A program made the position numbers and the translations under genes. Under the pieces are notes generated by a model, which saw nothing but the letters and a program-made list of their open reading frames with translations, was not told the origin of the DNA and did no database searches. From an uncultured Coprococcus sp. (lineage in GTDB: Bacteria > Bacillota > Clostridia > Lachnospirales > Lachnospiraceae), in the NCBI GenBank assembly GCA_902461735.1, contig CABPYV010000007.1, positions 96,471-160,470 of the forward strand: a DNA stretch of 64,000 nucleotides. The letters run 5' to 3'. Positions 1 to 64,000 of the stretch are shown here, in pieces; the first letter of the stretch is position 1; every line of letters starts with the position of its first letter.

Positions 1-660
1 GATCAAAGCCATGATCATTCCAACAATATTCAACAGATTTGGTATATGTGTTGAACCCTTCTTGACATCTACAGGAACATTCTGTCTGTACTCATACCCA
101 ACATATCCCATCGGACTGTCATACGGTGTAGACTGCTGACCCGGTTGACCGTATGGTGGCTGCTGATATGGCTGCTGCCCTGACGAACCATAATTCTGCG
201 GCTGTCCCAGTGCGCCATGCTGCGGCTGCTGATATGGCTGCTGCCCTGCCGGACCATAGTTCTGCGGCTGTCCCGGTGCGCCATACTGCGGCTGCTGATA
301 TGGCTGCTGCCCTGACGAACCATAATTCTGCGGCTGACCCAGCTGGCTGTACTGTGGTCTCTGCTGATATTCCTGTCCGTCTGCCTGCATCTGCTGTGCA
401 TATGAATCCTGATTCCACTGTCTCTGCTGATCATATCCTGACTGTCCGTGATACGGCTGCTGCTCTGCCGGACCATAGTTCTGCTGCTGTCCTGGTGCGC
501 TGTACTGCTGCCCTGCCGGACCATAATTCTGCTGCTGTCCCGGCTGATCATATCCCGACTGTGCTTGTACGTTGTTCAGCATATCTTTCTGTTCCAGATT
601 ACCCTCTAATGACAATCTATCATCCTTGCGGATACCATCTACATTGTTCTGTTCATCCAT
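1..660 (-). CDS. Partial CDS (the C-terminal part of the protein lies beyond the window start). Gln/Pro/Tyr-rich tandem-repeat protein with a hydrophobic (probable TM) segment at the window edge. Starts MDEQNNVDGIRKDD.
   Basis: Manual translation of the minus frame ending at position 1. ATG at 660-658 preceded by GGAGG 8 nt upstream. The frame stays open to position 1 and reads ...GQQPYQQPQYGAPGQPQNYGPA repeats...DSPMGYVGYEYRQNVPVDVKKGSTHIPNLLNIVGMIMALI. The listed ORFs 69..551(-) and 153..683(+) are other frames of the same repeat region. Confidence 0.6.
   Translation of the reverse strand, partial: MDEQNNVDGIRKDDRLSLEGNLEQKDMLNNVQAQSGYDQPGQQQNYGPAGQQYSAPGQQQNYGPAEQQPYHGQSGYDQQRQWNQDSYAQQMQADGQEYQQRPQYSQLGQPQNYGSSGQQPYQQPQYGAPGQPQNYGPAGQQPYQQPQHGALGQPQNYGSSGQQPYQQPPYGQPGQQSTPYDSPMGYVGYEYRQNVPVDVKKGSTHIPNLLNIVGMIMALI
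95..560. repeat. 66-bp tandem repeats (3 near-perfect copies at ~161-358 plus degenerate copies). They encode 22-aa Q/P/Y-rich repeats in the minus-strand gene.
   Basis: Direct reading: ctgctgatatggctgctgccctgacgaaccataattctgcggctgtcccagtgcgccatgctgcgg recurs with 66-bp period. Confidence 0.8.
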
Positions 661-699
661 GTTGTCATCTACCTCCGATGTAATTATTCGACACATCCC

Positions 700-3651
700 T
701 TACATGCCGAGATACCTCTTCAGATACTGCCCTGTATACGACTGAGATATCTTTGCTACTTCTTCCGGAGTTCCACTGGCAATGACCGTTCCACCTCCAG
801 CGCCTCCTTCAGGTCCCATGTCAATAATATAATCTGCGGTCTTGATGACGTCAAGGTTATGTTCGATAACAACAACCGTATTTCCGCCCTCGCTGAGCCT
901 CCTGAGTATATCCACAAGCCTGTGAACATCAGCAAAATGAAGTCCCGTGGTAGGCTCGTCAAGTACATATATTGTCTTTCCTGTTCCACGCCTTGACAAC
1001 TCGGTTGCAAGCTTGATTCTCTGTGCCTCTCCGCCTGACAGAGTGGTGGATGGCTGTCCAAGCCTGATATATCCTAGTCCCACATCTCGCAACGTTTCTA
1101 TCTTCCTGAGTATTCTCGGAACATTTGCAAAGAACTCACATGCCTCATCAACAGTCATATCGAGAACTTCATTGATACTCTTACCCTTGTATTTGACCTC
1201 CAGGGTCTCCCTGTTGTATCTCTTTCCTCCGCACACTTCACATGGCACATATATATCAGGCAGGAAATGCATCTCTATCTTGATTATTCCGTCTCCGCGA
1301 CACGCCTCACATCGTCCGCCGGATACGTTAAAGCTGAATCTTCCCTTGCCGTAACCTCTAGCCTTGGCATCCTTGGTTCCTGCAAACAGATCCCTTATCA
1401 GATCAAATGTACCTGTATAGGTAGCCGGATTGGATCTCGGAGTTCTACCTATAGGTGACTGGTCTATATTAATGATCTTGTCAAGAGCATCATATCCAAT
1501 GATGTGATCATGCTTTCCTGCTTTAATCCTGCTCTTGTTGAGTCTTCTCGCCAGCTTCTTGTACAGGATCTCATTTACCAGAGAACTTTTGCCCGAACCT
1601 GATACACCCGTCACACATGTCATGATTCCAAGCGGTATATCCACATCTATATGCTTGAGGTTGTTCTCATATGCATTCTTGACTGTGAGCCACCCTGTTG
1701 GCTTTCTCCTCACATCCGGAACCTCTATCTTCTTCCTGCCACTTAAGTAGTCGCCGGTGATAGAATTCTCGCACTTCATGATATCCTCTGCGGTTCCCTC
1801 TGCAACCACATATCCACCATTTGCACCGGCTCCCGGTCCTATATCTATGATGTGATCCGCAGCCCTCATAGTGTCCTCGTCATGCTCGACAACGATCAGA
1901 GTATTTCCAAGGTCTCTCAGATTCTTGAGAGCAGCTATGAGCTTGTCATTATCCCTCTGATGAAGTCCGATACTCGGCTCGTCAAGAATATACGCAACAC
2001 CCACCAGACCTGACCCTATCTGCGTGGCAAGTCTAATTCTCTGCGCCTCGCCTCCCGAGAGCGTGCTTGTACCCCTGCTCAGACACAAATAGTCAAGACC
2101 CACGTCTATAAGGAAATGCAATCTCGACCTTATCTCCTTGAGTATAGCTGCGCCTATCATCTTCTGTCTGTCCGTGAGCTCCAGCTCTTTCATGAATTTT
2201 GCAAGTTCTGTGATAGGAAGCTCTGTAAGTTCAGCAATATTCTTATCTCCAACCGTCACCGCAAGGGCTGTAGGCTTAAGTCTCTTGCCGCCACAGACCT
2301 CACACGGAGTTATAGTCATGAATGTCTCATACTCAGCCTTTGTGGACTCGGCAGATGTCTCCCGGTATCTTCTTGCAACACTCTTCAGAAGTCCTTCAAA
2401 TGTTATATCATACACACCCTCACCGCGCTGTCCCTTATAGTACACCTTAACTGGGCGAGAGTTCTTTCCATATAATAAGAGATCTTTTATATCCTGTGGG
2501 TAATCCTGAAATGGTGTATCCAGAGAGAACCCATATTCCTCACCGAGTGCCTTGAGTATTGCATTTGAATAGCTCTTGCCATCATTGCATGACTGCCATC
2601 CAAGTACCACAATGGCTCCATCATTTATAGACAGACTCTGATCCGGTATCATAAGATCAGGATCAAATTCCATCTTGAAGCCAAGACCTGCACATGTCGG
2701 ACAGGCGCCAAATGGATTGTTGAATGAGAAGCTTCTCGGCTCTATCTCATCTATGCTGATTCCGCAATCCGGGCATGAAAAGCTGTCTGAAAAATTGATG
2801 ACAGTATTCTCCTTCTGAACACCGTTCTCATCCCTCTCCCCGATCACCTCAATCTTCATAAGCCCTTCTGCAAGCTGAAGGGCAGTCTCTATGGAATCAG
2901 TAAGTCTGCGCTCCACATCCTGTCTGACAACCAGACGGTCGACTACTATATCTATGCTGTGTTTCTTATTCTTATCAAGCTTTATCTCCTCCGACAACTC
3001 ATACATACTGCCGTCGACTATCACCCTGACAAATCCGCTCTTCTTTGCCTTCTCAAGAAGCTTTACATGCTCTCCCTTTCGACCTCTGACCACAGGCGCA
3101 AGCACCATGAACTTTGTCCTCTCAGGTAGCTTCATGATCTCATCCACCATCTGGTCAACCGTCTGTCTGCTTATGACCTTGCCGCAGTTCGGGCAGTGTG
3201 GTATTCCCACTCTTGCATATAAAAGTCTGAAATAGTCATATATCTCCGTGACAGTACCAACTGTAGATCGAGGGTTCCTGTTTGTTGACTTCTGATCTAT
3301 AGAGATAGCCGGTGACAGTCCCTCGATCTTGTCCACGTCCGGCTTCTCTGCCTGTCCAAGGAACTGTCTAGCATAGGATGACAGAGATTCCATATATCTT
3401 CTCTGCCCCTCCGCATATATCGTGTCAAATGCCAGCGAAGACTTACCCGATCCCGAAAGTCCTGTCACGACGACAAATTTGTCCCTTGGAATCTTGACAT
3501 TAATATTCTTCAGATTATTTTCACGTGCGCCCTCAATAGTAATATACTTCCTATCAATATTCCTGCTGGCGTTGAAATAATCATCCTTCATGCTCGCATC
3601 CGTTATATCCTCCAGATGCTCACTGCGTTCATAATTCTTATTGTCTTCCAT
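700..3651 (-). CDS. uvrA: Excinuclease ABC subunit A (UvrA).
   Basis: 983-aa ORF with tandem ABC ATPase motifs ([27 protein letters not shown]), a zinc-finger Cys cluster and the typical UvrA N-terminus ([14 protein letters not shown]). The true start may be the internal Met MKDDYF. Confidence 0.95.
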
Positions 3652-3773
3652 CTTGATCTAACCTTTTCTCTTTATTATTTATATTCCATATATAGTAATC
3701 TACACTTTCTGTGATTACCGTTTCTATCACAACTATCATGATCCAATTCACTACTCACCAATCATATTTGCCA

Positions 3774-5762
3774 CTAGTCCTTATCATAATCTCTGAGTGC
3801 CGCCTTGTACACCTTGAGCTGATCCCTGATCTCCGCCGCCACCTCAAAGTTGAGATCCGCTGCCGCCATATTCATCTTCTTGGTCAGCTTGGCGATAACC
3901 TTCTGCAGCTCCTTCTTCGTCATGGACTCAGCGTCCTTATCCTCAGCTGGAAGCTCCTCCTTCTTCACCTCTATGGTTATGAGGTCCCTGATACTTTTCT
4001 CTATAGTCTTAGGGGTTATTCCATGTTCCTCATTATACTTCTGCTGTATCTCACGACGTCTACTCGTCTCATCGAGGGCATACTTCATGGAGCCCGTGAT
4101 AGTATCTGCATACATGATGACATGTCCATCTACATTTCGGGCTGCTCTTCCTATGGTCTGGATGAGCGATGTCTCCGATCTCAGGAAACCTTCCTTGTCA
4201 GCATCCAGTATTGCCACCAAAGTGATCTCCGGTATATCAAGTCCCTCTCTCAGAAGGTTGATTCCAACAAGCACGTCGAACACGCCAAGACGGAGATCTC
4301 TCACTATCTCAACTCTCTCCATAGTGTCTATATCCGAGTGCAGATATTTTACCTTTATATCATTATCCCTCATATAACTGGTGAGGTCCTCAGCCATACG
4401 TTTTGTAAGAGTAGTTACAAGCACCTTGTGTCCCTGCTCAGTCTCCTTGCGGACCTCTTTGAGCAGATCGTCTATCTGTCCCTCAACCGGTCTGACCTCA
4501 ACCGGCGGATCAAGAAGTCCCGTAGGTCTGATGATCTGTTCAGCCATGAGCATCTGGTGTTCTTCCTCGTATTTGCCTGGTGTAGCAGATACGAACATGA
4601 CCTGATCCAGTTTCTGCTCAAATTCTGAGAAATTGAGAGGTCTGTTGTCAAGTGCCGACGGAAGCCTGAAGCCGTAGTCCACCAGATTCATCTTACGTGA
4701 ACGGTCTCCCGAATACATAGCACCAACCTGCGGCACTGTCATATGCGACTCATCTATAATAAGAAGGAAGTCATCACCAAAGAAATCCAGCAATGTGCTC
4801 GGTGTCTCCCCAGCTGATCTGCCAGCCAGAGGTCCTGAATAATTCTCTATACCCGAGCAAAATCCAGTCTCCCGCATCATCTCCATGTCAAAGTTGGTTC
4901 TCTCCTCGATACGCTGAGCCTCTATTAGCTTATCCTTTGACTTGAAGTAAGCAACTCTATCCTTGAGTTCTGCCTCGATACGTTTCAGAGCCTTCTCCAT
5001 CTTCTCCTGTCCAACTACATAGTGGGATGCCGGGAACAGACAAGTGTATGTCAGATCCCTCTTTCCCTCTCCGGTGAGCGGGTCAAATTCCGTGATTCTA
5101 TCTATCTCATCTCCGAAGAATTCTATCCTTATTCCATCATCAAATGTAGACACAGGAATGATCTCCAGCACATCCCCACGCACCCTGAACGTACCTCTCT
5201 GCAGATCCATGTCATTCCTGTCATACTGTATATCTGTCAGCTCATCGATGACCTGATCCCTGTCCTTTATCATGCCCACTCTGAATGAGAGCATCTGATT
5301 TCTATACTCGTCCGGATCACCGATACCATATATACACGATACAGACGCAACCACGATGACGTCCTTCCTGTCTATAAGTGCCGCTGTTGCACTATGCCTC
5401 ATACGGTCAATGTCATCATTTATAGATGAATCCTTTGCAATATAAGTATCCGTAGACGCAACATATGCCTCCGGCTGGTAATAATCATAGTATGAAACAA
5501 AATACTCCACTGCATTATTCGGGAAAAATTCCTTCATCTCTCCATAAAGCTGCGCCGCCAAAGTCTTGTTATGTGCAAGAACCAAAGTAGGCTTATTCAG
5601 CTGCTGTATGACATTCGCCATGGTGAATGTCTTACCTGATCCGGTTACACCAAGCAACGTCTCAAACTGATTACCCTCTTTAAATCCATTCACCAATTTC
5701 TCTATAGCCTCCGGCTGATCTCCGGTGGGCTTATATTCCGATACCAATTCAAAATGATCCAT
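3774..5762 (-). CDS. uvrB: Excinuclease ABC subunit B (UvrB).
   Basis: 662-aa ORF. N-terminus [20 protein letters not shown] and helicase motifs ([12 protein letters not shown]). AGGAG RBS upstream. Confidence 0.95.
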
Positions 5763-5803
5763 AAAAGTCTCCTACTCTATGCTAAAGCCTGCATCCATTA
5801 TAT

Positions 5804-5816
5804 CGAACATTCGTTC
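5804..5816. promoter_or_regulatory. LexA/SOS (Cheo) box CGAACATTCGTTC, 42 bp upstream of the uvrB start.
   Basis: Matches the Firmicute SOS box consensus CGAACN4GTTC, and is located in the uvrB promoter region. Confidence 0.65.
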
Positions 5817-5944
5817 TTATATCAAGTAAAAACATGGCAGTTATTCAAGTTTATTTATCCCCCGAACAACTGCCACCATGCACCAATTCTTTAACAAATT
5901 CAGTAGTCAACGCCTTACTCTCAGCTCCTTCTATGTCACTCCTT

Positions 5945-6319
5945 CTATGCCACTGATTCGTCCTCATCCAGACATATCTCATAATGGCCATTCTCATTGA
6001 CAGTTGCCACGATTCTCTCGAATCCCGTATAGAAGTCAATGACATACAAACCATTTGTTCTGTAGATGACTGCCTCTGCATTCATCTCTGAGATCTTCGA
6101 CATACTGTCTTTCAGTATGCCCTCGCTGACTCTGATGATCTGCCTTTCTTTGTCAACCTGTCTGTCCTTCTGAATCTCCTTATAATAAAGGAAGAGATTC
6201 TCCTCAAGAGCCTTTGACTTACAGCTGCATTTGTGAAAATAGCTGCTGATGATCATATAAAGCATGTATGCTGTCTCCTGCTGTCTGTGTGATATTTTCT
6301 CTACAAATGAATATCTCAT
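5945..6319 (-). CDS. Hypothetical small protein (~124 aa; the ORF track gives 5945..6334, but the second Met MRYSF has the better RBS spacing).
   Basis: ORF MEVTNMRYSFVEKISHRQQ... GGAGGTAACGAAT precedes the second ATG. No recognisable family. Confidence 0.45.
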   Translation of the reverse strand: MRYSFVEKISHRQQETAYMLYMIISSYFHKCSCKSKALEENLFLYYKEIQKDRQVDKERQIIRVSEGILKDSMSKISEMNAEAVIYRTNGLYVIDFYTGFERIVATVNENGHYEICLDEDESVA

Positions 6320-6630
6320 ATTCGTTACCTCCATAATGAAAAATTAAATCTACATATATCTACCAATGTGTTATCAAAAGCTTTACCAACTAACACCCAT
6401 CCGGCGCCTGCTCCTCGGTCTGTCATTCTTCAGCCGATGACAGTCGCTGTGTCCGTATTCTTTGCTGCCCCGGTCACTGGGCAGATACGTATTCAATTGT
6501 CAAATACAATCTGACTCAAGGTCCAAAAGCAACAAAAAAAGAGTCATGATTGCAGAATTGTAGTGCATACAAATCCTAATAATCTTAAACTCTTCAACTT
6601 AATATATGTTTTATTCAATTTTCATTATGG

Positions 6631-6683
6631 CATCAGCAATTTGCTGATGTACTTGTTATAACATAATATATATTTGACGTCAA
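6631..6683 (-). promoter_or_regulatory. Candidate sigma-A promoter on the minus strand (-35 TTGACG, 17-bp spacer, -10 TATAAC) with a perfect 19-bp palindrome CATCAGCAATTTGCTGATG (6631-6649) at the predicted transcription start. It would drive a ~300-nt leader and the small ORF 5945..6319.
   Basis: Reverse complement of 6655-6683 reads TTGACGtcaaatatatattatgtTATAAC. The palindrome was read directly. Confidence 0.45.
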
Positions 6684-6753
6684 CACATTTTCGAAATATT
6701 TGGCGTCAACACATTTTCGAAATATTTGGCGTCAACACATTTTCGAAATATTT
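6675..6753. repeat. Three tandem 26-bp direct repeats (g[a/g]cgtcaacacattttcgaaatattt). The first copy contains the CRE-like palindrome TTGACGTCAA.
   Basis: Direct reading of 6671-6755. Confidence 0.85.
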
Positions 6754-6872
6754 GTAGCAGTATTTTTTATACCAGATAATACTATGCTTATAAAACACAA
6801 GAGAGCCAGATTTCTCCGACTCTCTTAAATATGCATCCACAAATGCATACCCCAATTAGTATTTCTAATTTC

Positions 6873-7643
6873 CTACCTTATCGCATCCTTCATGCTCTTC
6901 ACATAATCTCTCACATAAGGCACACAGTCCTTGCCGTACTGGGCACACAGCTTGACGATGGCTGAACCGACGATGACACCGTCTGACTTCTCCGCCATCT
7001 GCTTTGCCTGCTCAGGTGTGGATATTCCGAATCCTACAGCGCAAGGGATGTCCTTCGCCTTCTTCACCAGATTGACCATTGCACCTATGTCTGTGGTGAT
7101 CTTGGTTCTTGTTCCGGTTACACCGAGTGATGACACACAATACACAAATCCACTAGCATCATTTGCGATCATGGATATTCTCTCATGGGATGTCGGTGCG
7201 ATAAGTGAAATGAGATCCACATCATACTGCTTGCAGATTCCGTCAAACTCATCCTTCTCCTCGTAAGGAATGTCAGGAAGGATCAGACCGTCTATGCCGA
7301 TCTCCTTGCATGTGCTGATAAATCTCTCCGAACCGTACGAGAACACGACATTTGCATATGTCATGAACACCATAGGTATTGTCACTTTCTTGCGGAGCTT
7401 TCTCACAAGGTCAAATACCTTGTCTGTCGTCACACCGCCTGCCAGCGCTCTTATATTTGCGCCCTGGATGACCGGGCCCTCGGCTGTCGGGTCTGAGAAT
7501 GGGATTCCCAGCTCGATGAGGTCTGCGCCGGCCTCCACCATTGCGTATACTACCTCCTCTGTCACATCCAGCGACGGATCGCCACATGTCACAAATGGTA
7601 TAAATGCTTTTCCATGCTCAAATGCTTTTGCTATATTACTCAT
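6873..7643 (-). CDS. trpA: Tryptophan synthase alpha chain. Start taken at [10 protein letters not shown], 2 nt after the trpB stop; the ORF track extends to 7706.
   Basis: Motifs [24 protein letters not shown] and GFGIS, and operon position after trpB. Confidence 0.9.
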
Positions 7644-8820
7644 GAAGATCCTCCCCTCTGTATCTTGCGATGGCTGCAACGTCCTTGTCGCCACGTCCTG
7701 ATACATTGATCACTATTATTTTATCCTTATCCATTGTAGGTGCCAGCTTCATGGCGTAAGCCACAGCATGTGCGCTCTCTATCGCAGGGATGATTCCCTC
7801 AATCTTTGACAGATATTCAAATGCATCAACTGCCTCATCATCTGTGATAGCCACATACTCCGCACGTCCGATGTCGTGAAGGTATGCATGTTCAGGTCCG
7901 ATTCCCGGGTAGTCAAGTCCCGCTGAGATCGAATATACAGGTGCTATCTGACCAAATTCATCCTGACAGAAGTAAGACTTCATGCCGTGGAATATACCAA
8001 GCTTTCCAGTCGCAATAGTTGCCGCAGTCTCGAATGTATCAACGCCTCTGCCCGCCGCCTCACAGCCGATCAGCCTGACGCTCTCGTCAGGTATGAAATC
8101 ATAGAAAGCTCCGATGGCATTTGAACCGCCGCCCACACATGCCATGACAACATCAGGAAGTCTTCCCTCCTTCTCCATGAGCTGTGCCTTGATCTCTTTA
8201 CTGATCACAGCCTGGAAATCACGAACGATCTCAGGGAAAGGATATGGTCCCATGACTGAGCCGAGTACATAGTGTGTGTCATCAATCCTGCTTGTCCACT
8301 CACGGAATGCCTCAGATACAGCATCCTTCAGTGTGGCTGTTCCAGTTTTTACCGGATGAACCTTTGCTCCTAAGAGTCTCATTCTGTACACGTTGAGAGC
8401 CTGTCTGATCGTGTCCTCCTCACCCATGTATATCTCGCACTCCATGCCCATCATGGCTGCAACTGTAGCTGTTGCAACACCGTGCTGTCCGGCACCGGTC
8501 TCCGCGATAACTCTTGTCTTACCCATTCTCTTGGCAAGGAGCATCTGTCCGATTACGTTGTTGATCTTGTGCGCTCCTGTGTGGTTCAGATCCTCTCTCT
8601 TAAGGTAGATCTTTGCTCCGCCCAGATCCTTTGTCATTCTCTCCGCATAATAAAGTCTGCTAGGTCTTCCCGCATACTCGTTGAGCATCTCTGTGAGTTC
8701 TCTGTTGAACTCCGGATCATCCTTATATTTTTTGTATGCCTCCTCCAGCTCCAGCATCGCATTCATCAGAGTCTCTGGAATGTACTGGCCGCCGTGAACG
8801 CCAAATCTGCCTTTTGACAT
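7636..8820 (-). CDS. trpB: Tryptophan synthase beta chain. Start at [16 protein letters not shown]; the ORF track extends to 8910.
   Basis: PLP lysine motif [17 protein letters not shown] and the typical N-terminus. AGGAGG RBS before the ATG at 8820. Confidence 0.92.
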
Positions 8821-8967
8821 ATGTTCTTCCTCCTGTTTTTGTCTTCTCAGATATATTTTCAAATGTATTTCTACACTTTTGTATTGTGTTTCTTCTATAT
8901 AATATAACAATCAAACGAATTATATTTCGTTCTCTACATTGCTTTTTCAGATGAGCCTGAATACTTT

Positions 8968-9828
8968 CTACTCGCCTCTAAGTTCCACAAACAACTTCTT
9001 CTTGTCAGGACTTCTCATAAAAGTCTCGCCTATGAGCACCGCATCCGTTCCATTTGCCTTAAGCCTGTCTATGTCCTCCTTTGTCTTGATTCCACTCTCA
9101 GACACATACACCATCTTCTGAGGGACGGAGGGGACAGGTACCTCCGTCCCCATATGGGTGGCTGGCACCGTATCCGGTATCAACTTTCTTAGACGAACGC
9201 TGTTCATGATGTCCACCGTAAATATTCTGAGATCCCTGTTGTTCACTCCGATGATGCCTGCTCCGCAGGCTATCGCCCGTCTGACCTCATCCTCATCGTG
9301 AGCCTCAACCAGAGCCGACATTCCAAGTTTATGTGCAAGCCGAAGATATGAGGCAAGCTGCTCGTCATCCAATATGGCGCAAATCAAAAGCACCGCCGAG
9401 GCTCCTATGACCTTTGCCTCATATATCATATACTCGTCAACTGTGAAATCCTTCCTCAGCAGCGGTATATTTACCTCCTTCTTTATATCCATCAGGAACT
9501 GATTGCTTCCCTGGAAATAAAACGGCTCAGTGAGCACCGATATGGCTGAAGCACCAGCCGCCTCATATTCCTTTGCAATCTCAACATAAGGAAAGTCCGG
9601 TGCGATAAGCCCCTTGGAAGGCGATGCCTTCTTGACCTCACAGATAAACGATATTCCATCTGCCGCCAGATTATCCCTAAATGGGAACTTACTATATGGG
9701 CTGTTGCCGTTATTCGTCTCTCTGGCAACTATATCAAGTGCCTGTCTCTTCATCTCCTCAAGAGGAACCTTTTTCTTTTGCTCCGCCACACGTTCCTTTG
9801 TCTTTGCAGCAATCTCATCTAATATCAT
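8968..9828 (-). CDS. trpC: Indole-3-glycerol phosphate synthase, carrying an in-frame insertion of ~18 aa (TVPATHMGTEVPVPSVPQ) encoded by a GC-rich hairpin element.
   Basis: IGPS motifs (ICEVKKASPSKG, VLTEPFYFQGS, ALVEAHDE, IGVNNRDLRIF, VSESGI). The insert was recognised by comparison with the typical LIPKD-VIVVSESGI region. Confidence 0.88.
   Translation of the reverse strand: MILDEIAAKTKERVAEQKKKVPLEEMKRQALDIVARETNNGNSPYSKFPFRDNLAADGISFICEVKKASPSKGLIAPDFPYVEIAKEYEAAGASAISVLTEPFYFQGSNQFLMDIKKEVNIPLLRKDFTVDEYMIYEAKVIGASAVLLICAILDDEQLASYLRLAHKLGMSALVEAHDEDEVRRAIACGAGIIGVNNRDLRIFTVDIMNSVRLRKLIPDTVPATHMGTEVPVPSVPQKMVYVSESGIKTKEDIDRLKANGTDAVLIGETFMRSPDKKKLFVELRGE
9115..9168. repeat. GC-rich palindromic (REP-like) element GGGACGGAGG-ggacaggta-CCTCCGTCCC plus flanks, lying inside trpC in frame.
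   Basis: A 10-bp perfect stem. The same 31-bp core gggacggaggggacaggtacctccgtcccca recurs at 13701-13731. GC content contrasts sharply with the surrounding sequence. Confidence 0.75.
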
Positions 9829-9877
9829 CTCTTACCTCTCTATACAACTTTCTATCATAGTCTGTGATGAAACTTAT

Positions 9878-10897
9878 CTACTCATTTGTCAGTCTTACAA
9901 ATGCATCAAGCGTCTCAGCAGCCTTGCCACTGTCGATCATGTCCTCTGCTACCTTTATTCCATCCGCTATGGAGTCTGCCTTGCCTGCAATGTAGATACA
10001 AGCGGCTGCGTTCAGTACAACCGCATTTCTCTTGGCTCCTTTGATCTTACCTGACAGAATATCGCGGGTAATCTGTGCGTTCTCCTCAGGACCGCCACCC
10101 ACCAGATCCTCCTTGCTGCATCTCTCAAATCCGAAATCCTCTGGCTTGATCTCGTACTTTGTGATCTCGCCATCTTTGATCTCTGCAACTGTTGTAGGTG
10201 CGCTCATAGATATCTCATCCAGACAATCCTGTCCGTATACGACAAGTCCCCGTTTTACGCCAAGACCAACAAGTACAGGAGCCATCTGATCAACAAGCTC
10301 CTCCTTGTATACTCCCATGATCTGCATCTGAGCCTTTGCCGGGTTGGTGAGAGGTCCAAGGATATTGAATACTGTCGGTATTCCAAGTGCCTTTCTGACC
10401 GGACCTGCATATTTCATCGCCTTGTGATAAACCTGGGCAAACATAAAGCTCATGTTACACTCCGCAAGAACCTTGCCCATCTTTTCAGGTGATATGGAAA
10501 TATTTACACCAAGAGCCTCAAGGACATCTGCTGCTCCACTCTTGCTTGATACGCTTCTGTTACCGTGCTTTGCGATCGGTACTCCGGCCGCTGCTGCAAC
10601 TATTCCACTCGTTGTCGATATGTTAAATGAATTCGCACAATCTCCGCCTGTTCCCACGATCTCAAGAACTTCTATTCCGTCATGTGGAAGAGACTCCGCA
10701 TGGTCTCTCATTCCATTTGCACTGGCTGTTATCTCGTCAAGCGTCTCGCCCTTCATGTGAAGCGCTGTGAGATATCCCGCCGTTGTCTCTCCCGGCACCT
10801 GACCACTGAATATCTCATCCATACTGGCATATGCCTCATCGTATGTAAGATCCTGTCCTGCTGCTACCTTCTTAAGAGTTTCCTGTATCATCGCCAT
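9878..10897 (-). CDS. trpD: Anthranilate phosphoribosyltransferase. The start may be the second Met (MIQETL, 10891) given RBS spacing.
   Basis: GTGGD motif and overall TrpD-like sequence. Operon position. Confidence 0.9.
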
Positions 10898-10919
10898 ATC
10901 CTCCTTATTTTATATCATT

Positions 10920-11486
10920 TTATATCTCTAAAAAATTTCTGAGCATTATCTTGCCCTTCGGTGTCAGTATCGACTCCGGATGGAACTGAACTCCATATAC
11001 CTCATAATCCCTGTGTTTCACTGCCATGATCTCTCCATCCTCCGTCCTGGCTGTGACCTCCAGACATTCAGGGAAATTCTCATCTGCTGCTGCCAGTGAA
11101 TGATATCTGGCAACCTGTATCTTGCTCTGAAGTCCCCTGAACAATCTGCAGTTCAGATCCACATCAACCAGCGACATCTTTCCGTGCATGAGTTTCTTTG
11201 CATATGTGACTGTCGCACCATAAGTCTCACAAATCGCCTGATGTCCGAGACACACGCCGAGGATTGGTACTTTTCCTGCGAAATATCTCACCGCATCCTC
11301 ACACATTCCCGCATCCGAAGGTCTTCCGGGTCCCGGTGAGATGATTATGTGATCCGGATTCATCGCCTCGATTTCCTCACAGGTGAACTCATCATTTCTT
11401 ATGACCTTTATATCTGGATTTATTGCCCCCACAAGCTGATACAGGTTGTAGGAGAAGCTGTCGTAATTGTCTATAAGTATTGTCAT
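10920..11486 (-). CDS. trpG: Anthranilate synthase component II (glutamine amidotransferase).
   Basis: MTILIDNYDSFSYNLYQ N-terminus, and GVCLGHQ catalytic Cys motif. Confidence 0.9.
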   Translation of the reverse strand: MTILIDNYDSFSYNLYQLVGAINPDIKVIRNDEFTCEEIEAMNPDHIIISPGPGRPSDAGMCEDAVRYFAGKVPILGVCLGHQAICETYGATVTYAKKLMHGKMSLVDVDLNCRLFRGLQSKIQVARYHSLAAADENFPECLEVTARTEDGEIMAVKHRDYEVYGVQFHPESILTPKGKIMLRNFLEI

Positions 11487-11571
11487 TTATTTTGTCCTCC
11501 TTATATGTATTGTGCATGCGCATGAAAGGCGCTCCGCGCGGCGCACGCATTATCCCGCAAGCGGGTCCTCC
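11487..11571 (-). other. GC-rich palindrome-dense intercistronic element between trpE and trpG (CATGCGCATG, CCGCGCGG, CCCGCAAGCGGG). It precedes the AAGGAGG RBS of trpG.
   Basis: Direct reading. Three perfect GC-rich palindromes within an 85-bp spacer in an otherwise AT-rich genome. Confidence 0.6.
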
Positions 11572-13050
11572 TTATGATATGTCCTGGCTCATTGTGAGTG
11601 CTGTAGTAACTGCTTTTGCCTTGTTGATGCATTCCTGGAACTCATTTTCCGGAACACTGTCTGCGACGATTCCCGCTCCCGATCTGACAAATACTTTGTC
11701 GCCTTTTTTGTATGCGATCCTTATGGCTATACATGTGTCAAGATTTCCTGTGAAATCTATGTAACCTATGGCACCGCCATATATTCCTCTCTTGTTGTCC
11801 TCCAGCTCATTGATGATCTGACACGCCCTGATCTTCGGTGCTCCTGAGAGGGTTCCGGCCGGAAGTACCGCATCCACGGCTGACAGCTCATCGTATCTGC
11901 TGTCGTCGATCTCCCCCCTGACTGTTGAACCTATATGCATTACATGTGAATACCTCTGGACCTTCATGTACTGCTCAACCTCAACAGTTCCGAACTTGCT
12001 TATCTTGCCAAGATCATTTCTTCCGAGATCCACCAGCATGTTGTGTTCCGCCAGTTCCTTCTCGTCCGCCATGAGTCCAGCCTCAAGTCTCATATCCTCT
12101 TCCTTTGTCTTTCCCCTTGGTCTCGTTCCAGCAAGTGGAAATGTGTGAAGCACACCATTCTCAAGCTTTACCAGTGTCTCAGGCGATGCGCCCGCAACCT
12201 CTATCTGGTCGCCGCTGAAGTAGAACATATACGGAGAAGGATTTGTGCTTCTGAGAATCCTATACGTGTTGAACAGCGATCCCTCCATCTCAGCCTCAAG
12301 TCTGTTGGACAGAACCACCTGGAAGATATCTCCCTCAAATATGTACTTCTTTGCCCTCTCAACCATGCTGCAATACTTCTCTTTGTCAAACAGCGGCTTG
12401 AAATCACTCTTCATCTTAACCGGCTCTATCTCTGCCATCTCTCCATCGAGGATGAGCTTCTTCATATCTTCTATATCAGCAAGTGCATTTGCATATCCAG
12501 CTTCTATATCGGATGTGTCAGCATTTGCAATGAGGATCAGCTTTGACTTGAAATTGTCAAATGCAATGACCTTGTCAAATAACATCAGATCCAGATCCTG
12601 AAACCCTTCATCATCCTCGGCATCGATCACAAGCTTCTTCTCACTGTACTTTATGTAATCATATGAGAAGTAACCGACAAAACCTCCTGTAAATGTTGGA
12701 AGTCCTTCTATCTTCGGACTCCTGTAATCCTTGAGTATCTCTCTGATGAATACCTCAGGATGAATATCGTCCGCTTCCTTTATCACATTTCCATCTATAT
12801 CCTTGAGCTGTATGTGTCCATTCATGCATGTGACATCAAGCTTTGGATTGTAACCAAGAAATGTGTATCGTCCCCACACCTCCTGATTCTCCACGCTCTC
12901 AAGTATGTAACAGTGCTCATTCGCCGCTTTCAGCTTTCTGAGTAAGTTGATCGGTGTGATCACATCCGATAACATCTCACAGCACACCGGAACCATCCTG
13001 TATCCGTCTGCCGCATATTTCTTTGCCTCGCTAAGTTCTGGTCTTATCAT
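11572..13050 (-). CDS. trpE: Anthranilate synthase component I.
   Basis: 492-aa ORF. Chorismate-binding domain motifs (LAGTRPRG, GAPK, GGAIGYI). First gene of the operon. Confidence 0.92.
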   Translation of the reverse strand: MIRPELSEAKKYAADGYRMVPVCCEMLSDVITPINLLRKLKAANEHCYILESVENQEVWGRYTFLGYNPKLDVTCMNGHIQLKDIDGNVIKEADDIHPEVFIREILKDYRSPKIEGLPTFTGGFVGYFSYDYIKYSEKKLVIDAEDDEGFQDLDLMLFDKVIAFDNFKSKLILIANADTSDIEAGYANALADIEDMKKLILDGEMAEIEPVKMKSDFKPLFDKEKYCSMVERAKKYIFEGDIFQVVLSNRLEAEMEGSLFNTYRILRSTNPSPYMFYFSGDQIEVAGASPETLVKLENGVLHTFPLAGTRPRGKTKEEDMRLEAGLMADEKELAEHNMLVDLGRNDLGKISKFGTVEVEQYMKVQRYSHVMHIGSTVRGEIDDSRYDELSAVDAVLPAGTLSGAPKIRACQIINELEDNKRGIYGGAIGYIDFTGNLDTCIAIRIAYKKGDKVFVRSGAGIVADSVPENEFQECINKAKAVTTALTMSQDIS

Positions 13051-13189
13051 GTCTCATCCTCCTTGTTTTTGAACACTATCCTGTATTCAAGAAATTTCCC
13101 TGTGCTCATCTCTTTCGTATACGTCTTTCAGGCTGTCGTTAAAGGATTTGTCAAATGTCACATGTCTTTCTGCAAACTAAAAAAGCACC

Positions 13190-13500
13190 ACAGGACATAA
13201 AAAAAAATTCCTTATCCTACAAACATTAGGACAAGAAATCTAATCTCCTGCGGTGCCACCTAATTTCATCAATAAATAAAAAAAATATATATAAATAATT
13301 TATATATATTTATATATATCGATGCCCTCGACCATATACAATCATATATGTACCTTCTATAACGGTAGGTCTCCGTCTCCCCTACTTGAATCTCAAATCT
13401 TTCGGTTTGCCCTCACAAGTCCATTCACCTGCACTCCCATCGCTGCAATCACACCACCTGCAACTCTCTGAACATGTTATATGCCGCTACTCCTCTTGAT
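13190..13500 (-). promoter_or_regulatory. T-box riboswitch leader, probably tRNA-Trp-responsive, upstream of trpE.
   Basis: On the minus strand: F-box CCGTTA, then T-box sequence AAATTAGGTGGCACCGCAGG (consensus AATTAGGGTGGTACCGCG), then a U-run. GATGGGAG upstream contains a possible UGG specifier. An unusual (AT)-repeat insert lies between the F-box and the T-box. Confidence 0.6.
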
Positions 13501-13696
13501 CAACGGTTTATCTTATATTTGTAACCATAATGCGCTTTCCTAGTAAATTTGTCAAGAATATTTTTTCAAGTTTTTGCTATATTTTCACTCGCTTTTTACC
13601 GTTTTCCGCATATTTGCTGGACTTTTTCCACTTATCATTTATTTTATACTTTCTTAATTATTTCCTGATTGACTACTTCACCCAACTGAAATATCC

Positions 13697-13770
13697 TAGG
13701 GGACGGAGGGGACAGGTACCTCCGTCCCCACGAAGAAAGGCAGATGGGGTCAGGCACCTCCGTCCCCATG
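13697..13770. repeat. Two adjacent copies (one complete, one partial) of the same GC-rich hairpin element found in trpC. They lie in the divergent trp / MATE promoter region.
   Basis: ggggacggaggggacaggtacctccgtcccc, then ggggtcaggcacctccgtcccc. Identical 31-bp core to 9122-9152. Confidence 0.75.
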
Positions 13771-13826
13771 ATGAACGACGAAGTTTTCATCGGATTTTAT
13801 AAAGTTATCAACATTAAGGAGTAGTT

Positions 13827-15206
13827 ATGAACACAAGTACAATTTCTTTAAATTCCGAAGAGAGGATGGGCACGGCGCCGATATTTAAACTTATGCTCTC
13901 CATGGGCATTCCAACATTTGTGGCGCAGCTCATCAATCTCTTATACAACATAGTGGACAGAATATATATAGGACATATTCCCGAGGTTGGTGCAGCGTCA
14001 CTCACCGGAATCGGACTGTGTCTCCCGATCATCACACTTGTGAGTGCATTCAGCGTGTTCGTGGGAGCAGGCGGAGCACCTCTGGCTTCCATCGCTCTCG
14101 GCAAAGGCGACAGGGACAAGGCACAGCGCATCCTGTCAAATGGCGTAACCCTGCTCATCATATTTACAGTTATTGTTATGGCTGTCATCTACACATTGAA
14201 GAAGCCGCTTCTGTATTTCTTCGGAGCAAGCGACGCCACCTATCCGCATGCCGATGACTATCTGAGCATTTACCTTATAGGCACGATATTTGTCATGATC
14301 ACCACCGGACTGAACACATTTATCACAGCCCAGGGACAGTCAAAGACCGCCATGTTTTCTGTGCTCATAGGAGCCATATTCAACATCATCCTAGATCCGA
14401 TATTCATATTTGCACTGAACCTCGAAATCAAGGGTGCGGCCATAGCGACCATCATATCCCAGGCGATAAGCGCGGCATGGGTTATCAGATTTCTGACATC
14501 CGACAAGGCTAGTCTTCGCATATCAGCGCAGATGATGCGCCCACAGGGCAAGCTGATCCTGTCAATTGCAGCCCTCGGTGTATCACCATTTATCATGCAG
14601 GTCACGGAGAGCCTTATAACCATCGTGTTCACTCATGGACTCCAGAAGTACGGCGATGACCTGTATGTGGGATCATTCACCATACTCCAGAGTATCATGC
14701 AGATTATATTTATCCCGATGAGCGGATTCTCCCAGGGTGTCCAGCCCATCATCAGCTACAACTACGGCAAGGGCAACGTAGCCAGAGTGAAGAAGACATG
14801 TACCATACTGATAACCATGTCCATCATCGTGTCATTTGTCCTGGCTGGCGCAGCATTCCTGTTCCCATCCGTGGCTGCTGGAATATTTACGTCAGATGAA
14901 GCACTCAAGGCACTCTGCGCAAAGGTTCTCCCAATATACATATTCGGAATGATGTTCTTCGGTATACAGAACGGATGTCAGCAATCCTTCATATCCATGG
15001 GACAGGCAGGCAAATCCCTTATATTTGCACTGCTGAGAAAGGTCATACTGATAATCCCACTCGCGATCATCCTTCCGTACTGCACTCACTCAGTCATGAG
15101 CATTTACTACGCCGAGCCTATCAGCGACATAGTGTCCGCATTCTCATGCGGCGCAACATTCATGCTGACATTTAAGTCAATGATGAAAGGTGCAGGGAAG
15201 AAGTAA
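13827..15206 (+). CDS. MATE family efflux transporter.
   Basis: 459-aa polytopic protein, about 12 TM. N-terminus of the MATE/NorM type ([33 protein letters not shown]). AAGGAG RBS. Confidence 0.85.
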
Positions 15207-16584
15207 CCCTCCTCATTTTCCTTCTCAGCAACACCATGCCCACCACGCACGACACGATCTCCGTGATCGGGAATGCCCACCATATCAGTGATACATCCGC
15301 CTGACCGCCTCTGACCAGAGCCGCAAATGCTCCGGCAAGCGGCAGGATGATTATCAACTGTCTGAGCAGCGATATCACAAGCGATTCCACACCACCCTCA
15401 AGGGCCTGATATATTCCCTGAAATGCAACATTTACCCCGGCAAATACGAAACTTAGGGAGATTATCCTCATGGCGTCTATAAAATACACTCTGGACTGTC
15501 CCGCATTGAAAAGTCCGGCAAATGCAGCTGGAAACAACTCTGTCACAGCCATTCCAAACACCATCAGCACTATTGTGTAGATTATTCCATACTTAATCGC
15601 TTCATTTATCCTCTTCCTGTCACCCATTCCATAGCTGTACGCCGTGATCGGGGTGATCGCATCCCTGAGTCCAAATGCGAGAAACAGCACAAACTGCTGA
15701 ACCTTGTAAAACAGACCATATGCGGTCTGCGCCGACTGGTTAAACTTGAGAATGAGATTCAGCGCGTATACCATGATGGACATAAGTGCCTGTGCTATGA
15801 TGGCCGGAAGTCCTATGGCATATATTCCCCGGATGATTCTCCAATCAGGCTTCATGTACGCACATCCATGTTCAAATTCCTTATTAAGTCTCAGATGGAA
15901 CACGCACAGCAGAACCGCAGACGCTATCTGACCTATAATAGTCGCATAGGCGGCTCCTCTGACACCCATCTCAGGGAATGGTCCCACTCCGTATATGAGA
16001 AGCGGATCAAGTATGATGTTTATGACAGCTCCCATCACCTGACCTATCGTTGAATACATGGATCTGCCAGTTGCCTGAAGCAGCTTCTCAAACAACGAGA
16101 AGAATATTATTCCAAATGAATACACACAGCATATTCTTAGATAATCCACAGCCATCTCTGTGACCTGCGTGTCCATAGTCTGTGAGACTATATAAGTCCT
16201 CACTCCCAATATTCCAAATAACAAACACACCACATATATTACAGCACCGAGAAACAGACTGTTGCCAGCCACCTTGGCAGCTCTTTCCTTATCACCCTGA
16301 CCAAGGGTTCTGGCAATAAACGCATTTGTGCCGACTCCCGTGCCTATGCCCAGAGCAACCATGAGCATCTGCACCGGAAATACCAGCGTGAGGGCATTTA
16401 ACGCGGCCTCACTTCCCACCTTCATATTTCCCACAAATGCGCTGTCTACGATGTTGTACACCGCCTGAAGCGCCATGGAAAGAATCATAGGAATACCCAT
16501 CTGAATCATCAGCTTTCCAACTGGCATATCTTTCATCTTATTTTTCTCTCTGTTTTCCTCTTTGTTCTTATCCATTTCTTCCAC
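15172..16584 (-). CDS. MATE family efflux transporter. Convergent with the previous gene, with 3' ends overlapping by 35 bp. The annotated start codon is GTG.
   Basis: [33 protein letters not shown], the MATE signature region. GTG at 16584-16582 is preceded by AAAGGAG; alternative ATG starts lie downstream. Confidence 0.8.
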
Positions 16585-16690
16585 TCTTCAAACTCCTTTC
16601 CCTGAACAAAAAAATGCAGCTACCGCCTAAGTTAGTTGGACTTACGCTGAATAGCTACACACTAGAAAATTATTTATATACACATAAAAA

Positions 16691-16737
16691 GCGAGTGACA
16701 AAACTGGATTTACGCAATCTTTGCCACTCGCTTTCGA
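16691..16737. terminator. Hairpin with a 10-bp stem (AAAGCGAGTG...CACTCGCTTT) flanked by A/T runs. Probably a bidirectional terminator.
   Basis: Direct reading. Confidence 0.5.
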
Positions 16738-16781
16738 TGTGTATTATACTTTCTGTTCTTAAAAAAGTAAAGTTCTAAAAT

Positions 16782-17614
16782 TTATAATGAGCTGAACATG
16801 TTATCCAGAATATCCTGATAATTTCTGTCTCCAAGAGTCTCTATGGCTATTGTCATCGCGTACTTTCCGTCATCTGATCTTACTATTACATTTGTCAGAG
16901 AGTACTCTGTTCCGGACATATCAGCCGTTGCTGTACATATGTAATGTTCTTCACCAAATACTGTACACTTGGAATAACCAGTCTCAATATTACTTGCTTC
17001 AGCACCAATTCTACTTGCTGTAGATGTAATAACAGTATCCATCTGAGCAACAGTTGCCTTTGCTACTGTCTTCTCATCAGCCCACACATCATAACCGTAA
17101 TTTCCGCCACCCTTAGGGGACTTTATTTTGAGCAGAATATAGTGTGTACCATCATTTGCACAGAATGCATAATCGTTTCCTACCGTAAAGCTATTGTCCA
17201 GATTACCCAATGCCCTCTGCACAGTCTCATTGCTATTGGAATCCTCCACAACCTCAGAGATATCGGTGGCAGACAATAATGAACCTCTTGTCTGAATTCC
17301 ATAGCTTCCTTCAAGGTTGATCTTAAATCCAAAATACGAATTCTCATAACCATTCTTGGTGTATACACCTACTATTGAAGGATCAGCCTCTGTATCTTCC
17401 GCTGTGTCCTCCTCATCAATAGCGACCGAACTATCCTCAGTATCATCCGCTGTGTCCTGAGTCTCAGTATCCTGCTCCTCTGTTGCTGCTTCTGTCACAG
17501 ACTCTGTCGTAGCACTGGCTGCTGTAGTGTCAGGATTGTCACTTCCACCACAGCCCGTCAGCATCAATCCCATCATCATTGCTGCAACTACAATATAGCT
17601 TGCTCCCTTTTTCA
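16782..17614 (-). CDS. Putative lipoprotein of unknown function. Signal peptide plus lipobox LTGCGG. Start at MKKGASYIVV; the ORF track extends to 17681.
   Basis: MKKGASYIVVAAMMMGLMLTGCGG followed by an acidic D/E/T-rich linker. AGGAGG 9-11 nt upstream of the ATG at 17614. Confidence 0.6.
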
Positions 17615-17753
17615 TAATTCTCATTTCCTCCTGAATGTTCAATTTTGCAGTGACTTCATTATAAGAAAATGCCGGTGTCATTCAAGCTAATTGTAGTTGC
17701 AGATCTCGCAACCGATGGTTGCAGGCCTTGATTTTACTGGATTTTATATACGT

Positions 17754-18039
17754 CCACCATATACAGGGAATCCGCTGCTGGCACCATAGCTCTCTATCTT
17801 CTTAAAGTTCTTAAGAGCCTCCATATCCTCTTCACTTATCTCAAAATCAACCTCAGGTACGCTTCCTCAAGTGCTCTCCACGCTCATTGCCGTATGCCTG
17901 TGCAGTGTCAATATGTCTGTAACCTATCCTTACAGCCTACTTCACGGCATCTGCTGCCTTGTCATCATCGATGAACCAAGTTCCAAGTCCAAGCTTTGGT
18001 ATTACTACTCCATTGTAAAGTGTATAAGTTTCTTTCAAC
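17754..18039 (-). pseudogene. Remnant of an aldo/keto reductase gene: N-terminal ~45 codons and C-terminal ~30 codons, with an in-frame TAG, a frameshift and a large internal deletion.
   Basis: Manual translation: MLKETYTLYNGVVIPKLGLGTWFIDDDKAADAVK*AVRIGYRHIDTAQAYGNERGEHLRKRT, then (+1) PEVDFEISEEDMEALKNFKKIESYGASSGFPVYGGRI*. GGAGG RBS before the ATG. These match the AKR family N-terminal motifs and the C-terminal tail. Confidence 0.75.
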
Positions 18040-18328
18040 ATTTTTATGTCCTCCTGTCTGTTTTAACTACGATATTTTCGAAAAACGTCAGGGACTGTTT
18101 CTCTGACATATCTAATAATACTCTTTGGAGCTCACTTCAAGGCAAGAGTTTTTTACCGATAACTCTATAAAATAAAAATCTGTGTACTATTTTATCAAGT
18201 ACACAGACCTCTTTAATCCAATATTTATGCATGAATTTTTCTATAATCTTCAGCCCACCATATTTATCTTTTTCTGTTATCTTATGTCTGATGGAGATAA
18301 TTTTATTCCATCGGATTTCAGCCAGTAT

Positions 18329-19423
18329 TTATGACAAAGTCATATCTCCATCCTTAACCCAGCCGAGTTTTCTCACCACCATATTGATGAGTGGACAGAG
18401 AACTGCAGGAAGTACAAATGAGATGAGTATCAGTCCAACCCAGTCCATTGCTGTGACCGCTGTCTTGCTTCCCGCCTCAATATCATTCATCCATCCTGTG
18501 TACACTCCGATCTGTCCAACCAGACCACATGTACCCATACCTGATGATACTGGAGTTCCGTTCATCTGAAGCTTGAACAGACATGTTGCAAGAGGGCCTG
18601 TGATCGCAGATGTAACTATAGGTGCAATCCAGATTCTTGGGTTCTTTATGATGTTGCCCATCTGGAGCATAGATGTTCCGATTCCCTGTGAAACCAGTCC
18701 ACCCCACTTATTCTCTCTGAATGACATAACCGCAAAGCCAACCATCTGTGCACAACAGCCCGCCACAGCAGCACCACCGGCCAGTCCTGTAAGTCCGAAT
18801 GCTGCGCATATCGCAGCGGATGATATAGGAAGTGTAAGAGCCACACCGACGAGAACTGATACAGCAATGCCCATCCAGAACGGCTGCAGGTTTGTAGCCA
18901 GCATGATGAGGTCTCCGACCTTCATGGCTATGGCACCAAGTGTAGGTGCAATAAGAACAGACACAGCCACACCGCTTCCAATGGTTACAAGAGGTGTAAC
19001 CAGTATATCTATCTTTGTCTCCTTTGAGACAACCTTTCCAAGCTCAGTTGCGATAACTGCAATAAAATAAACTGCCAGAGGACCACCTGCGCCGCCCAGC
19101 GCATTTGCCGCAAATCCAACTGTTATCAGTGAGAACAATACGAGCTGTGGGGCCTTAAGTGCATATCCTATAGCCACCGCCATCGCAGGTCCTGCCATTG
19201 CAGATGCGAGGCCTCCAACCGTATAATCTGTTCCATTCACGGTCGCAACAACCGCTTTAAGAAATCCTACACCAAACTGATTGCCAAGCGTGTTCAGTAT
19301 AGTTCCGATCAGCAGAGTACAGAACAATCCCTGTGCCATGGCACCCAAGGCATCTATTCCGTATCTCTTGACACTGAACACGATGTCCTTCTTCTTCAAG
19401 AATCCTTTTACCTTTTCCATCAT
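18329..19423 (-). CDS. Glycine-rich polytopic integral membrane protein; putative permease, family not assigned from sequence.
   Basis: 364-aa ORF with about 10 hydrophobic segments and abundant small residues (G/A). No catalytic motifs recognised. Confidence 0.45.
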   Translation of the reverse strand: MMEKVKGFLKKKDIVFSVKRYGIDALGAMAQGLFCTLLIGTILNTLGNQFGVGFLKAVVATVNGTDYTVGGLASAMAGPAMAVAIGYALKAPQLVLFSLITVGFAANALGGAGGPLAVYFIAVIATELGKVVSKETKIDILVTPLVTIGSGVAVSVLIAPTLGAIAMKVGDLIMLATNLQPFWMGIAVSVLVGVALTLPISSAAICAAFGLTGLAGGAAVAGCCAQMVGFAVMSFRENKWGGLVSQGIGTSMLQMGNIIKNPRIWIAPIVTSAITGPLATCLFKLQMNGTPVSSGMGTCGLVGQIGVYTGWMNDIEAGSKTAVTAMDWVGLILISFVLPAVLCPLINMVVRKLGWVKDGDMTLS

Positions 19424-19455
19424 TCTTCTCCTTATTGAAATTATATTGATGTCAA

Positions 19456-21000
19456 TTACTTCAATCTCTCAAGTATACCAAGTGTATACCTCCAGGTTCT
19501 CTGCACACTTGCAACATCCATAGATTCCCTGCTGGTATGGATATTCTTCATATCAGGGCCAAACGATACGCAGTCAAGTCCTGGCATCTTTCCAGCAAAA
19601 AGCCCACATTCCACGCCGGCATGAAGAGCCTGGATAACAGGTTTCCTTCCATACTGCTTCTCAAATACATCAACCATAATATCGCGAAGTGGCGAATCAT
19701 GTCTGTACTCCCATGCAGGATAGTCCCCTTGTACATCTATATGACCATTTGCAGAATTCGCAACACACCTGAGCTGATCGATAAGATATTCTTTCTCCGT
19801 CTGCACGCTGCTTCTCACCGAAAAACTTGCTGTAACCTCGCCTTTTCCTGCTCCACCTTCATTTAATCCAACTTCATTTGTCTCAGGCACGATAGACTTC
19901 AAAATTCCGAGATTCAGAGAGGTCTGTACAAGCCCCTCTATATCCTGGCTCATCTTCTGAACACCATTCGGCATCATCATAAGGCTTCTTATAACCTGCT
20001 CTCCCGAATTCTCCGTCATCACCTTTATACCTGAACATATGCAATGTGCAGTCTTACCAGAGTCTATCACATTCTGAACTTCACTTACCCGCTCAACTCT
20101 AACTTTCATATCCGGATCCGTATTTTCAAATTCATGTCTGAATATCTGTTCACACTTTTTTGCCAACTTCACGAAGTTATCCACATTTTCAGGCTTTATC
20201 AACACATAAGCCTCCGAACTGTTAGGAATCGCGTTGTCCTTGAGTCCGCCTTGAATAGTTATCAGCCTGTATGAAATATCTCTGCCTATATTATACAGAA
20301 GCCTTGCGATCTGTTTATCCGCGTTGGCGCGCTGTTTTATTATCTCAACACCCGAATGTCCGCCGGTGAGTCCATCCATCGTCACTTTTAAGATTGCTGA
20401 ATCTCCATCGTCATTTTCATATTCGACTGGTATATGACATGTCACACAGGCACCACCGGCACATGACACCAGCAGATACCCCTCGTCCTCTGAATCCAAG
20501 TTAAGCATCGTACGAGACTTAAGTGGACTACAGTCAATCTCCGCAGCTCCCAACATACCTATCTCCTCATCCACCGTAAACACACACTCAAGCGGCGGAT
20601 GTGGTATATCGTCAGAATCAAGGATTGCCAGAGCAAATGCAACAGCTATCCCATCATCTCCACCAAGTGTTGTTCCATCAGCAGAAATAATTCCATCCTC
20701 CAGTCTCAGCTTCAACCCATCTTTTTCAAAATCTATATCACAATCAGCATCCTTCTCACACACCATATCCATATGTCCCTGGAGCATAACCGGCTTGCTG
20801 TCCTCATACCCATCTGTGCCATCCTTGAAAATGACGACATTGTTACATTCATCCTGTATATACCTGAGTCCTCTGTTCTCGGCAAATCTGACAAGATAAT
20901 CGCTTATCCTTTTAGTATCTGATGATCCATGAGGAATTCCACAGATTTCTTCAAAGAAACGAAAAACTCCAACTGGTTCAAGATTTGACAAAACTCCCAT
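19456..21000 (-). CDS. pepD: Aminoacyl-histidine (Xaa-His) dipeptidase, M20 family.
   Basis: 514-aa ORF. N-terminus LSNLEPVGVFRFFEEICGIPHGS, HMDMV metal-binding motif and TTLGGDDGIAVA. AAGGAG RBS. Confidence 0.8.
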   Translation of the reverse strand: MGVLSNLEPVGVFRFFEEICGIPHGSSDTKRISDYLVRFAENRGLRYIQDECNNVVIFKDGTDGYEDSKPVMLQGHMDMVCEKDADCDIDFEKDGLKLRLEDGIISADGTTLGGDDGIAVAFALAILDSDDIPHPPLECVFTVDEEIGMLGAAEIDCSPLKSRTMLNLDSEDEGYLLVSCAGGACVTCHIPVEYENDDGDSAILKVTMDGLTGGHSGVEIIKQRANADKQIARLLYNIGRDISYRLITIQGGLKDNAIPNSSEAYVLIKPENVDNFVKLAKKCEQIFRHEFENTDPDMKVRVERVSEVQNVIDSGKTAHCICSGIKVMTENSGEQVIRSLMMMPNGVQKMSQDIEGLVQTSLNLGILKSIVPETNEVGLNEGGAGKGEVTASFSVRSSVQTEKEYLIDQLRCVANSANGHIDVQGDYPAWEYRHDSPLRDIMVDVFEKQYGRKPVIQALHAGVECGLFAGKMPGLDCVSFGPDMKNIHTSRESMDVASVQRTWRYTLGILERLK

Positions 21001-21353
21001 CTTATAATCTCCTTATATCTGCTTTATTTTAATTTATGATAGTGATTATATATTTGGTCTTTTACATTTTCAACTGACCTCACAAATTTCATAGTATGCG
21101 CCTTCGTTGACTTTGCGGTCTCTTAATGATATATATTAATCAAATGTACAGTATCACAATCAATGAAAATGCATTTTCTGCAGCACAAACAATTTCTATG
21201 ACATAGTTTTTTATTGAACATAGAATATGCATAGAGCAAGCATAGAGTAATCATAGAACAAACATAACTCAAATTTAGAAGTGCAAATATAGAATATACA
21301 AATATAAAATATACTCAAATCAAATATAAATTAATAGTAGAATGGAGATTATC

Positions 21354-22199
21354 ATGTCAGAGAATTGTACACATAATTGCAGCACCTGTGGACAGAGCTG
21401 TTCTAACAGAACAGAGCCACAGAGTCTTATCATAAACGCACATCCAGGATCACATATAAAGCACATAATTGCTGTTGTGAGTGGTAAGGGTGGTGTCGGC
21501 AAATCATCAGTAACATGTCAGCTGGCCGTACTTATGCAGCGCATGGGATTTAAAACAGCGATACTTGACGCTGATATAACCGGTCCTTCCATACCTAAAG
21601 CATTTGGAGTACATAAAATGCCTGAGGGAGAAGGTGACTTTCTCTACCCTGATGAGACAAAAACAGGAATAAAGATCATGTCAGTCAACCTTCTTTTGGA
21701 CGACGAAACCACCCCTGTTCTCTGGAGAGGTCCTATCATAGCCGGCACAGTGAAGCAATTTTATTCAGATATTATATGGGGAGATATCGACTATATGTTT
21801 ATAGACTGTCCTCCCGGAACTGGCGATGTACCTCTTACCATATTCCAGTCCATTCCAATAGATGGAGTTGTTGTTGTGACAACCCCACAGGACCTTGTAT
21901 CAGTCATTGTTGGCAAAGCAGTCCATATGGCGGACAGTATGAATATACCCGTCATAGGAATGATTGAAAATATGTCCTACTTCGAATGCCCGGACTGTGG
22001 CAACAAACACTATATATTTGGAAAGAGCCGACTTGAGGAAGTCATGAAAGAATTGTATATCGGAAATGCCATAAGACTTCCAATAAACCCACAGCTTGCC
22101 GAACTTATGGATCACGGACACATTGAAGATATGCAGGGAAATGCTGATCTTCAGGAGATGGCCGAACTCATAAGCACATACAATCCGGATAACCTGTAA
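21354..22199 (+). CDS. apbC: Mrp/NBP35-family Fe-S cluster carrier ATPase (ApbC). Start at MSENC, which has the better RBS.
   Basis: N-terminal CxxC cluster, P-loop GKGGVGKSS, and a CPDCGN Cys pair. Confidence 0.85.
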   Translation: MSENCTHNCSTCGQSCSNRTEPQSLIINAHPGSHIKHIIAVVSGKGGVGKSSVTCQLAVLMQRMGFKTAILDADITGPSIPKAFGVHKMPEGEGDFLYPDETKTGIKIMSVNLLLDDETTPVLWRGPIIAGTVKQFYSDIIWGDIDYMFIDCPPGTGDVPLTIFQSIPIDGVVVVTTPQDLVSVIVGKAVHMADSMNIPVIGMIENMSYFECPDCGNKHYIFGKSRLEEVMKELYIGNAIRLPINPQLAELMDHGHIEDMQGNADLQEMAELISTYNPDNL

Positions 22200-22253
22200 A
22201 TCAATTTATATGTATGATCATACATTTGAACTTATAACTGTTATGGAGAATAT

Positions 22254-23168
22254 ATGAATCTAGAAAATTTGCTTGAGAAATGCATATTATGTCCAAGAAA
22301 ATGTGGAGTCAACAGACTAAAAGGCATCACAGGAGCATGTCATACTTCTGATAAAGTAAAAGTATCTCGTGCTGCACTTCATATGTGGGAGGAACCATGT
22401 ATATCAGGAGAAAATGGTTCTGGTGCCATATTCTTCTCTGGCTGTGCACTAGGATGCTGTTTCTGCCAGAACAAAGACATATCACGTGGAAAAGCAGGAA
22501 AAGAGATATCTATAGAAAGACTGTGCAACATTTTTTTTGAACTTATGGACAAGGGTGCCAACAATATCAATCTTGTGACTCCCGATCATTACATTCCTCA
22601 GATAATAGCTGCTATAGACATGGCTCACTCCCGCAACTTTCCTCTTCCATTTGTATATAACTGCAGTGGATATGAAACAACCGAGATGATAAAGATGCTG
22701 GATGGCTACATAGATGTATACCTGCCGGATTTTAAGTTCATGTCAGCTGATGTCGCATCGAGATATTGTAAAACCCCTGATTATTCATCATACGCAAAGC
22801 AGGCCATCGCTGAGATGGTCAGACAATGCGGAGGCATAAAGACCAGATTTAATCAGGATGGAATTATGCAGAAAGGTGTAATTGTCAGGCATCTACAGCT
22901 TCCAGATCATATAGACGATTCCAAATCTATAATAACATACCTATATAACACTTACGGCGACGATATCTATATAAGTATAATGAATCAATATACTCCTATG
23001 AAGGGTATAGAGAATAAATATCCGGAGCTTGGACGCAAGCTCACCCCCAGAGAATATGATGAGCTGGTCGACTATGCGATCGACATAGGTGTTGAAAATG
23101 GATTCATACAAGAGGGTGATACGGCAAGCGAAAGCTTTATTCCAGCTTTCGACAATGAAGGTGTATAA
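22254..23168 (+). CDS. Radical SAM protein, PflX-like (COG1313 type).
   Basis: CALGCCFCQN fits CX3CX2C. The N-terminal CxxC motif and the rest of the sequence resemble the pyruvate formate-lyase activase-related family. Confidence 0.65.
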   Translation: MNLENLLEKCILCPRKCGVNRLKGITGACHTSDKVKVSRAALHMWEEPCISGENGSGAIFFSGCALGCCFCQNKDISRGKAGKEISIERLCNIFFELMDKGANNINLVTPDHYIPQIIAAIDMAHSRNFPLPFVYNCSGYETTEMIKMLDGYIDVYLPDFKFMSADVASRYCKTPDYSSYAKQAIAEMVRQCGGIKTRFNQDGIMQKGVIVRHLQLPDHIDDSKSIITYLYNTYGDDIYISIMNQYTPMKGIENKYPELGRKLTPREYDELVDYAIDIGVENGFIQEGDTASESFIPAFDNEGV

Positions 23169-23406
23169 TATCTAAATGCTGTATAACATCTAAAAACTGT
23201 ATGGTATCCAAAAGCTGTATAATATCTAAAGTATATTATATTAGTCAAATCACCACTAAATAAATCAAAACGAGATATCAGATTGAACAACTTATAATCC
23301 GGTATCTCGTTTTTTAATGTATATTTATCGTTTTTAAATGCATATTTAAATCTATTACGCAAAAAATGGATCAGCCACAACTTATTGTAGTCAATCCATC
23401 TTGAAG

Positions 23407-23479
23407 TGGGCCGCCGGGGGCTCGAACCCCGCACACCCTGATTAAGAGTCAGGTGCTCTACCAAATGAGCTAGCGGCCC
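23407..23479 (-). tRNA. tRNA-Lys (anticodon CTT).
   Basis: Manual cloverleaf: acceptor GGGCCGC/GCGGCCC, anticodon loop CT-CTT-AA, T-loop GGTTCGAGCCC. No encoded CCA. Confidence 0.85.
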
Positions 23480-23657
23480 GTATTTATTATATTGTGTCCG
23501 TCACAACAAAATATAATATACTATATTCTTATAAATAATGCAAGCATTTTTTTAACAAAATGCATTCAAATTTATAACCCTCCGATTTATAACAAAACGC
23601 ATTCAAATCAGAAAAAATGGACCAGCCGCAATTTATTGCAGTCAATCCATCTTGAAG

Positions 23658-23730
23658 TGGGCCGCCGGGGGCTCGAACCCCGCACACCCTGATTAAGAGT
23701 CAGGTGCTCTACCAAATGAGCTAGCGGCCC
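23658..23730 (-). tRNA. tRNA-Lys (anticodon CTT), identical second copy.
   Basis: Identical 73-nt sequence; part of a ~250-bp tandemly duplicated unit. Confidence 0.85.
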
Positions 23731-23986
23731 GTGTTATTATGTTGTGTTCGCCACAACAGGTTAGAGTATACATTAGTTTATATGATATTGCAAGCACTTT
23801 TTAAAAATTTTTTTATTTTTGATTGTAGGCTTTTTGATTTTTAATTTTTTTGATTTTTGATTTTATACTATCACCCGAATATAATTTGAATATCAATTTT
23901 CCATATGTTATTATTATAAGGTATGACTTTTTCAACAATAACAGGATTTTACCGATTTAAAATTGATATAAATATGGAGAAACACT

Positions 23987-24631
23987 ATGAGACTCAGGAA
24001 TGTAAAAGGATCAAGAGAAACTATAGCTGCAAATGATTATGTAATACATGATGAAACTGCCATGAAGGGACACTGGCATGAATTATTTAACAACAATAAC
24101 CCTATTCACATTGAAATAGGTATGGGCAAAGGTCAGTTTATCATGGAACTTGCCAGACGTAACCCAGATATAAATTATATAGGTATAGAAAAATACTCAA
24201 GTGTCCTTGTACGCGCTCTCGAAAAAAGACAGCAGGAGCCTGAAATGACGAATCTCTTCTTTATTAGAATGGATGCAGAATATATAACAGATGTATTTGA
24301 CAAAGATGAGGTTGATCGAATATATCTGAATTTCTCTGATCCATGGCCAAAGGACAGACACGCCAAAAGGAGACTTACCTCTACTCATTTTCTCGGGCTA
24401 TACGACCAGCTTCTGACACCTGAGGGAAGAATCATTTTTAAAACCGACAACAGAGCTCTTTTCGACTTCTCCCTTGAACAGGTACCAGAAGCCGGCTGGA
24501 CTCTCGAGAATTTCACCTACGATCTCCATAATTCTGAATACAACGAAGGTAATATCATGACAGAATATGAAACCAAATTTTCAGCCATGGGAACCCCTAT
24601 AAACAGACTCGTTGCGTACAGAAACAAATAA
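23987..24631 (+). CDS. trmB: tRNA (guanine46-N7)-methyltransferase.
   Basis: 214-aa ORF. HIEIGMGKGQF, YIGIE and FSDPWPK(D)RHAKRRL motifs. Confidence 0.9.
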   Translation: MRLRNVKGSRETIAANDYVIHDETAMKGHWHELFNNNNPIHIEIGMGKGQFIMELARRNPDINYIGIEKYSSVLVRALEKRQQEPEMTNLFFIRMDAEYITDVFDKDEVDRIYLNFSDPWPKDRHAKRRLTSTHFLGLYDQLLTPEGRIIFKTDNRALFDFSLEQVPEAGWTLENFTYDLHNSEYNEGNIMTEYETKFSAMGTPINRLVAYRNK

Positions 24632-24714
24632 CCACTTGTTGACACACTGATTTTGGTATACTAGAATAAAAAATTATACATATATAGAAAGTAATACTAA
24701 GAAAGGAGTATATC

Positions 24715-25857
24715 ATGGACAACACATCTATTGAAAGTCTGAAAACCGTTCGCAACAACAATCAGGATTTACTTAACTTTTTTAATAATTCATATATAAG
24801 TAAACTAGAACAGGTTCAGTCTCTGAAATCTGAAGAGTTTGAGTTAAAAGCCAAAATTGATCAATTGGTAAAGACTTTGGATGTATACTCCTTTAAGACC
24901 AGTGCAGGACATAACGTTTTTTCACCGTTTTCTGTAAGTGCAACTTCCCAGCAGGAAAAAGCAACTCAGATTGAACTCCAGCTTAAGAAGTTAAAGAAAA
25001 TCCAGTCTGAATTGAAAGCTCAGATAAAGGAAGAGGAAGAAGAAACTGATCTCCTCAAGAAGAGAATAGCCAATCTGTCAACATCAAATAAGCATCTTGA
25101 TGAGTTACTATCTGAGATTACTGAGGAAGTGTCAACTATCAGTAAAGATAGTGATAATACAGAAAATCAGACGGTTATGGATGATGATAGGGCTTATCAC
25201 GGAATCAACATTCTGAAACTTCATCAGTACGAAAAACAGCAGCTAGCTGAAAAGATTCAGACTGACATAACCGAAGTTCTAGATTCCAATTCGCATAAAT
25301 TGGAAGTTCTTTCATGGCTTATCAGGTCTGACATAAACAGGGCAAAGGTTACTCTTGAAGAATTGACAGACTCCACATCCAAACTTGCAGACCAGGTTGA
25401 CGAACTTGCAAATTCACTTGTCAACGAACCAAAGACAGACGAGCCTGTATGGAATACACTGGAACACATTTTTCAAAAATATAAAGATTCACACCCTGAA
25501 TGTGGAGTTTCGTACGATATAAACTGTACTGATTATGCCATGAACATTCCGGACATAGTATCAACACATCTTATACTTATTATAGAAGAGTTAATGAAAA
25601 ATATATTTACACATTCAAGTGCCAATAAAGTGGCTGTCAAAATATATTTGAGTAGTAAGCTTATCGATGTATATATAAATGATAACGGTGTTGGAATTGA
25701 CAGTAATTATTCAGAAACCAGTCCTTGGTACAGTGGTCTTCATAAAATTAGAGAAATCGTCTATCTGCTCGGAGGCACTTTTAAGATCACTAACAACTCT
25801 TCAGACGATTCCGAAGAACCAAATGGAACAAATGTCAGACTGACTATTCCACTGTAA
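24715..25857 (+). CDS. Cytoplasmic coiled-coil protein with a C-terminal GHKL (HATPase_c) domain. It is DegS-like, but the phospho-acceptor His appears to be replaced.
   Basis: C-terminal N-box EELMKNIFTHS, G1 DNGVGID and G2 GLHKIREIVYLLGG. No TM segment. The HisKA_3-like region reads EKQQLAEKIQTDITEVL where DegS has E..R.....IHD. Confidence 0.55.
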   Translation: MDNTSIESLKTVRNNNQDLLNFFNNSYISKLEQVQSLKSEEFELKAKIDQLVKTLDVYSFKTSAGHNVFSPFSVSATSQQEKATQIELQLKKLKKIQSELKAQIKEEEEETDLLKKRIANLSTSNKHLDELLSEITEEVSTISKDSDNTENQTVMDDDRAYHGINILKLHQYEKQQLAEKIQTDITEVLDSNSHKLEVLSWLIRSDINRAKVTLEELTDSTSKLADQVDELANSLVNEPKTDEPVWNTLEHIFQKYKDSHPECGVSYDINCTDYAMNIPDIVSTHLILIIEELMKNIFTHSSANKVAVKIYLSSKLIDVYINDNGVGIDSNYSETSPWYSGLHKIREIVYLLGGTFKITNNSSDDSEEPNGTNVRLTIPL

Positions 25858-25932
25858 AGTTGGATATGTTTACTTTCTCCGATTTAATACATATATACTT
25901 CGTAATCAACAAATAACACATTACAGTGAGCA

Positions 25933-26031
25933 ATGCATTACGATAAACATTGTATTAAGCAAACCATGCATTACGATAAACATTGTATTGAGCAAACCAT
26001 GCATTACAATAAACAATACAGTACAGCAAAT
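25933..26031. repeat. Tandem 33-bp direct repeats (atgcattacgataaacattgtatt[a/g]agcaaacc): 2 near-perfect copies plus a degenerate third, about 200 bp upstream of argS.
   Basis: Direct reading. Confidence 0.8.
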
Positions 26032-26223
26032 AATGTATTACTGCAAACAATACAGTATAATAAACAAAATATTACACCGTGTTATATTTATAAATAATAC
26101 GCTACCTTAAGGTTGCCAATACTAACAACCCATATATGATTTTTATCAGCATGTATATAGATATCTCGAGTAGAAATTTTATATAAAATATTTAACATAA
26201 CAAATTATAAAGGAAAAATTATC

Positions 26224-27915
26224 ATGAAAGAAAAAATCGCAGAACTTATTTCAAACAAAGTAGAGGGCGTTGACGTCTCTGATATAATTGCTTCAATAGA
26301 GATTCCTCCACGTCCGGACATGGGTGATTATGCATTTCCATGTTTTAGACTCGCAAAAGTCATGAGAAAAGCTCCAAATATGATTGCTGCAGATATCAAA
26401 GAACAAATTGGTGACGTTGATTTCATTGAAAAAATAGACGTTGCAGGCGCATATCTTAACTTTTATATAAAGAAGGATATTTTCGTAAAATCAATGATAG
26501 AGAAAGCCAACTCAACTGACTTTGGCAGCTCCGACATGGGCAATGGACAGACTATATGCATAGACTATTCATCTCCTAATGTTGCAAAGAATTTCCATGT
26601 AGGCCATCTTAGAACAACTATCATTGGAAATTCCCTATACAAGATATATTCTAAGCTCGGATACAAAGTTGTCAGAATCAACCATCTCGGTGATTGGGGT
26701 ACACAGTTTGGAAAACTCATTGTTGCTTACAAGGCATGGGGATCAAAAGAGGCTGTCGAAAAAGACGGAATTGCAGAACTCATGAAGCTTTATGTCAAAT
26801 TCCACGAGGAGGCAGATAAAAATCCAGAGCTGGTAGACGAAGCAAGAGCTTGGTTTAACAAGATGGAAAACGGAGATGAAGAAGCTCTCAGCATCTGGCA
26901 GTGGTTCAAGGACATAAGCCTTGTTGAATACAAGAGAACTTATAATCTTCTCGGAATGGACTTTGACTATTACCTTGGAGAGAGTTTCTACAGAGATAAA
27001 TGTCAGGCAGTCGTGGACAAGGTAAAGGCTGCTGGTCTTCTCAAAGAAAGCGAAGGTGCAATGATTGTTGATCTTTCTGATTATGATATGGCACCATGTA
27101 TTATTACCAAGAAAGATGGAAGTTCAATATATGCAACTCGTGATCTGGCAGCAATATTCTACAGAAAAGAAACTTATAACTTTTCTAAATGTCTGTATGT
27201 AACCGGTCAGGAACAAAAACTCCACTTTGCACAGGTATTCAAGGTTGTTGAATTACTTGGAAACGACTGGGCTAAGGATCAGCTTGTACACATACCGTAT
27301 GGACTTGTAAGTCTTGAAGGTGCAAAATTATCAACCAGAAGCGGAAATATCATATATGCAGAGGATATTCTCAAAGATGCCATTGCAAAGAGCCTTGAAA
27401 TAATAACAGAAAAGAGTCCAAATCTTCCTAATAAGGATGATGTTGCAAAGAAAGTTGGTGTAGGTGCTGTTCTGTTTAATGATCTATACAACCAGAGAAT
27501 AAAGGATGTATCATTTAGCTGGAATAAGGTTCTCAACTTTGATGGAGAGACCGGACCATATGTTCAGTATACACATGCGAGATGCTGCAGCGTAGTTCGT
27601 ATGGATGAGAATTTCGATCCATCAAAGCCAGTTGACTACAGTCTTATCACAGAGCAGGATGCAATAGAACTCCTCAAGGAGATCAACAGATTCCCAGCCA
27701 TAATAAAGGATGCTGCAGAAAAGTACGAGCCTTCTGTTGTCGCTCGATTCGCTGTAGATGTTGCTCAGGCATTTAATAAATTCTATAATTCAACAAGAAT
27801 AAATGTTGATGATAAGGATCTCAAGAATGCACGTGTAATGCTCACTTATCTTACAAAAAATACTATCTCCAGTGCTCTTGAACTTCTTGGAATCGAAGCA
27901 CCGGAAGCTATGTAA
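26224..27915 (+). CDS. argS: Arginine--tRNA ligase.
   Basis: 563-aa ORF. HIGH-type motif NVAKNFHVGHLRTTIIGNSL and the typical class I ArgS architecture. Confidence 0.93.
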   Translation: MKEKIAELISNKVEGVDVSDIIASIEIPPRPDMGDYAFPCFRLAKVMRKAPNMIAADIKEQIGDVDFIEKIDVAGAYLNFYIKKDIFVKSMIEKANSTDFGSSDMGNGQTICIDYSSPNVAKNFHVGHLRTTIIGNSLYKIYSKLGYKVVRINHLGDWGTQFGKLIVAYKAWGSKEAVEKDGIAELMKLYVKFHEEADKNPELVDEARAWFNKMENGDEEALSIWQWFKDISLVEYKRTYNLLGMDFDYYLGESFYRDKCQAVVDKVKAAGLLKESEGAMIVDLSDYDMAPCIITKKDGSSIYATRDLAAIFYRKETYNFSKCLYVTGQEQKLHFAQVFKVVELLGNDWAKDQLVHIPYGLVSLEGAKLSTRSGNIIYAEDILKDAIAKSLEIITEKSPNLPNKDDVAKKVGVGAVLFNDLYNQRIKDVSFSWNKVLNFDGETGPYVQYTHARCCSVVRMDENFDPSKPVDYSLITEQDAIELLKEINRFPAIIKDAAEKYEPSVVARFAVDVAQAFNKFYNSTRINVDDKDLKNARVMLTYLTKNTISSALELLGIEAPEAM

Positions 27916-27940
27916 TATATAATTATATATTCTATTATAA

Positions 27941-27990
27941 AACAGGAAACAATAGTTATTTAGAGTTACCACTATTGTTTCCTGTTTTTA
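27941..27990 (+). terminator. Rho-independent terminator after argS.
   Basis: AAACAGGAAACAATAG...CTATTGTTTCCTGTTTTT hairpin plus T-run. Confidence 0.8.
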
Positions 27991-28029
27991 GTTTGCAACC
28001 ACAACTCCTGCAAAGCAATATTTCTCGAA

Positions 28030-28200
28030 TCTTCTTTTCTTATTTATTTTCATATTTTTTTTCTTTCTTTTCTTATTTATTTTTCTTGTTTTTTTCTTGA
28101 TTCTTATTTTCTTGGTTTTATTTTTCTCGCTTCTTTTTCTTACCTCTTTTTTCTTGGTGCTTTTTTCTTAGTTTTCATTTTTTGCTTTTTTTTTCTGTTT
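28030..28200. repeat. Phased oligo-T / TTTTTCTTG tracts with ~11-13 bp periodicity (polypyrimidine on the + strand); likely intrinsically curved DNA.
   Basis: Direct reading: at least 7 TTTTTCTT(G/A) motifs at ~13-bp spacing. Confidence 0.6.
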
Positions 28201-28361
28201 GCTCTTTTATATATTTTTGAAATATTTCATCAGTAATATTACCAATTATCTCTCTTAAATCAGCTCTAGTTCTGCCATACAATACTTTGTTCTATATTTT
28301 TGGGTATATTTTTGGATATTTTGGAATAAAAATTATCCGGTATTGTTATTTTTATTTAAAA

Positions 28362-28377
28362 TGTTTCACGTGAAACA
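28362..28377. promoter_or_regulatory. parS centromere site TGTTTCACGTGAAACA (perfect consensus 16-mer).
   Basis: Exact match to the Spo0J/ParB parS consensus. Confidence 0.9.
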
Positions 28378-28379
28378 TT

Positions 28380-29160
28380 CTATTGATATATTAATATTAT
28401 ACTCAAGCTTACCTCCACGTGTCTGTCTTAGACGTATTATCCTTTCTTCAGCGTATCAGTCTTTTTTGGCGTGTTTTTTTTCAGCGTGTATTCTTTCAGC
28501 GTATCTTCATTCAGCGTGTATTTTTCCTTAATGTGTAATTTCTTTCTCAACGTATCTTTTCCGCTTCGATGTGTTATTTTTTCGAACATGTCATTATTTC
28601 TCTGGCATATCAGCCTTTCTTTGGCGTGTTTTTCTTTCTACAATGCGTAATTTTTCCCTCGGAGCGTCTTTTTCCCTTAGATGTGTATTTTTTCTCAAAC
28701 GTGTCATCCTTTCTCTGGTGTATTATTCTTTCTTCAACATATCTTATCAGCACATAATTCTTTTTTCTCCGTGTTTCTCATTCTCCGACGTGTCTTTCTT
28801 TCTCCACCGTGTCATTCTTTCTCTAGAATATCATTCTTTCTTTGACATGTTATTCTTTCTCAATCGTATCATTTGTTCTCCGGTGTATTATTCTTTCTTC
28901 AACATATTTTTTTCAGCATATAATTCTTTTTTCTGCGTGTTTCTCATTCTCCAGCGTGTCTTTCTTTCTCCACCGTGTCATTCTTTCTCTAGAATATCAT
29001 TCTTTCTTTGACATGTTATTCTTTCTCAATCGTATCATCCGTTCTTCGACGTGTTTTTCTTTCTTCGTTTTGTCATATTTTCTTTGGTTTGTCATATTTT
29101 CCTCAACGTGTAATTTTTCTCCGGCATATCATTCTTCTTATGTATGCTGTTTCTTCTATT
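28380..29160. repeat. Array of ~40 contiguous degenerate ~19-bp direct repeats (approximate consensus nCGTGTnaTTCTTTCTCn). Pyrimidine-rich on the + strand. It includes a ~130-bp higher-order duplication (28741-28870 vs 28901-29030, about 95% identical). Non-coding.
   Basis: Direct reading. The units are contiguous with no unique spacers. ORFs in the region are low-complexity and occur in all three frames. Confidence 0.8.
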
Positions 29161-29566
29161 ATACTAGTATTATACTCAGTTCATCCCATACGACTTTATA
29201 CGTTATCAGCAGCCTCTCAAATAAAATACAAAAGAATAACTTATGTATAAATTATCAACAAACTTACTGTCATATTATTTCTAGTCATTTTTTTATTTTA
29301 ATACAATACCAAATATTATTTTTTTATTCATGTAGAATTAACCAATCATAAGTGCTATAATAGACAAGCATTATTTAATGATATGATTTTATAGTTGTTA
29401 TTCATTGTAAATGATCATTGGTTATCAATCATAAAAGATAAATGTGAATGATTTTCAGTTTTTATAATGTGTATTTGTAATAAATTTATGCAAATGAAAT
29501 TTGCGATGAAATATACAAAGAATAAGAGCTATTCAATAGAACTTGCATTTTTTTCAATGAATATGA

Positions 29567-29582
29567 TGTTTCACGTGAAACA
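29567..29582. promoter_or_regulatory. parS site TGTTTCACGTGAAACA, 52 bp upstream of parA.
   Basis: Exact consensus match. Confidence 0.9.
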
Positions 29583-29633
29583 TTTCCTAAATCGCGCGGA
29601 AAACATCTTTTTTTCACTAAAAAAGGAGTAAAA

Positions 29634-30404
29634 ATGGGCAGAATAATAGCAATCGCAAATCAGAAAGGCGGTGTGGGCAAAACCACAACTGCTATTAACC
29701 TGGCAGCATGCCTTGCAGCAAAAGGGAAAAAAGTTCTGGCCGTTGATATGGATCCACAGGGAAATATGACTAGTGGTCTTGGCATAGATAGAGACTCTCT
29801 TGAATACACAGTATATGATATGTTGCGAAATGAATGCAACATAGGTGAGTGTATGCTTATAAATGTATATCCAGGTTTAAATCTTTTACCTGCTAACAGA
29901 GAACTGGCAGGTGCAGAGGTAGAATTTGTTGGCATGTCAGATATGCAGCATATTTTGAAAACCCATATCAGAAAGGTCAAAAATAAATTTGATTACATTA
30001 TTATAGATTGTCCTCCGGCACTTGGAATGCTTACTGTAAATGCTTTGACTGCAGCCAATACGGTGCTAGTTCCAATTCAATGTGAATTTTTCGCATTGGA
30101 TGGATTATCACAGCTTGTATACACAATAGAACTTATAAGAAAAAATCTGAACAAATTGCTTACAATTGAAGGCGTTGTATTTACGATGTTTGATTCAAGA
30201 ACAAATTTATCAGTTCAAGTAGTTGAAAATGTTCGTGAAAACCTTAACCAGCACATATATAATACAGTTATTCCAAGAAATGTACGTTTAGCAGAGGCCC
30301 CAAGTTATGGAATGCCAATTATCGAATATGATCCTAAATCCGCTGGAGCTGAACACTATATGATGTTGGCTGATGAAGTTATAGAAAACGACTATTATAG
30401 ATAA
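29634..30404 (+). CDS. parA: Chromosome partitioning ATPase ParA/Soj.
   Basis: Deviant Walker A KGGVGKTTTAINLAA. 256 aa. AAGGAG RBS. Confidence 0.93.
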   Translation: MGRIIAIANQKGGVGKTTTAINLAACLAAKGKKVLAVDMDPQGNMTSGLGIDRDSLEYTVYDMLRNECNIGECMLINVYPGLNLLPANRELAGAEVEFVGMSDMQHILKTHIRKVKNKFDYIIIDCPPALGMLTVNALTAANTVLVPIQCEFFALDGLSQLVYTIELIRKNLNKLLTIEGVVFTMFDSRTNLSVQVVENVRENLNQHIYNTVIPRNVRLAEAPSYGMPIIEYDPKSAGAEHYMMLADEVIENDYYR

Positions 30405-30419
30405 AAGAATTATTCTAAA

Positions 30420-30435
30420 TGTTTCACGTGAAACA
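30420..30435. promoter_or_regulatory. parS site TGTTTCACGTGAAACA in the parA-parB junction.
   Basis: Exact consensus match. It overlaps the ORF-track start of parB, so the parB start was moved downstream. Confidence 0.9.
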
Positions 30436-30457
30436 TTTTAGAAAAATGGAGGAGAAA

Positions 30458-31429
30458 ATGGCACAAAAAAAAGGTTTAGGAAGAGGTTTGAATGACCTTT
30501 TAGGAACATCTGATGCTTCAAGATCCCCAAGATCTAAAAAATCAGATGAAACTTCATCAAAATCTGCAGAAAATGAAGTAAAAACCGTTACAAAAGAAGT
30601 TATTAAAGAAGTTGTCAAAGAAGTTGAACAGAAAATCAATATAAATCTGATAGAACCAAACAAATCTCAGCCAAGAAAGCAATTTGATGAGGAGGCATTA
30701 CAAGAATTAGCAGATTCCATAAAGAAATACGGTGTTTTAGAGCCTCTGATTGTGACAAAAAAAGACAATTATTATGAAATAATTGCTGGAGAACGGCGCT
30801 GGCGTGCAGCTAGAATTGCTGGGATAAAGGAAATACCTGTTGTTATACGTGAATATACAGATAAAGAAATTATGGAGATTTCTCTTATTGAAAATATTCA
30901 AAGAGAAGACCTCAATCCTATTGAAGAAGCTCAGGCATATGAAGCTTTGATATCACAGTATAATCTTAAACAGGAGGAAGTAGCTGAAAGAGTATCAAAA
31001 AGCAGATCAACCATCACCAATTCCCTTAGATTGCTCAAACTCTGTGAGGATGTAAGGCAAATGGTTATGTATAATATGATTTCAACAGGTCATGCGAGGG
31101 CTCTTATACCTATAGAAGATCCTAAGCTACAGTATGAAACAGCAGCAATAGTATATGACCAGAAACTGAGTGTGCGAGAAACTGAGGCCTATGTAAAATC
31201 AATATTAGAGGCTAAGCCTAAAGAAGAAAAAGAACCTAAAGAAGAAAAGAAAGATCTCTCAGTGTTCTATTCTGATATAGAAAACAAATTAAAATCTATT
31301 CTTGGAGCAAAAATAGCGATCAAGGCTTCCAATAACAACAAGGGAAAAATTGAAATAAACTATTATTCTCAAGATGAGCTTGATAGGATAACAGAAATGT
31401 TATACTCAATCAATAAAGAAATGATGTAA
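30458..31429 (+). CDS. parB: Chromosome partitioning protein ParB/Spo0J. Start at MAQKKGLGRGL; the ORF track gives 30419.
   Basis: KGLGRGL N-terminus, GERRWRAA (ParB box II), an HTH and an acidic/Lys linker. GGAGGAG RBS before the ATG at 30458. Confidence 0.9.
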   Translation: MAQKKGLGRGLNDLLGTSDASRSPRSKKSDETSSKSAENEVKTVTKEVIKEVVKEVEQKININLIEPNKSQPRKQFDEEALQELADSIKKYGVLEPLIVTKKDNYYEIIAGERRWRAARIAGIKEIPVVIREYTDKEIMEISLIENIQREDLNPIEEAQAYEALISQYNLKQEEVAERVSKSRSTITNSLRLLKLCEDVRQMVMYNMISTGHARALIPIEDPKLQYETAAIVYDQKLSVRETEAYVKSILEAKPKEEKEPKEEKKDLSVFYSDIENKLKSILGAKIAIKASNNNKGKIEINYYSQDELDRITEMLYSINKEMM

Positions 31430-31461
31430 TTTACACACATTCAAGGAAGGACAATATATCA

Positions 31462-31989
31462 ATGGATAGTTCCATATTACAAAAAATTGGCATTGATCCT
31501 GCATACATACTTATAGGTATGTTAGTTCTCATTATTGTCTTGTTTGTACTATTATTCATAATGATTGGAAATATTAAAAATAGAAACAAACAAATTAAGC
31601 GGCTATTAAGTGGAACACAGGCAGGGGATTTGGAAGATATAATAATGAAACGTTTTGCAGAGATGGATGCTGTGAAAAATAATTCCAAAAGGCTTACGAA
31701 GGAACATAAGGAAATTCAAAGCCACCTCTCATCATGTGTTAGTAAAATTGGGCTTATTAAATATAATGCATTTGAAGATATGGGTGGAAATCTAAGCTTT
31801 GCCCTTGCTATAATGGACAGTGATAACAATGGTGTCGTACTAAACAGTATGCATACAAGAGAAGGCTGTTTTAACTACGCGAAAGAAATTATTGGTGGTG
31901 AATCCTATGTTGTTCTATCCGAAGAGGAAAAAGAAGCCATCGAAAAAGCTAAAACTCTGGAAGACGAAATTGCAGAGAATAAATTATAA
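31462..31989 (+). CDS. Small membrane-anchored protein, DUF4446-like (commonly found downstream of parB in Clostridia).
   Basis: N-terminal TM helix and length ~175 aa. The family assignment is from memory of synteny and overall pattern, not from a specific motif. Confidence 0.45.
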   Translation: MDSSILQKIGIDPAYILIGMLVLIIVLFVLLFIMIGNIKNRNKQIKRLLSGTQAGDLEDIIMKRFAEMDAVKNNSKRLTKEHKEIQSHLSSCVSKIGLIKYNAFEDMGGNLSFALAIMDSDNNGVVLNSMHTREGCFNYAKEIIGGESYVVLSEEEKEAIEKAKTLEDEIAENKL

Positions 31990-32113
31990 TAAAAATTGTT
32001 ATAAATTATTGTAATAAGAGCTATAATAAACAATTATGTAGTAAATAGCATATTATGTAGCTACATTATATAGTATGTTTCAAAAAAATATATATTAATA
32101 ATAGGAGGATATC

Positions 32114-33403
32114 ATGATTGATATTAAATTCTTAAGAGAAAATCCAGACATAGTAAAGCAGAATATAAAAAACAAGTTTCAGGATGACAAGCTTCCACTT
32201 GTAGATGAAGTAATAGAACTGGACAAACAGGCTCGTGCAGCTCAGCAGGAAGCTGATACACTCAGAGCAAGCAAGAATTCAATTGCAAAACAGATTGGTG
32301 CACTTATGGCTCAGGGAAAGAAAGATGAAGCTGAAGAAATAAAGAAGCAGGTTGCTGAGACTTCTGCAAGGCTTAAAGAACTCGAAACATTAGAGCCAGA
32401 GTTAAAAGAAAAAGTCAAAAAAATAATGATGATAATACCAAACATTATTGATCCATCTGTTCCTATTGGTAAGGACGATTCAGAAAATGTAGAAGTTCAG
32501 AAATACGGTGACCCTGTAGTCCCAGACTTTGAAATTCCATATCATACAGAAATAATGGAGTCATTAGGAGGAATAGATCTTGATTCAGCAAGAAAGGTAG
32601 CAGGAAATGGTTTCTACTATCTCATGGGAGACATAGCAAGACTTCATTCTGCTATCATATCTTATGCGAGAGATTTCATGATTGACAGAGGATTTACATA
32701 TTGTATTCCTCCTTTCATGATCAGAAGCAATGTCGTTACCGGTGTTATGAGCTTTGCCGAAATGGATGCAATGATGTACAAAATTGAAGGAGAAGACCTC
32801 TATCTCATCGGAACATCAGAGCATTCTATGATTGGTAAATTTATTGATACAATAATTCCAGAGGAGGAGCTTCCAAAGACTCTCACAAGCTACTCTCCTT
32901 GCTTCAGAAAAGAAAAGGGTGCTCATGGAATCGAAGAGCGTGGCGTATACAGAATTCACCAGTTTGAGAAGCAGGAAATGATAGTTGTATGTAAGCCTGA
33001 AGATAGCAAAATGTGGTTTGATAAACTGTGGCAGAATACTGTAGATCTCTTCAGATCAATGGATATTCCTGTAAGGACGCTCGAGTGTTGTTCTGGTGAC
33101 CTGGCAGATCTCAAGGTAAAATCAGTCGATGTTGAGGCATGGTCTCCTCGTCAGAAGAAGTACTTTGAGGTAGGAAGCTGTTCTAATCTCGGAGATGCAC
33201 AGGCAAGACGTCTTCAGATCAGAGTAAAGGGAGAAGACGGAAATAAGTATCTTGCTCACACCCTCAACAATACAGTTGTAGCACCGCCAAGAATGCTTAT
33301 TGCTTTCCTTGAGAACAATCTTCAGGCAGATGGCAGAGTTAGAATACCTGAGAAACTCCGTCCATACATGGGTGGCAAGGAATACCTCGAGAAAACAAAA
33401 TAA
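32114..33403 (+). CDS. serS: Serine--tRNA ligase.
   Basis: 429-aa ORF with an N-terminal coiled-coil arm. Class II motifs (FRKEKGAHG, GSCSNLGDAQARRL). Confidence 0.93.
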   Translation: MIDIKFLRENPDIVKQNIKNKFQDDKLPLVDEVIELDKQARAAQQEADTLRASKNSIAKQIGALMAQGKKDEAEEIKKQVAETSARLKELETLEPELKEKVKKIMMIIPNIIDPSVPIGKDDSENVEVQKYGDPVVPDFEIPYHTEIMESLGGIDLDSARKVAGNGFYYLMGDIARLHSAIISYARDFMIDRGFTYCIPPFMIRSNVVTGVMSFAEMDAMMYKIEGEDLYLIGTSEHSMIGKFIDTIIPEEELPKTLTSYSPCFRKEKGAHGIEERGVYRIHQFEKQEMIVVCKPEDSKMWFDKLWQNTVDLFRSMDIPVRTLECCSGDLADLKVKSVDVEAWSPRQKKYFEVGSCSNLGDAQARRLQIRVKGEDGNKYLAHTLNNTVVAPPRMLIAFLENNLQADGRVRIPEKLRPYMGGKEYLEKTK

Positions 33404-33497
33404 TTGACTATTTTATAAATTGCTCTAATGATTTGGCATGATGGATACACTTTTCATGCATATAAAACTATATTCATAAAACAAGGGAGGTGTCGGA

Positions 33498-34370
33498 ATG
33501 CATAGTTTTTTACCGGCTATAGGGTTTTCAAATATAAATAACAGACAGCAGTTGGAACCAATTTACAGACAAATTCTTGAATCACCAACAAAAAAAATAA
33601 TCACAACTATAAGTTCTGACACTAACCTTGTACAGATAAGCAAAGATTTTGGAAACGGATTTGGTATATCTTTGATTGGCGAAATGTCATTTAGTGGACA
33701 ACTATCCATAGAGTACTATTTTCCTTATGTCAGTTCCAGTTTATTGACTAGTCATCTAAATATCTATGCTGAAAAATACACGGATAAAAATGCCTATGCA
33801 GGGGTAAACAATAATTACAATCTTGGAATGACTCTTATATTTTTTATTTCTAATGTGGCTGATTATGAAAAATCCAGATGGATGAATAAATCAAATAAAA
33901 ATATTACAAAGGCTTTTTTTTCAGGTATGTCCAACAACGGTACAGTAATTCTTAATATCAATGGAGAAAATAAGTCAAACAACTCAAAATTAAGTAATCG
34001 CAAAAGAAATAAACTTATAGAAGCTGCTAAAAAAGGTGATCCTGCTGCTATCGAAAGTCTAACACTTGAGGATATGGATACCTATAATCTTATAGGTAAA
34101 AGAACCCACTCAGAAGATATTCTATCTATTGTAAAATCAAGTTTTATGCCTGTTGGAATAGAAACTGATCACTATGCCATAATTGGAAATATACTTGCTT
34201 GTAAAGAAGTTTTAAATGAAATTACAAAAGAAACTGTATATCTTATGGATATAGAATGTAACGATTTGACATTTACCATAGCAATAAATAAAAATAACCT
34301 TCTAGGAGAACCAGCTCCCGGAAGAAGATTTAAAGGCGACATATGGCTTCAGGGTCACATTATTATGTGA
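33498..34370 (+). CDS. Hypothetical protein (290 aa), no recognisable family.
   Basis: ORF with a GGGAGGTG RBS. Asn/Lys-rich. Confidence 0.5.
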   Translation: MHSFLPAIGFSNINNRQQLEPIYRQILESPTKKIITTISSDTNLVQISKDFGNGFGISLIGEMSFSGQLSIEYYFPYVSSSLLTSHLNIYAEKYTDKNAYAGVNNNYNLGMTLIFFISNVADYEKSRWMNKSNKNITKAFFSGMSNNGTVILNINGENKSNNSKLSNRKRNKLIEAAKKGDPAAIESLTLEDMDTYNLIGKRTHSEDILSIVKSSFMPVGIETDHYAIIGNILACKEVLNEITKETVYLMDIECNDLTFTIAINKNNLLGEPAPGRRFKGDIWLQGHIIM

Positions 34371-34463
34371 TCAAGTTCTTACATTATTGCATGATTAAAT
34401 TATATGTTTAAGTTCAGAAATATTGACTATCACTTGTTTAAGTGATAGAATATTATTTAGTGT

Positions 34464-34537
34464 GCATCTGTAGCTCAGCAGGATAGAGCGTCCGCCTCCT
34501 AAGCGGAAGGCCGTGGGTTCGAATCCCGCCAGGTGCA
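34464..34537 (+). tRNA. tRNA-Arg (anticodon CCT).
   Basis: Manual cloverleaf: acceptor GCATCTG/CAGGTGC, anticodon loop CT-CCT-AA, T-arm GTGGGTTCGAATCCCGC. Confidence 0.8.
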
Positions 34538-34601
34538 CTATTTTTCATAAGGAGGGACCCACGCAAGTGGGAAGTTTCCTATAAAATTTTCTAAAAGGGA
34601 C

Positions 34602-35582
34602 ATGACTATGAATTATATTGTTATGGATCTTGAATGGAATCAAAGCTACAACGGGCATTTGGGCGAACACCCTCGCATGCCATTTGAAATTATAGAGATT
34701 GGTGCTGTAAAAGTAGATAAGAATCTTAACATCATTGATGAATATTCGAGTCTTATCAAGCCAAGAATTTATAAAAAGCTTCATTCAAAGATCAGAACAA
34801 TTCTGAACTATGATGAGAATGACCTAAATAAAGGAAGAGGATTCAAAGAAGTATGTTCAGAATTTTTTGAATGGTGTGGAGATAATTACATATTCTGCAC
34901 TTGGGGACCAATGGATCTTACAGAACTACAAACCAATATGGATTTCTACTATATGGACAAGCTCCCAAGACCATTGAAGTTTTTGAATCTCCAAAGTATA
35001 TATGCGAATGTTACTAACCATTCAGGTTCGTCACAAACCATGAGCAAACTTGAAAAAGCAGTAAGTGAAATGCATATTCCTGAAAATGAGCCATTCCACA
35101 CAGCTCTCAATGACGCAAGATATACTGCACTTGTCATGAAAGAAATGAGGGCAAAAAATATAAATCAATTATATAGTTTTGATTTATATATAACTCCAAA
35201 AGATAAATCTGAGGAAATTGAGGAATCTCATAATAATCAATATGAATATATTTCAAGAACTTTTAATAATAAACATGTTGCTCTTGATGATAAAAAAGTA
35301 ACTGAGATCAGATGTTACAAATGCAACAGTAAAAAAGTAAAAACCTGTATTGACTGGTTTGCCAATAGCCCTTCATCGTATATGTGTGTTGGAAAATGTT
35401 GGATACATGGATATTTCTGTGGAAAGATAAAATTCAAACCGTTATCCAATAAATACTACGTTCAAAAAACTATTAAACCAATCGACAAAGCGGGAATAGA
35501 AGCAATTAAACAGAAACAGGAAGATATCCGGGAAAAAAGAAAAGAGAAGAGGCATATGAAATCCTCAAGTTCTTCTATATAA
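34602..35582 (+). CDS. DEDDh 3'-5' exonuclease, KapD/RNase T-like, with a Cys/His-rich C-terminal extension.
   Basis: Exo motifs DLEWN (I), WGPMD (II) and HTALNDARYTA (III). C-terminal CYKCNSKK...CVGKCWIHGYFCG. Confidence 0.65.
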   Translation: MTMNYIVMDLEWNQSYNGHLGEHPRMPFEIIEIGAVKVDKNLNIIDEYSSLIKPRIYKKLHSKIRTILNYDENDLNKGRGFKEVCSEFFEWCGDNYIFCTWGPMDLTELQTNMDFYYMDKLPRPLKFLNLQSIYANVTNHSGSSQTMSKLEKAVSEMHIPENEPFHTALNDARYTALVMKEMRAKNINQLYSFDLYITPKDKSEEIEESHNNQYEYISRTFNNKHVALDDKKVTEIRCYKCNSKKVKTCIDWFANSPSSYMCVGKCWIHGYFCGKIKFKPLSNKYYVQKTIKPIDKAGIEAIKQKQEDIREKRKEKRHMKSSSSSI

Positions 35583-35612
35583 AAAAACAGCCTTTTGTAG
35601 GCTGTTTTTTTA
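35583..35612. terminator. Bidirectional rho-independent terminator AAAAAACAGCCTACAAAAGGCTGTTTTTTT between the convergent exonuclease gene and rsmG.
   Basis: Perfect hairpin flanked by A-run and T-run. Confidence 0.85.
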
Positions 35613-35745
35613 TACTATTTTTCATAAAGATGGACCCATGCGAGGGGGGCGATTTCACCAGAAACACACAACCACTGTGCATAATGTTTTCAAATGCGAT
35701 TGCTCCATACAATCCAATACTGCAAATATAAACTACAAATATAAA

Positions 35746-36453
35746 CTATACTATAGGTTTCTTGGATGCTCCGGGTTTTCTTGGATATTTCTTGTCAGTC
35801 TTGCTTATTTTCTTCACGAACACAAAACTTCGCTGATTATCAGTATCCGGAATAGTTGTATTAAATATATTCTCCACCTGACCTCCAAGAATTCTTATTG
35901 TCTTTTTACCATTATTCATTTCATCGCTTAGTGCATTTGACTTATATGGAATAAAATAACCTCCAACTCTCACAAATGGCAGACACCATTCTGAAAGAGT
36001 CGATAAATTAGCGACCGCTCTGGATACTACTAAATCATACTGTTCTCTGTAAATTGGATTTCTGCCACCATCTTCAGCACGTGCATGCACTGTGTCAACA
36101 TTATCAAGTTCAAGTTCTTTTATTACTTCATTTAAAAAGTTTAATCTCTTATTAAGCGAATCCATCAAAGTTACATTTATCTCCGGAAAGGCAATTTTTA
36201 GTGGTATTCCAGGAAAACCAGCTCCTGTCCCAACGTCAATCAATCTTATGTTATCATGAAGTTTTTTATATTTATATAACAATAAACTATCCGCAAAATG
36301 CTTTACTATTACATCATCTTTTTCTGTTATGGCCGTAAGATTCATGAAACTATTCCACTCTACAAGTAATTCATAATATCTTTCAAACTGATGTATCTGT
36401 CTGTCGCTAAGTTCAAGACCAAACTGTGCTGTTATACTCTTAAGTTTCTCCAT
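35746..36453 (-). CDS. rsmG: 16S rRNA (guanine527-N7)-methyltransferase.
   Basis: 235-aa ORF, DVGTGAGFPGIPL SAM motif, synteny with mnmG. Confidence 0.9.
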   Translation of the reverse strand: MEKLKSITAQFGLELSDRQIHQFERYYELLVEWNSFMNLTAITEKDDVIVKHFADSLLLYKYKKLHDNIRLIDVGTGAGFPGIPLKIAFPEINVTLMDSLNKRLNFLNEVIKELELDNVDTVHARAEDGGRNPIYREQYDLVVSRAVANLSTLSEWCLPFVRVGGYFIPYKSNALSDEMNNGKKTIRILGGQVENIFNTTIPDTDNQRSFVFVKKISKTDKKYPRKPGASKKPIV

Positions 36454-36475
36454 GTAACTTATCTCCTAATTAATC

Positions 36476-38362
36476 TTATTCTGAAATTCTCTCTTTCATT
36501 TTAAGATATACAAGTAATACTGATATATCTGCAGGCGAAACTCCCGATATTCTTGACGCCTGTCCAATATTTTCCGGTCGTATCTTTGAAAGTTTCTGTC
36601 TTGCCTCAAGTCTGAGATTATCTATCTGTCCATAATCTATATCCTCAGGCAGCCTCTTTCCTTCCAATTTTTTAAATTGATGAACTTGTTGATTCTGTCT
36701 GTCTATATATCCCTTATATTTTATTGTGATATTTATCTGTTCTATAACGTCATCAGAAAATTTTTCTCGTCCTTCATCTATTGCTTCAATCGCTTCGTAC
36801 GATAACTCAGGTCTCCTTATCAATTCAGCCAGAGATGCAGCAGTCTTAAGTCCTGTACTGTTCTTACTCTCAAGAAACCTCTGGATAGTGGAATTGGCAC
36901 CAACCATTGTATTTTCCAATCTCTCTATCTCTTTCTCTATCTGACTCTTTTTCAAAATAAATTTAGAATATCTTTCATCATCTATAAGACCTATTTCATG
37001 ACCTATTTCTGTGAGTCTTAGATCCGCGTTGTCTTGTCTGAGCAAAAGTCTGTATTCTGCTCTGGATGTCATCATTCTATATGGCTCTGATGTCTCCTTT
37101 GTGACAAGATCATCAATGAGAACCCCTATATAAGCCTGTGATCTATCCAAAACCACCGGATTTTTTCCTTGAATTTTTCTTGCAGCATTTATTCCAGCCA
37201 TGAGTCCCTGTGCCGCAGCCTCCTCATATCCAGAACTTCCATTTATCTGTCCAGCTCCAAACAGTCCTGATATAGACTTAAATTCCAATGAAGGCTTGAG
37301 GTTTATTGCATTTATGCAGTCATATTCAATAGCATATGCATTTCGTATTATTTTTGCATTTTCAAGGCCTTTCATGCTGTGTATCATCTCATACTGAACA
37401 TCTTCAGGCAATGAACTACTCATTCCACCCATGTACATCTCATTTGTAAATTCACCTTCAGGTTCAATAAAAATCTGATGTCTGTTCTTATCTGGAAACT
37501 TCGTAACTTTATCTTCTATAGAAGGGCAATATCTTGGTCCTGTTCCTTCAATTACTCCTGAGAATAACGGTGATCTGTCGATATTCTCCCTTATGATCTC
37601 ATGTGTTTTCTCATTTGTATAGCAAAGCCAGCATGATATCTGTTTTCTTTTTATATCAGCTTCCGTATTGGTAAATGAAAAAGGAACTACTTTTTCATCG
37701 CCCTTTTGTTCTTCCATCTGTGAAAAATCTATAGTTCTCTTATCAAGTCTTGCAGGTGTTCCCGTCTTAAATCTTCGTATATTTATTCCTGCCTCCGCCA
37801 TAGAATCAGATAAATAATTGGCAGCCATGAGTCCGTTTGGTCCCGTATGGTATACAACATCTCCGTATATACATCTGGCTTTCAGATATGTTCCCGTACA
37901 CAATACCACTGCCTTTGATCTATATATAGCTCCTGAAAATGTCTTTACACCCTTTACAATTCCATCTTCAACTATAATTTCAGATACTTCAGCCTGTCTA
38001 AGTGTAAGATTATCCGTATTTTCCAGAGTATATTTCATCATTCTGGAATAGTTTGCCTTGTCAGCCTGTGCTCTCAGTGAATGAACTGCTGGTCCTTTTG
38101 ATGAGTTGAGCATTTTGGATTGAATATATGTCTTATCTATATTTTTTCCCATCTCTCCTCCAAGAGCATCTATTTCTCTTACAAGATGTCCCTTTGAGCT
38201 TCCACCAACATTAGGATTACATGGCATCATGGCCACACTGTCCATACTTACGGTAAATATAATAGTATTAAGTCCCAGTCTTGCACTGGCAAGAGCTGCC
38301 TCGCATCCAGCATGTCCCGCTCCTACGATCACAACATCATATTCTTCATCCAAAACAGGCAT
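36476..38362 (-). CDS. mnmG: tRNA uridine 5-carboxymethylaminomethyl modification enzyme MnmG (GidA).
   Basis: [19 protein letters not shown] motif. 628 aa. Confidence 0.95.
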
Positions 38363-38401
38363 TTTATTATCCTCCCAAAGTAATAACGATTACTTTTAGC
38401 T

Positions 38402-39781
38402 TTATTTTCCCATACAAAAATCCTTAAATATCTTGTCGGCGAGATCATCCCTTGCAGTCTCTCCAATTATTAATCCAAGATGTTCATAAGCATCCATCAT
38501 ATCTATAGAGAAAAAGTCTTCCTCCATGCCAATATCTATGCTTTCAATAACCTTATCAAGGGCATTTTTTGTATACACAAGTTCATTTTTATGACGTGCA
38601 TTAGTTATATACAACTGATCATTATAAGACAGATTTCCTTCAAAAAACATCTTATTGAGCATATCATATAGTTCTTCGCTTCCATCACCCGTCATCGCTG
38701 ACAGCTGTATAATATCTTTATCTAAATATTTTTCTATTACTTCTTTATCTACTTTTATTTCAAGATCAGATTTATTGATGATAACTATTACATTCTTATC
38801 CCTTATCTTATCTATGATTCTGTAATCATTCTCATCAAGATCTATCGATCCATCCACCACATAAAGTATAAGATCAGCTTTATCTACAGATTCAATTGCC
38901 TTATCAACTCCTATTTTTTCAACAATATCATCTGTATCCCTTATACCGGCGGTATCTATAATATTTAGTGTTATACCTCTTATATTTACCGTTTCTGACA
39001 GAGTATCTCTCGTTGTACCTGCCATATCTGTGACGATTGCCCTGTCTTCACCTACAAACATATTGAGAAGTGACGACTTTCCAGCATTCGGTTTTCCAAC
39101 TATGACCGTATTTATTCCCTCAGATAACACTTTTCCGTTGTCAAATGTTTTCAGAAGTTTTTTTACCTTTTCCAATATATCATTCACAATTACACGAAGT
39201 TTTTGTGGAAAACCTTCAAGACTATAATGTTCAGGGTCATCCAATGCAGATTCAATAAATGCGACATTATACAGTATTTTTTCTCTCATATCTACTATAG
39301 AATCTCTGAGTCGTCCCTGTAATTGATCTACGGAAGTTTTTGCTGCAAAATCATTTTTCGCATTTATAAGGCTCATTACAGACTCTGCCTGGGACATGTC
39401 TATTCGACCACCAAGAAATGCTCTCTTTGTAAATTCTCCCGGCTCTGCAGCTCTAGCTCCATTCTTAAGTACAATATCAAGAATTTTTCTGAGCACCACT
39501 ATACCACCATGACATTGAAGTTCACATACATCCTCACATGTATATGTATGTGGTGCCTTCATAACCAGAAGTATAGCTTCATCTATGATTTCTTCACCGT
39601 CATATACTTTTCCAAATGCAGCGGTATAAGACTTCATATTAGAAGCTTGTTTTTCTTTGTTTTCAGCATGAAACACTTTATCTGCAACCTCACATGCCTG
39701 GTCACCGCTTATTCTGATTATTCCCACACCCGCATTTGTCATTCCTGTAGTAATGGCAGCGATAGTATCTTCCTTAAACAT
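38402..39781 (-). CDS. mnmE: tRNA modification GTPase MnmE (TrmE).
   Basis: GKPNAGKSSLLN G1 motif, DTAGIR, C-terminal CMGK. Confidence 0.95.
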   Translation of the reverse strand: MFKEDTIAAITTGMTNAGVGIIRISGDQACEVADKVFHAENKEKQASNMKSYTAAFGKVYDGEEIIDEAILLVMKAPHTYTCEDVCELQCHGGIVVLRKILDIVLKNGARAAEPGEFTKRAFLGGRIDMSQAESVMSLINAKNDFAAKTSVDQLQGRLRDSIVDMREKILYNVAFIESALDDPEHYSLEGFPQKLRVIVNDILEKVKKLLKTFDNGKVLSEGINTVIVGKPNAGKSSLLNMFVGEDRAIVTDMAGTTRDTLSETVNIRGITLNIIDTAGIRDTDDIVEKIGVDKAIESVDKADLILYVVDGSIDLDENDYRIIDKIRDKNVIVIINKSDLEIKVDKEVIEKYLDKDIIQLSAMTGDGSEELYDMLNKMFFEGNLSYNDQLYITNARHKNELVYTKNALDKVIESIDIGMEEDFFSIDMMDAYEHLGLIIGETARDDLADKIFKDFCMGK

Positions 39782-39967
39782 TTATCTCATTATCCTTTTT
39801 TTCAATAAGTTAATATACTCCTATGTAGTTTACATCATATGTATATCATTTTCCACCCATTTTTTTTATAAAAAAATACAGGTCATGCATAATTACACAA
39901 CCTGTATTCTTATACTGTAATCTGCTCACGTAAATATAATAAATATCACATTTGCAAATTACTTAAA

Positions 39968-40600
39968 TTATTTTTCTTTCTTTTTCAGATAAACTATAAC
40001 CTTACGATAAGGCTCCTCACCTTCACTTCTTGTTGACACATACTTGTCATTCTGAAGAGTTGCATGGATGATTCTTCTCTCGTATGGGTTCATTGGCTCA
40101 AGTGCAAATGATCTCTTTGATCTCTTTACCTTGAATGCAATATTCTTTGCAAGATTCTCAAGAGTCTCTTTACGTCTTGCTCTGTAGTTTTCTGTATCAA
40201 GTTTAACTCTGATATATGATTCACTCTTCTTGTTTACTGCAAGACTTATAATATACTGAAGCGCATCCAGAGTCTGTCCACGCTTACCTATGAGTATACC
40301 CATCTCAGGACCTTCAAGATTGATTGAGAGCACATTCTCTGTCTCATCAAATTCCATCTGAATCTCTGTATCGATGTCCATTGCTTTGAAAAGACTTTCA
40401 AGATATTCTCTTATCTCATCGATAAATGTCTTCTTGCGTCTTGCCTTTATTATACAAGGTTTAGAACCTATACCAAGAAATCCCTTAGTTTCTTCACTAA
40501 CTACCTCGTACTCAAGATCTGTACTAGGTACTCCAAGCTCAACACTGGCCTGCATAAGGGCTTCATCTTTAGTCTTACCTTTGAATTCAACGAATTCCAT
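39968..40600 (-). CDS. jag: Jag/KhpB RNA-binding protein (KH + R3H domains).
   Basis: 210 aa. Synteny with yidC, and an R3H-like C-terminus. Confidence 0.8.
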   Translation of the reverse strand: MEFVEFKGKTKDEALMQASVELGVPSTDLEYEVVSEETKGFLGIGSKPCIIKARRKKTFIDEIREYLESLFKAMDIDTEIQMEFDETENVLSINLEGPEMGILIGKRGQTLDALQYIISLAVNKKSESYIRVKLDTENYRARRKETLENLAKNIAFKVKRSKRSFALEPMNPYERRIIHATLQNDKYVSTRSEGEEPYRKVIVYLKKKEK

Positions 40601-41934
40601 TATTTATTTCCTCCCTTATCATTGCTATTGTTCTGATACTTAAGCATTATATTTGCTTTTGATCCTATACTGCCTGGTTTATAAGTAACATTCTTTTTCT
40701 TCTCTATGTCATCACCATCAACATTAACTGAATGTGCTGGATTGACATAGCTCTTAAGTCTTGAAGAAGCCATCTTGTTGATATTCTCTGACTGGCTATT
40801 ATCTGTTGATGTATTGCCATTCTGAGCATCCATCATTCTTTCATAGAATGACTTTTTATCCGGATTCTTCTTCTTTGCCTGCTTTTTAGCAGCCTTTTCA
40901 GCACACTTTGCAAGCAGCTCATCCTTATCCTGATGATTATAATAAGCATCAACTATGAGCTGAGATATTATCATAATAACAGAACCAACTATCCAGTAAA
41001 GACCGATAGCTATAGGAAGTGTTATACAGAATATAAGTGACATGATAGGCATGTAGTACATCATACCCTTCATCATGTTGTTGGCTGTCTGCTGATTGCT
41101 ATCCATGTTGCTGTTCTGTGATGACTTCATGGATATCTTTGTCTGTAAGAACTGCAGGAGAGCAGAGGCAATAGGAACTATCAAAGCTATTGAAAGTTTC
41201 CATCCCGGCGCATCTGCAATATTTAATCCAAACAAAAACTGATTCATGTTGTGGAACTGATCAACATAGCTTGCGAGATCAGCATTACCTGTAAGATCAA
41301 GATTAGCTATCAGCTTATCCCAATCACTCTTAGAAAACTTATCAAGCACATCAATGATCTGATTCTTTGTAGGATCATCACCCATCTGTTTCAATGCCAT
41401 TGTAACTGTGCTTACCTTCGATTCACCTGCTACATCACTTATAGCCTTGACATAATCTGTCTTAGTACTCAGTATCTCTACAATCTTTCCGTAGGTCTTT
41501 GTCATTGATGGAACATACGCAGGTATGTTCTGGATAACTCTGTACAGACCGTAAAATATAGGTAACTGTATAAGTGAAGTCAGACATCCTGATGCCATGC
41601 TGACACCATATTTCTTCTGGATTCTCTGAGTTTCCTGCTGCTGTTTCATCACAGATTCCTGATCAGTCTTGCCTTTATATTTCTTTGTTGCCTTAGCAAT
41701 CTCAGGCTGGATGAAACTCATGATCTTACTTGATCTCTGCTGTTTGAAATAAAGTGGGAACAGTGCACCTCTCAGTACAAATGTAAACAAAATAACACAT
41801 ACGCTGAGATTTACATATGTGAATCCCATATGGCTTCCTAAAAATCCAACGAACATATAAATCCAATTGAATATCTTACCAAGCAGCCAACAGACTGGTC
41901 CGAGTATCATACCATCTTCTCTTGTTAGAAACAT
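40600..41934 (-). CDS. yidC: YidC/Oxa1-family membrane protein insertase with a ~150-aa Asn/Ser/Lys-rich C-terminal extension.
   Basis: Synteny (rnpA-yidD-yidC-jag). TM core. The C-terminal basic tail KKQAKKKNPDKK... is low complexity. Confidence 0.8.
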   Translation of the reverse strand: MFLTREDGMILGPVCWLLGKIFNWIYMFVGFLGSHMGFTYVNLSVCVILFTFVLRGALFPLYFKQQRSSKIMSFIQPEIAKATKKYKGKTDQESVMKQQQETQRIQKKYGVSMASGCLTSLIQLPIFYGLYRVIQNIPAYVPSMTKTYGKIVEILSTKTDYVKAISDVAGESKVSTVTMALKQMGDDPTKNQIIDVLDKFSKSDWDKLIANLDLTGNADLASYVDQFHNMNQFLFGLNIADAPGWKLSIALIVPIASALLQFLQTKISMKSSQNSNMDSNQQTANNMMKGMMYYMPIMSLIFCITLPIAIGLYWIVGSVIMIISQLIVDAYYNHQDKDELLAKCAEKAAKKQAKKKNPDKKSFYERMMDAQNGNTSTDNSQSENINKMASSRLKSYVNPAHSVNVDGDDIEKKKNVTYKPGSIGSKANIMLKYQNNSNDKGGNK

Positions 41935-41945
41935 AATTTTCTCCT

Positions 41946-42158
41946 TTATGGAACTGGATCATATCCTCCTTTTGAAAAAGGATTGCATCTAAGTATCCTC
42001 CATACTGCAAGGAGACCACCTTTTAAAACTCCATACTTTTCGATAGCCTCAATTGCATACTGCGAACAAGTAGGAAAATACTTGCAGGTAGCATGTCCCT
42101 TAAGTGGTGACAAATACTTCCTGTAAAATCTGATTAAACCTATAAATATTTTTTTCAT
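41946..42158 (-). CDS. yidD: Membrane protein insertion efficiency factor YidD.
   Basis: 70 aa, motif [11 protein letters not shown]. Confidence 0.9.
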
Positions 42159-42162
42159 CTTA

Positions 42163-42504
42163 TTACCCTATGTGGCTTATCTTTTTTAATCCACACAAAT
42201 GCATCAAAGCACTCTCAATGTCCTGACATTTTTTATCCTTTGATGCCGGCCTGGCTACTATAACTATGTCATAGCCAACATCAATATTTGCTCTGTTTAA
42301 TCGATAAGCTTCTCTAATCAATCTGGTTACTCTGTGTCTTACCACACTGTTACCAACTTTCTTACTAACAGAGATTCCGAGTCTGTTGTAATCTAAGCCG
42401 TTGCTTCTCAGATACATAACTAAATATTTATTGGCTACCGAATTTCTTGTGTTATAAACACTGCCAAACTCTCTGCTGTTTTTTAATGAAATTACTTTAC
42501 TCAT
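42163..42504 (-). CDS. rnpA: RNase P protein component. Start at MSKVISLKN; the ORF track extends to 42579.
   Basis: RNR-like basic motif [15 protein letters not shown]. Synteny after rpmH. Confidence 0.85.
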
Positions 42505-42655
42505 TGTGTAACCACCGAAACTTTGATTATTAGAAAAACTGTTGCTGTGACCATCATATATAAAACACATACCACTCACAAATATACATATATACTGAAA
42601 GTGCTCAGCGCGTTATGTTTCATATACTATAAAAAAAGGTCACAACCATGTGACC

Positions 42656-42790
42656 TTACGCTGATAATTTCTTTCTTCCCTTAGCTCTTCTAGCGGCCAG
42701 TACCTTTCTGCCATTAGCAGTACTCATTCTCTTTCTAAAGCCGTGAACCTTAGATCTCTGTCTCTTCTTAGGCTGGAATGTCATCTTCAT
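42656..42790 (-). CDS. rpmH: 50S ribosomal protein L34 (44 aa; below the ORF-track cutoff).
   Basis: Manual translation [55 protein letters not shown] hairpin plus T-run (GGTCACATGGTTGTGACCTTTTTTT) lies between rpmH and rnpA. Confidence 0.9.
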
Positions 42791-43028
42791 TACAAAACAC
42801 CTCCTTCTTTACAAATTTACCTGCCTATTATAAATAAAAGCACCATGTCAGTCAAGTGTTTTTTGCCGTTTTTGCTAGATTTTATAAGGTTTTCAGCCTT
42901 TATTAGGTAAAGGTGACAAGTTTTCTGAAATCATTTTGGTGTACACAATATTATTAATCACAAAATGTTGTGTTTGTAGATATTATTCACTTTTTTTTAA
43001 TCATATTATTTATTTGCTTTACATAATG

Positions 43029-43420
43029 TTATCAACAATTTGTTGTTAACTTGTGGATAATTATTTGTTTTCATTTGATTCATTTTTAAAAAACGGCTAT
43101 TTTACTAGGTTTTTTGCTGTTTATAAGTATTTGTTTATTACTACATAACTATTTACATAACTACTATTTTTGAATAAATTTTAAGCAATATTCAACATTT
43201 TCACTTTTTTCTAATCATCATTTTTCTTATTTACATAATGTTATCAACAAAATGTTATTAACTTGTTGATAACTGTTATTTATTTTTTTGATAATTCATA
43301 AAAATCCTTGTTTTTTCAAGGTTTTATATGTTTATATATATTTTTTCTCATTTTTGGCGTTATTAACATAATAATTATTATGGATTTATCTTATCAACTT
43401 TATCCACATAGTTATCAACA
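43029..43420. promoter_or_regulatory. oriC, upstream (dnaA-proximal) DnaA-box cluster.
   Basis: TTATCCACA at 43400, TGTGGATAA at 43052, and TTATCAACA / TGTTGATAA variants at 43029, 43241, 43264, 43391 and 43412. AT-rich context. Confidence 0.8.
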
Positions 43421-43648
43421 CCTGATGTTTATTATATTTTTACAAAATTAAGCATAAGCTGTATTTTTTTGTTATTCGAATTTTTACCCATATTACGTGT
43501 ACCTAACCGTAGAATATCAAAAAATGAAAACAAGACTAATTTAAAAGTTTTTAGGCTTAATATGCTTGAAATAGCACTATGTTTATTATAAAATATATTA
43601 GTATTATTAATAATAGGAAGAAATATTTTTTGAGGAAGGTTTTTTACA

Positions 43649-45013
43649 ATGAAAGACGCAATTTTAGCCAAGTGGAATAATATATTAGATATTCTTGAGA
43701 ATGAGCATGGCATTTCTCATATTATGATTCACACATGGATAAAGCCTCTAAAAGTTTACTCTGTTGAAGATAACAAGGTATATTTCACTTTGGATGAAAA
43801 ATATGGTCAAAGGGGCATTGAATTTCTCAAAAAAAAGTTATTCGATATTTATCTTGAAACCGTTCTCAGAGAACTTTTTCAGGACGATTCTATTCAGGTC
43901 ATATTTACCCTTGAAAGCATTATGAAAGAAGAGGAAAAGATGCCTACTTACACAGAAGATTACAATGAGTTGATCAGTAAGAGCAATCTTCGTCCAGACT
44001 ATACATTTGAAAATTTTATTGTAGGAGAAAGTAATAAGCATGCACATGCAACATGTCTTGCAGTTGCTGATTCACCTGGACAGGACAAGTTTAACCCTCT
44101 TTTTCTGTATGGAGGTTCAGGTCTTGGAAAGACTCACCTTATGCAGTCTATCGCGCATTACATACTTCAGCACAATAATAATATGAAGGTTCTCTATGTA
44201 CCTTCTAACAAATTTACAAACGAAATAATTGAAGCCATTGCAAAGAATAAAACCGAAGAATTTCGTAATAAATATAGAACTGTTGATGTTCTGCTTATAG
44301 ACGATATACAGTATTTAATAGGAAAGGAAAGTACACAGCAGGAGTTTTTCGATACTTTTAATGCTCTCCATGACAAAGGAAAACAGATAATTCTTTCATC
44401 CGATAAACCTCCAAAAGAGATTAAATCATTAGATGAGAGATTTCGTTCAAGATTTGAATGGGGTGTTCCTATTGATATACATGCCCCTGATTACGAAACC
44501 CGTATGGCTATCCTTAAAAACAAAGCTGAGATGAAGGGACTTAAGAATATCAGCGAATCTATATTTGAATATATTGCCAATAATATAACTTACAATGTAA
44601 GGGAACTGGAGGGAGCACTCAACAAGCTCAGTATTTACTCTGAACTTGGAGATATAAAACTTACAGATGAACTGGCAAAAAATGTTCTTAAAGATTTTAT
44701 ATCAAAGGATGAGAAGATAACCATCACCCCTGATCTTATAATCAATACAGTGTCCGAGCACCTTAACATATCAGTAAATGATATCAAATCAACAAAAAGA
44801 AGTCAGGACATTGCCAATGCACGTCAGATATCTATGTATCTATGTAGAAAATTTACTGACAAAGGATTGAAGAGTATAGGAGATGCGTTTGGAGGTAAAG
44901 ATCACTCAACCGTTCACAGTAATATTCAAAAGGTTGAAGATAAGATCGATAAGGACCCTGAATTTGCAGAGATGGTTGATGTTATCATAAAAAAACTCAA
45001 TCCTCAAAAATAA
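43649..45013 (+). CDS. dnaA: Chromosomal replication initiator protein DnaA.
   Basis: 454 aa. Walker A GGSGLGKTHL. C-terminal DNA-binding motif. Confidence 0.95.
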   Translation: MKDAILAKWNNILDILENEHGISHIMIHTWIKPLKVYSVEDNKVYFTLDEKYGQRGIEFLKKKLFDIYLETVLRELFQDDSIQVIFTLESIMKEEEKMPTYTEDYNELISKSNLRPDYTFENFIVGESNKHAHATCLAVADSPGQDKFNPLFLYGGSGLGKTHLMQSIAHYILQHNNNMKVLYVPSNKFTNEIIEAIAKNKTEEFRNKYRTVDVLLIDDIQYLIGKESTQQEFFDTFNALHDKGKQIILSSDKPPKEIKSLDERFRSRFEWGVPIDIHAPDYETRMAILKNKAEMKGLKNISESIFEYIANNITYNVRELEGALNKLSIYSELGDIKLTDELAKNVLKDFISKDEKITITPDLIINTVSEHLNISVNDIKSTKRSQDIANARQISMYLCRKFTDKGLKSIGDAFGGKDHSTVHSNIQKVEDKIDKDPEFAEMVDVIIKKLNPQK

Positions 45014-45066
45014 AATATAATGAAAATAAAATTATTAATGTAATTATGATAGATGTTGAATGATAA

Positions 45067-45420
45067 TTATCCACATTTTTTCATTTTTTTGTTAATAATT
45101 GTGGATAACCTACCATGTATAAGTTGTTTATATTTTTTTATTTTATGTTTGTTAGATGTTGTTAAATACCTGATAATAAAAATCATAGAATTTTTATTGA
45201 TTTTAGGATGTTGATATTTACATGATTTATAAACACGTTCAAAAAGATTATTAACATGGACACATAATTGTCAAACCATTGATTTTAAAGGGCATTTTGA
45301 TGTTTCAACACTATCAAAACTACTACTACTACTACTTCTATTTTGTTTAATTAATATATACATGGCACTGCACGTTGATTTGTTTATCAACACAATCTTT
45401 TACATTTACAATCAAATCTG
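45067..45420. promoter_or_regulatory. oriC, dnaA-dnaN intergenic part: inverted DnaA boxes TTATCCACA (45067) and TGTGGATAA (45100) followed by an AT-rich putative unwinding region.
   Basis: Direct reading. Typical bipartite Firmicute origin. Confidence 0.75.
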
Positions 45421-45445
45421 AGATATGAAAGGAGTTTTACTTACA

Positions 45446-46552
45446 ATGAAGATTACTGTAAGTCAAAGAAATCTAATTGAAGGAATTAATATAGTTTCAA
45501 AAGCCGTATCTAATAAAACAACTCATCCCATATTATCTTGTATACTTGTTGAAGCCGTAGGTGGAGTTATCAAGCTTACTGCCAATGATATGGAGATAGG
45601 AATAGAAAGTTATATAGATGGTACAGTGATAGAAGAAGGTAAAGTTGCTCTTGAAGCTAAGCTTTTTTCAGATCTTATAAGAAAGCTTCCTGAGAGTGAG
45701 ATAGTTCTCCAAAGTGATAAGGAAAACAAGACTACTATAATGTGTGAAAAGAACAAGCATGATATCTATGGTAAATCAGGAAATGATTTTTCAAGTCTTC
45801 CTGTTGTATCAAAGGACAAATGTATTACAATTTCACAGTTTATACTTAAGGAAGTAATAAAGCAGACTATTTTTTCAATATCAGACAATGAGAATAATAA
45901 GCTCATGACAGGTGAGTTATTTGAAGTATCAAATAACAGACTCAGTGTAGTATCTCTTGATGGACACAGAATATCAATCAGATATATAGATCTTAAGGGT
46001 GACAATTCTGATATTAAAGTAGTTGTTCCTGGAAAGTCACTCAGCGACTTAAGTAAGATAATGAACGGTGGAGTTGATGATCCGGTAAATATCTATTTCA
46101 GTGATAATAATATACAGTTTGAATTTGATAACACAAAAGTTGTATCTCGTCTTATAGAGGGTGAGTATTTCAGAATAAGTCATATGCTCTCAGTCGATTA
46201 TCAGATAAAGATGAGAATTAATAAAAAAGAGTTTCTTGACAGTTTGGATAGATCAACTATCTATATAAAGGATTCTGACAAAAAGCCAATCAGGCTAAAC
46301 ATTGAAGATCATACTCTTGGTTTAAAACTTAGTTCACTGAACGGTTCTTTGAACGAAGAGATAGATATTGATAAAGAGGGAAATAATCTTGTAATAGGAT
46401 TTAATCCTAAACTTATCATGGATGCATTGAAAGTTATAGATGATGAGAATGTTACAGTTTATTTCAATAATACAAAATCTCCATGTGTCATCAAAGATGA
46501 TGCAGAAAGCTATATTTATCTGATTCTTCCAATGGGTATCAATGAAGAATAA
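45446..46552 (+). CDS. dnaN: DNA polymerase III beta sliding clamp. Start at MKITVSQ, which has an AAAGGAG RBS; the ORF track gives 45425.
   Basis: ~368 aa. Synteny, and a beta-clamp N-terminus (MKITVSQRNLIEGINIVSKAVS). Confidence 0.92.
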   Translation: MKITVSQRNLIEGINIVSKAVSNKTTHPILSCILVEAVGGVIKLTANDMEIGIESYIDGTVIEEGKVALEAKLFSDLIRKLPESEIVLQSDKENKTTIMCEKNKHDIYGKSGNDFSSLPVVSKDKCITISQFILKEVIKQTIFSISDNENNKLMTGELFEVSNNRLSVVSLDGHRISIRYIDLKGDNSDIKVVVPGKSLSDLSKIMNGGVDDPVNIYFSDNNIQFEFDNTKVVSRLIEGEYFRISHMLSVDYQIKMRINKKEFLDSLDRSTIYIKDSDKKPIRLNIEDHTLGLKLSSLNGSLNEEIDIDKEGNNLVIGFNPKLIMDALKVIDDENVTVYFNNTKSPCVIKDDAESYIYLILPMGINEE

Positions 46553-46688
46553 AATCTTGATTATCATTTGAACAGAGAAATGAACAAATAGATAATCAAA
46601 TTTTGAGTAAAAAAGTGAACAAAATTAACCAGATAAGTGGATAGATAAGAAAAAGAGATAAGGAAAAAAGATAAGGAAATAAGATAAG

Positions 46689-46898
46689 ATGGAGATAATT
46701 AAATTAAGAGATGAATTTATAAAACTTGGTCAGGCACTTAAAGCTGCAGGGCTGGTTGAATCCGGAGTTGAGGCTAAAGAGTATATAGTTCAGGGTCTGG
46801 TTGTGGTAAACGGAGAGGTTGAGACCAGACGTGGAAGAAAGCTTTACGACGGAGATGAAGTAGAATTTGATGGTGATAAGATAAGTATCCAGAAGTAA
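46689..46898 (+). CDS. yaaA: S4-domain RNA-binding protein YaaA.
   Basis: 69 aa. Position between dnaN and recF. Confidence 0.8.
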   Translation: MEIIKLRDEFIKLGQALKAAGLVESGVEAKEYIVQGLVVVNGEVETRRGRKLYDGDEVEFDGDKISIQK

Positions 46899-46931
46899 TT
46901 ATCTATATTACCAGAGCAGTTGGTGAGAAAT

Positions 46932-48029
46932 ATGTATATAGAGTCTATAGAACTTAACAATTATAGAAATTACAGACAGGTAAAAGTAGAATTTGGAAAA
47001 AATACAAATATTCTCTATGGCAATAATGCTCAGGGAAAAACTAATATTCTTGAATCTATATACATGGCAGCCACCACAAAGTCTCATAGGGGAACAAAAG
47101 ATAGAGATATAATAAAAATCGGTGAAGACGAAAGTCATATAAGATTATTTATTCAAAAAAGAGAAATATCTCATAAAATAGACATGCACCTAAGAAAAAA
47201 TAAAAATAAGGGAGTGGCTATTGATGGAATTGCCATAAAAAGGGCTGCGGAATTGTATGGACTTCTCAACGTTATATTTTTTTCCCCGGAGGATCTGTCA
47301 ATCATAAAAAATGGGCCGGCAGAGAGAAGAAGATTTATGGATCTTGAATTGTGCCAGATAAGCAGGCTGTATTATCAAAATCTGGCATCGTACAATAAGA
47401 TACTCAATCAGCGTAATAATTTGTTAAAACAGATATATTATAACAAAAGTCTCATAGATACACTGGATGTGTGGAATATGCAGCTGGTGGATTATGGTTC
47501 CAGAATCATAAAAGAGCGAAGAAATTTTATAGAGATGATGAATGATATCATCGGTGAGATTCATAACAGACTTACCGGCGGCAGGGAAAAGCTTGAGATT
47601 GTTTATGAATACAACGTGAATGAGGATAAATTTGAAGAAGTTCTCCAGGAAAAACTTGAAACAGACATGAGGTATTCCAGTACACAGGTTGGTCCACACA
47701 GGGATGATATAAGTTTTCTCATAAATGGCATAGATGCGAGAAAGTATGGTTCACAGGGACAACAGAGGACCGTTGCACTTTCACTCAAGATGGCGGAGAT
47801 AAAACTTGTAAAAAAGATAATCAATGATAATCCCATATTGCTTCTGGATGATGTCATGAGTGAATTGGATACTGACAGAAGAAACGCATTGATTGATGAG
47901 ATAAAAGATATTCAGACAATTATAACTTGTACTGGTTATGATGAATTTATAAAAGAGCAGGTAATAATAAACAATGTTTATAGTGTGGTGGATGGAACGG
48001 CCACCAGGGTAAGAACGGAGGAAGAGTAA
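46932..48029 (+). CDS. recF: DNA replication and repair protein RecF. Start at [13 protein letters not shown]; the ORF track starts at TTG 46920.
   Basis: Walker [15 protein letters not shown] and the typical N-terminus. Confidence 0.92.
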
Positions 48030-48031
48030 CA

Positions 48032-49951
48032 ATGGAAAATGATAATTATGGAGCAGAACAGATACAGGTTCTGGAGGGACTGGAAGCAGTCAGAAAAAGA
48101 CCTGGTATGTACATAGGAAGTACCTCTTCCACTGGACTTCACCATCTCGTATATGAGATAGTTGACAATTCTGTAGATGAGGCTCTGGCTGGATATTGTA
48201 CCCACATTCAGGTATATATAAACGAGGATAACTCCATAACAGTTGTCGATGATGGACGAGGAATTCCGGTTGGAATACACAAAAAACAGGGAATTCCTGC
48301 TGTAGAGGTTGTATTTACCATACTTCATGCCGGTGGTAAGTTCGGCGGTGGAGGATACAAGGTATCCGGAGGACTTCACGGTGTTGGTGCATCAGTAGTA
48401 AATGCACTCTCAACATGGCTTGAGGTAGAAATAACAAGGGATGGAAAGATATATAAACAGAGGTATGAAAAGGGAAAGGTAATGTATAAGCTTAAGGTTA
48501 TTGGTGATGCACCTGAAGGGGCATCAGGAACCAAGGTTACATTTTTACCTGATCATACTATATTTGAGGATAATGTATATGATTACGATATTCTCAGAAA
48601 CAGACTTCGCGAGATGGCATTTCTTACAAAGGGACTTAAGATATCACTTACGGATAAGAGAATTACACCTGAAAAGGTAAGATCATTCCACTATGAGGGT
48701 GGTATCAAGGAATTTGTCTCATATCTGAACAGACATAGAGATCCTCTGTACAATGAGGTTATATATTGTGAGGGTATGAGAGATGGAATCAGTGTAGAGG
48801 TTGCACTTCAGCACAATGATTCATACAATGAATCGACATACAGCTTTGTAAATAATATCAACACACCTGAGGGAGGAACACATCTGACAGGATTTAAGTC
48901 AGCTATAACAAAGGTGTTCAATGACTATGCCAGAAAGAATAACATCATAAAAGAAAAGGATGACAATCTGTCTGGAGATGATCTCAGAGAGGGACTTGCA
49001 GCTATAGTTTCAATAAAGATAAGTGATCCACAGTTTGAGGGTCAGACAAAGCAGAAGCTTGGAAATTCTGAGGCAAGACCAGCTGTTGAGAGTGTTGTTA
49101 CAGAGCAGCTCACATATTATCTTGAACAGAATCCTCAGACTGCTAAGATAATTGTTAATAAGGCGGCACTTGCACAGAGAGCGAGAATCGCAGCGAGAAA
49201 GGCAAGGGATGTTGCAAGAAAGGCAAATCTTTCAGACAACATGGCACTTCCTGGAAAGCTTGCAGATTGTTCTGACAAGGATCCAAAGAACTGTGAAATC
49301 TATATAGTCGAGGGAGATTCTGCCGGTGGTTCAGCCAAGACAGCAAGATCAAGAGCAACTCAGGCGATACTTCCACTTCGTGGTAAGATACTGAATGTTG
49401 AGAAGGCAAGAATTGACAGGATACTCGGAAATGAAGAGATCAAAGCTATGATCACTGCATTTGGAACTGGTATCCATGAGAATTTTAATATAGACAAACT
49501 TAGATATAACAAGATAATAATCATGACTGATGCCGATGTGGATGGAGCTCATATTGCAACATTGCTGCTTACATTCTTCTACAGATTCATGCCTGATCTT
49601 ATCAGAAAGGGGCATGTATATCTGGCACAGCCTCCTCTCTACAAGCTGGAAAAAAACAAGAAGGAATGGTATGCATACAGTGATGATGAACTAAACAATA
49701 TCCTTGATGAAGTTGGAAGAGACCAGAATAATAAGATACAGAGATACAAAGGTCTTGGTGAGATGGATGCAGAACAGCTCTGGGAGACAACCATGGATCC
49801 TGAGAAAAGAATTCTTCTTCGTGTAGCCATCGATGATGATGACGAGTCAGAAATAGATATGACATTTAATGTGCTCATGGGTGATAAGGTTGAGCCACGT
49901 CGTGAATTTATAGAGACAAATGCCAAGTATGTAAAGAATCTCGATGTATAA
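48032..49951 (+). CDS. gyrB: DNA gyrase subunit B.
   Basis: 639 aa. GHKL, TOPRIM and EGDSAGGS motifs. Confidence 0.96.
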
Positions 49952-49983
49952 ATAAAATATCGAGAGAAAGGAAAATCTAAAAA

Positions 49984-52602
49984 ATGGATGACGATAAGAT
50001 TTTTGATAAAATAGATGAAGTTGGTCTGAAAAAAACAATGGAGCGTTCATACATAGACTATGCCATGAGTGTTATAGCAGCAAGAGCACTTCCGGATGTA
50101 AGAGATGGACTTAAGCCTGTTCAGAGAAGAATACTTCATTCTATGAATGAACTTAAAAATGGACCTGACAAGCCACATCGTAAGTGTGCCCGTATCGTCG
50201 GTGATACAATGGGTAAATATCATCCACATGGTGATAGTTCAATATATGAAGCACTTGTAAAACTGGCTCAGGAATGGAATACAAGATATCCGCTTGTTGA
50301 TGGACATGGAAACTTCGGTTCTGTGGATGGCGACCATGCAGCTGCTATGCGATATACAGAGGCAAGACTTTCCAAGATATCTACGGAGATGATGGCTGAT
50401 ATCGGTAAAAATACAGTTGATTTTATAGATAACTTTGATGGAACAGAGAGTGAACCTGTGGTACTTCCATCACGTTATCCTAACCTATTGGTAAATGGTA
50501 CATCAGGTATAGCAGTAGGTATGGCTACCAATATTCCACCACATAATTTAAAGGAAACCATCAATGCAGCCATCAGAATTATTGATAACAGAGTTGAAGA
50601 AGGCCGTGAAACAGACATAGATGAACTGATGGAGATAGTGAAGGGACCTGATTTTCCTACAGGTGCCCAGATACTGGGAAGACAGGGGATAAGTGATGCA
50701 TACAAAACCGGAAGAGGTAAGATAAAAGTACGTGCTGTCACAGAAATCGAAACAATGAATAACGGAAAACACCGCATTATTGTAACCGAACTTCCATATA
50801 TGGTTAATAAATCTCTTCTCATAAAGAATATAGCAGATCTTGTAAAAAATAAGAGAATAGATGGAATCACAGATATAAGAGATGAGTCGTCAAGAGAAGG
50901 AATGAGAGTTGTCATTGAACTTAGAAAGGATGTAAATGCAAATGTAATACTCAATCAGCTTTTCAAGCATACTCAGCTTCAGGATACATTTGGATGTATT
51001 ATGCTTGCACTTGTAGATGGAGTTCCTAAGATACTCAATCTAAAGGATATGCTCACATACTATCTGAAGCATCAGGAAGATGTGGTTTTAAGAAGAACAA
51101 AATATGATCTCGATAAGGCTGAGAGCAGAGTTCACGTATTAAAAGGTTACCTCATAGCTTTGGATAACATAGATGAGGTAATATCGATCATCAGAAGTTC
51201 AAAGAACGTTAGAGAGGCAAAGACAAGACTCATTGAAAGATTTGAACTTACTGAGATTCAGGCAAATGCCATAGTTGATATGCAGCTTCGTGCTCTTACA
51301 GGTTTGGAGAGAGAGAAGATAGAGAATGAATATAATGAACTCATGGCTAAGATAGAAGAGTATAAAGCAATAATTGCTGATAAGAACAAGCTTCTCGGTG
51401 TTATCAAGACAGAGCTTGCTGCGATAGCAGATAAGTACGGAGATGAGAGAAGAACGTCAATATCAGCATACTCAGATGATATAACAGACGAGGAGCTCAT
51501 CAAGAGAGAAGAGATAGTTATCTCCATGACAAAGCTTGGATATATCAAGAGAATGCCAAAGGATACATTCAAGGTACAAAACAGAGGTGGTAAGGGAATA
51601 AAGGGAATGAATATCATCGATAACGATATCATTGATGAGATATTCCTGACAAATACCCATAATTTCATAATGTTCTTCACCAACATGGGAAGAGTGTATA
51701 GGATGAAGGGATATGAGATACCAGAATCAGGACGTAACGCAAGAGGAGTTGCCATAGTAAATCTTCTCCAGCTTCTTCCAAACGAAAAGGTAACAGCTAT
51801 CATACCTATAGCAGGCTTTGACAAGAGATACCTTATTATGGCTACAAAGAATGGAATAGTCAAAAAAACAAAGATAGAAGCATTTGAAAATATCAGAAAG
51901 ACAGGTCTGGCGGCTATAACACTGAATGATGGGGATGAACTCATAGAGGTAAAGGCAACCAGCGGAGAAAATGATATTTTCCTTGTGACAAAGAAGGGAA
52001 TGTGCATCAGGTTCAATGAGAACTGTGTGAGAGATACTGGACGTACATCCATGGGTGTGCGTGGAATCAGATGTGATAAGAGTGATGAAGTTATCGCTAT
52101 GCAGTTGGATGTTCAGGGAGAAGAGATTCTCTTTGTAACAGCAAACGGTATGGGTAAGAGAACTGAACTGTCAGAATTTTCTCCTCAGATGAGAGGCGGC
52201 AAGGGTGTCAAGTGTTACAAGATAACCAAAAAGACAGGTGATATAGTAAGTGCAAAAGCAGTTACAAATGATCACGATATCATGATGATGACCAACGAGG
52301 GAATCATGATAAGAATGCATTGCTCTGATATAACAGTCATTGGCAGAATTACATCGGGAGTCAAGCTTATGAATGTTGGCAATGGTGCATTTGTTGCATC
52401 TGTAGCTAAGCTGGCAAGAAGCAATGAAGAAGAATCTGCGGATGAAGATGTAAATGAAGAAAGTGAAGAATCTGAAAGCACCGATACAGCGGATGGTGAT
52501 GTACAAGATACAGACTCAAATATGATAGATTCAAATACAGTAGATGAAAATACAGTAGATGAAAATACAGATTTTGATGACAATGAGTCTGAAGATGAAT
52601 AA
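49984..52602 (+). CDS. gyrA: DNA gyrase subunit A, with an acidic low-complexity C-terminal tail.
   Basis: 872 aa. Catalytic region [14 protein letters not shown]-like region HPHGDSS. Confidence 0.96.
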
Positions 52603-52680
52603 AATACAGATTCAGATGAAACAGATCAGTAATAAATAATACAGATTGATAGATAAAATTAAAAATATCTAAAAGTAATA

Positions 52681-52720
52681 AAAGGGTGTATTGTCAAAAT
52701 TAAGGCAATACACCCTTTTG
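52681..52720 (+). terminator. Rho-independent terminator after gyrA.
   Basis: AAAGGGTGTATTG-loop-CAATACACCCTTTTG. Confidence 0.8.
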
Positions 52721-52812
52721 CTGATTGTACGCATATAACGGTTATGATATAATTATTTTTAATGGGAGCAGGTATAATTTTTATTATAGATAAACAGTTG
52801 GGGGTAATAAGA

Positions 52813-53106
52813 ATGAAAGGCATATTGTCATATTTTATTTCAAGTGACATTGGTATTATAGATTCAGTAAATAAGGCTGCATCATCGATTACGGAAGCCA
52901 CAACGGAAGGACAGCTGGATCAGATATTCAACAGTACCAGAAAAGCTTCGGAGTGGTCTTACAGTATAATGAACATAATTTACATACTCGTAGCCATGGT
53001 GATAGTGGTTGCTATATTTACCATTACATTGTGTATATATAAGTACTTTATGAATAGAAAAGATCCTAATTATAAAAAGAATGATGATACTTTTCTGGAT
53101 GATTGA
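52813..53106 (+). CDS. Small hypothetical protein with a C-terminal TM helix (~98 aa).
   Basis: ORF MKGILSYFISSDIG..., hydrophobic segment NIIYILVAMVIVVAIFTITLCIY. Confidence 0.45.
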   Translation: MKGILSYFISSDIGIIDSVNKAASSITEATTEGQLDQIFNSTRKASEWSYSIMNIIYILVAMVIVVAIFTITLCIYKYFMNRKDPNYKKNDDTFLDD

Positions 53107-53154
53107 ATGCTAATGCATTTTCAGATTTTACAAATATAAAATGGCGGTGAAGAG

Positions 53155-53997
53155 ATGAGAATTATAACAGCAGAAGAAATTACTAGAAATGTCAGGGAGA
53201 TGTGTATAGAGGCAAATGTACACCTTTCCGATGATATGGAAAAGGCAGTCAGAGATTCAGTTGAGACAGAGGATAGTCCTCTCGGAAAACAGATACTTGG
53301 GCAGTTGTGCGAGAATCTGGATGTTGCAAGAGAGAATGACATCCCAATATGTCAGGACACTGGAATGGCTGTTTTTTTTGTGAATGTTGGACAGGATGTT
53401 CACGTGGAAGGCATGAATATAACCGATGCGATCAACGAAGGTGTGAGGCAGGGATATACGGATGGATATCTGAGAAAATCTGTGGTGAAGGATCCACTTA
53501 TCAGAGAAAATACAAAGGACAACACCCCGGCGATAATCCACTATGATATTGTACCGGGTGAGAATATAGAGATAACCATCGCTCCAAAGGGATTTGGAAG
53601 TGAGAATATGAGTAAAGTATATATGCTCAAGCCTGCTGATGGAGAAGAAGGAGTAAAGGCGGCAGTGATTCAAGCGGTTAAAGATGCCGGACCAAATGCA
53701 TGTCCTCCGGTATTTGTCGGAGTAGGACTTGGCGGTGACTTTGAACTTGCTGCAAAGATGGCAAAAAAGGCACTTACAAGAAAGGTTGGAGTACATTCGG
53801 ATAAGAAACATATTGCAAGAATAGAGAGTGAACTTCTTGAGGCAATAAACAACACAGGTATAGGACCTGGAGGCCTGGGCGGAAAGACTACAGCGCTTGC
53901 AGTGAATATAGAAACATATGCAACCCATATAGCAGGAATGCCTCTTGCAGTGAATATGTGCTGTCATGTGAACAGGCATGTTACAAGGGTTCTGTAG
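53155..53997 (+). CDS. Fe-S hydro-lyase (class I fumarate hydratase / L(+)-tartrate dehydratase) alpha subunit.
   Basis: 280 aa. CQDTGMAVFF, and a C-terminal CCH Cys cluster. Confidence 0.85.
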   Translation: MRIITAEEITRNVREMCIEANVHLSDDMEKAVRDSVETEDSPLGKQILGQLCENLDVARENDIPICQDTGMAVFFVNVGQDVHVEGMNITDAINEGVRQGYTDGYLRKSVVKDPLIRENTKDNTPAIIHYDIVPGENIEITIAPKGFGSENMSKVYMLKPADGEEGVKAAVIQAVKDAGPNACPPVFVGVGLGGDFELAAKMAKKALTRKVGVHSDKKHIARIESELLEAINNTGIGPGGLGGKTTALAVNIETYATHIAGMPLAVNMCCHVNRHVTRVL

Positions 53998-54104
53998 AAC
54001 ACTTGGCAAACACACATAATTGTAAGTTCAAAAGATGTGAACAGGCGTGTTATAAAAGTTCTGTAGAACAGTACAATCTGGATATTTATTTGGAAAGGAT
54101 CATT

Positions 54105-54704
54105 ATGGATAAACATATAAAAGCACCATTTGACAGAGAAGAAGTTAAAGAACTCAAAGCTGGAGATTATGTATATATAGATGGAATAGTTTACAGTGCA
54201 AGAGATGCGGCACATAAGAGAATGTATGACTCGATTATTGAGTCAGGATGTGCGGATATATCCGGAACTGAGTTGTATGAAAAAGGCATTGTACCAATTG
54301 ACCTGAATGGAAATGTTATATATTATCTCGGACCTACACCAGCAAAGCCGGGGCAGGTCATAGGCTCAGCGGGACCAACCACCAGCAGCCGTATGGATAA
54401 GTATACCCCGCTTATTCTCAGCAAAGGTTTGTGTGGAATGATCGGAAAAGGAAAGAGAAGTCCGGAAGTCATAAATGCAATAGTAGAGAATAAAGCGGTT
54501 TATCTGGCAGCGGTAGGAGGAGCAGGAGCACTTCTCTCCAAATGTATAAAAGAGTCAGAGGTTATAGCTTATGATGATCTTGGAACAGAGGCTATAAGAA
54601 AGATGCGGGTGGAGAATTTTCCTGCGATAGTGGTTATAGATTCAGAGGGAAATAATCTGTACGACACGGCTGTTAAAGATTATCTGGCTGAAAAAGATAA
54701 ATAA
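54105..54704 (+). CDS. Fe-S hydro-lyase (fumarate hydratase / tartrate dehydratase) beta subunit. Start at MDKHIKAPF; the ORF track gives 53958.
   Basis: ~200 aa. Beta-subunit-like sequence (GDYVYIDGIVYSARDAAHKRM). AAAGGA RBS. Confidence 0.8.
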   Translation: MDKHIKAPFDREEVKELKAGDYVYIDGIVYSARDAAHKRMYDSIIESGCADISGTELYEKGIVPIDLNGNVIYYLGPTPAKPGQVIGSAGPTTSSRMDKYTPLILSKGLCGMIGKGKRSPEVINAIVENKAVYLAAVGGAGALLSKCIKESEVIAYDDLGTEAIRKMRVENFPAIVVIDSEGNNLYDTAVKDYLAEKDK

Positions 54705-54919
54705 TAACATGGATAGATTAGAAATCTATTAAAAATATACTATTTGTTAATTTATATATTTATGAATGAAAAATATAGTAAATATTAACAAAATAATTGG
54801 TTAAAATGACAGATGTTATGTGATTGACGAAAATACATAAAAATAATAAACTAAAATACGAGGGAAGATTTAGAAAAAAATCAGTTTTTGATTTGGATTC
54901 AGATTAGTATTTGAATTAT

Positions 54920-54979
54920 GATTCAGATGATCTTGATTCAGATGATCTTGATTCAGATGGTCTTGATTCAAATAATGAA
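54920..54979. repeat. Tandem 15-bp repeats (gattcagatgatctt, ~4 copies) upstream of the FN3-protein gene.
   Basis: Direct reading. Confidence 0.8.
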
Positions 54980-55029
54980 GATTCTGAAAAAACATGGAGT
55001 ATTAAAGGATTTAGGAAAAGGAGAGATTT

Positions 55030-56283
55030 ATGAGAAGAGAAAGATCATTCAGAAAATCACTGTTATTTCTTGCAATTATGTCAATAATGATATTTGCAAT
55101 GTCAATAACAGCATCAGCAGCTGCTAAGAATATAAAGCAGACTAAGGGCGGAGAAAATTCTGTATCGGTTTCATGGAGTGGAACTAATGATTCAGACAGG
55201 TACATTTTATACTATTCAAAGACTGGAAAAGCCGGAACATATAAGGCTGAGAGTAGTAGACCAAGTTCTCTCAGAGAAGTATATTTAAGCAAGCTTACAG
55301 CTGGATCATCATATTATGTAAAGGTTGTATCATATAAGCAGAATTCAGATTATACTTACACTAAATATGCTACAAGTTCAGCACTTCAGGTTGTTACAGC
55401 CCCTGCAAGTATTAAATATAGTGATATTTTACAGACTGCAGGAACACCTACATCTGTTACTGCTTCATGGAAGAAATCAGCAGGTGCATCTGGATATATT
55501 GTAAGCAAGAATGATGGCGCTTCAAAGGCTATTGCAAAGAACTCAATAAAAGTGTCAGCTTCAGCAGGTAAGCATTATAAGATAACAGTAACACCATACA
55601 AGAAGTCAAAGTCAGGATTTGTTGCAAAGGCATATTCTACATCAAACTCATATATATTGTCATCGCCTTCAACACCTATGTATGTTGCAAATGGCGCAAA
55701 GGGAAATCTGTCATGGATTCCAACCAGCACTAAGAGTTATCCTACAATATATTGGAATACCAATCCTAATGACTATACATATCCGGCTGGATATCAGGTA
55801 GAGGTATATACAGTTGATGGAAAGAAGAAACTTTCAGGAGGATCATGCACATCAAAATATATAAGCATCACTAACTCAAAGGTAAATGCAGCTATAAAGA
55901 ATAAGGGATTCAAGGTAAGAGTAAGATCTTACATAAAGAATGACAGGGCTGTATGTTATAGTAAGTGGTCAGCTATGACAACAATTATTCCAGAGGCAGC
56001 AGTAAAAATCACATCAGCAAGAGGTTCATCAGCAAGAGTTACATGGCCAAAGGTAGCAAATGCTACAAAGTATATTATCTATGTCAGCAAGGATAGTGGA
56101 GTTAAAGATAGTGGTCACTGGTCAAAGAAGACACTCAGTGCTTCAACCACATCTTTCACCATTACAGGTCTTCAGCCATATAAGGACTTTGGTGTATTTG
56201 TAATACCTGTTGTAAAGATAGGTAATAAGCAGTACAGTGCAGCTAAGACATGGTATACATATTCATGGACATCAAGATACTAA
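55030..56283 (+). CDS. Secreted protein with multiple fibronectin type III / Ig-like repeats.
   Basis: Signal peptide MRRERSFRKSLLFLAIMSIMIFAMSITASAAA. Recurring V(S/T)xSWxx...GYxVxxYK-type repeat units. Confidence 0.6.
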   Translation: MRRERSFRKSLLFLAIMSIMIFAMSITASAAAKNIKQTKGGENSVSVSWSGTNDSDRYILYYSKTGKAGTYKAESSRPSSLREVYLSKLTAGSSYYVKVVSYKQNSDYTYTKYATSSALQVVTAPASIKYSDILQTAGTPTSVTASWKKSAGASGYIVSKNDGASKAIAKNSIKVSASAGKHYKITVTPYKKSKSGFVAKAYSTSNSYILSSPSTPMYVANGAKGNLSWIPTSTKSYPTIYWNTNPNDYTYPAGYQVEVYTVDGKKKLSGGSCTSKYISITNSKVNAAIKNKGFKVRVRSYIKNDRAVCYSKWSAMTTIIPEAAVKITSARGSSARVTWPKVANATKYIIYVSKDSGVKDSGHWSKKTLSASTTSFTITGLQPYKDFGVFVIPVVKIGNKQYSAAKTWYTYSWTSRY

Positions 56284-56308
56284 TGTAGTATATAAAACAT
56301 AAAAATAG

Positions 56309-56350
56309 TGGGTATGCAGAAATTTCTGTATACCCATTATTTTTGAAGAA
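56309..56350 (+). terminator. Rho-independent terminator after the FN3-protein gene.
   Basis: GGGTATGCAGAAA-T-TTCTGTATACCC hairpin followed by ATTATTTTTG. Confidence 0.75.
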
Positions 56351-56443
56351 AAAAAGTAGTTGACATTGATATGAAAATTTGATATTATAAACAAGCGTCA
56401 AAAATTAAATACTCTTTGGTAGGAGATTTATAATTAGGCATTT

Positions 56444-56531
56444 TGCAGAAGTACTCAAGTGGCTGAAGAGGCGCCCCTGCTAAGGGTGTAGACCGTTTAC
56501 GCGGTGCGAGGGTTCAAATCCCTCCTTCTGC
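56444..56531 (+). tRNA. tRNA-Ser (anticodon GCT), long variable arm.
   Basis: Acceptor GCAGAAG/CTTCTGC, anticodon loop CT-GCT-AA. 88 nt. Confidence 0.8.
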
Positions 56532-56563
56532 GTTTCCTTTATAGGAGATGCATTTAGACGTTA

Positions 56564-56635
56564 TTCCTCGATAGCTCAATGGTAGAGCACTCGGCTGTTA
56601 ACCGAGGGGTTGTAGGTTCGAGCCCTACTCGGGGA
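56564..56635 (+). tRNA. tRNA-Asn (anticodon GTT).
   Basis: Anticodon stem-loop CTCGG-CTGTTAA-CCGAG, T-arm GTAGGTTCGAGCCCTAC. Confidence 0.75.
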
Positions 56636-56682
56636 GCTTGAGAAAAAAACATATATAATCGGTTTTCTCATACAATATAATA

Positions 56683-56753
56683 TGGTGCGATAGCCAAGTG
56701 GTAAGGCCCCGGTCTGCAACACCGTCATCGCCGGTTCAAATCCGGCTCGCACC
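56683..56753 (+). tRNA. tRNA-Cys (anticodon GCA).
   Basis: Acceptor GGTGCGA/TCGCACC, anticodon loop CT-GCA-AC, T-arm GCCGGTTCAAATCCGGC. Confidence 0.75.
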
Positions 56754-56761
56754 TCTGATTT

Positions 56762-56795
56762 AAACCTTGTTATCATTTGATAGCAAGGTTTTTAT
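56762..56795 (+). terminator. Terminator after the tRNA cluster (AACCTTGTTATC-loop-GATAGCAAGGTTTTT).
   Basis: Direct reading. Confidence 0.7.
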
Positions 56796-56948
56796 TTATT
56801 TTAATGTGTCTGCTCCTTTTTAGAATCGTCAAAGTGCACTGATATTCAAGTACTCACTATGCAACCTGACGATACAAAATCTTGAATATGCATTTTCATT
56901 TTGGTATACTGTAAGAGTGTTAGTGGCTAATTTTGTGGGAGGTAGGAT

Positions 56949-58433
56949 ATGACTCAGGCATTAAAAGAATATAAGAAAATAGAATATAAACTGGATCAGG
57001 TGACACCTATTAACAAGTATGAACTCAACGCTTTTAATGTTCCATTTGCTGGAAATACAAGTATGTGCAGAGAGATATTTGTAAAGGGTGAAAGAAAATT
57101 GGAATTTTCGATAGATGGAGATATGAGTTTTCAGCAGATAATGCAGAAACCTATATTCCGCGATGAGCTTATAGAATATATATTCAGCATAAGCAAGCAG
57201 TTGGTATCAATAATACAGAATGGACTTGTATTTGATAAGGTTGTCTGGGATAGCAACTATATGTTCGTAAGGTTGAGTGATTTCAGTGTTCAGCTCTTAT
57301 ATCTTCCTCTTGATACAAGATTTGAACCAAGAAATATTGGAGAATTTATAAAAGCACTATTGTCTGGATTTGTATTTGCACATACACCAGCCATAGAATG
57401 TGCAAATCAGATAGTTGATTATTTTAACGATCATAGAGAATTTGATGCGTTTCATTTTAATGAGTTTGTATCGGAACTCAGGGCGTCAAGTCAGCTGCTC
57501 ATTATTCAGGGTGAAAAGGGAAGAAGTGAAGTCCTGAAGGAGAATAAAGATGTAAACAGTAAAGAGATGGCCATCCAGAAAGCAGAAGAGGCAGCAAAGA
57601 AAGCTGAGGAGGCCAGAATAAATGCTGAAAATGAAGCTAAGAAGCAGATACAAGAGGCAAAATATCAGGCAAATATTGCGAGACAGGCAGAAGATAATAG
57701 GATGAAGGCTGAGGCAGCGAGAGTTGAGGCAGAGATATGGAGACAGAAAGTTGCTGCGGAAGCCAGAGATTACGAAAAAACTGCTGTCCTTGCTGTGCAG
57801 GACGGAGAAAACGGACCTGGAGATTCGAGTAGTTTTGATGACCTGGAGAAGGCTAGGATCCAGAAGATGCTTGAGTCAGTTATGAAAGAGCGCCAGAGAG
57901 CTGAGAAAGCTTCTTCACAATATGCTGATGAGATAAGACGCGCCAGAGAGCAGGAGATGCAGGCGGAGGAAGCTAGAATTCAGGCAGAATTTGCTGCAAG
58001 AAAGAATGAAGAGGAAGCTAGGAGACAGGCAGATCTGGCTAGAAGACAGGCAGAAGAGGCAAAGAGACTCAGTGAACAGACTGATGAAGAGCCGCCTACG
58101 ACATTGTTTAATAACAGAACTTTAGTCAGTAGTCATACACCTACACTTATGAGAAGAAATACCGGTGAGATGGTTCAGATCACCAAACAGGTATTTTGTA
58201 TAGGTAAGGCTGACCAGGGAGTTGATTATAAAGTTACGGGCAACAAATCTATAAGTAGAAGACATGCCTATATAACGAGTATCAATGGAATTAATTACCT
58301 CAGGGACAATAATTCAACAAACCATACTTATCTTAATGGAACACAGGTATATAGTAATGTGGATGTTCCTATACCTGATAACAGTGTGATACGACTTTCA
58401 AATGAGGAATTTATATTTAAGACAAACTCATAG
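56949..58433 (+). CDS. FHA-domain protein. It has an N-terminal ~190-aa unknown domain, a central Glu/Arg/Ala-rich coiled coil and a C-terminal FHA domain.
   Basis: C-terminal FHA signature GxxxxxxISRRHAYI...N.T.LNG...IRLSNEEFIF. GGGAGGT RBS. Confidence 0.7.
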   Translation: MTQALKEYKKIEYKLDQVTPINKYELNAFNVPFAGNTSMCREIFVKGERKLEFSIDGDMSFQQIMQKPIFRDELIEYIFSISKQLVSIIQNGLVFDKVVWDSNYMFVRLSDFSVQLLYLPLDTRFEPRNIGEFIKALLSGFVFAHTPAIECANQIVDYFNDHREFDAFHFNEFVSELRASSQLLIIQGEKGRSEVLKENKDVNSKEMAIQKAEEAAKKAEEARINAENEAKKQIQEAKYQANIARQAEDNRMKAEAARVEAEIWRQKVAAEARDYEKTAVLAVQDGENGPGDSSSFDDLEKARIQKMLESVMKERQRAEKASSQYADEIRRAREQEMQAEEARIQAEFAARKNEEEARRQADLARRQAEEAKRLSEQTDEEPPTTLFNNRTLVSSHTPTLMRRNTGEMVQITKQVFCIGKADQGVDYKVTGNKSISRRHAYITSINGINYLRDNNSTNHTYLNGTQVYSNVDVPIPDNSVIRLSNEEFIFKTNS

Positions 58434-58554
58434 TCATGCAGATACAGGGAGTTATAAGGAACATGTGGTCTTTGCTGAGATTATGAGGATATTATGTTAA
58501 TACAGTGCATATATGCATGATTACATATATGCATGCTTAATGGAGGAGATATTT

Positions 58555-60336
58555 ATGTATTGTGATAATTGTGGATGTGAACTGGGAGATAATATTAAAA
58601 AATGTCCTGTATGTGGAAAAGAGTTTCCTATGATAAATCCGGTTCAGGAAGAAGAGGAAGGAACCACGGTTCTCACATCAGCTCAGCAGGAACATGTCAA
58701 TCCACAGATGCAGCAGATGCCGGGACAGTCAAACCCGCAGATGCAGCAGATGCCGGGACAGTCAAACCCACAGATGCAGCAGGTGCCGGGACAGTCAAAC
58801 CCACAGATGCAGCAGGTGCCGGGACAGTCAAACCCGCAGATGCAGCAGGTGCCGGGACAGTCAAACCCACAGATGCAGCAGATGCCAGGTACGGGCGCCT
58901 CAAAGATGATTCCGGATGACTCTGATGTGATGATAAGAAAAAAAGGCGAGAAAAAGGGCATGAGTAAGGGAGCAAAAGCGGCATTGATCGTGATACCTAT
59001 AGTTGTTGTCAGTGCAATCGCTGTTCTTTCTATAATATATGTTCCAAAGTTCAGAAAGTATAATGAGGCAGAAGATCTGATGACACAGGGAAAAGTCGAA
59101 GAAGCTGTCACGATATATAAGGATCTTGGTAAGTTTAAGGATTCATATAGCAAGGGAAATGGAGAAGCTTACTATAGATATGCTGCAGATTTGGAGAAAG
59201 AAGGAAGAAATCTTGAAGCTGCAGATTATTATAAAAAATCTGGAAACAGTATGAAGGCAGCCGAAGATCTGGGAGACTCAGCAAGCGACAGATCAGATGA
59301 AATAACCAGTTCAGACGCATTTGATAAGGCTGACCAGTGTTATTACAATGCCGGGATGGATCAGATGAATGCAGCCTCGTATGATTCGGCTATAGATGCA
59401 TTCAAGAACGCGGGTTCATACAAGGATTCATCTGATAAGGTTATAGAGTGTACATATAAGAAAGCTCAGTCACTTATAGGTTCAAAGGATTATGATGGAG
59501 CCATAGACATTCTCTCAACCATAGAAGATTATAGCGATGTCAAAACACTTCTTGCACAGTGCTACTATAATAAGGGCTCAGAATTTTTAAAGGCAGGCAA
59601 ATATGATGATGCCTATGACATGTATACAAAGTCTGAGTATGATGATTATAAGACAAGGGCGAGTGAGTGCGTATATCTCAAGGCCGGTGAATACTATAAG
59701 GAAAAAGATTATAAGAATGCACTTAAGAGTTATGAAAAGGTAGATCCTGATTATAAGAAATGTGTAGATGAAAAAGATAAGTGTTATATTGCATTAGCCG
59801 GACAGGAGTATAAGGATAAGAATTATAAAAATGCAATAGAATATTATGAGAAGGTAAGTAAGGCAAACGTATCAGATAAGATAGTAAAAGCAAAACTGGC
59901 ATATATAGGTGCAAACAAAAATGCATCAAATGAGACAACTATGACATATCTGGGACAGCTAAGATATGCAGGAAATGAAAAGGCCCAGAAAGTATACTCG
60001 GAACTTGTAAGATGGAATATAGAGTCATTTGTAAATAACAGCCAGGATGATATGGAGAAGAAGTCCAACAGCATAAAGGCAAGTGCAGATTCTGATATAT
60101 ATATACATACCTCATTTGGATTTTCTGGTGATGATTCCATGAAGATAAGTGGATATGTAGTATACTCGGATGGCAATAAGTCTGACAGCATCAGTTTTTC
60201 AGACAGTGTTGTAGACGGATGGTCTTCATGGGTTAAGATAGGCGGAGATGGTATTCCAAAGGGTGTTACATATCTTTATCTTATAAATGAAAATACAAAG
60301 AATATAATAGAAGTTTATCCGTTCACAGTAAAGTAG
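58555..60336 (+). CDS. Membrane protein with an N-terminal zinc-ribbon, six Q/P-rich 11-aa repeats, one TM helix and an extracytoplasmic TPR-like (YY/KxxxY) repeat region. Start at MYCDNCG; the ORF track gives 58513.
   Basis: CDNCGC...CPVCG; NPQMQQ[MV]PGQS x6; TM AALIVIPIVVVSAIAVLSIIYV; repeated AxxYYxKxGxY-type motifs. GGAGGAG RBS. Confidence 0.65.
   Translation: MYCDNCGCELGDNIKKCPVCGKEFPMINPVQEEEEGTTVLTSAQQEHVNPQMQQMPGQSNPQMQQMPGQSNPQMQQVPGQSNPQMQQVPGQSNPQMQQVPGQSNPQMQQMPGTGASKMIPDDSDVMIRKKGEKKGMSKGAKAALIVIPIVVVSAIAVLSIIYVPKFRKYNEAEDLMTQGKVEEAVTIYKDLGKFKDSYSKGNGEAYYRYAADLEKEGRNLEAADYYKKSGNSMKAAEDLGDSASDRSDEITSSDAFDKADQCYYNAGMDQMNAASYDSAIDAFKNAGSYKDSSDKVIECTYKKAQSLIGSKDYDGAIDILSTIEDYSDVKTLLAQCYYNKGSEFLKAGKYDDAYDMYTKSEYDDYKTRASECVYLKAGEYYKEKDYKNALKSYEKVDPDYKKCVDEKDKCYIALAGQEYKDKNYKNAIEYYEKVSKANVSDKIVKAKLAYIGANKNASNETTMTYLGQLRYAGNEKAQKVYSELVRWNIESFVNNSQDDMEKKSNSIKASADSDIYIHTSFGFSGDDSMKISGYVVYSDGNKSDSISFSDSVVDGWSSWVKIGGDGIPKGVTYLYLINENTKNIIEVYPFTVK
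58699..58896. repeat. Six tandem 33-bp repeats (aacccacagatgcagcagrtgccgggacagtca) encoding the PQMQQxPGQSN repeats.
   Basis: Direct reading. Confidence 0.85.
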
Positions 60337-60344
60337 GTGATAAA

Positions 60345-60674
60345 ATGATAGAACGTCCAGAGTTATTGGCATTGGAATTTTATAAGTCAAGGCCATTTAA
60401 AGGCAGTGATAAGGGAATAAGGTATATGATACAGAAGGATTCTGTTCCCGTAGAGAAAGATGTGGATAATGATAATGAAACAGATGAATCAGGCGAAAAA
60501 GAGATGAAGACTGTATTGACAGCATTTATCTGGCCTGAGCCATTCTGCTTTGAGGTTACTCCTGATGAAAAGAAAGGATCAAAGCAATTTGATTTTTCTG
60601 AAGAGGGGTTATGTGCAGCTATAGATTGGTTGAATGAGAATCATGACGCATATGCATACAAAAAAGAAAAATAA
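60345..60674 (+). CDS. Hypothetical protein (109 aa).
   Basis: ORF with an AGGTGAT RBS. No recognisable family. Confidence 0.45.
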   Translation: MIERPELLALEFYKSRPFKGSDKGIRYMIQKDSVPVEKDVDNDNETDESGEKEMKTVLTAFIWPEPFCFEVTPDEKKGSKQFDFSEEGLCAAIDWLNENHDAYAYKKEK

Positions 60675-62034
60675 GGTTATTAAAAGAATAATAGGAATAG
60701 TTGCAGCTGTCATCTTATTGATGACAGCTATTGTTGCAATTATTCTTTTTCATTATCTGAGAAAACCTCAGGTGAAACTTGCTCAGGCTATGGCAAATAC
60801 CATAGGTTCATGTAAAGATTCTGAATTGAATAAAAAATATGGAACTTACGATATGTTTCAGAAGGTGATAAAAGGTGATCTAAATCTATCATTTTCTGAT
60901 AACAGTGATGATACAAATGGCAAAAATTTAGAGATAGATATGCTCAGATCCGCAGAGACGAATAAGTTTCTCACACAGACATCTATAGATGACAGTAGTT
61001 TTAAATTATATGTCAACAGTAAGACATCTATCATATACATAAATGATATGGCTGTCAGAATACAATATGCTGACAATCTTATAACAAATATGAGCAATTC
61101 GCCTCTGACAACAGTTTTGAGGCTGGATAATGAAACTGTATATGCATTTGGAAGTGCTTATGAGAACTGCATGAGATTTGCATCAAACAACTTCAAAAAT
61201 CAAAACGACAGAAATGCGGACGTGATAGAAAAGACTATCAAGTATTTTCTTGACATGGATGGAAGTTATGAGGGAAAAAAGATATTTTCTCTTGGAGATA
61301 AGTCTGAGAAGTGTAAATTATATTCGGTTACATTTGATGTAAATGACTTTTATGATTATCTGGATGATTGCTTTGGAACTCATGAACTGGATATAAATAG
61401 TGTATATGAGTCGTTAAACGAATATATGCCGGATATAGATACCGTTGACAATGCAGTGGCTATGGCACATGATATAAAGCAATTTGTAGATGATCTGCTG
61501 AATGGGGAAAATATAACATTTTACTTTGCAATAGACAGTGATGATGAATTGGTTACTTTATATGCCGATACAGAAAATAAATTTAGTTTCAAGCTGGATT
61601 TTACCGGGACAGATTATATTGCCCAGTCATACAGATTATCAGTTGATATCATAGGGGACCATAGTAAGTCATTTATATTTTCTAAGAAAGATATAGCTTC
61701 CGGAGATGAAATTGGTGTATCGTATACAGCCGAAATAGAATCAAATGGGATAATTGATAATATAAAAGGTGGACTTGATGTTATATTTTCCGAAGATACG
61801 GCGGAGATAGATCTGAATATAGGAAATGCAGGATGGAGCAAAAAAGCAGAGATATCAGGAAACAAAAAGGGTGAAAGTCTTGATTTTAAATGGGAAAAAT
61901 ATGGACAAGGAAGCCTGCATATAGGATGCGATCCGGGAAAAATAAGCAAACCTGATTATACTGAATGCATAAACCCATTTGACACAGACATAATCAGCGT
62001 GTATAAGTTTATAAAGAAGATAGTAAAAAGATAA
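60634..62034 (+). CDS. Membrane-anchored protein (N-terminal TM helix, large C-terminal extracytoplasmic domain). Unknown function; start uncertain (ATGs at 60634, 60643 and 60652).
   Basis: KRIIGIVAAVILLMTAIVAIILF TM segment. Overlaps the preceding ORF, which suggests translational coupling. Confidence 0.5.
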   Translation: MRIMTHMHTKKKNKVIKRIIGIVAAVILLMTAIVAIILFHYLRKPQVKLAQAMANTIGSCKDSELNKKYGTYDMFQKVIKGDLNLSFSDNSDDTNGKNLEIDMLRSAETNKFLTQTSIDDSSFKLYVNSKTSIIYINDMAVRIQYADNLITNMSNSPLTTVLRLDNETVYAFGSAYENCMRFASNNFKNQNDRNADVIEKTIKYFLDMDGSYEGKKIFSLGDKSEKCKLYSVTFDVNDFYDYLDDCFGTHELDINSVYESLNEYMPDIDTVDNAVAMAHDIKQFVDDLLNGENITFYFAIDSDDELVTLYADTENKFSFKLDFTGTDYIAQSYRLSVDIIGDHSKSFIFSKKDIASGDEIGVSYTAEIESNGIIDNIKGGLDVIFSEDTAEIDLNIGNAGWSKKAEISGNKKGESLDFKWEKYGQGSLHIGCDPGKISKPDYTECINPFDTDIISVYKFIKKIVKR

Positions 62035-62048
62035 TTTGGAGGTATATT

Positions 62049-63239
62049 ATGAGTGACACAACTGTGGATAATAGCAGTACAGAGAAAAGTAAATATACTT
62101 CAGGAACAGTGTATAAGATCATAATAGCCATGACGTTTCTGCTGGCATTTGGACTTATAATGGTGGCAAGTACGTCTAAGGTTCAGGAAGTTTCGGCTAA
62201 TTTTAAAGAGCATGTTATTTATATACTTGTAGGTATATTTTTTATATGTTTGGCTGCGTTTGTACCATATAGTGTATATAAGAAGTTTGCCTGGGTGGCA
62301 TATGGAATATCGATAATACTTACGTTGTGTCTTCTCAATAAGTCTTGGGGAGTGGAAGTAAATGGTGCTACAAGATGGCTTAAATTTCCAGGAGTTCCAC
62401 AGTTTCAGGTTGCAGATATAGTAAAGACATGTATGATCATATTTATTGCTTCATATATAAGTAGTATGTGGCGTGAGATGGAAAAGCTAAAAACCATATT
62501 TATATTATGGGGATTAGTTGGAGCACAGGCTATACTTTTGTACAAAATATCAAATAACCTGAGTTCATGCCTTGTAATTCTTGGAATATGTTTTCTTTGC
62601 ACATTTATAACTAGCAAGAATTGGAAATTGCATGCTCTGGTCATGGGTATAGTACTTATCGCCGCTGTTGTATTGGTATTGTATGTCAGAACACATCTTC
62701 CAACCCCTGAGGAGCTTGCTAAGAATGATGACTTCAGATTTGAGAGAATACTTGGATGGCTTTTCACAGACAAGTATGAGCTTGATTCGGGATATCAGGT
62801 TAAGCAGTCTCTCTATGCAATAGGAAGCGGTTCATTACTTGGAAAAGGTCTTGGAGCAGGAACACAGAAACTGGAAAAGATCCCAGAGGCACAGAACGAT
62901 ATGATATTTGCAATTGTGTGTGAGGAGCTGGGACTGGTTGGTGCAGTACTTTTGTTCCTTATGTACGGATATCTTATATATCAGTTTTATGTGATCGTTA
63001 AAGAGTCATCAAATGTATTTGGAAGTGTTCTAGTAATAGGAACTATGGTGCATTTTATTTGTCAGATAATCATAAATGTATGTGTAGCTACAAATATGTT
63101 TCCAAATACGGGAGTCTCTCTTCCATTTATAAGTTCGGGAGGTTCGGCACTGATAACGACAATGATGGAATGCGGAATATGCATAGGGGTGCGTAGGCAG
63201 CAGACTAGAAGAATGTATCAGAAATATCTGGCGGAATAA
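62049..63239 (+). CDS. SEDS-family peptidoglycan glycosyltransferase (FtsW/RodA/SpoVE).
   Basis: 396 aa, about 10 TM. Motifs SGYQ...QSLYAIGSG...GKGLG, NDMIFAIVCEELG and LPFISSGGS. GGAGGT RBS. Confidence 0.85.
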   Translation: MSDTTVDNSSTEKSKYTSGTVYKIIIAMTFLLAFGLIMVASTSKVQEVSANFKEHVIYILVGIFFICLAAFVPYSVYKKFAWVAYGISIILTLCLLNKSWGVEVNGATRWLKFPGVPQFQVADIVKTCMIIFIASYISSMWREMEKLKTIFILWGLVGAQAILLYKISNNLSSCLVILGICFLCTFITSKNWKLHALVMGIVLIAAVVLVLYVRTHLPTPEELAKNDDFRFERILGWLFTDKYELDSGYQVKQSLYAIGSGSLLGKGLGAGTQKLEKIPEAQNDMIFAIVCEELGLVGAVLLFLMYGYLIYQFYVIVKESSNVFGSVLVIGTMVHFICQIIINVCVATNMFPNTGVSLPFISSGGSALITTMMECGICIGVRRQQTRRMYQKYLAE

Positions 63240-63382
63240 ACTACATTCCGAAAACTATATTCCGGAAACCACATTCTGAAGACTACATAGATTTGTAAAA
63301 ATATAAGTTGATTTTTATGCAAAAAAAGATGCAAAAAAGATAACGAAAAAATAGATAATTAGAAAATAAGAGGAGAGAATGT

Positions 63383-64000
63383 ATGAGAAAAATAAGAGAG
63401 ATTGCTCTTGTCACAGCGGCAGCGGTACTTATGTCAGTTTGTCCTGTAGATATTGGAAGTCTGAAAAGTAGTACAAGCGCAACAGGATATAAAGTGTATG
63501 CGTCGGAAAATAATGATGAAGAAGTTGCCAGTCCAACCCAGCCAGAAAAGCCGGTTGAAAAAAACGGCTGGTATACTGTAAATGGAAAGAGACTCTATTA
63601 TGAAAATGGAACCTTACAGAAAGATGTACTTCTTAAGATAAAGGAAAAATCCGGAAGTAAGACATACGATAATATATACTATCTTGGAACTGATGGTGCT
63701 GCATTCAGTGGACTTAAGAGAGTGCAGGGAACTCTATATTACTTTGATGGTTCATCAAAAACTTTTCCATGTGCTGCGATAAGCGGATGGAAAACAGTAA
63801 ACGGCAGAAAATACTATTTTCTTAAAGACAAGAAGGCAGCTGTTGGCTTGACTGTTATAGGTTCAAATAAATACTATTTTGGATTAGAGAATAATGTGCT
63901 TCAGAGCGGGCTTAAGAAACTGAAGAGCGGATATATGTATTTCTCTAAAAAAACAGGAGTGGCAGAAACAAATAAAATAGCCAACAACATGTATTTCAAC
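63383..64000 (+). CDS. Partial CDS (runs off the window). Secreted protein with cell-wall-binding (choline-binding-type) repeats.
   Basis: Signal peptide MRKIREIALVTAAAVLMSV. Repeated GWxxxNGKxYYF / YYFxxxG motifs. AGGAGAG RBS. Confidence 0.6.
   Translation, partial: MRKIREIALVTAAAVLMSVCPVDIGSLKSSTSATGYKVYASENNDEEVASPTQPEKPVEKNGWYTVNGKRLYYENGTLQKDVLLKIKEKSGSKTYDNIYYLGTDGAAFSGLKRVQGTLYYFDGSSKTFPCAAISGWKTVNGRKYYFLKDKKAAVGLTVIGSNKYYFGLENNVLQSGLKKLKSGYMYFSKKTGVAETNKIANNMYFN

Follow-up and report, generated by a model that had tools for sequence, protein, structure and literature searches.

The 19-bp repeat array that lies upstream of parAB in an uncultured Coprococcus species is probably a species-specific, fast-turnover minisatellite (VNTR), housed in a long non-coding spacer within the chromosomal centromere and without a sequence-specific job. 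The earlier note on this DNA had listed a hypervariable satellite generated by slippage among its alternatives, and this has become the best-supported reading in view of the gain and loss of units among strains, the lack of constraint and the restriction of the array to one species. In what follows, the window is the whole stretch of 64,000 nucleotides that was analysed, and all positions refer to it.

The region qualifies as a chromosomal centromere insofar as ParB loading sites cluster there. The perfect 16-bp parS palindrome TGTTTCACGTGAAACA occurs exactly three times in the 64 kb, against 0.02 expected by chance: parS-1 (28362..28377) is found in all conspecific contigs, parS-2 (29567..29582) lies in the leader of parAB and precedes the start codon of parA by 52 bp, and parS-3 (30420..30435) lies at the parA-parB junction, 16 nt after the parA stop. 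The first two bracket the array, as had been noted from the letters alone. The first in-frame ATG of parB, with which parS-3 overlaps, is left unused by six of ten conspecific gene calls, and the true start is probably at 30458, giving a protein of 323 aa. The three flanking sites have the attributes of canonical chromosomal parS (the palindrome TGTTNCACGTGAAACA, proximity to oriC and a cognate HTH/CTPase ParB), and the array is excluded from this class. parA/soj (29634..30404, + strand, 256 aa) carries the deviant Walker A motif KGGVGKTT and matches Pfam ParA, CbiA and AAA_31; parB/spo0J (30419..31429, + strand) carries the GERRWRA CTP-binding motif and matches ParB_N, HTH_ParB and ParB_C, and the operon order is parA, HTH-parB, DUF4446. 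Clusters of DnaA boxes at 43.03-43.42 and 45.07-45.39 kb stand on either side of a 454-aa ORF (43649-45013), which is dnaA by its position, and the cumulative GC-skew minimum falls at ~43 kb; boxes and skew agree in placing oriC ~14 kb from the array, the distance estimated earlier.

On the other side, the upstream neighbour is argS (arginyl-tRNA synthetase; 26224..27915, + strand, a 563-aa ORF), whose identical conspecific copy matches Pfam Arg_tRNA_synt_N, tRNA-synt_1d and DALR_1. It is followed by a long hairpin (27940..27990), read from the sequence as probably a bidirectional terminator, for which Rfam gave sub-threshold hairpin-type matches only and a simple terminator scan made no call. 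Next comes a second tandem tract, array A (28031..28200), which lies across parS-1 from the 19-bp array, is T-rich and more decayed, with a period of ~14/28 and 85% pyrimidine on the + strand (TRF, composition), and is itself strain-variable in length (14-23% gap columns, 10% polymorphic columns). The 19-bp array is framed by two TATTATACTCA boxes in direct repeat, the left one (28395..28405) invariant in all conspecific assemblies examined and the right one (29168..29178) preceded by a partial extra copy, TATTATACT. Further downstream, the sole block of the spacer that is conserved across Coprococcus species (29311..29435, + strand; blastn against sister loci) holds TGCTATAAT (29353-29361, an extended -10), which judging by its sequence is probably the parAB promoter, together with an imperfect palindrome (29395-29434).

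The array itself consists of 39 degenerate units joined head to tail from 28415 to 29140, with the consensus CRRCGTGTCATTCTTTCTY (C-R-R-C-G-T-G-T-C-A-T-T-C-T-T-T-C-T-Y in PWM-guided segmentation) and a spacing of exactly 19 bp in 27 of 38 cases. The count of ~40 units in the earlier note was thus sound, but its extent of about 780 bp was too long, since the repeats span ~726 bp and the two flanking TATTATACTCA boxes are 773 bp apart from start to start. Autocorrelation confirmed the 19-bp period (lag-19 self-match of 0.55, background 0.33, z = 5.9) and gave further peaks at lags 38, 57 and 166; TRF called a period of 19 (19.1 copies, 28781-29136) and also one of 38. The higher-order duplication, first taken to be ~130 bp long, has an actual unit of 166 bp in both analyses and is built of eight 19-bp units and one 14-bp unit (28681..29066; 2.3 copies with 90% identical matches in TRF). 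As proposed earlier, the strands are strongly asymmetric: with 71.6% pyrimidine on the + strand, the array is the most extreme 740-bp segment of the 64 kb, yet the bias is only ~2.7 sd out because local coding strands reach 0.68. Purines are restricted to fixed positions of the unit. Across the 39 units, the second-commonest base is T at every consensus C and A at every consensus G, and the best-conserved positions are the T positions, so that variation from unit to unit looks like mutational decay, mostly C-to-T and G-to-A. By the lag-19 match, neighbouring units retain about one third of their excess identity, so that parts of the array are old; that these parts have nonetheless escaped bacterial deletion bias counts against the minisatellite reading. 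As for DNA shape, no autocorrelation peak at 10-11 bp that would speak for helical phasing or curvature was seen in the array, phasing being also rejected on the ground that the sister-species periods of 13, 15, 18, 26 and 79 share no helical register, and H-DNA was rejected as the longest pure pyrimidine run within the array is just 13 nt. Likenesses to Spo0A, LexA and DnaA boxes were spotted by eye in a few units and fall outside the consensus. One DnaA-like 9-mer is present in the spacer, outside the array.

In 11 other conspecific assemblies, the array sits at the same place, between the same boxes and parS sites, one of them (L086) showing no difference from the window anywhere in the spacer. 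Across these 12 assemblies, window included, it measures 619-787 bp with both boxes. A 15-bp unit near 28470 is present in ~2-6 copies and a 19-bp unit near 29066 in 1-4 copies, depending on the strain; strain L091 lacks one copy of the 166-bp block, which is therefore single-copy there, and in other lineages the central third of the array is swapped for non-orthologous units. The flanking genes of these strains are 97.6-99.1% identical at 4-fold sites. No array-less strain was found among the 12 assemblies, and the presence of the array could thus be selected. With head-to-tail units, copy-number steps of whole units (15, 19 and 166 bp) and no coding or sequence-level constraint, it is a VNTR in the usual sense of the term. 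The earlier note had left it to a comparison with related genomes to say if the array is conserved or strain-variable: it is kept within the species, strain-variable in copy number and without counterpart in sister species.

The non-coding nature of the array, already asserted in the earlier note, is borne out on three counts. No Pfam family was matched by the ORFs of the array, two of them long ones on the + strand and two on the - strand, gene calls inside it disagree among strains, and the strain indels (15, 19 and 166 bp) do not keep to multiples of 3. The long + strand ORFs arise simply because a strand poor in purines lacks stop codons.

Nor do the substitutions point to a conserved sequence. 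Among 8 strains, 12.3% of the orthologous array columns are polymorphic versus 3.8% of the 4-fold sites, i.e., ~3 times more, in a comparison of little power (40 variable columns). For the same number of strains, the non-repeat spacer ranges from 5.7 to 10.4%, and the putative promoter block shows the lowest value of the spacer, 2.1%. Within the unit, the positions 4-8 of the CRTRT core are 10% polymorphic versus 13% for the other positions (Fisher p = 0.57; 8 strains, low power), and the core G positions vary most, from G to A. By this low-power test, the array is under no purifying selection at the nucleotide level.

The array is species-specific. Sister Coprococcus loci, whose ParA proteins are 94-98% identical and whose 4-fold sites are saturated (~0.49 identity), have nothing in common with the spacer of the window beyond parS, the promoter block and the RBS (blastn), and a PWM scan of the window and of 10 sister loci detected no cluster of the 19-bp motif outside the array, only scattered background matches. 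The same spacer harbors unrelated arrays in sister species (13/25, 26, 79, ~15 and 18 bp), and that of L004 is devoid of any array. A 26-mer of L002, CAATGGCGTAATTTT, resembles one unit of the window and was rejected as a chance likeness because L002 has no PWM match. The motif is found nowhere else in the 64 kb (a 17-mer with up to 3 mismatches gave 9 matches, all within the array), blastn against plasmid and phage collections returned no homologue of the array, and the two-unit pattern was recovered in JGI metagenomes from one conspecific contig and nothing else. At the scale of the family, parA of Lachnospiraceae is as a rule preceded by a long spacer studded with parS sites, and several of these spacers bear unrelated tandem arrays; the statement that nothing comparable is expected between argS and soj is consequently wrong for this clade. 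Over 36 Lachnospiraceae loci, the density of tandem arrays upstream of parA is ~4 times that of other non-coding DNA (p = 0.011). In this genome, intergenic regions commonly contain small tandem repeats.

It seems reasonable to argue that this minisatellite arose through slipped-strand mispairing and unequal exchange, that both would keep remodelling it by the gain or loss of single 15/19-bp units and 166-bp blocks, and that its units would decay by GC-to-AT transitions in between. The sequence-specific elements of the locus would then be the three parS, where ParB-CTP clamps are presumably loaded, and the conserved promoter block ~200 bp downstream of the array. Any contribution of the array would be one of bulk, in that it separates the ParB loading sites by ~0.6-0.8 kb of DNA without genes, along which clamps may slide. 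That ParB would slide over the array follows from the sliding behaviour established for CTP-dependent HTH-ParB clamps (PMC8299390, PMC7725951, PMC9499535).

The array resembles the intergenic VNTRs or minisatellites of bacteria (MLVA-type), which likewise show head-to-tail units, whole-unit steps among strains, nested higher-order duplication, substitution at or above the neutral rate and a range of one species. In comparison with a typical VNTR, it is unusually long and degenerate (31-41 units of 19 bp) and lies between ParB loading sites, in a spacer where relatives repeatedly carry unrelated arrays. Clusters of several parS near parAB are found in Caulobacter, Myxococcus, Corynebacterium and Streptomyces, and our locus is similar to such clusters in having several canonical 16-bp parS within 1-2 kb of parAB near oriC and a canonical HTH/CTPase ParB with GERRxRA. 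In full-text literature searches, no account of satellite arrays inside the parS clusters of chromosomes came up; the clusters described so far are not known to alternate with parS-less satellite arrays, whereas the window has one.

One may object that ~1 kb of poorly transcribed DNA without genes is kept by selection between the outer parS sites, so that the array would be functional as bulk and not as sequence. Such a stretch might, for instance, hold sliding ParB-CTP clamps in reserve or serve SMC loading, and tandem duplication would be the quickest way to regenerate its length. We hold this for a minor possibility. The outer parS sites are 1021-1301 bp apart in five of six Coprococcus species despite complete turnover of the intervening sequence, which is unalignable; parS-1 and parS-2 are separated by 1040-1207 bp in all 12 conspecific assemblies, the median spacer upstream of parA is 822 bp over the 36 loci, and neutrality at the nucleotide level is compatible with such a role. 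However, the outer parS sites of L006 are just 462 bp apart and several Lachnospiraceae spacers are only ~200-500 bp long. Moreover, ParB spreads over kilobases of ordinary coding DNA (PMC9242446, PMC9499535), and a dedicated platform is therefore not obviously needed. The preserved parS spacing and the enrichment of arrays hint at something beyond pure neutrality.

It is tempting to hypothesize, albeit tentatively and as an improbable extension, that the parS-cluster spacers of Lachnospiraceae are a preferred habitat, or generator, of fast-turnover satellites, the array of the window being one instance of a meaningful association and not a random VNTR. Two causes could be envisaged: ParB-parS complexes might stall replication forks and thereby provoke slippage and tandem duplication, or arrays might be selected because they improve the assembly of the partition complex, as clamp reservoir, condensate scaffold or lineage-specific site for an accessory factor. 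Such a habitat may be the prokaryotic counterpart of the pairing of conserved segregation proteins with fast-evolving centromeric satellites. Like the alpha-satellite of eukaryotes, and by way of analogy only, the array combines species-specific higher-order repeats and rapid turnover with conserved segregation proteins; unlike the eukaryotic satellites, it measures 0.7 kb rather than megabases, and the segregation machinery is recruited or positioned by the defined parS sites, with no sign that the array does so.

The earlier note had favored an extended centromere, a nucleation zone for the partition complex or an iteron-type array of the kind known from plasmids. These ideas found no support, the core being unconstrained, the array outpacing synonymous sites and the sister species lacking it. 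An iteron-type array would bind a sequence-specific protein and act as an accessory centromere, as an origin-tethering site or as a regulator of parAB, a proposal that we judge unlikely. The regular 19-bp register and the purines at fixed positions are in line with it, and so is the position of the array between parS sites, ~200 bp upstream of the putative parAB promoter. The repeats are contiguous; they end ~215 bp ahead of the presumed -10 (29356-29361) and thus do not reach into it. RHH-type iterated centromeres, among which pSK41 (repeats of roughly 20 bp) and R1 parC are iteron centromeres, likewise consist of contiguous short direct repeats near a par promoter in Firmicutes, with a period in pSK41 like that of the window. 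Shorter units also occur, as in the 7-bp heptads of the RHH-type centromere of pSM19035, and in plasmids parS often consists of consensus sequences, bound by ParB, that are repeated in tandem (PMC9499535). Against this stand the unconstrained core, a polymorphism above that of synonymous sites and the lack of any other copy of the motif in the 64 kb. In addition, neither an RHH gene nor another small DNA-binding gene was recognized in or beside the spacer, where small gene calls are inconsistent and without Pfam match, and sister species, whose ParA and ParB are nearly the same, lack the array, L004 being array-less altogether. In contrast to the RHH-type centromeres, the window has 39 units rather than 4-12, degenerate and unconstrained, no RHH centromere-binding gene, and an operon with a centromere protein of its own, an HTH-ParB that has separate parS sites.

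That the array is a transcribed repeat or non-coding RNA, either a purine-rich sponge RNA from the - strand or a pyrimidine-rich distal leader of parAB from a promoter overlapping parS-1, appears to us quite improbable. TATAAT-containing boxes do flank the array on the - strand, a sigma-70 match of 10/12 (CAGACA-18-TATAAT) lies on that strand at 28425-28396, a + strand match overlaps parS-1, and the + strand folds somewhat better than shuffled sequence (z = -2.6). On the other hand, promoter-like matches are not in excess (13 versus 10.2 +/- 2.9 in shuffled sequence), the box at the right boundary is without acceptable -35, and the - strand folds like shuffled sequence (z = -0.2). Rfam, at the gathering threshold or at E <= 10, gave nothing inside the array but chance-level U6 and DnaX matches, and its application to the whole window, permissively to 27800-29700 and to six sister loci recovered tRNAs and chance-level matches only. 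No conserved RNA structure was found, the array has no conservation beyond the species, and the indels of units and the fast substitution argue against a structured RNA. The array is presumably not transcribed.

Very unlikely is a low-affinity nucleation zone for ParB, in which the CGTG cores would be weak parS-like half-sites that aid loading or bridging. Beyond the shared CGTG tetranucleotide and the position between true parS, nothing speaks for it. The claim that this core is half of the parS centre does not hold as a link: between 28405 and 29160 there is no half-site TGTTTCACG with up to one mismatch in 9, CACGTG occurs in one of the 39 units, and the G positions of the core are the most variable. 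The consensus of the unit has no dyad and an inverted-repeat search found none within units. Furthermore, the array is confined to one species, whereas parS does not vary within the family. The F-plasmid sopC, with a unit length of 43 bp, is likewise a tandem array at a ParABS centromere. There, each of the 12 tandem units has one ParB-binding site (PMC9499535), while the unit of the window has neither parS nor inverted repeat and its ParB sites are outside the array. A sopC-like design is seen in five Lachnospira loci (L025, L027, L030, L032 and L034), with units of 57-114 bp that each carry a parS.

Finally, an assembly artefact, i.e., collapsed or chimeric repeats, of which the earlier note had warned, deserves practically no credence: repeats can break or mis-join short-read assemblies, and the sister-species contig L002 does end within its own repeat tract, but the same ordered, distinguishable units were recovered in 11 other conspecific assemblies from different projects and assemblers.

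As a plain VNTR, the array is of minor interest, though it provides a good marker for strain typing of this gut Coprococcus; it can also mislead gene callers and is likely to break contigs in MAGs. Its wider interest hinges on how general the recurrent co-location of unrelated tandem arrays with parS clusters is, for which the ~4-fold excess was found over the 36 loci. If this co-location is general, bacteria would offer a tractable system to understand why segregation loci gather fast-evolving satellites, and it could be tested whether ParB partition complexes perturb replication enough to make repeats.

The 1718-bp spacer between argS (26224-27915) and parA (29634-30404) adjoins what the KGGVGKTT motif of ParA and the GERRWRA motif of ParB identify as a canonical chromosomal ParABS system, whose ParB shares 95%, 89% and 87% identity with proteins of MAGs labelled Coprococcus sp. 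and 87% with that of Coprococcus aceti; the DNA belongs to a Coprococcus species of the Lachnospiraceae. From argS onward, the spacer comprises a long hairpin resembling a terminator (about 27940-27990), a T-rich and decayed tandem tract referred to as array A (28031-28200; 85% pyrimidine (C+T) on the + strand, period about 14/28), a perfect parS site at 28362 (parS-1), a left 11-bp box TATTATACTCA at 28395, the 19-bp array (28415-29140), a second copy of TATTATACTCA at 29168, a unique AT-rich stretch of about 130 bp, a conserved block carrying TGCTATAAT (29353-29361) and a second perfect parS at 29567 (parS-2), after which comes the parA RBS. The third perfect site (parS-3, 30420) stands between parA and the probable parB start; 0.02 perfect sites would be expected in the window by chance. 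Judged by DnaA-box clusters at 43.0-43.4 and 45.07-45.39 kb and by the minimum of the GC skew, oriC lies about 14 kb from the array.

Within the array, self-identity at lag 19 reaches 0.55, where the background is 0.33 (z = 5.9); harmonics follow at lags 38 and 57, and lag 166 has a peak of its own. This is the autocorrelation that the earlier note had called for. TRF recovers periods 19 and 38 and a 166-bp higher-order repeat (28681-29066, 2.3 copies, 90% match), while PWM-guided segmentation yields 39 units, 27 of the 38 spacings being exactly 19 bp. The unit consensus is CRRCGTGTCATTCTTTCTY, with purines essentially only at positions 2, 3, 5, 7 and 10, and the 17-mer consensus has no copy elsewhere in the window. 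The + strand is 71.6% pyrimidine, the most extreme 740-bp stretch of the 64 kb, although it deviates by no more than about 2.7 sd, coding strands in the window being purine-rich already. The parS sites, lag-19 peak, TRF and segmentation together confirm the parS-bracketed 19-bp array beside parAB and near oriC that had been described before.

An assembly artefact could be ruled out, since in 11/11 other conspecific contigs the array is bracketed by these boxes and these parS sites, ten of the contigs being from independent metagenome assemblies and retrieved through the exact ParA protein and the eleventh through a pattern scan; one of these spacers (L086) is identical to that of the window over its full length. 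A coding role was likewise rejected: small ORF calls in the spacer disagree among strains and fall on both strands, neither these nor the window's long + strand ORFs have a Pfam match, the long ORFs are explained by the lack of stop codons on a purine-poor strand, and no reading frame would survive the 15-, 19- and 166-bp indels seen among strains.

Comparison of conspecific strains shows how fast this DNA changes. At 4-fold sites, the flanking genes share 97.6-99.1% identity with the window; spacer identity between lineages is ~91-95%, and some array stretches fall to 74-86%. Direct alignment of nine arrays revealed positionally homologous, well-conserved ends, a conserved stretch (roughly 28512-28715), and two units whose copy number depends on the strain: one of 15 bp near 28470 (about 2-6 copies) and one of 19 bp near 29066 (1-4 copies). 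The 166-bp block, at 2.3 copies in the lineage of the window, is single in the conspecific assembly L091, and the central third is non-orthologous, other lineages carrying different units there. Array length including both boxes ranges over 619-787 bp, the distance from parS-1 to parS-2 over 1040-1207 bp, and the question of whether the array is conserved or variable in copy number is answered in favor of strain variation by 15-, 19- and 166-bp steps. Across eight strains, polymorphic columns make up 3.8% of 4-fold synonymous sites, 5.7-10.4% of non-repeat spacer, 12.3% of orthologous array blocks and 2.1% of 29301-29440. Constraint on the CRTRT core (unit positions 4-8) was not detected, 10% of its columns being polymorphic vs 13% elsewhere in the unit (Fisher p = 0.57). 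Between units, the runner-up base is T at every consensus C and A at every consensus G, and the "best conserved" positions are T positions; such variation reads as mutation bias and points to a duplicating, decaying satellite rather than to a maintained binding site.

In sister Coprococcus species, ParA is 94-98% identical and 4-fold identity is about 0.49, that is, saturated; only the parS sites, the block 29311-29435 and the RBS can be aligned, this block being the only spacer block kept across Coprococcus species. The 19-mer PWM, which has 37 matches within the array, forms a cluster in none of the sister loci, plasmid and phage sequences gave no match, and a two-unit pattern found a single contig in JGI metagenomes, a conspecific one. 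In this centromere, sequence specificity resides in the parS sites and in the putative promoter block, in which TGCTATAAT is probably the parAB promoter, the leader then running roughly 270 nt with parS-2 inside. An imperfect palindrome at 29395-29434 in the same block could be an operator.

Of the readings compared, a species-specific VNTR occupying a long stretch of spacer devoid of genes accounts best for the array, which we consider probably an unconstrained minisatellite. It behaves as a VNTR in every test, and the hypervariable slippage satellite, which the earlier note had listed as an alternative, fits best in view of the unit indels, fast substitution and species specificity. Slippage and unequal exchange would account for its origin and remodelling. 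The 11-bp direct repeat on either side is consistent with the array having arisen by microhomology-mediated duplication, a mechanism put forward in a preprint as a general way in which tandem repeats form (bioRxiv 10.64898/2026.02.28.708716). HTH-ParB proteins load at parS and then slide in a CTP-dependent manner, spreading over kilobases (PMC8299390, PMC7725951, PMC9242446, PMC9499535), and ParB would be expected to cover the array whatever its sequence. Selection of the array as bulk spacer is rather unlikely; in its favor, the outermost parS sites lie 1.0-1.3 kb apart in 5/6 Coprococcus species, though the sequence is wholly turned over. That some other protein binds it as an iteron array is distinctly unlikely: as in the comparison with RHH-iteron centromeres, there is no cognate small DNA-binding gene and no core constraint. 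A transcript-based role appears very improbable; the + strand folds modestly better than shuffled sequence (z = -2.6) and the purine-rich - strand no better (z = -0.2), promoter-like matches are no more frequent than in shuffled sequence, and a known RNA was rejected because Rfam returned no family for the array. Weak ParB sites are hardly credible, as the array holds no parS half-site, which also leaves the proposed kinship between the CGTG core and half of parS unsupported. Tests against parS arrays and sopC-type arrays spoke against both, the repeat unit containing no ParB site. The earlier interpretation is partly supported: the parS-flanked setting beside parAB near oriC stands, and the protein-binding array, lacking half-site and core constraint, is not supported. 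Plasmid centromeres made of contiguous repeats (PMC9499535) would be the nearest functional analogy, the array's membership among them being unsupported; the likeness to eukaryotic centromeric satellites (species-specific, higher-order repeats turning over fast beside conserved segregation proteins) is an analogy, not a finding.

Several observations concern the surroundings. Array A differs in length among strains, and some of its units, such as TTCTTGGTGCTTTTTTCTTAG, look like 19-mer units such as TTCTTTGGCGTGTTTTTCTTTCT; the two arrays may be related, array A being the older. Between array A and parS-1, one - strand frame (28178-28297) reads ...YGRTRADLREIIGNITDEIFQKYIKEQTEKKSKK and a stop, right after a stop codon and with no obvious RBS, and may be what remains of a gene since lost. 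parS-3 overlaps the earliest in-frame ATG of parB (30419-30457 region), from which the N-terminus would read MFHVKHF; 6/10 conspecific parB calls begin 13 codons further downstream, and the recurrence of the peptide MFHVKH in spurious ORFs at other parS sites marks parS as a recurrent source of false start calls. The + strand gene block at 21300-35600 (including argS, parAB and serS), left of oriC, has positive GC skew and is flanked by - strand genes whose skew is negative; the block resembles an inverted segment in head-on orientation that holds the centromere. GC content is 0.41-0.49 over 1-21000, a compositionally distinct region, and 0.30-0.40 in the remaining window. Other intergenic tandem repeats lie at 25907-26075 (33 bp x4.5, upstream of argS), 6670-6754 (26 bp x3.3, 98% identity), 23158-23230 (18 bp x4) and 54919-54984 (15/30 bp), and this genome seems generally prone to them.

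Across 36 Lachnospiraceae loci, the parA-upstream spacer is long, with a median of 822 bp, and usually has 2-7 parS, while most of the more distantly related Clostridia that this search returned have no parS upstream of parA. Several species carry spacer arrays unrelated to each other, with units of 13/25 bp (L001), 26 bp (L002), 79 bp and GC-rich (L003), about 15 bp (L005, C. aceti) and 18 bp (L013, x18.7); L004 has none. The L003 repeat (8552-8927, x4.2), which lies between parS sites in another Coprococcus species, is wholly unlike the window array in composition and has no Rfam family. Five Lachnospira loci (L025, L027, L030, L032, L034) have 57-114 bp tandem units with one parS each, 200-1100 bp upstream of parA, with up to 7 parS in 800 bp in L027; this is a sopC-like amplification of a chromosomal centromere. 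In L007, a Lachnospiraceae MAG, a DnaA-box cluster (478-540, TTATCCACA-like) adjoins a four-parS cluster upstream of parA, so that the centromere there may lie next to an oriC-like element. The L002 contig, from a sister species, ends (position 1) 771 bp upstream of parA, just past its own 26-bp repeat tract, and parA-upstream spacers may be common breakpoints of MAG assemblies. Counting tandem arrays of at least 100 bp in the 36 loci, we obtained densities per kb of 0.32 for parA-upstream spacers, 0.084 for the remaining non-coding sequence and 0.008 for coding sequence (binomial p = 0.011); 4/6 of the "other non-coding" arrays sit directly downstream of parB. Relative to all DNA, the excess is about 8-fold (p = 1.5e-5). 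Because the gene mask was crude, the enrichment is suggestive rather than definitive. The finding keeps its value chiefly because tandem arrays appear to be enriched around parAB in Lachnospiraceae.
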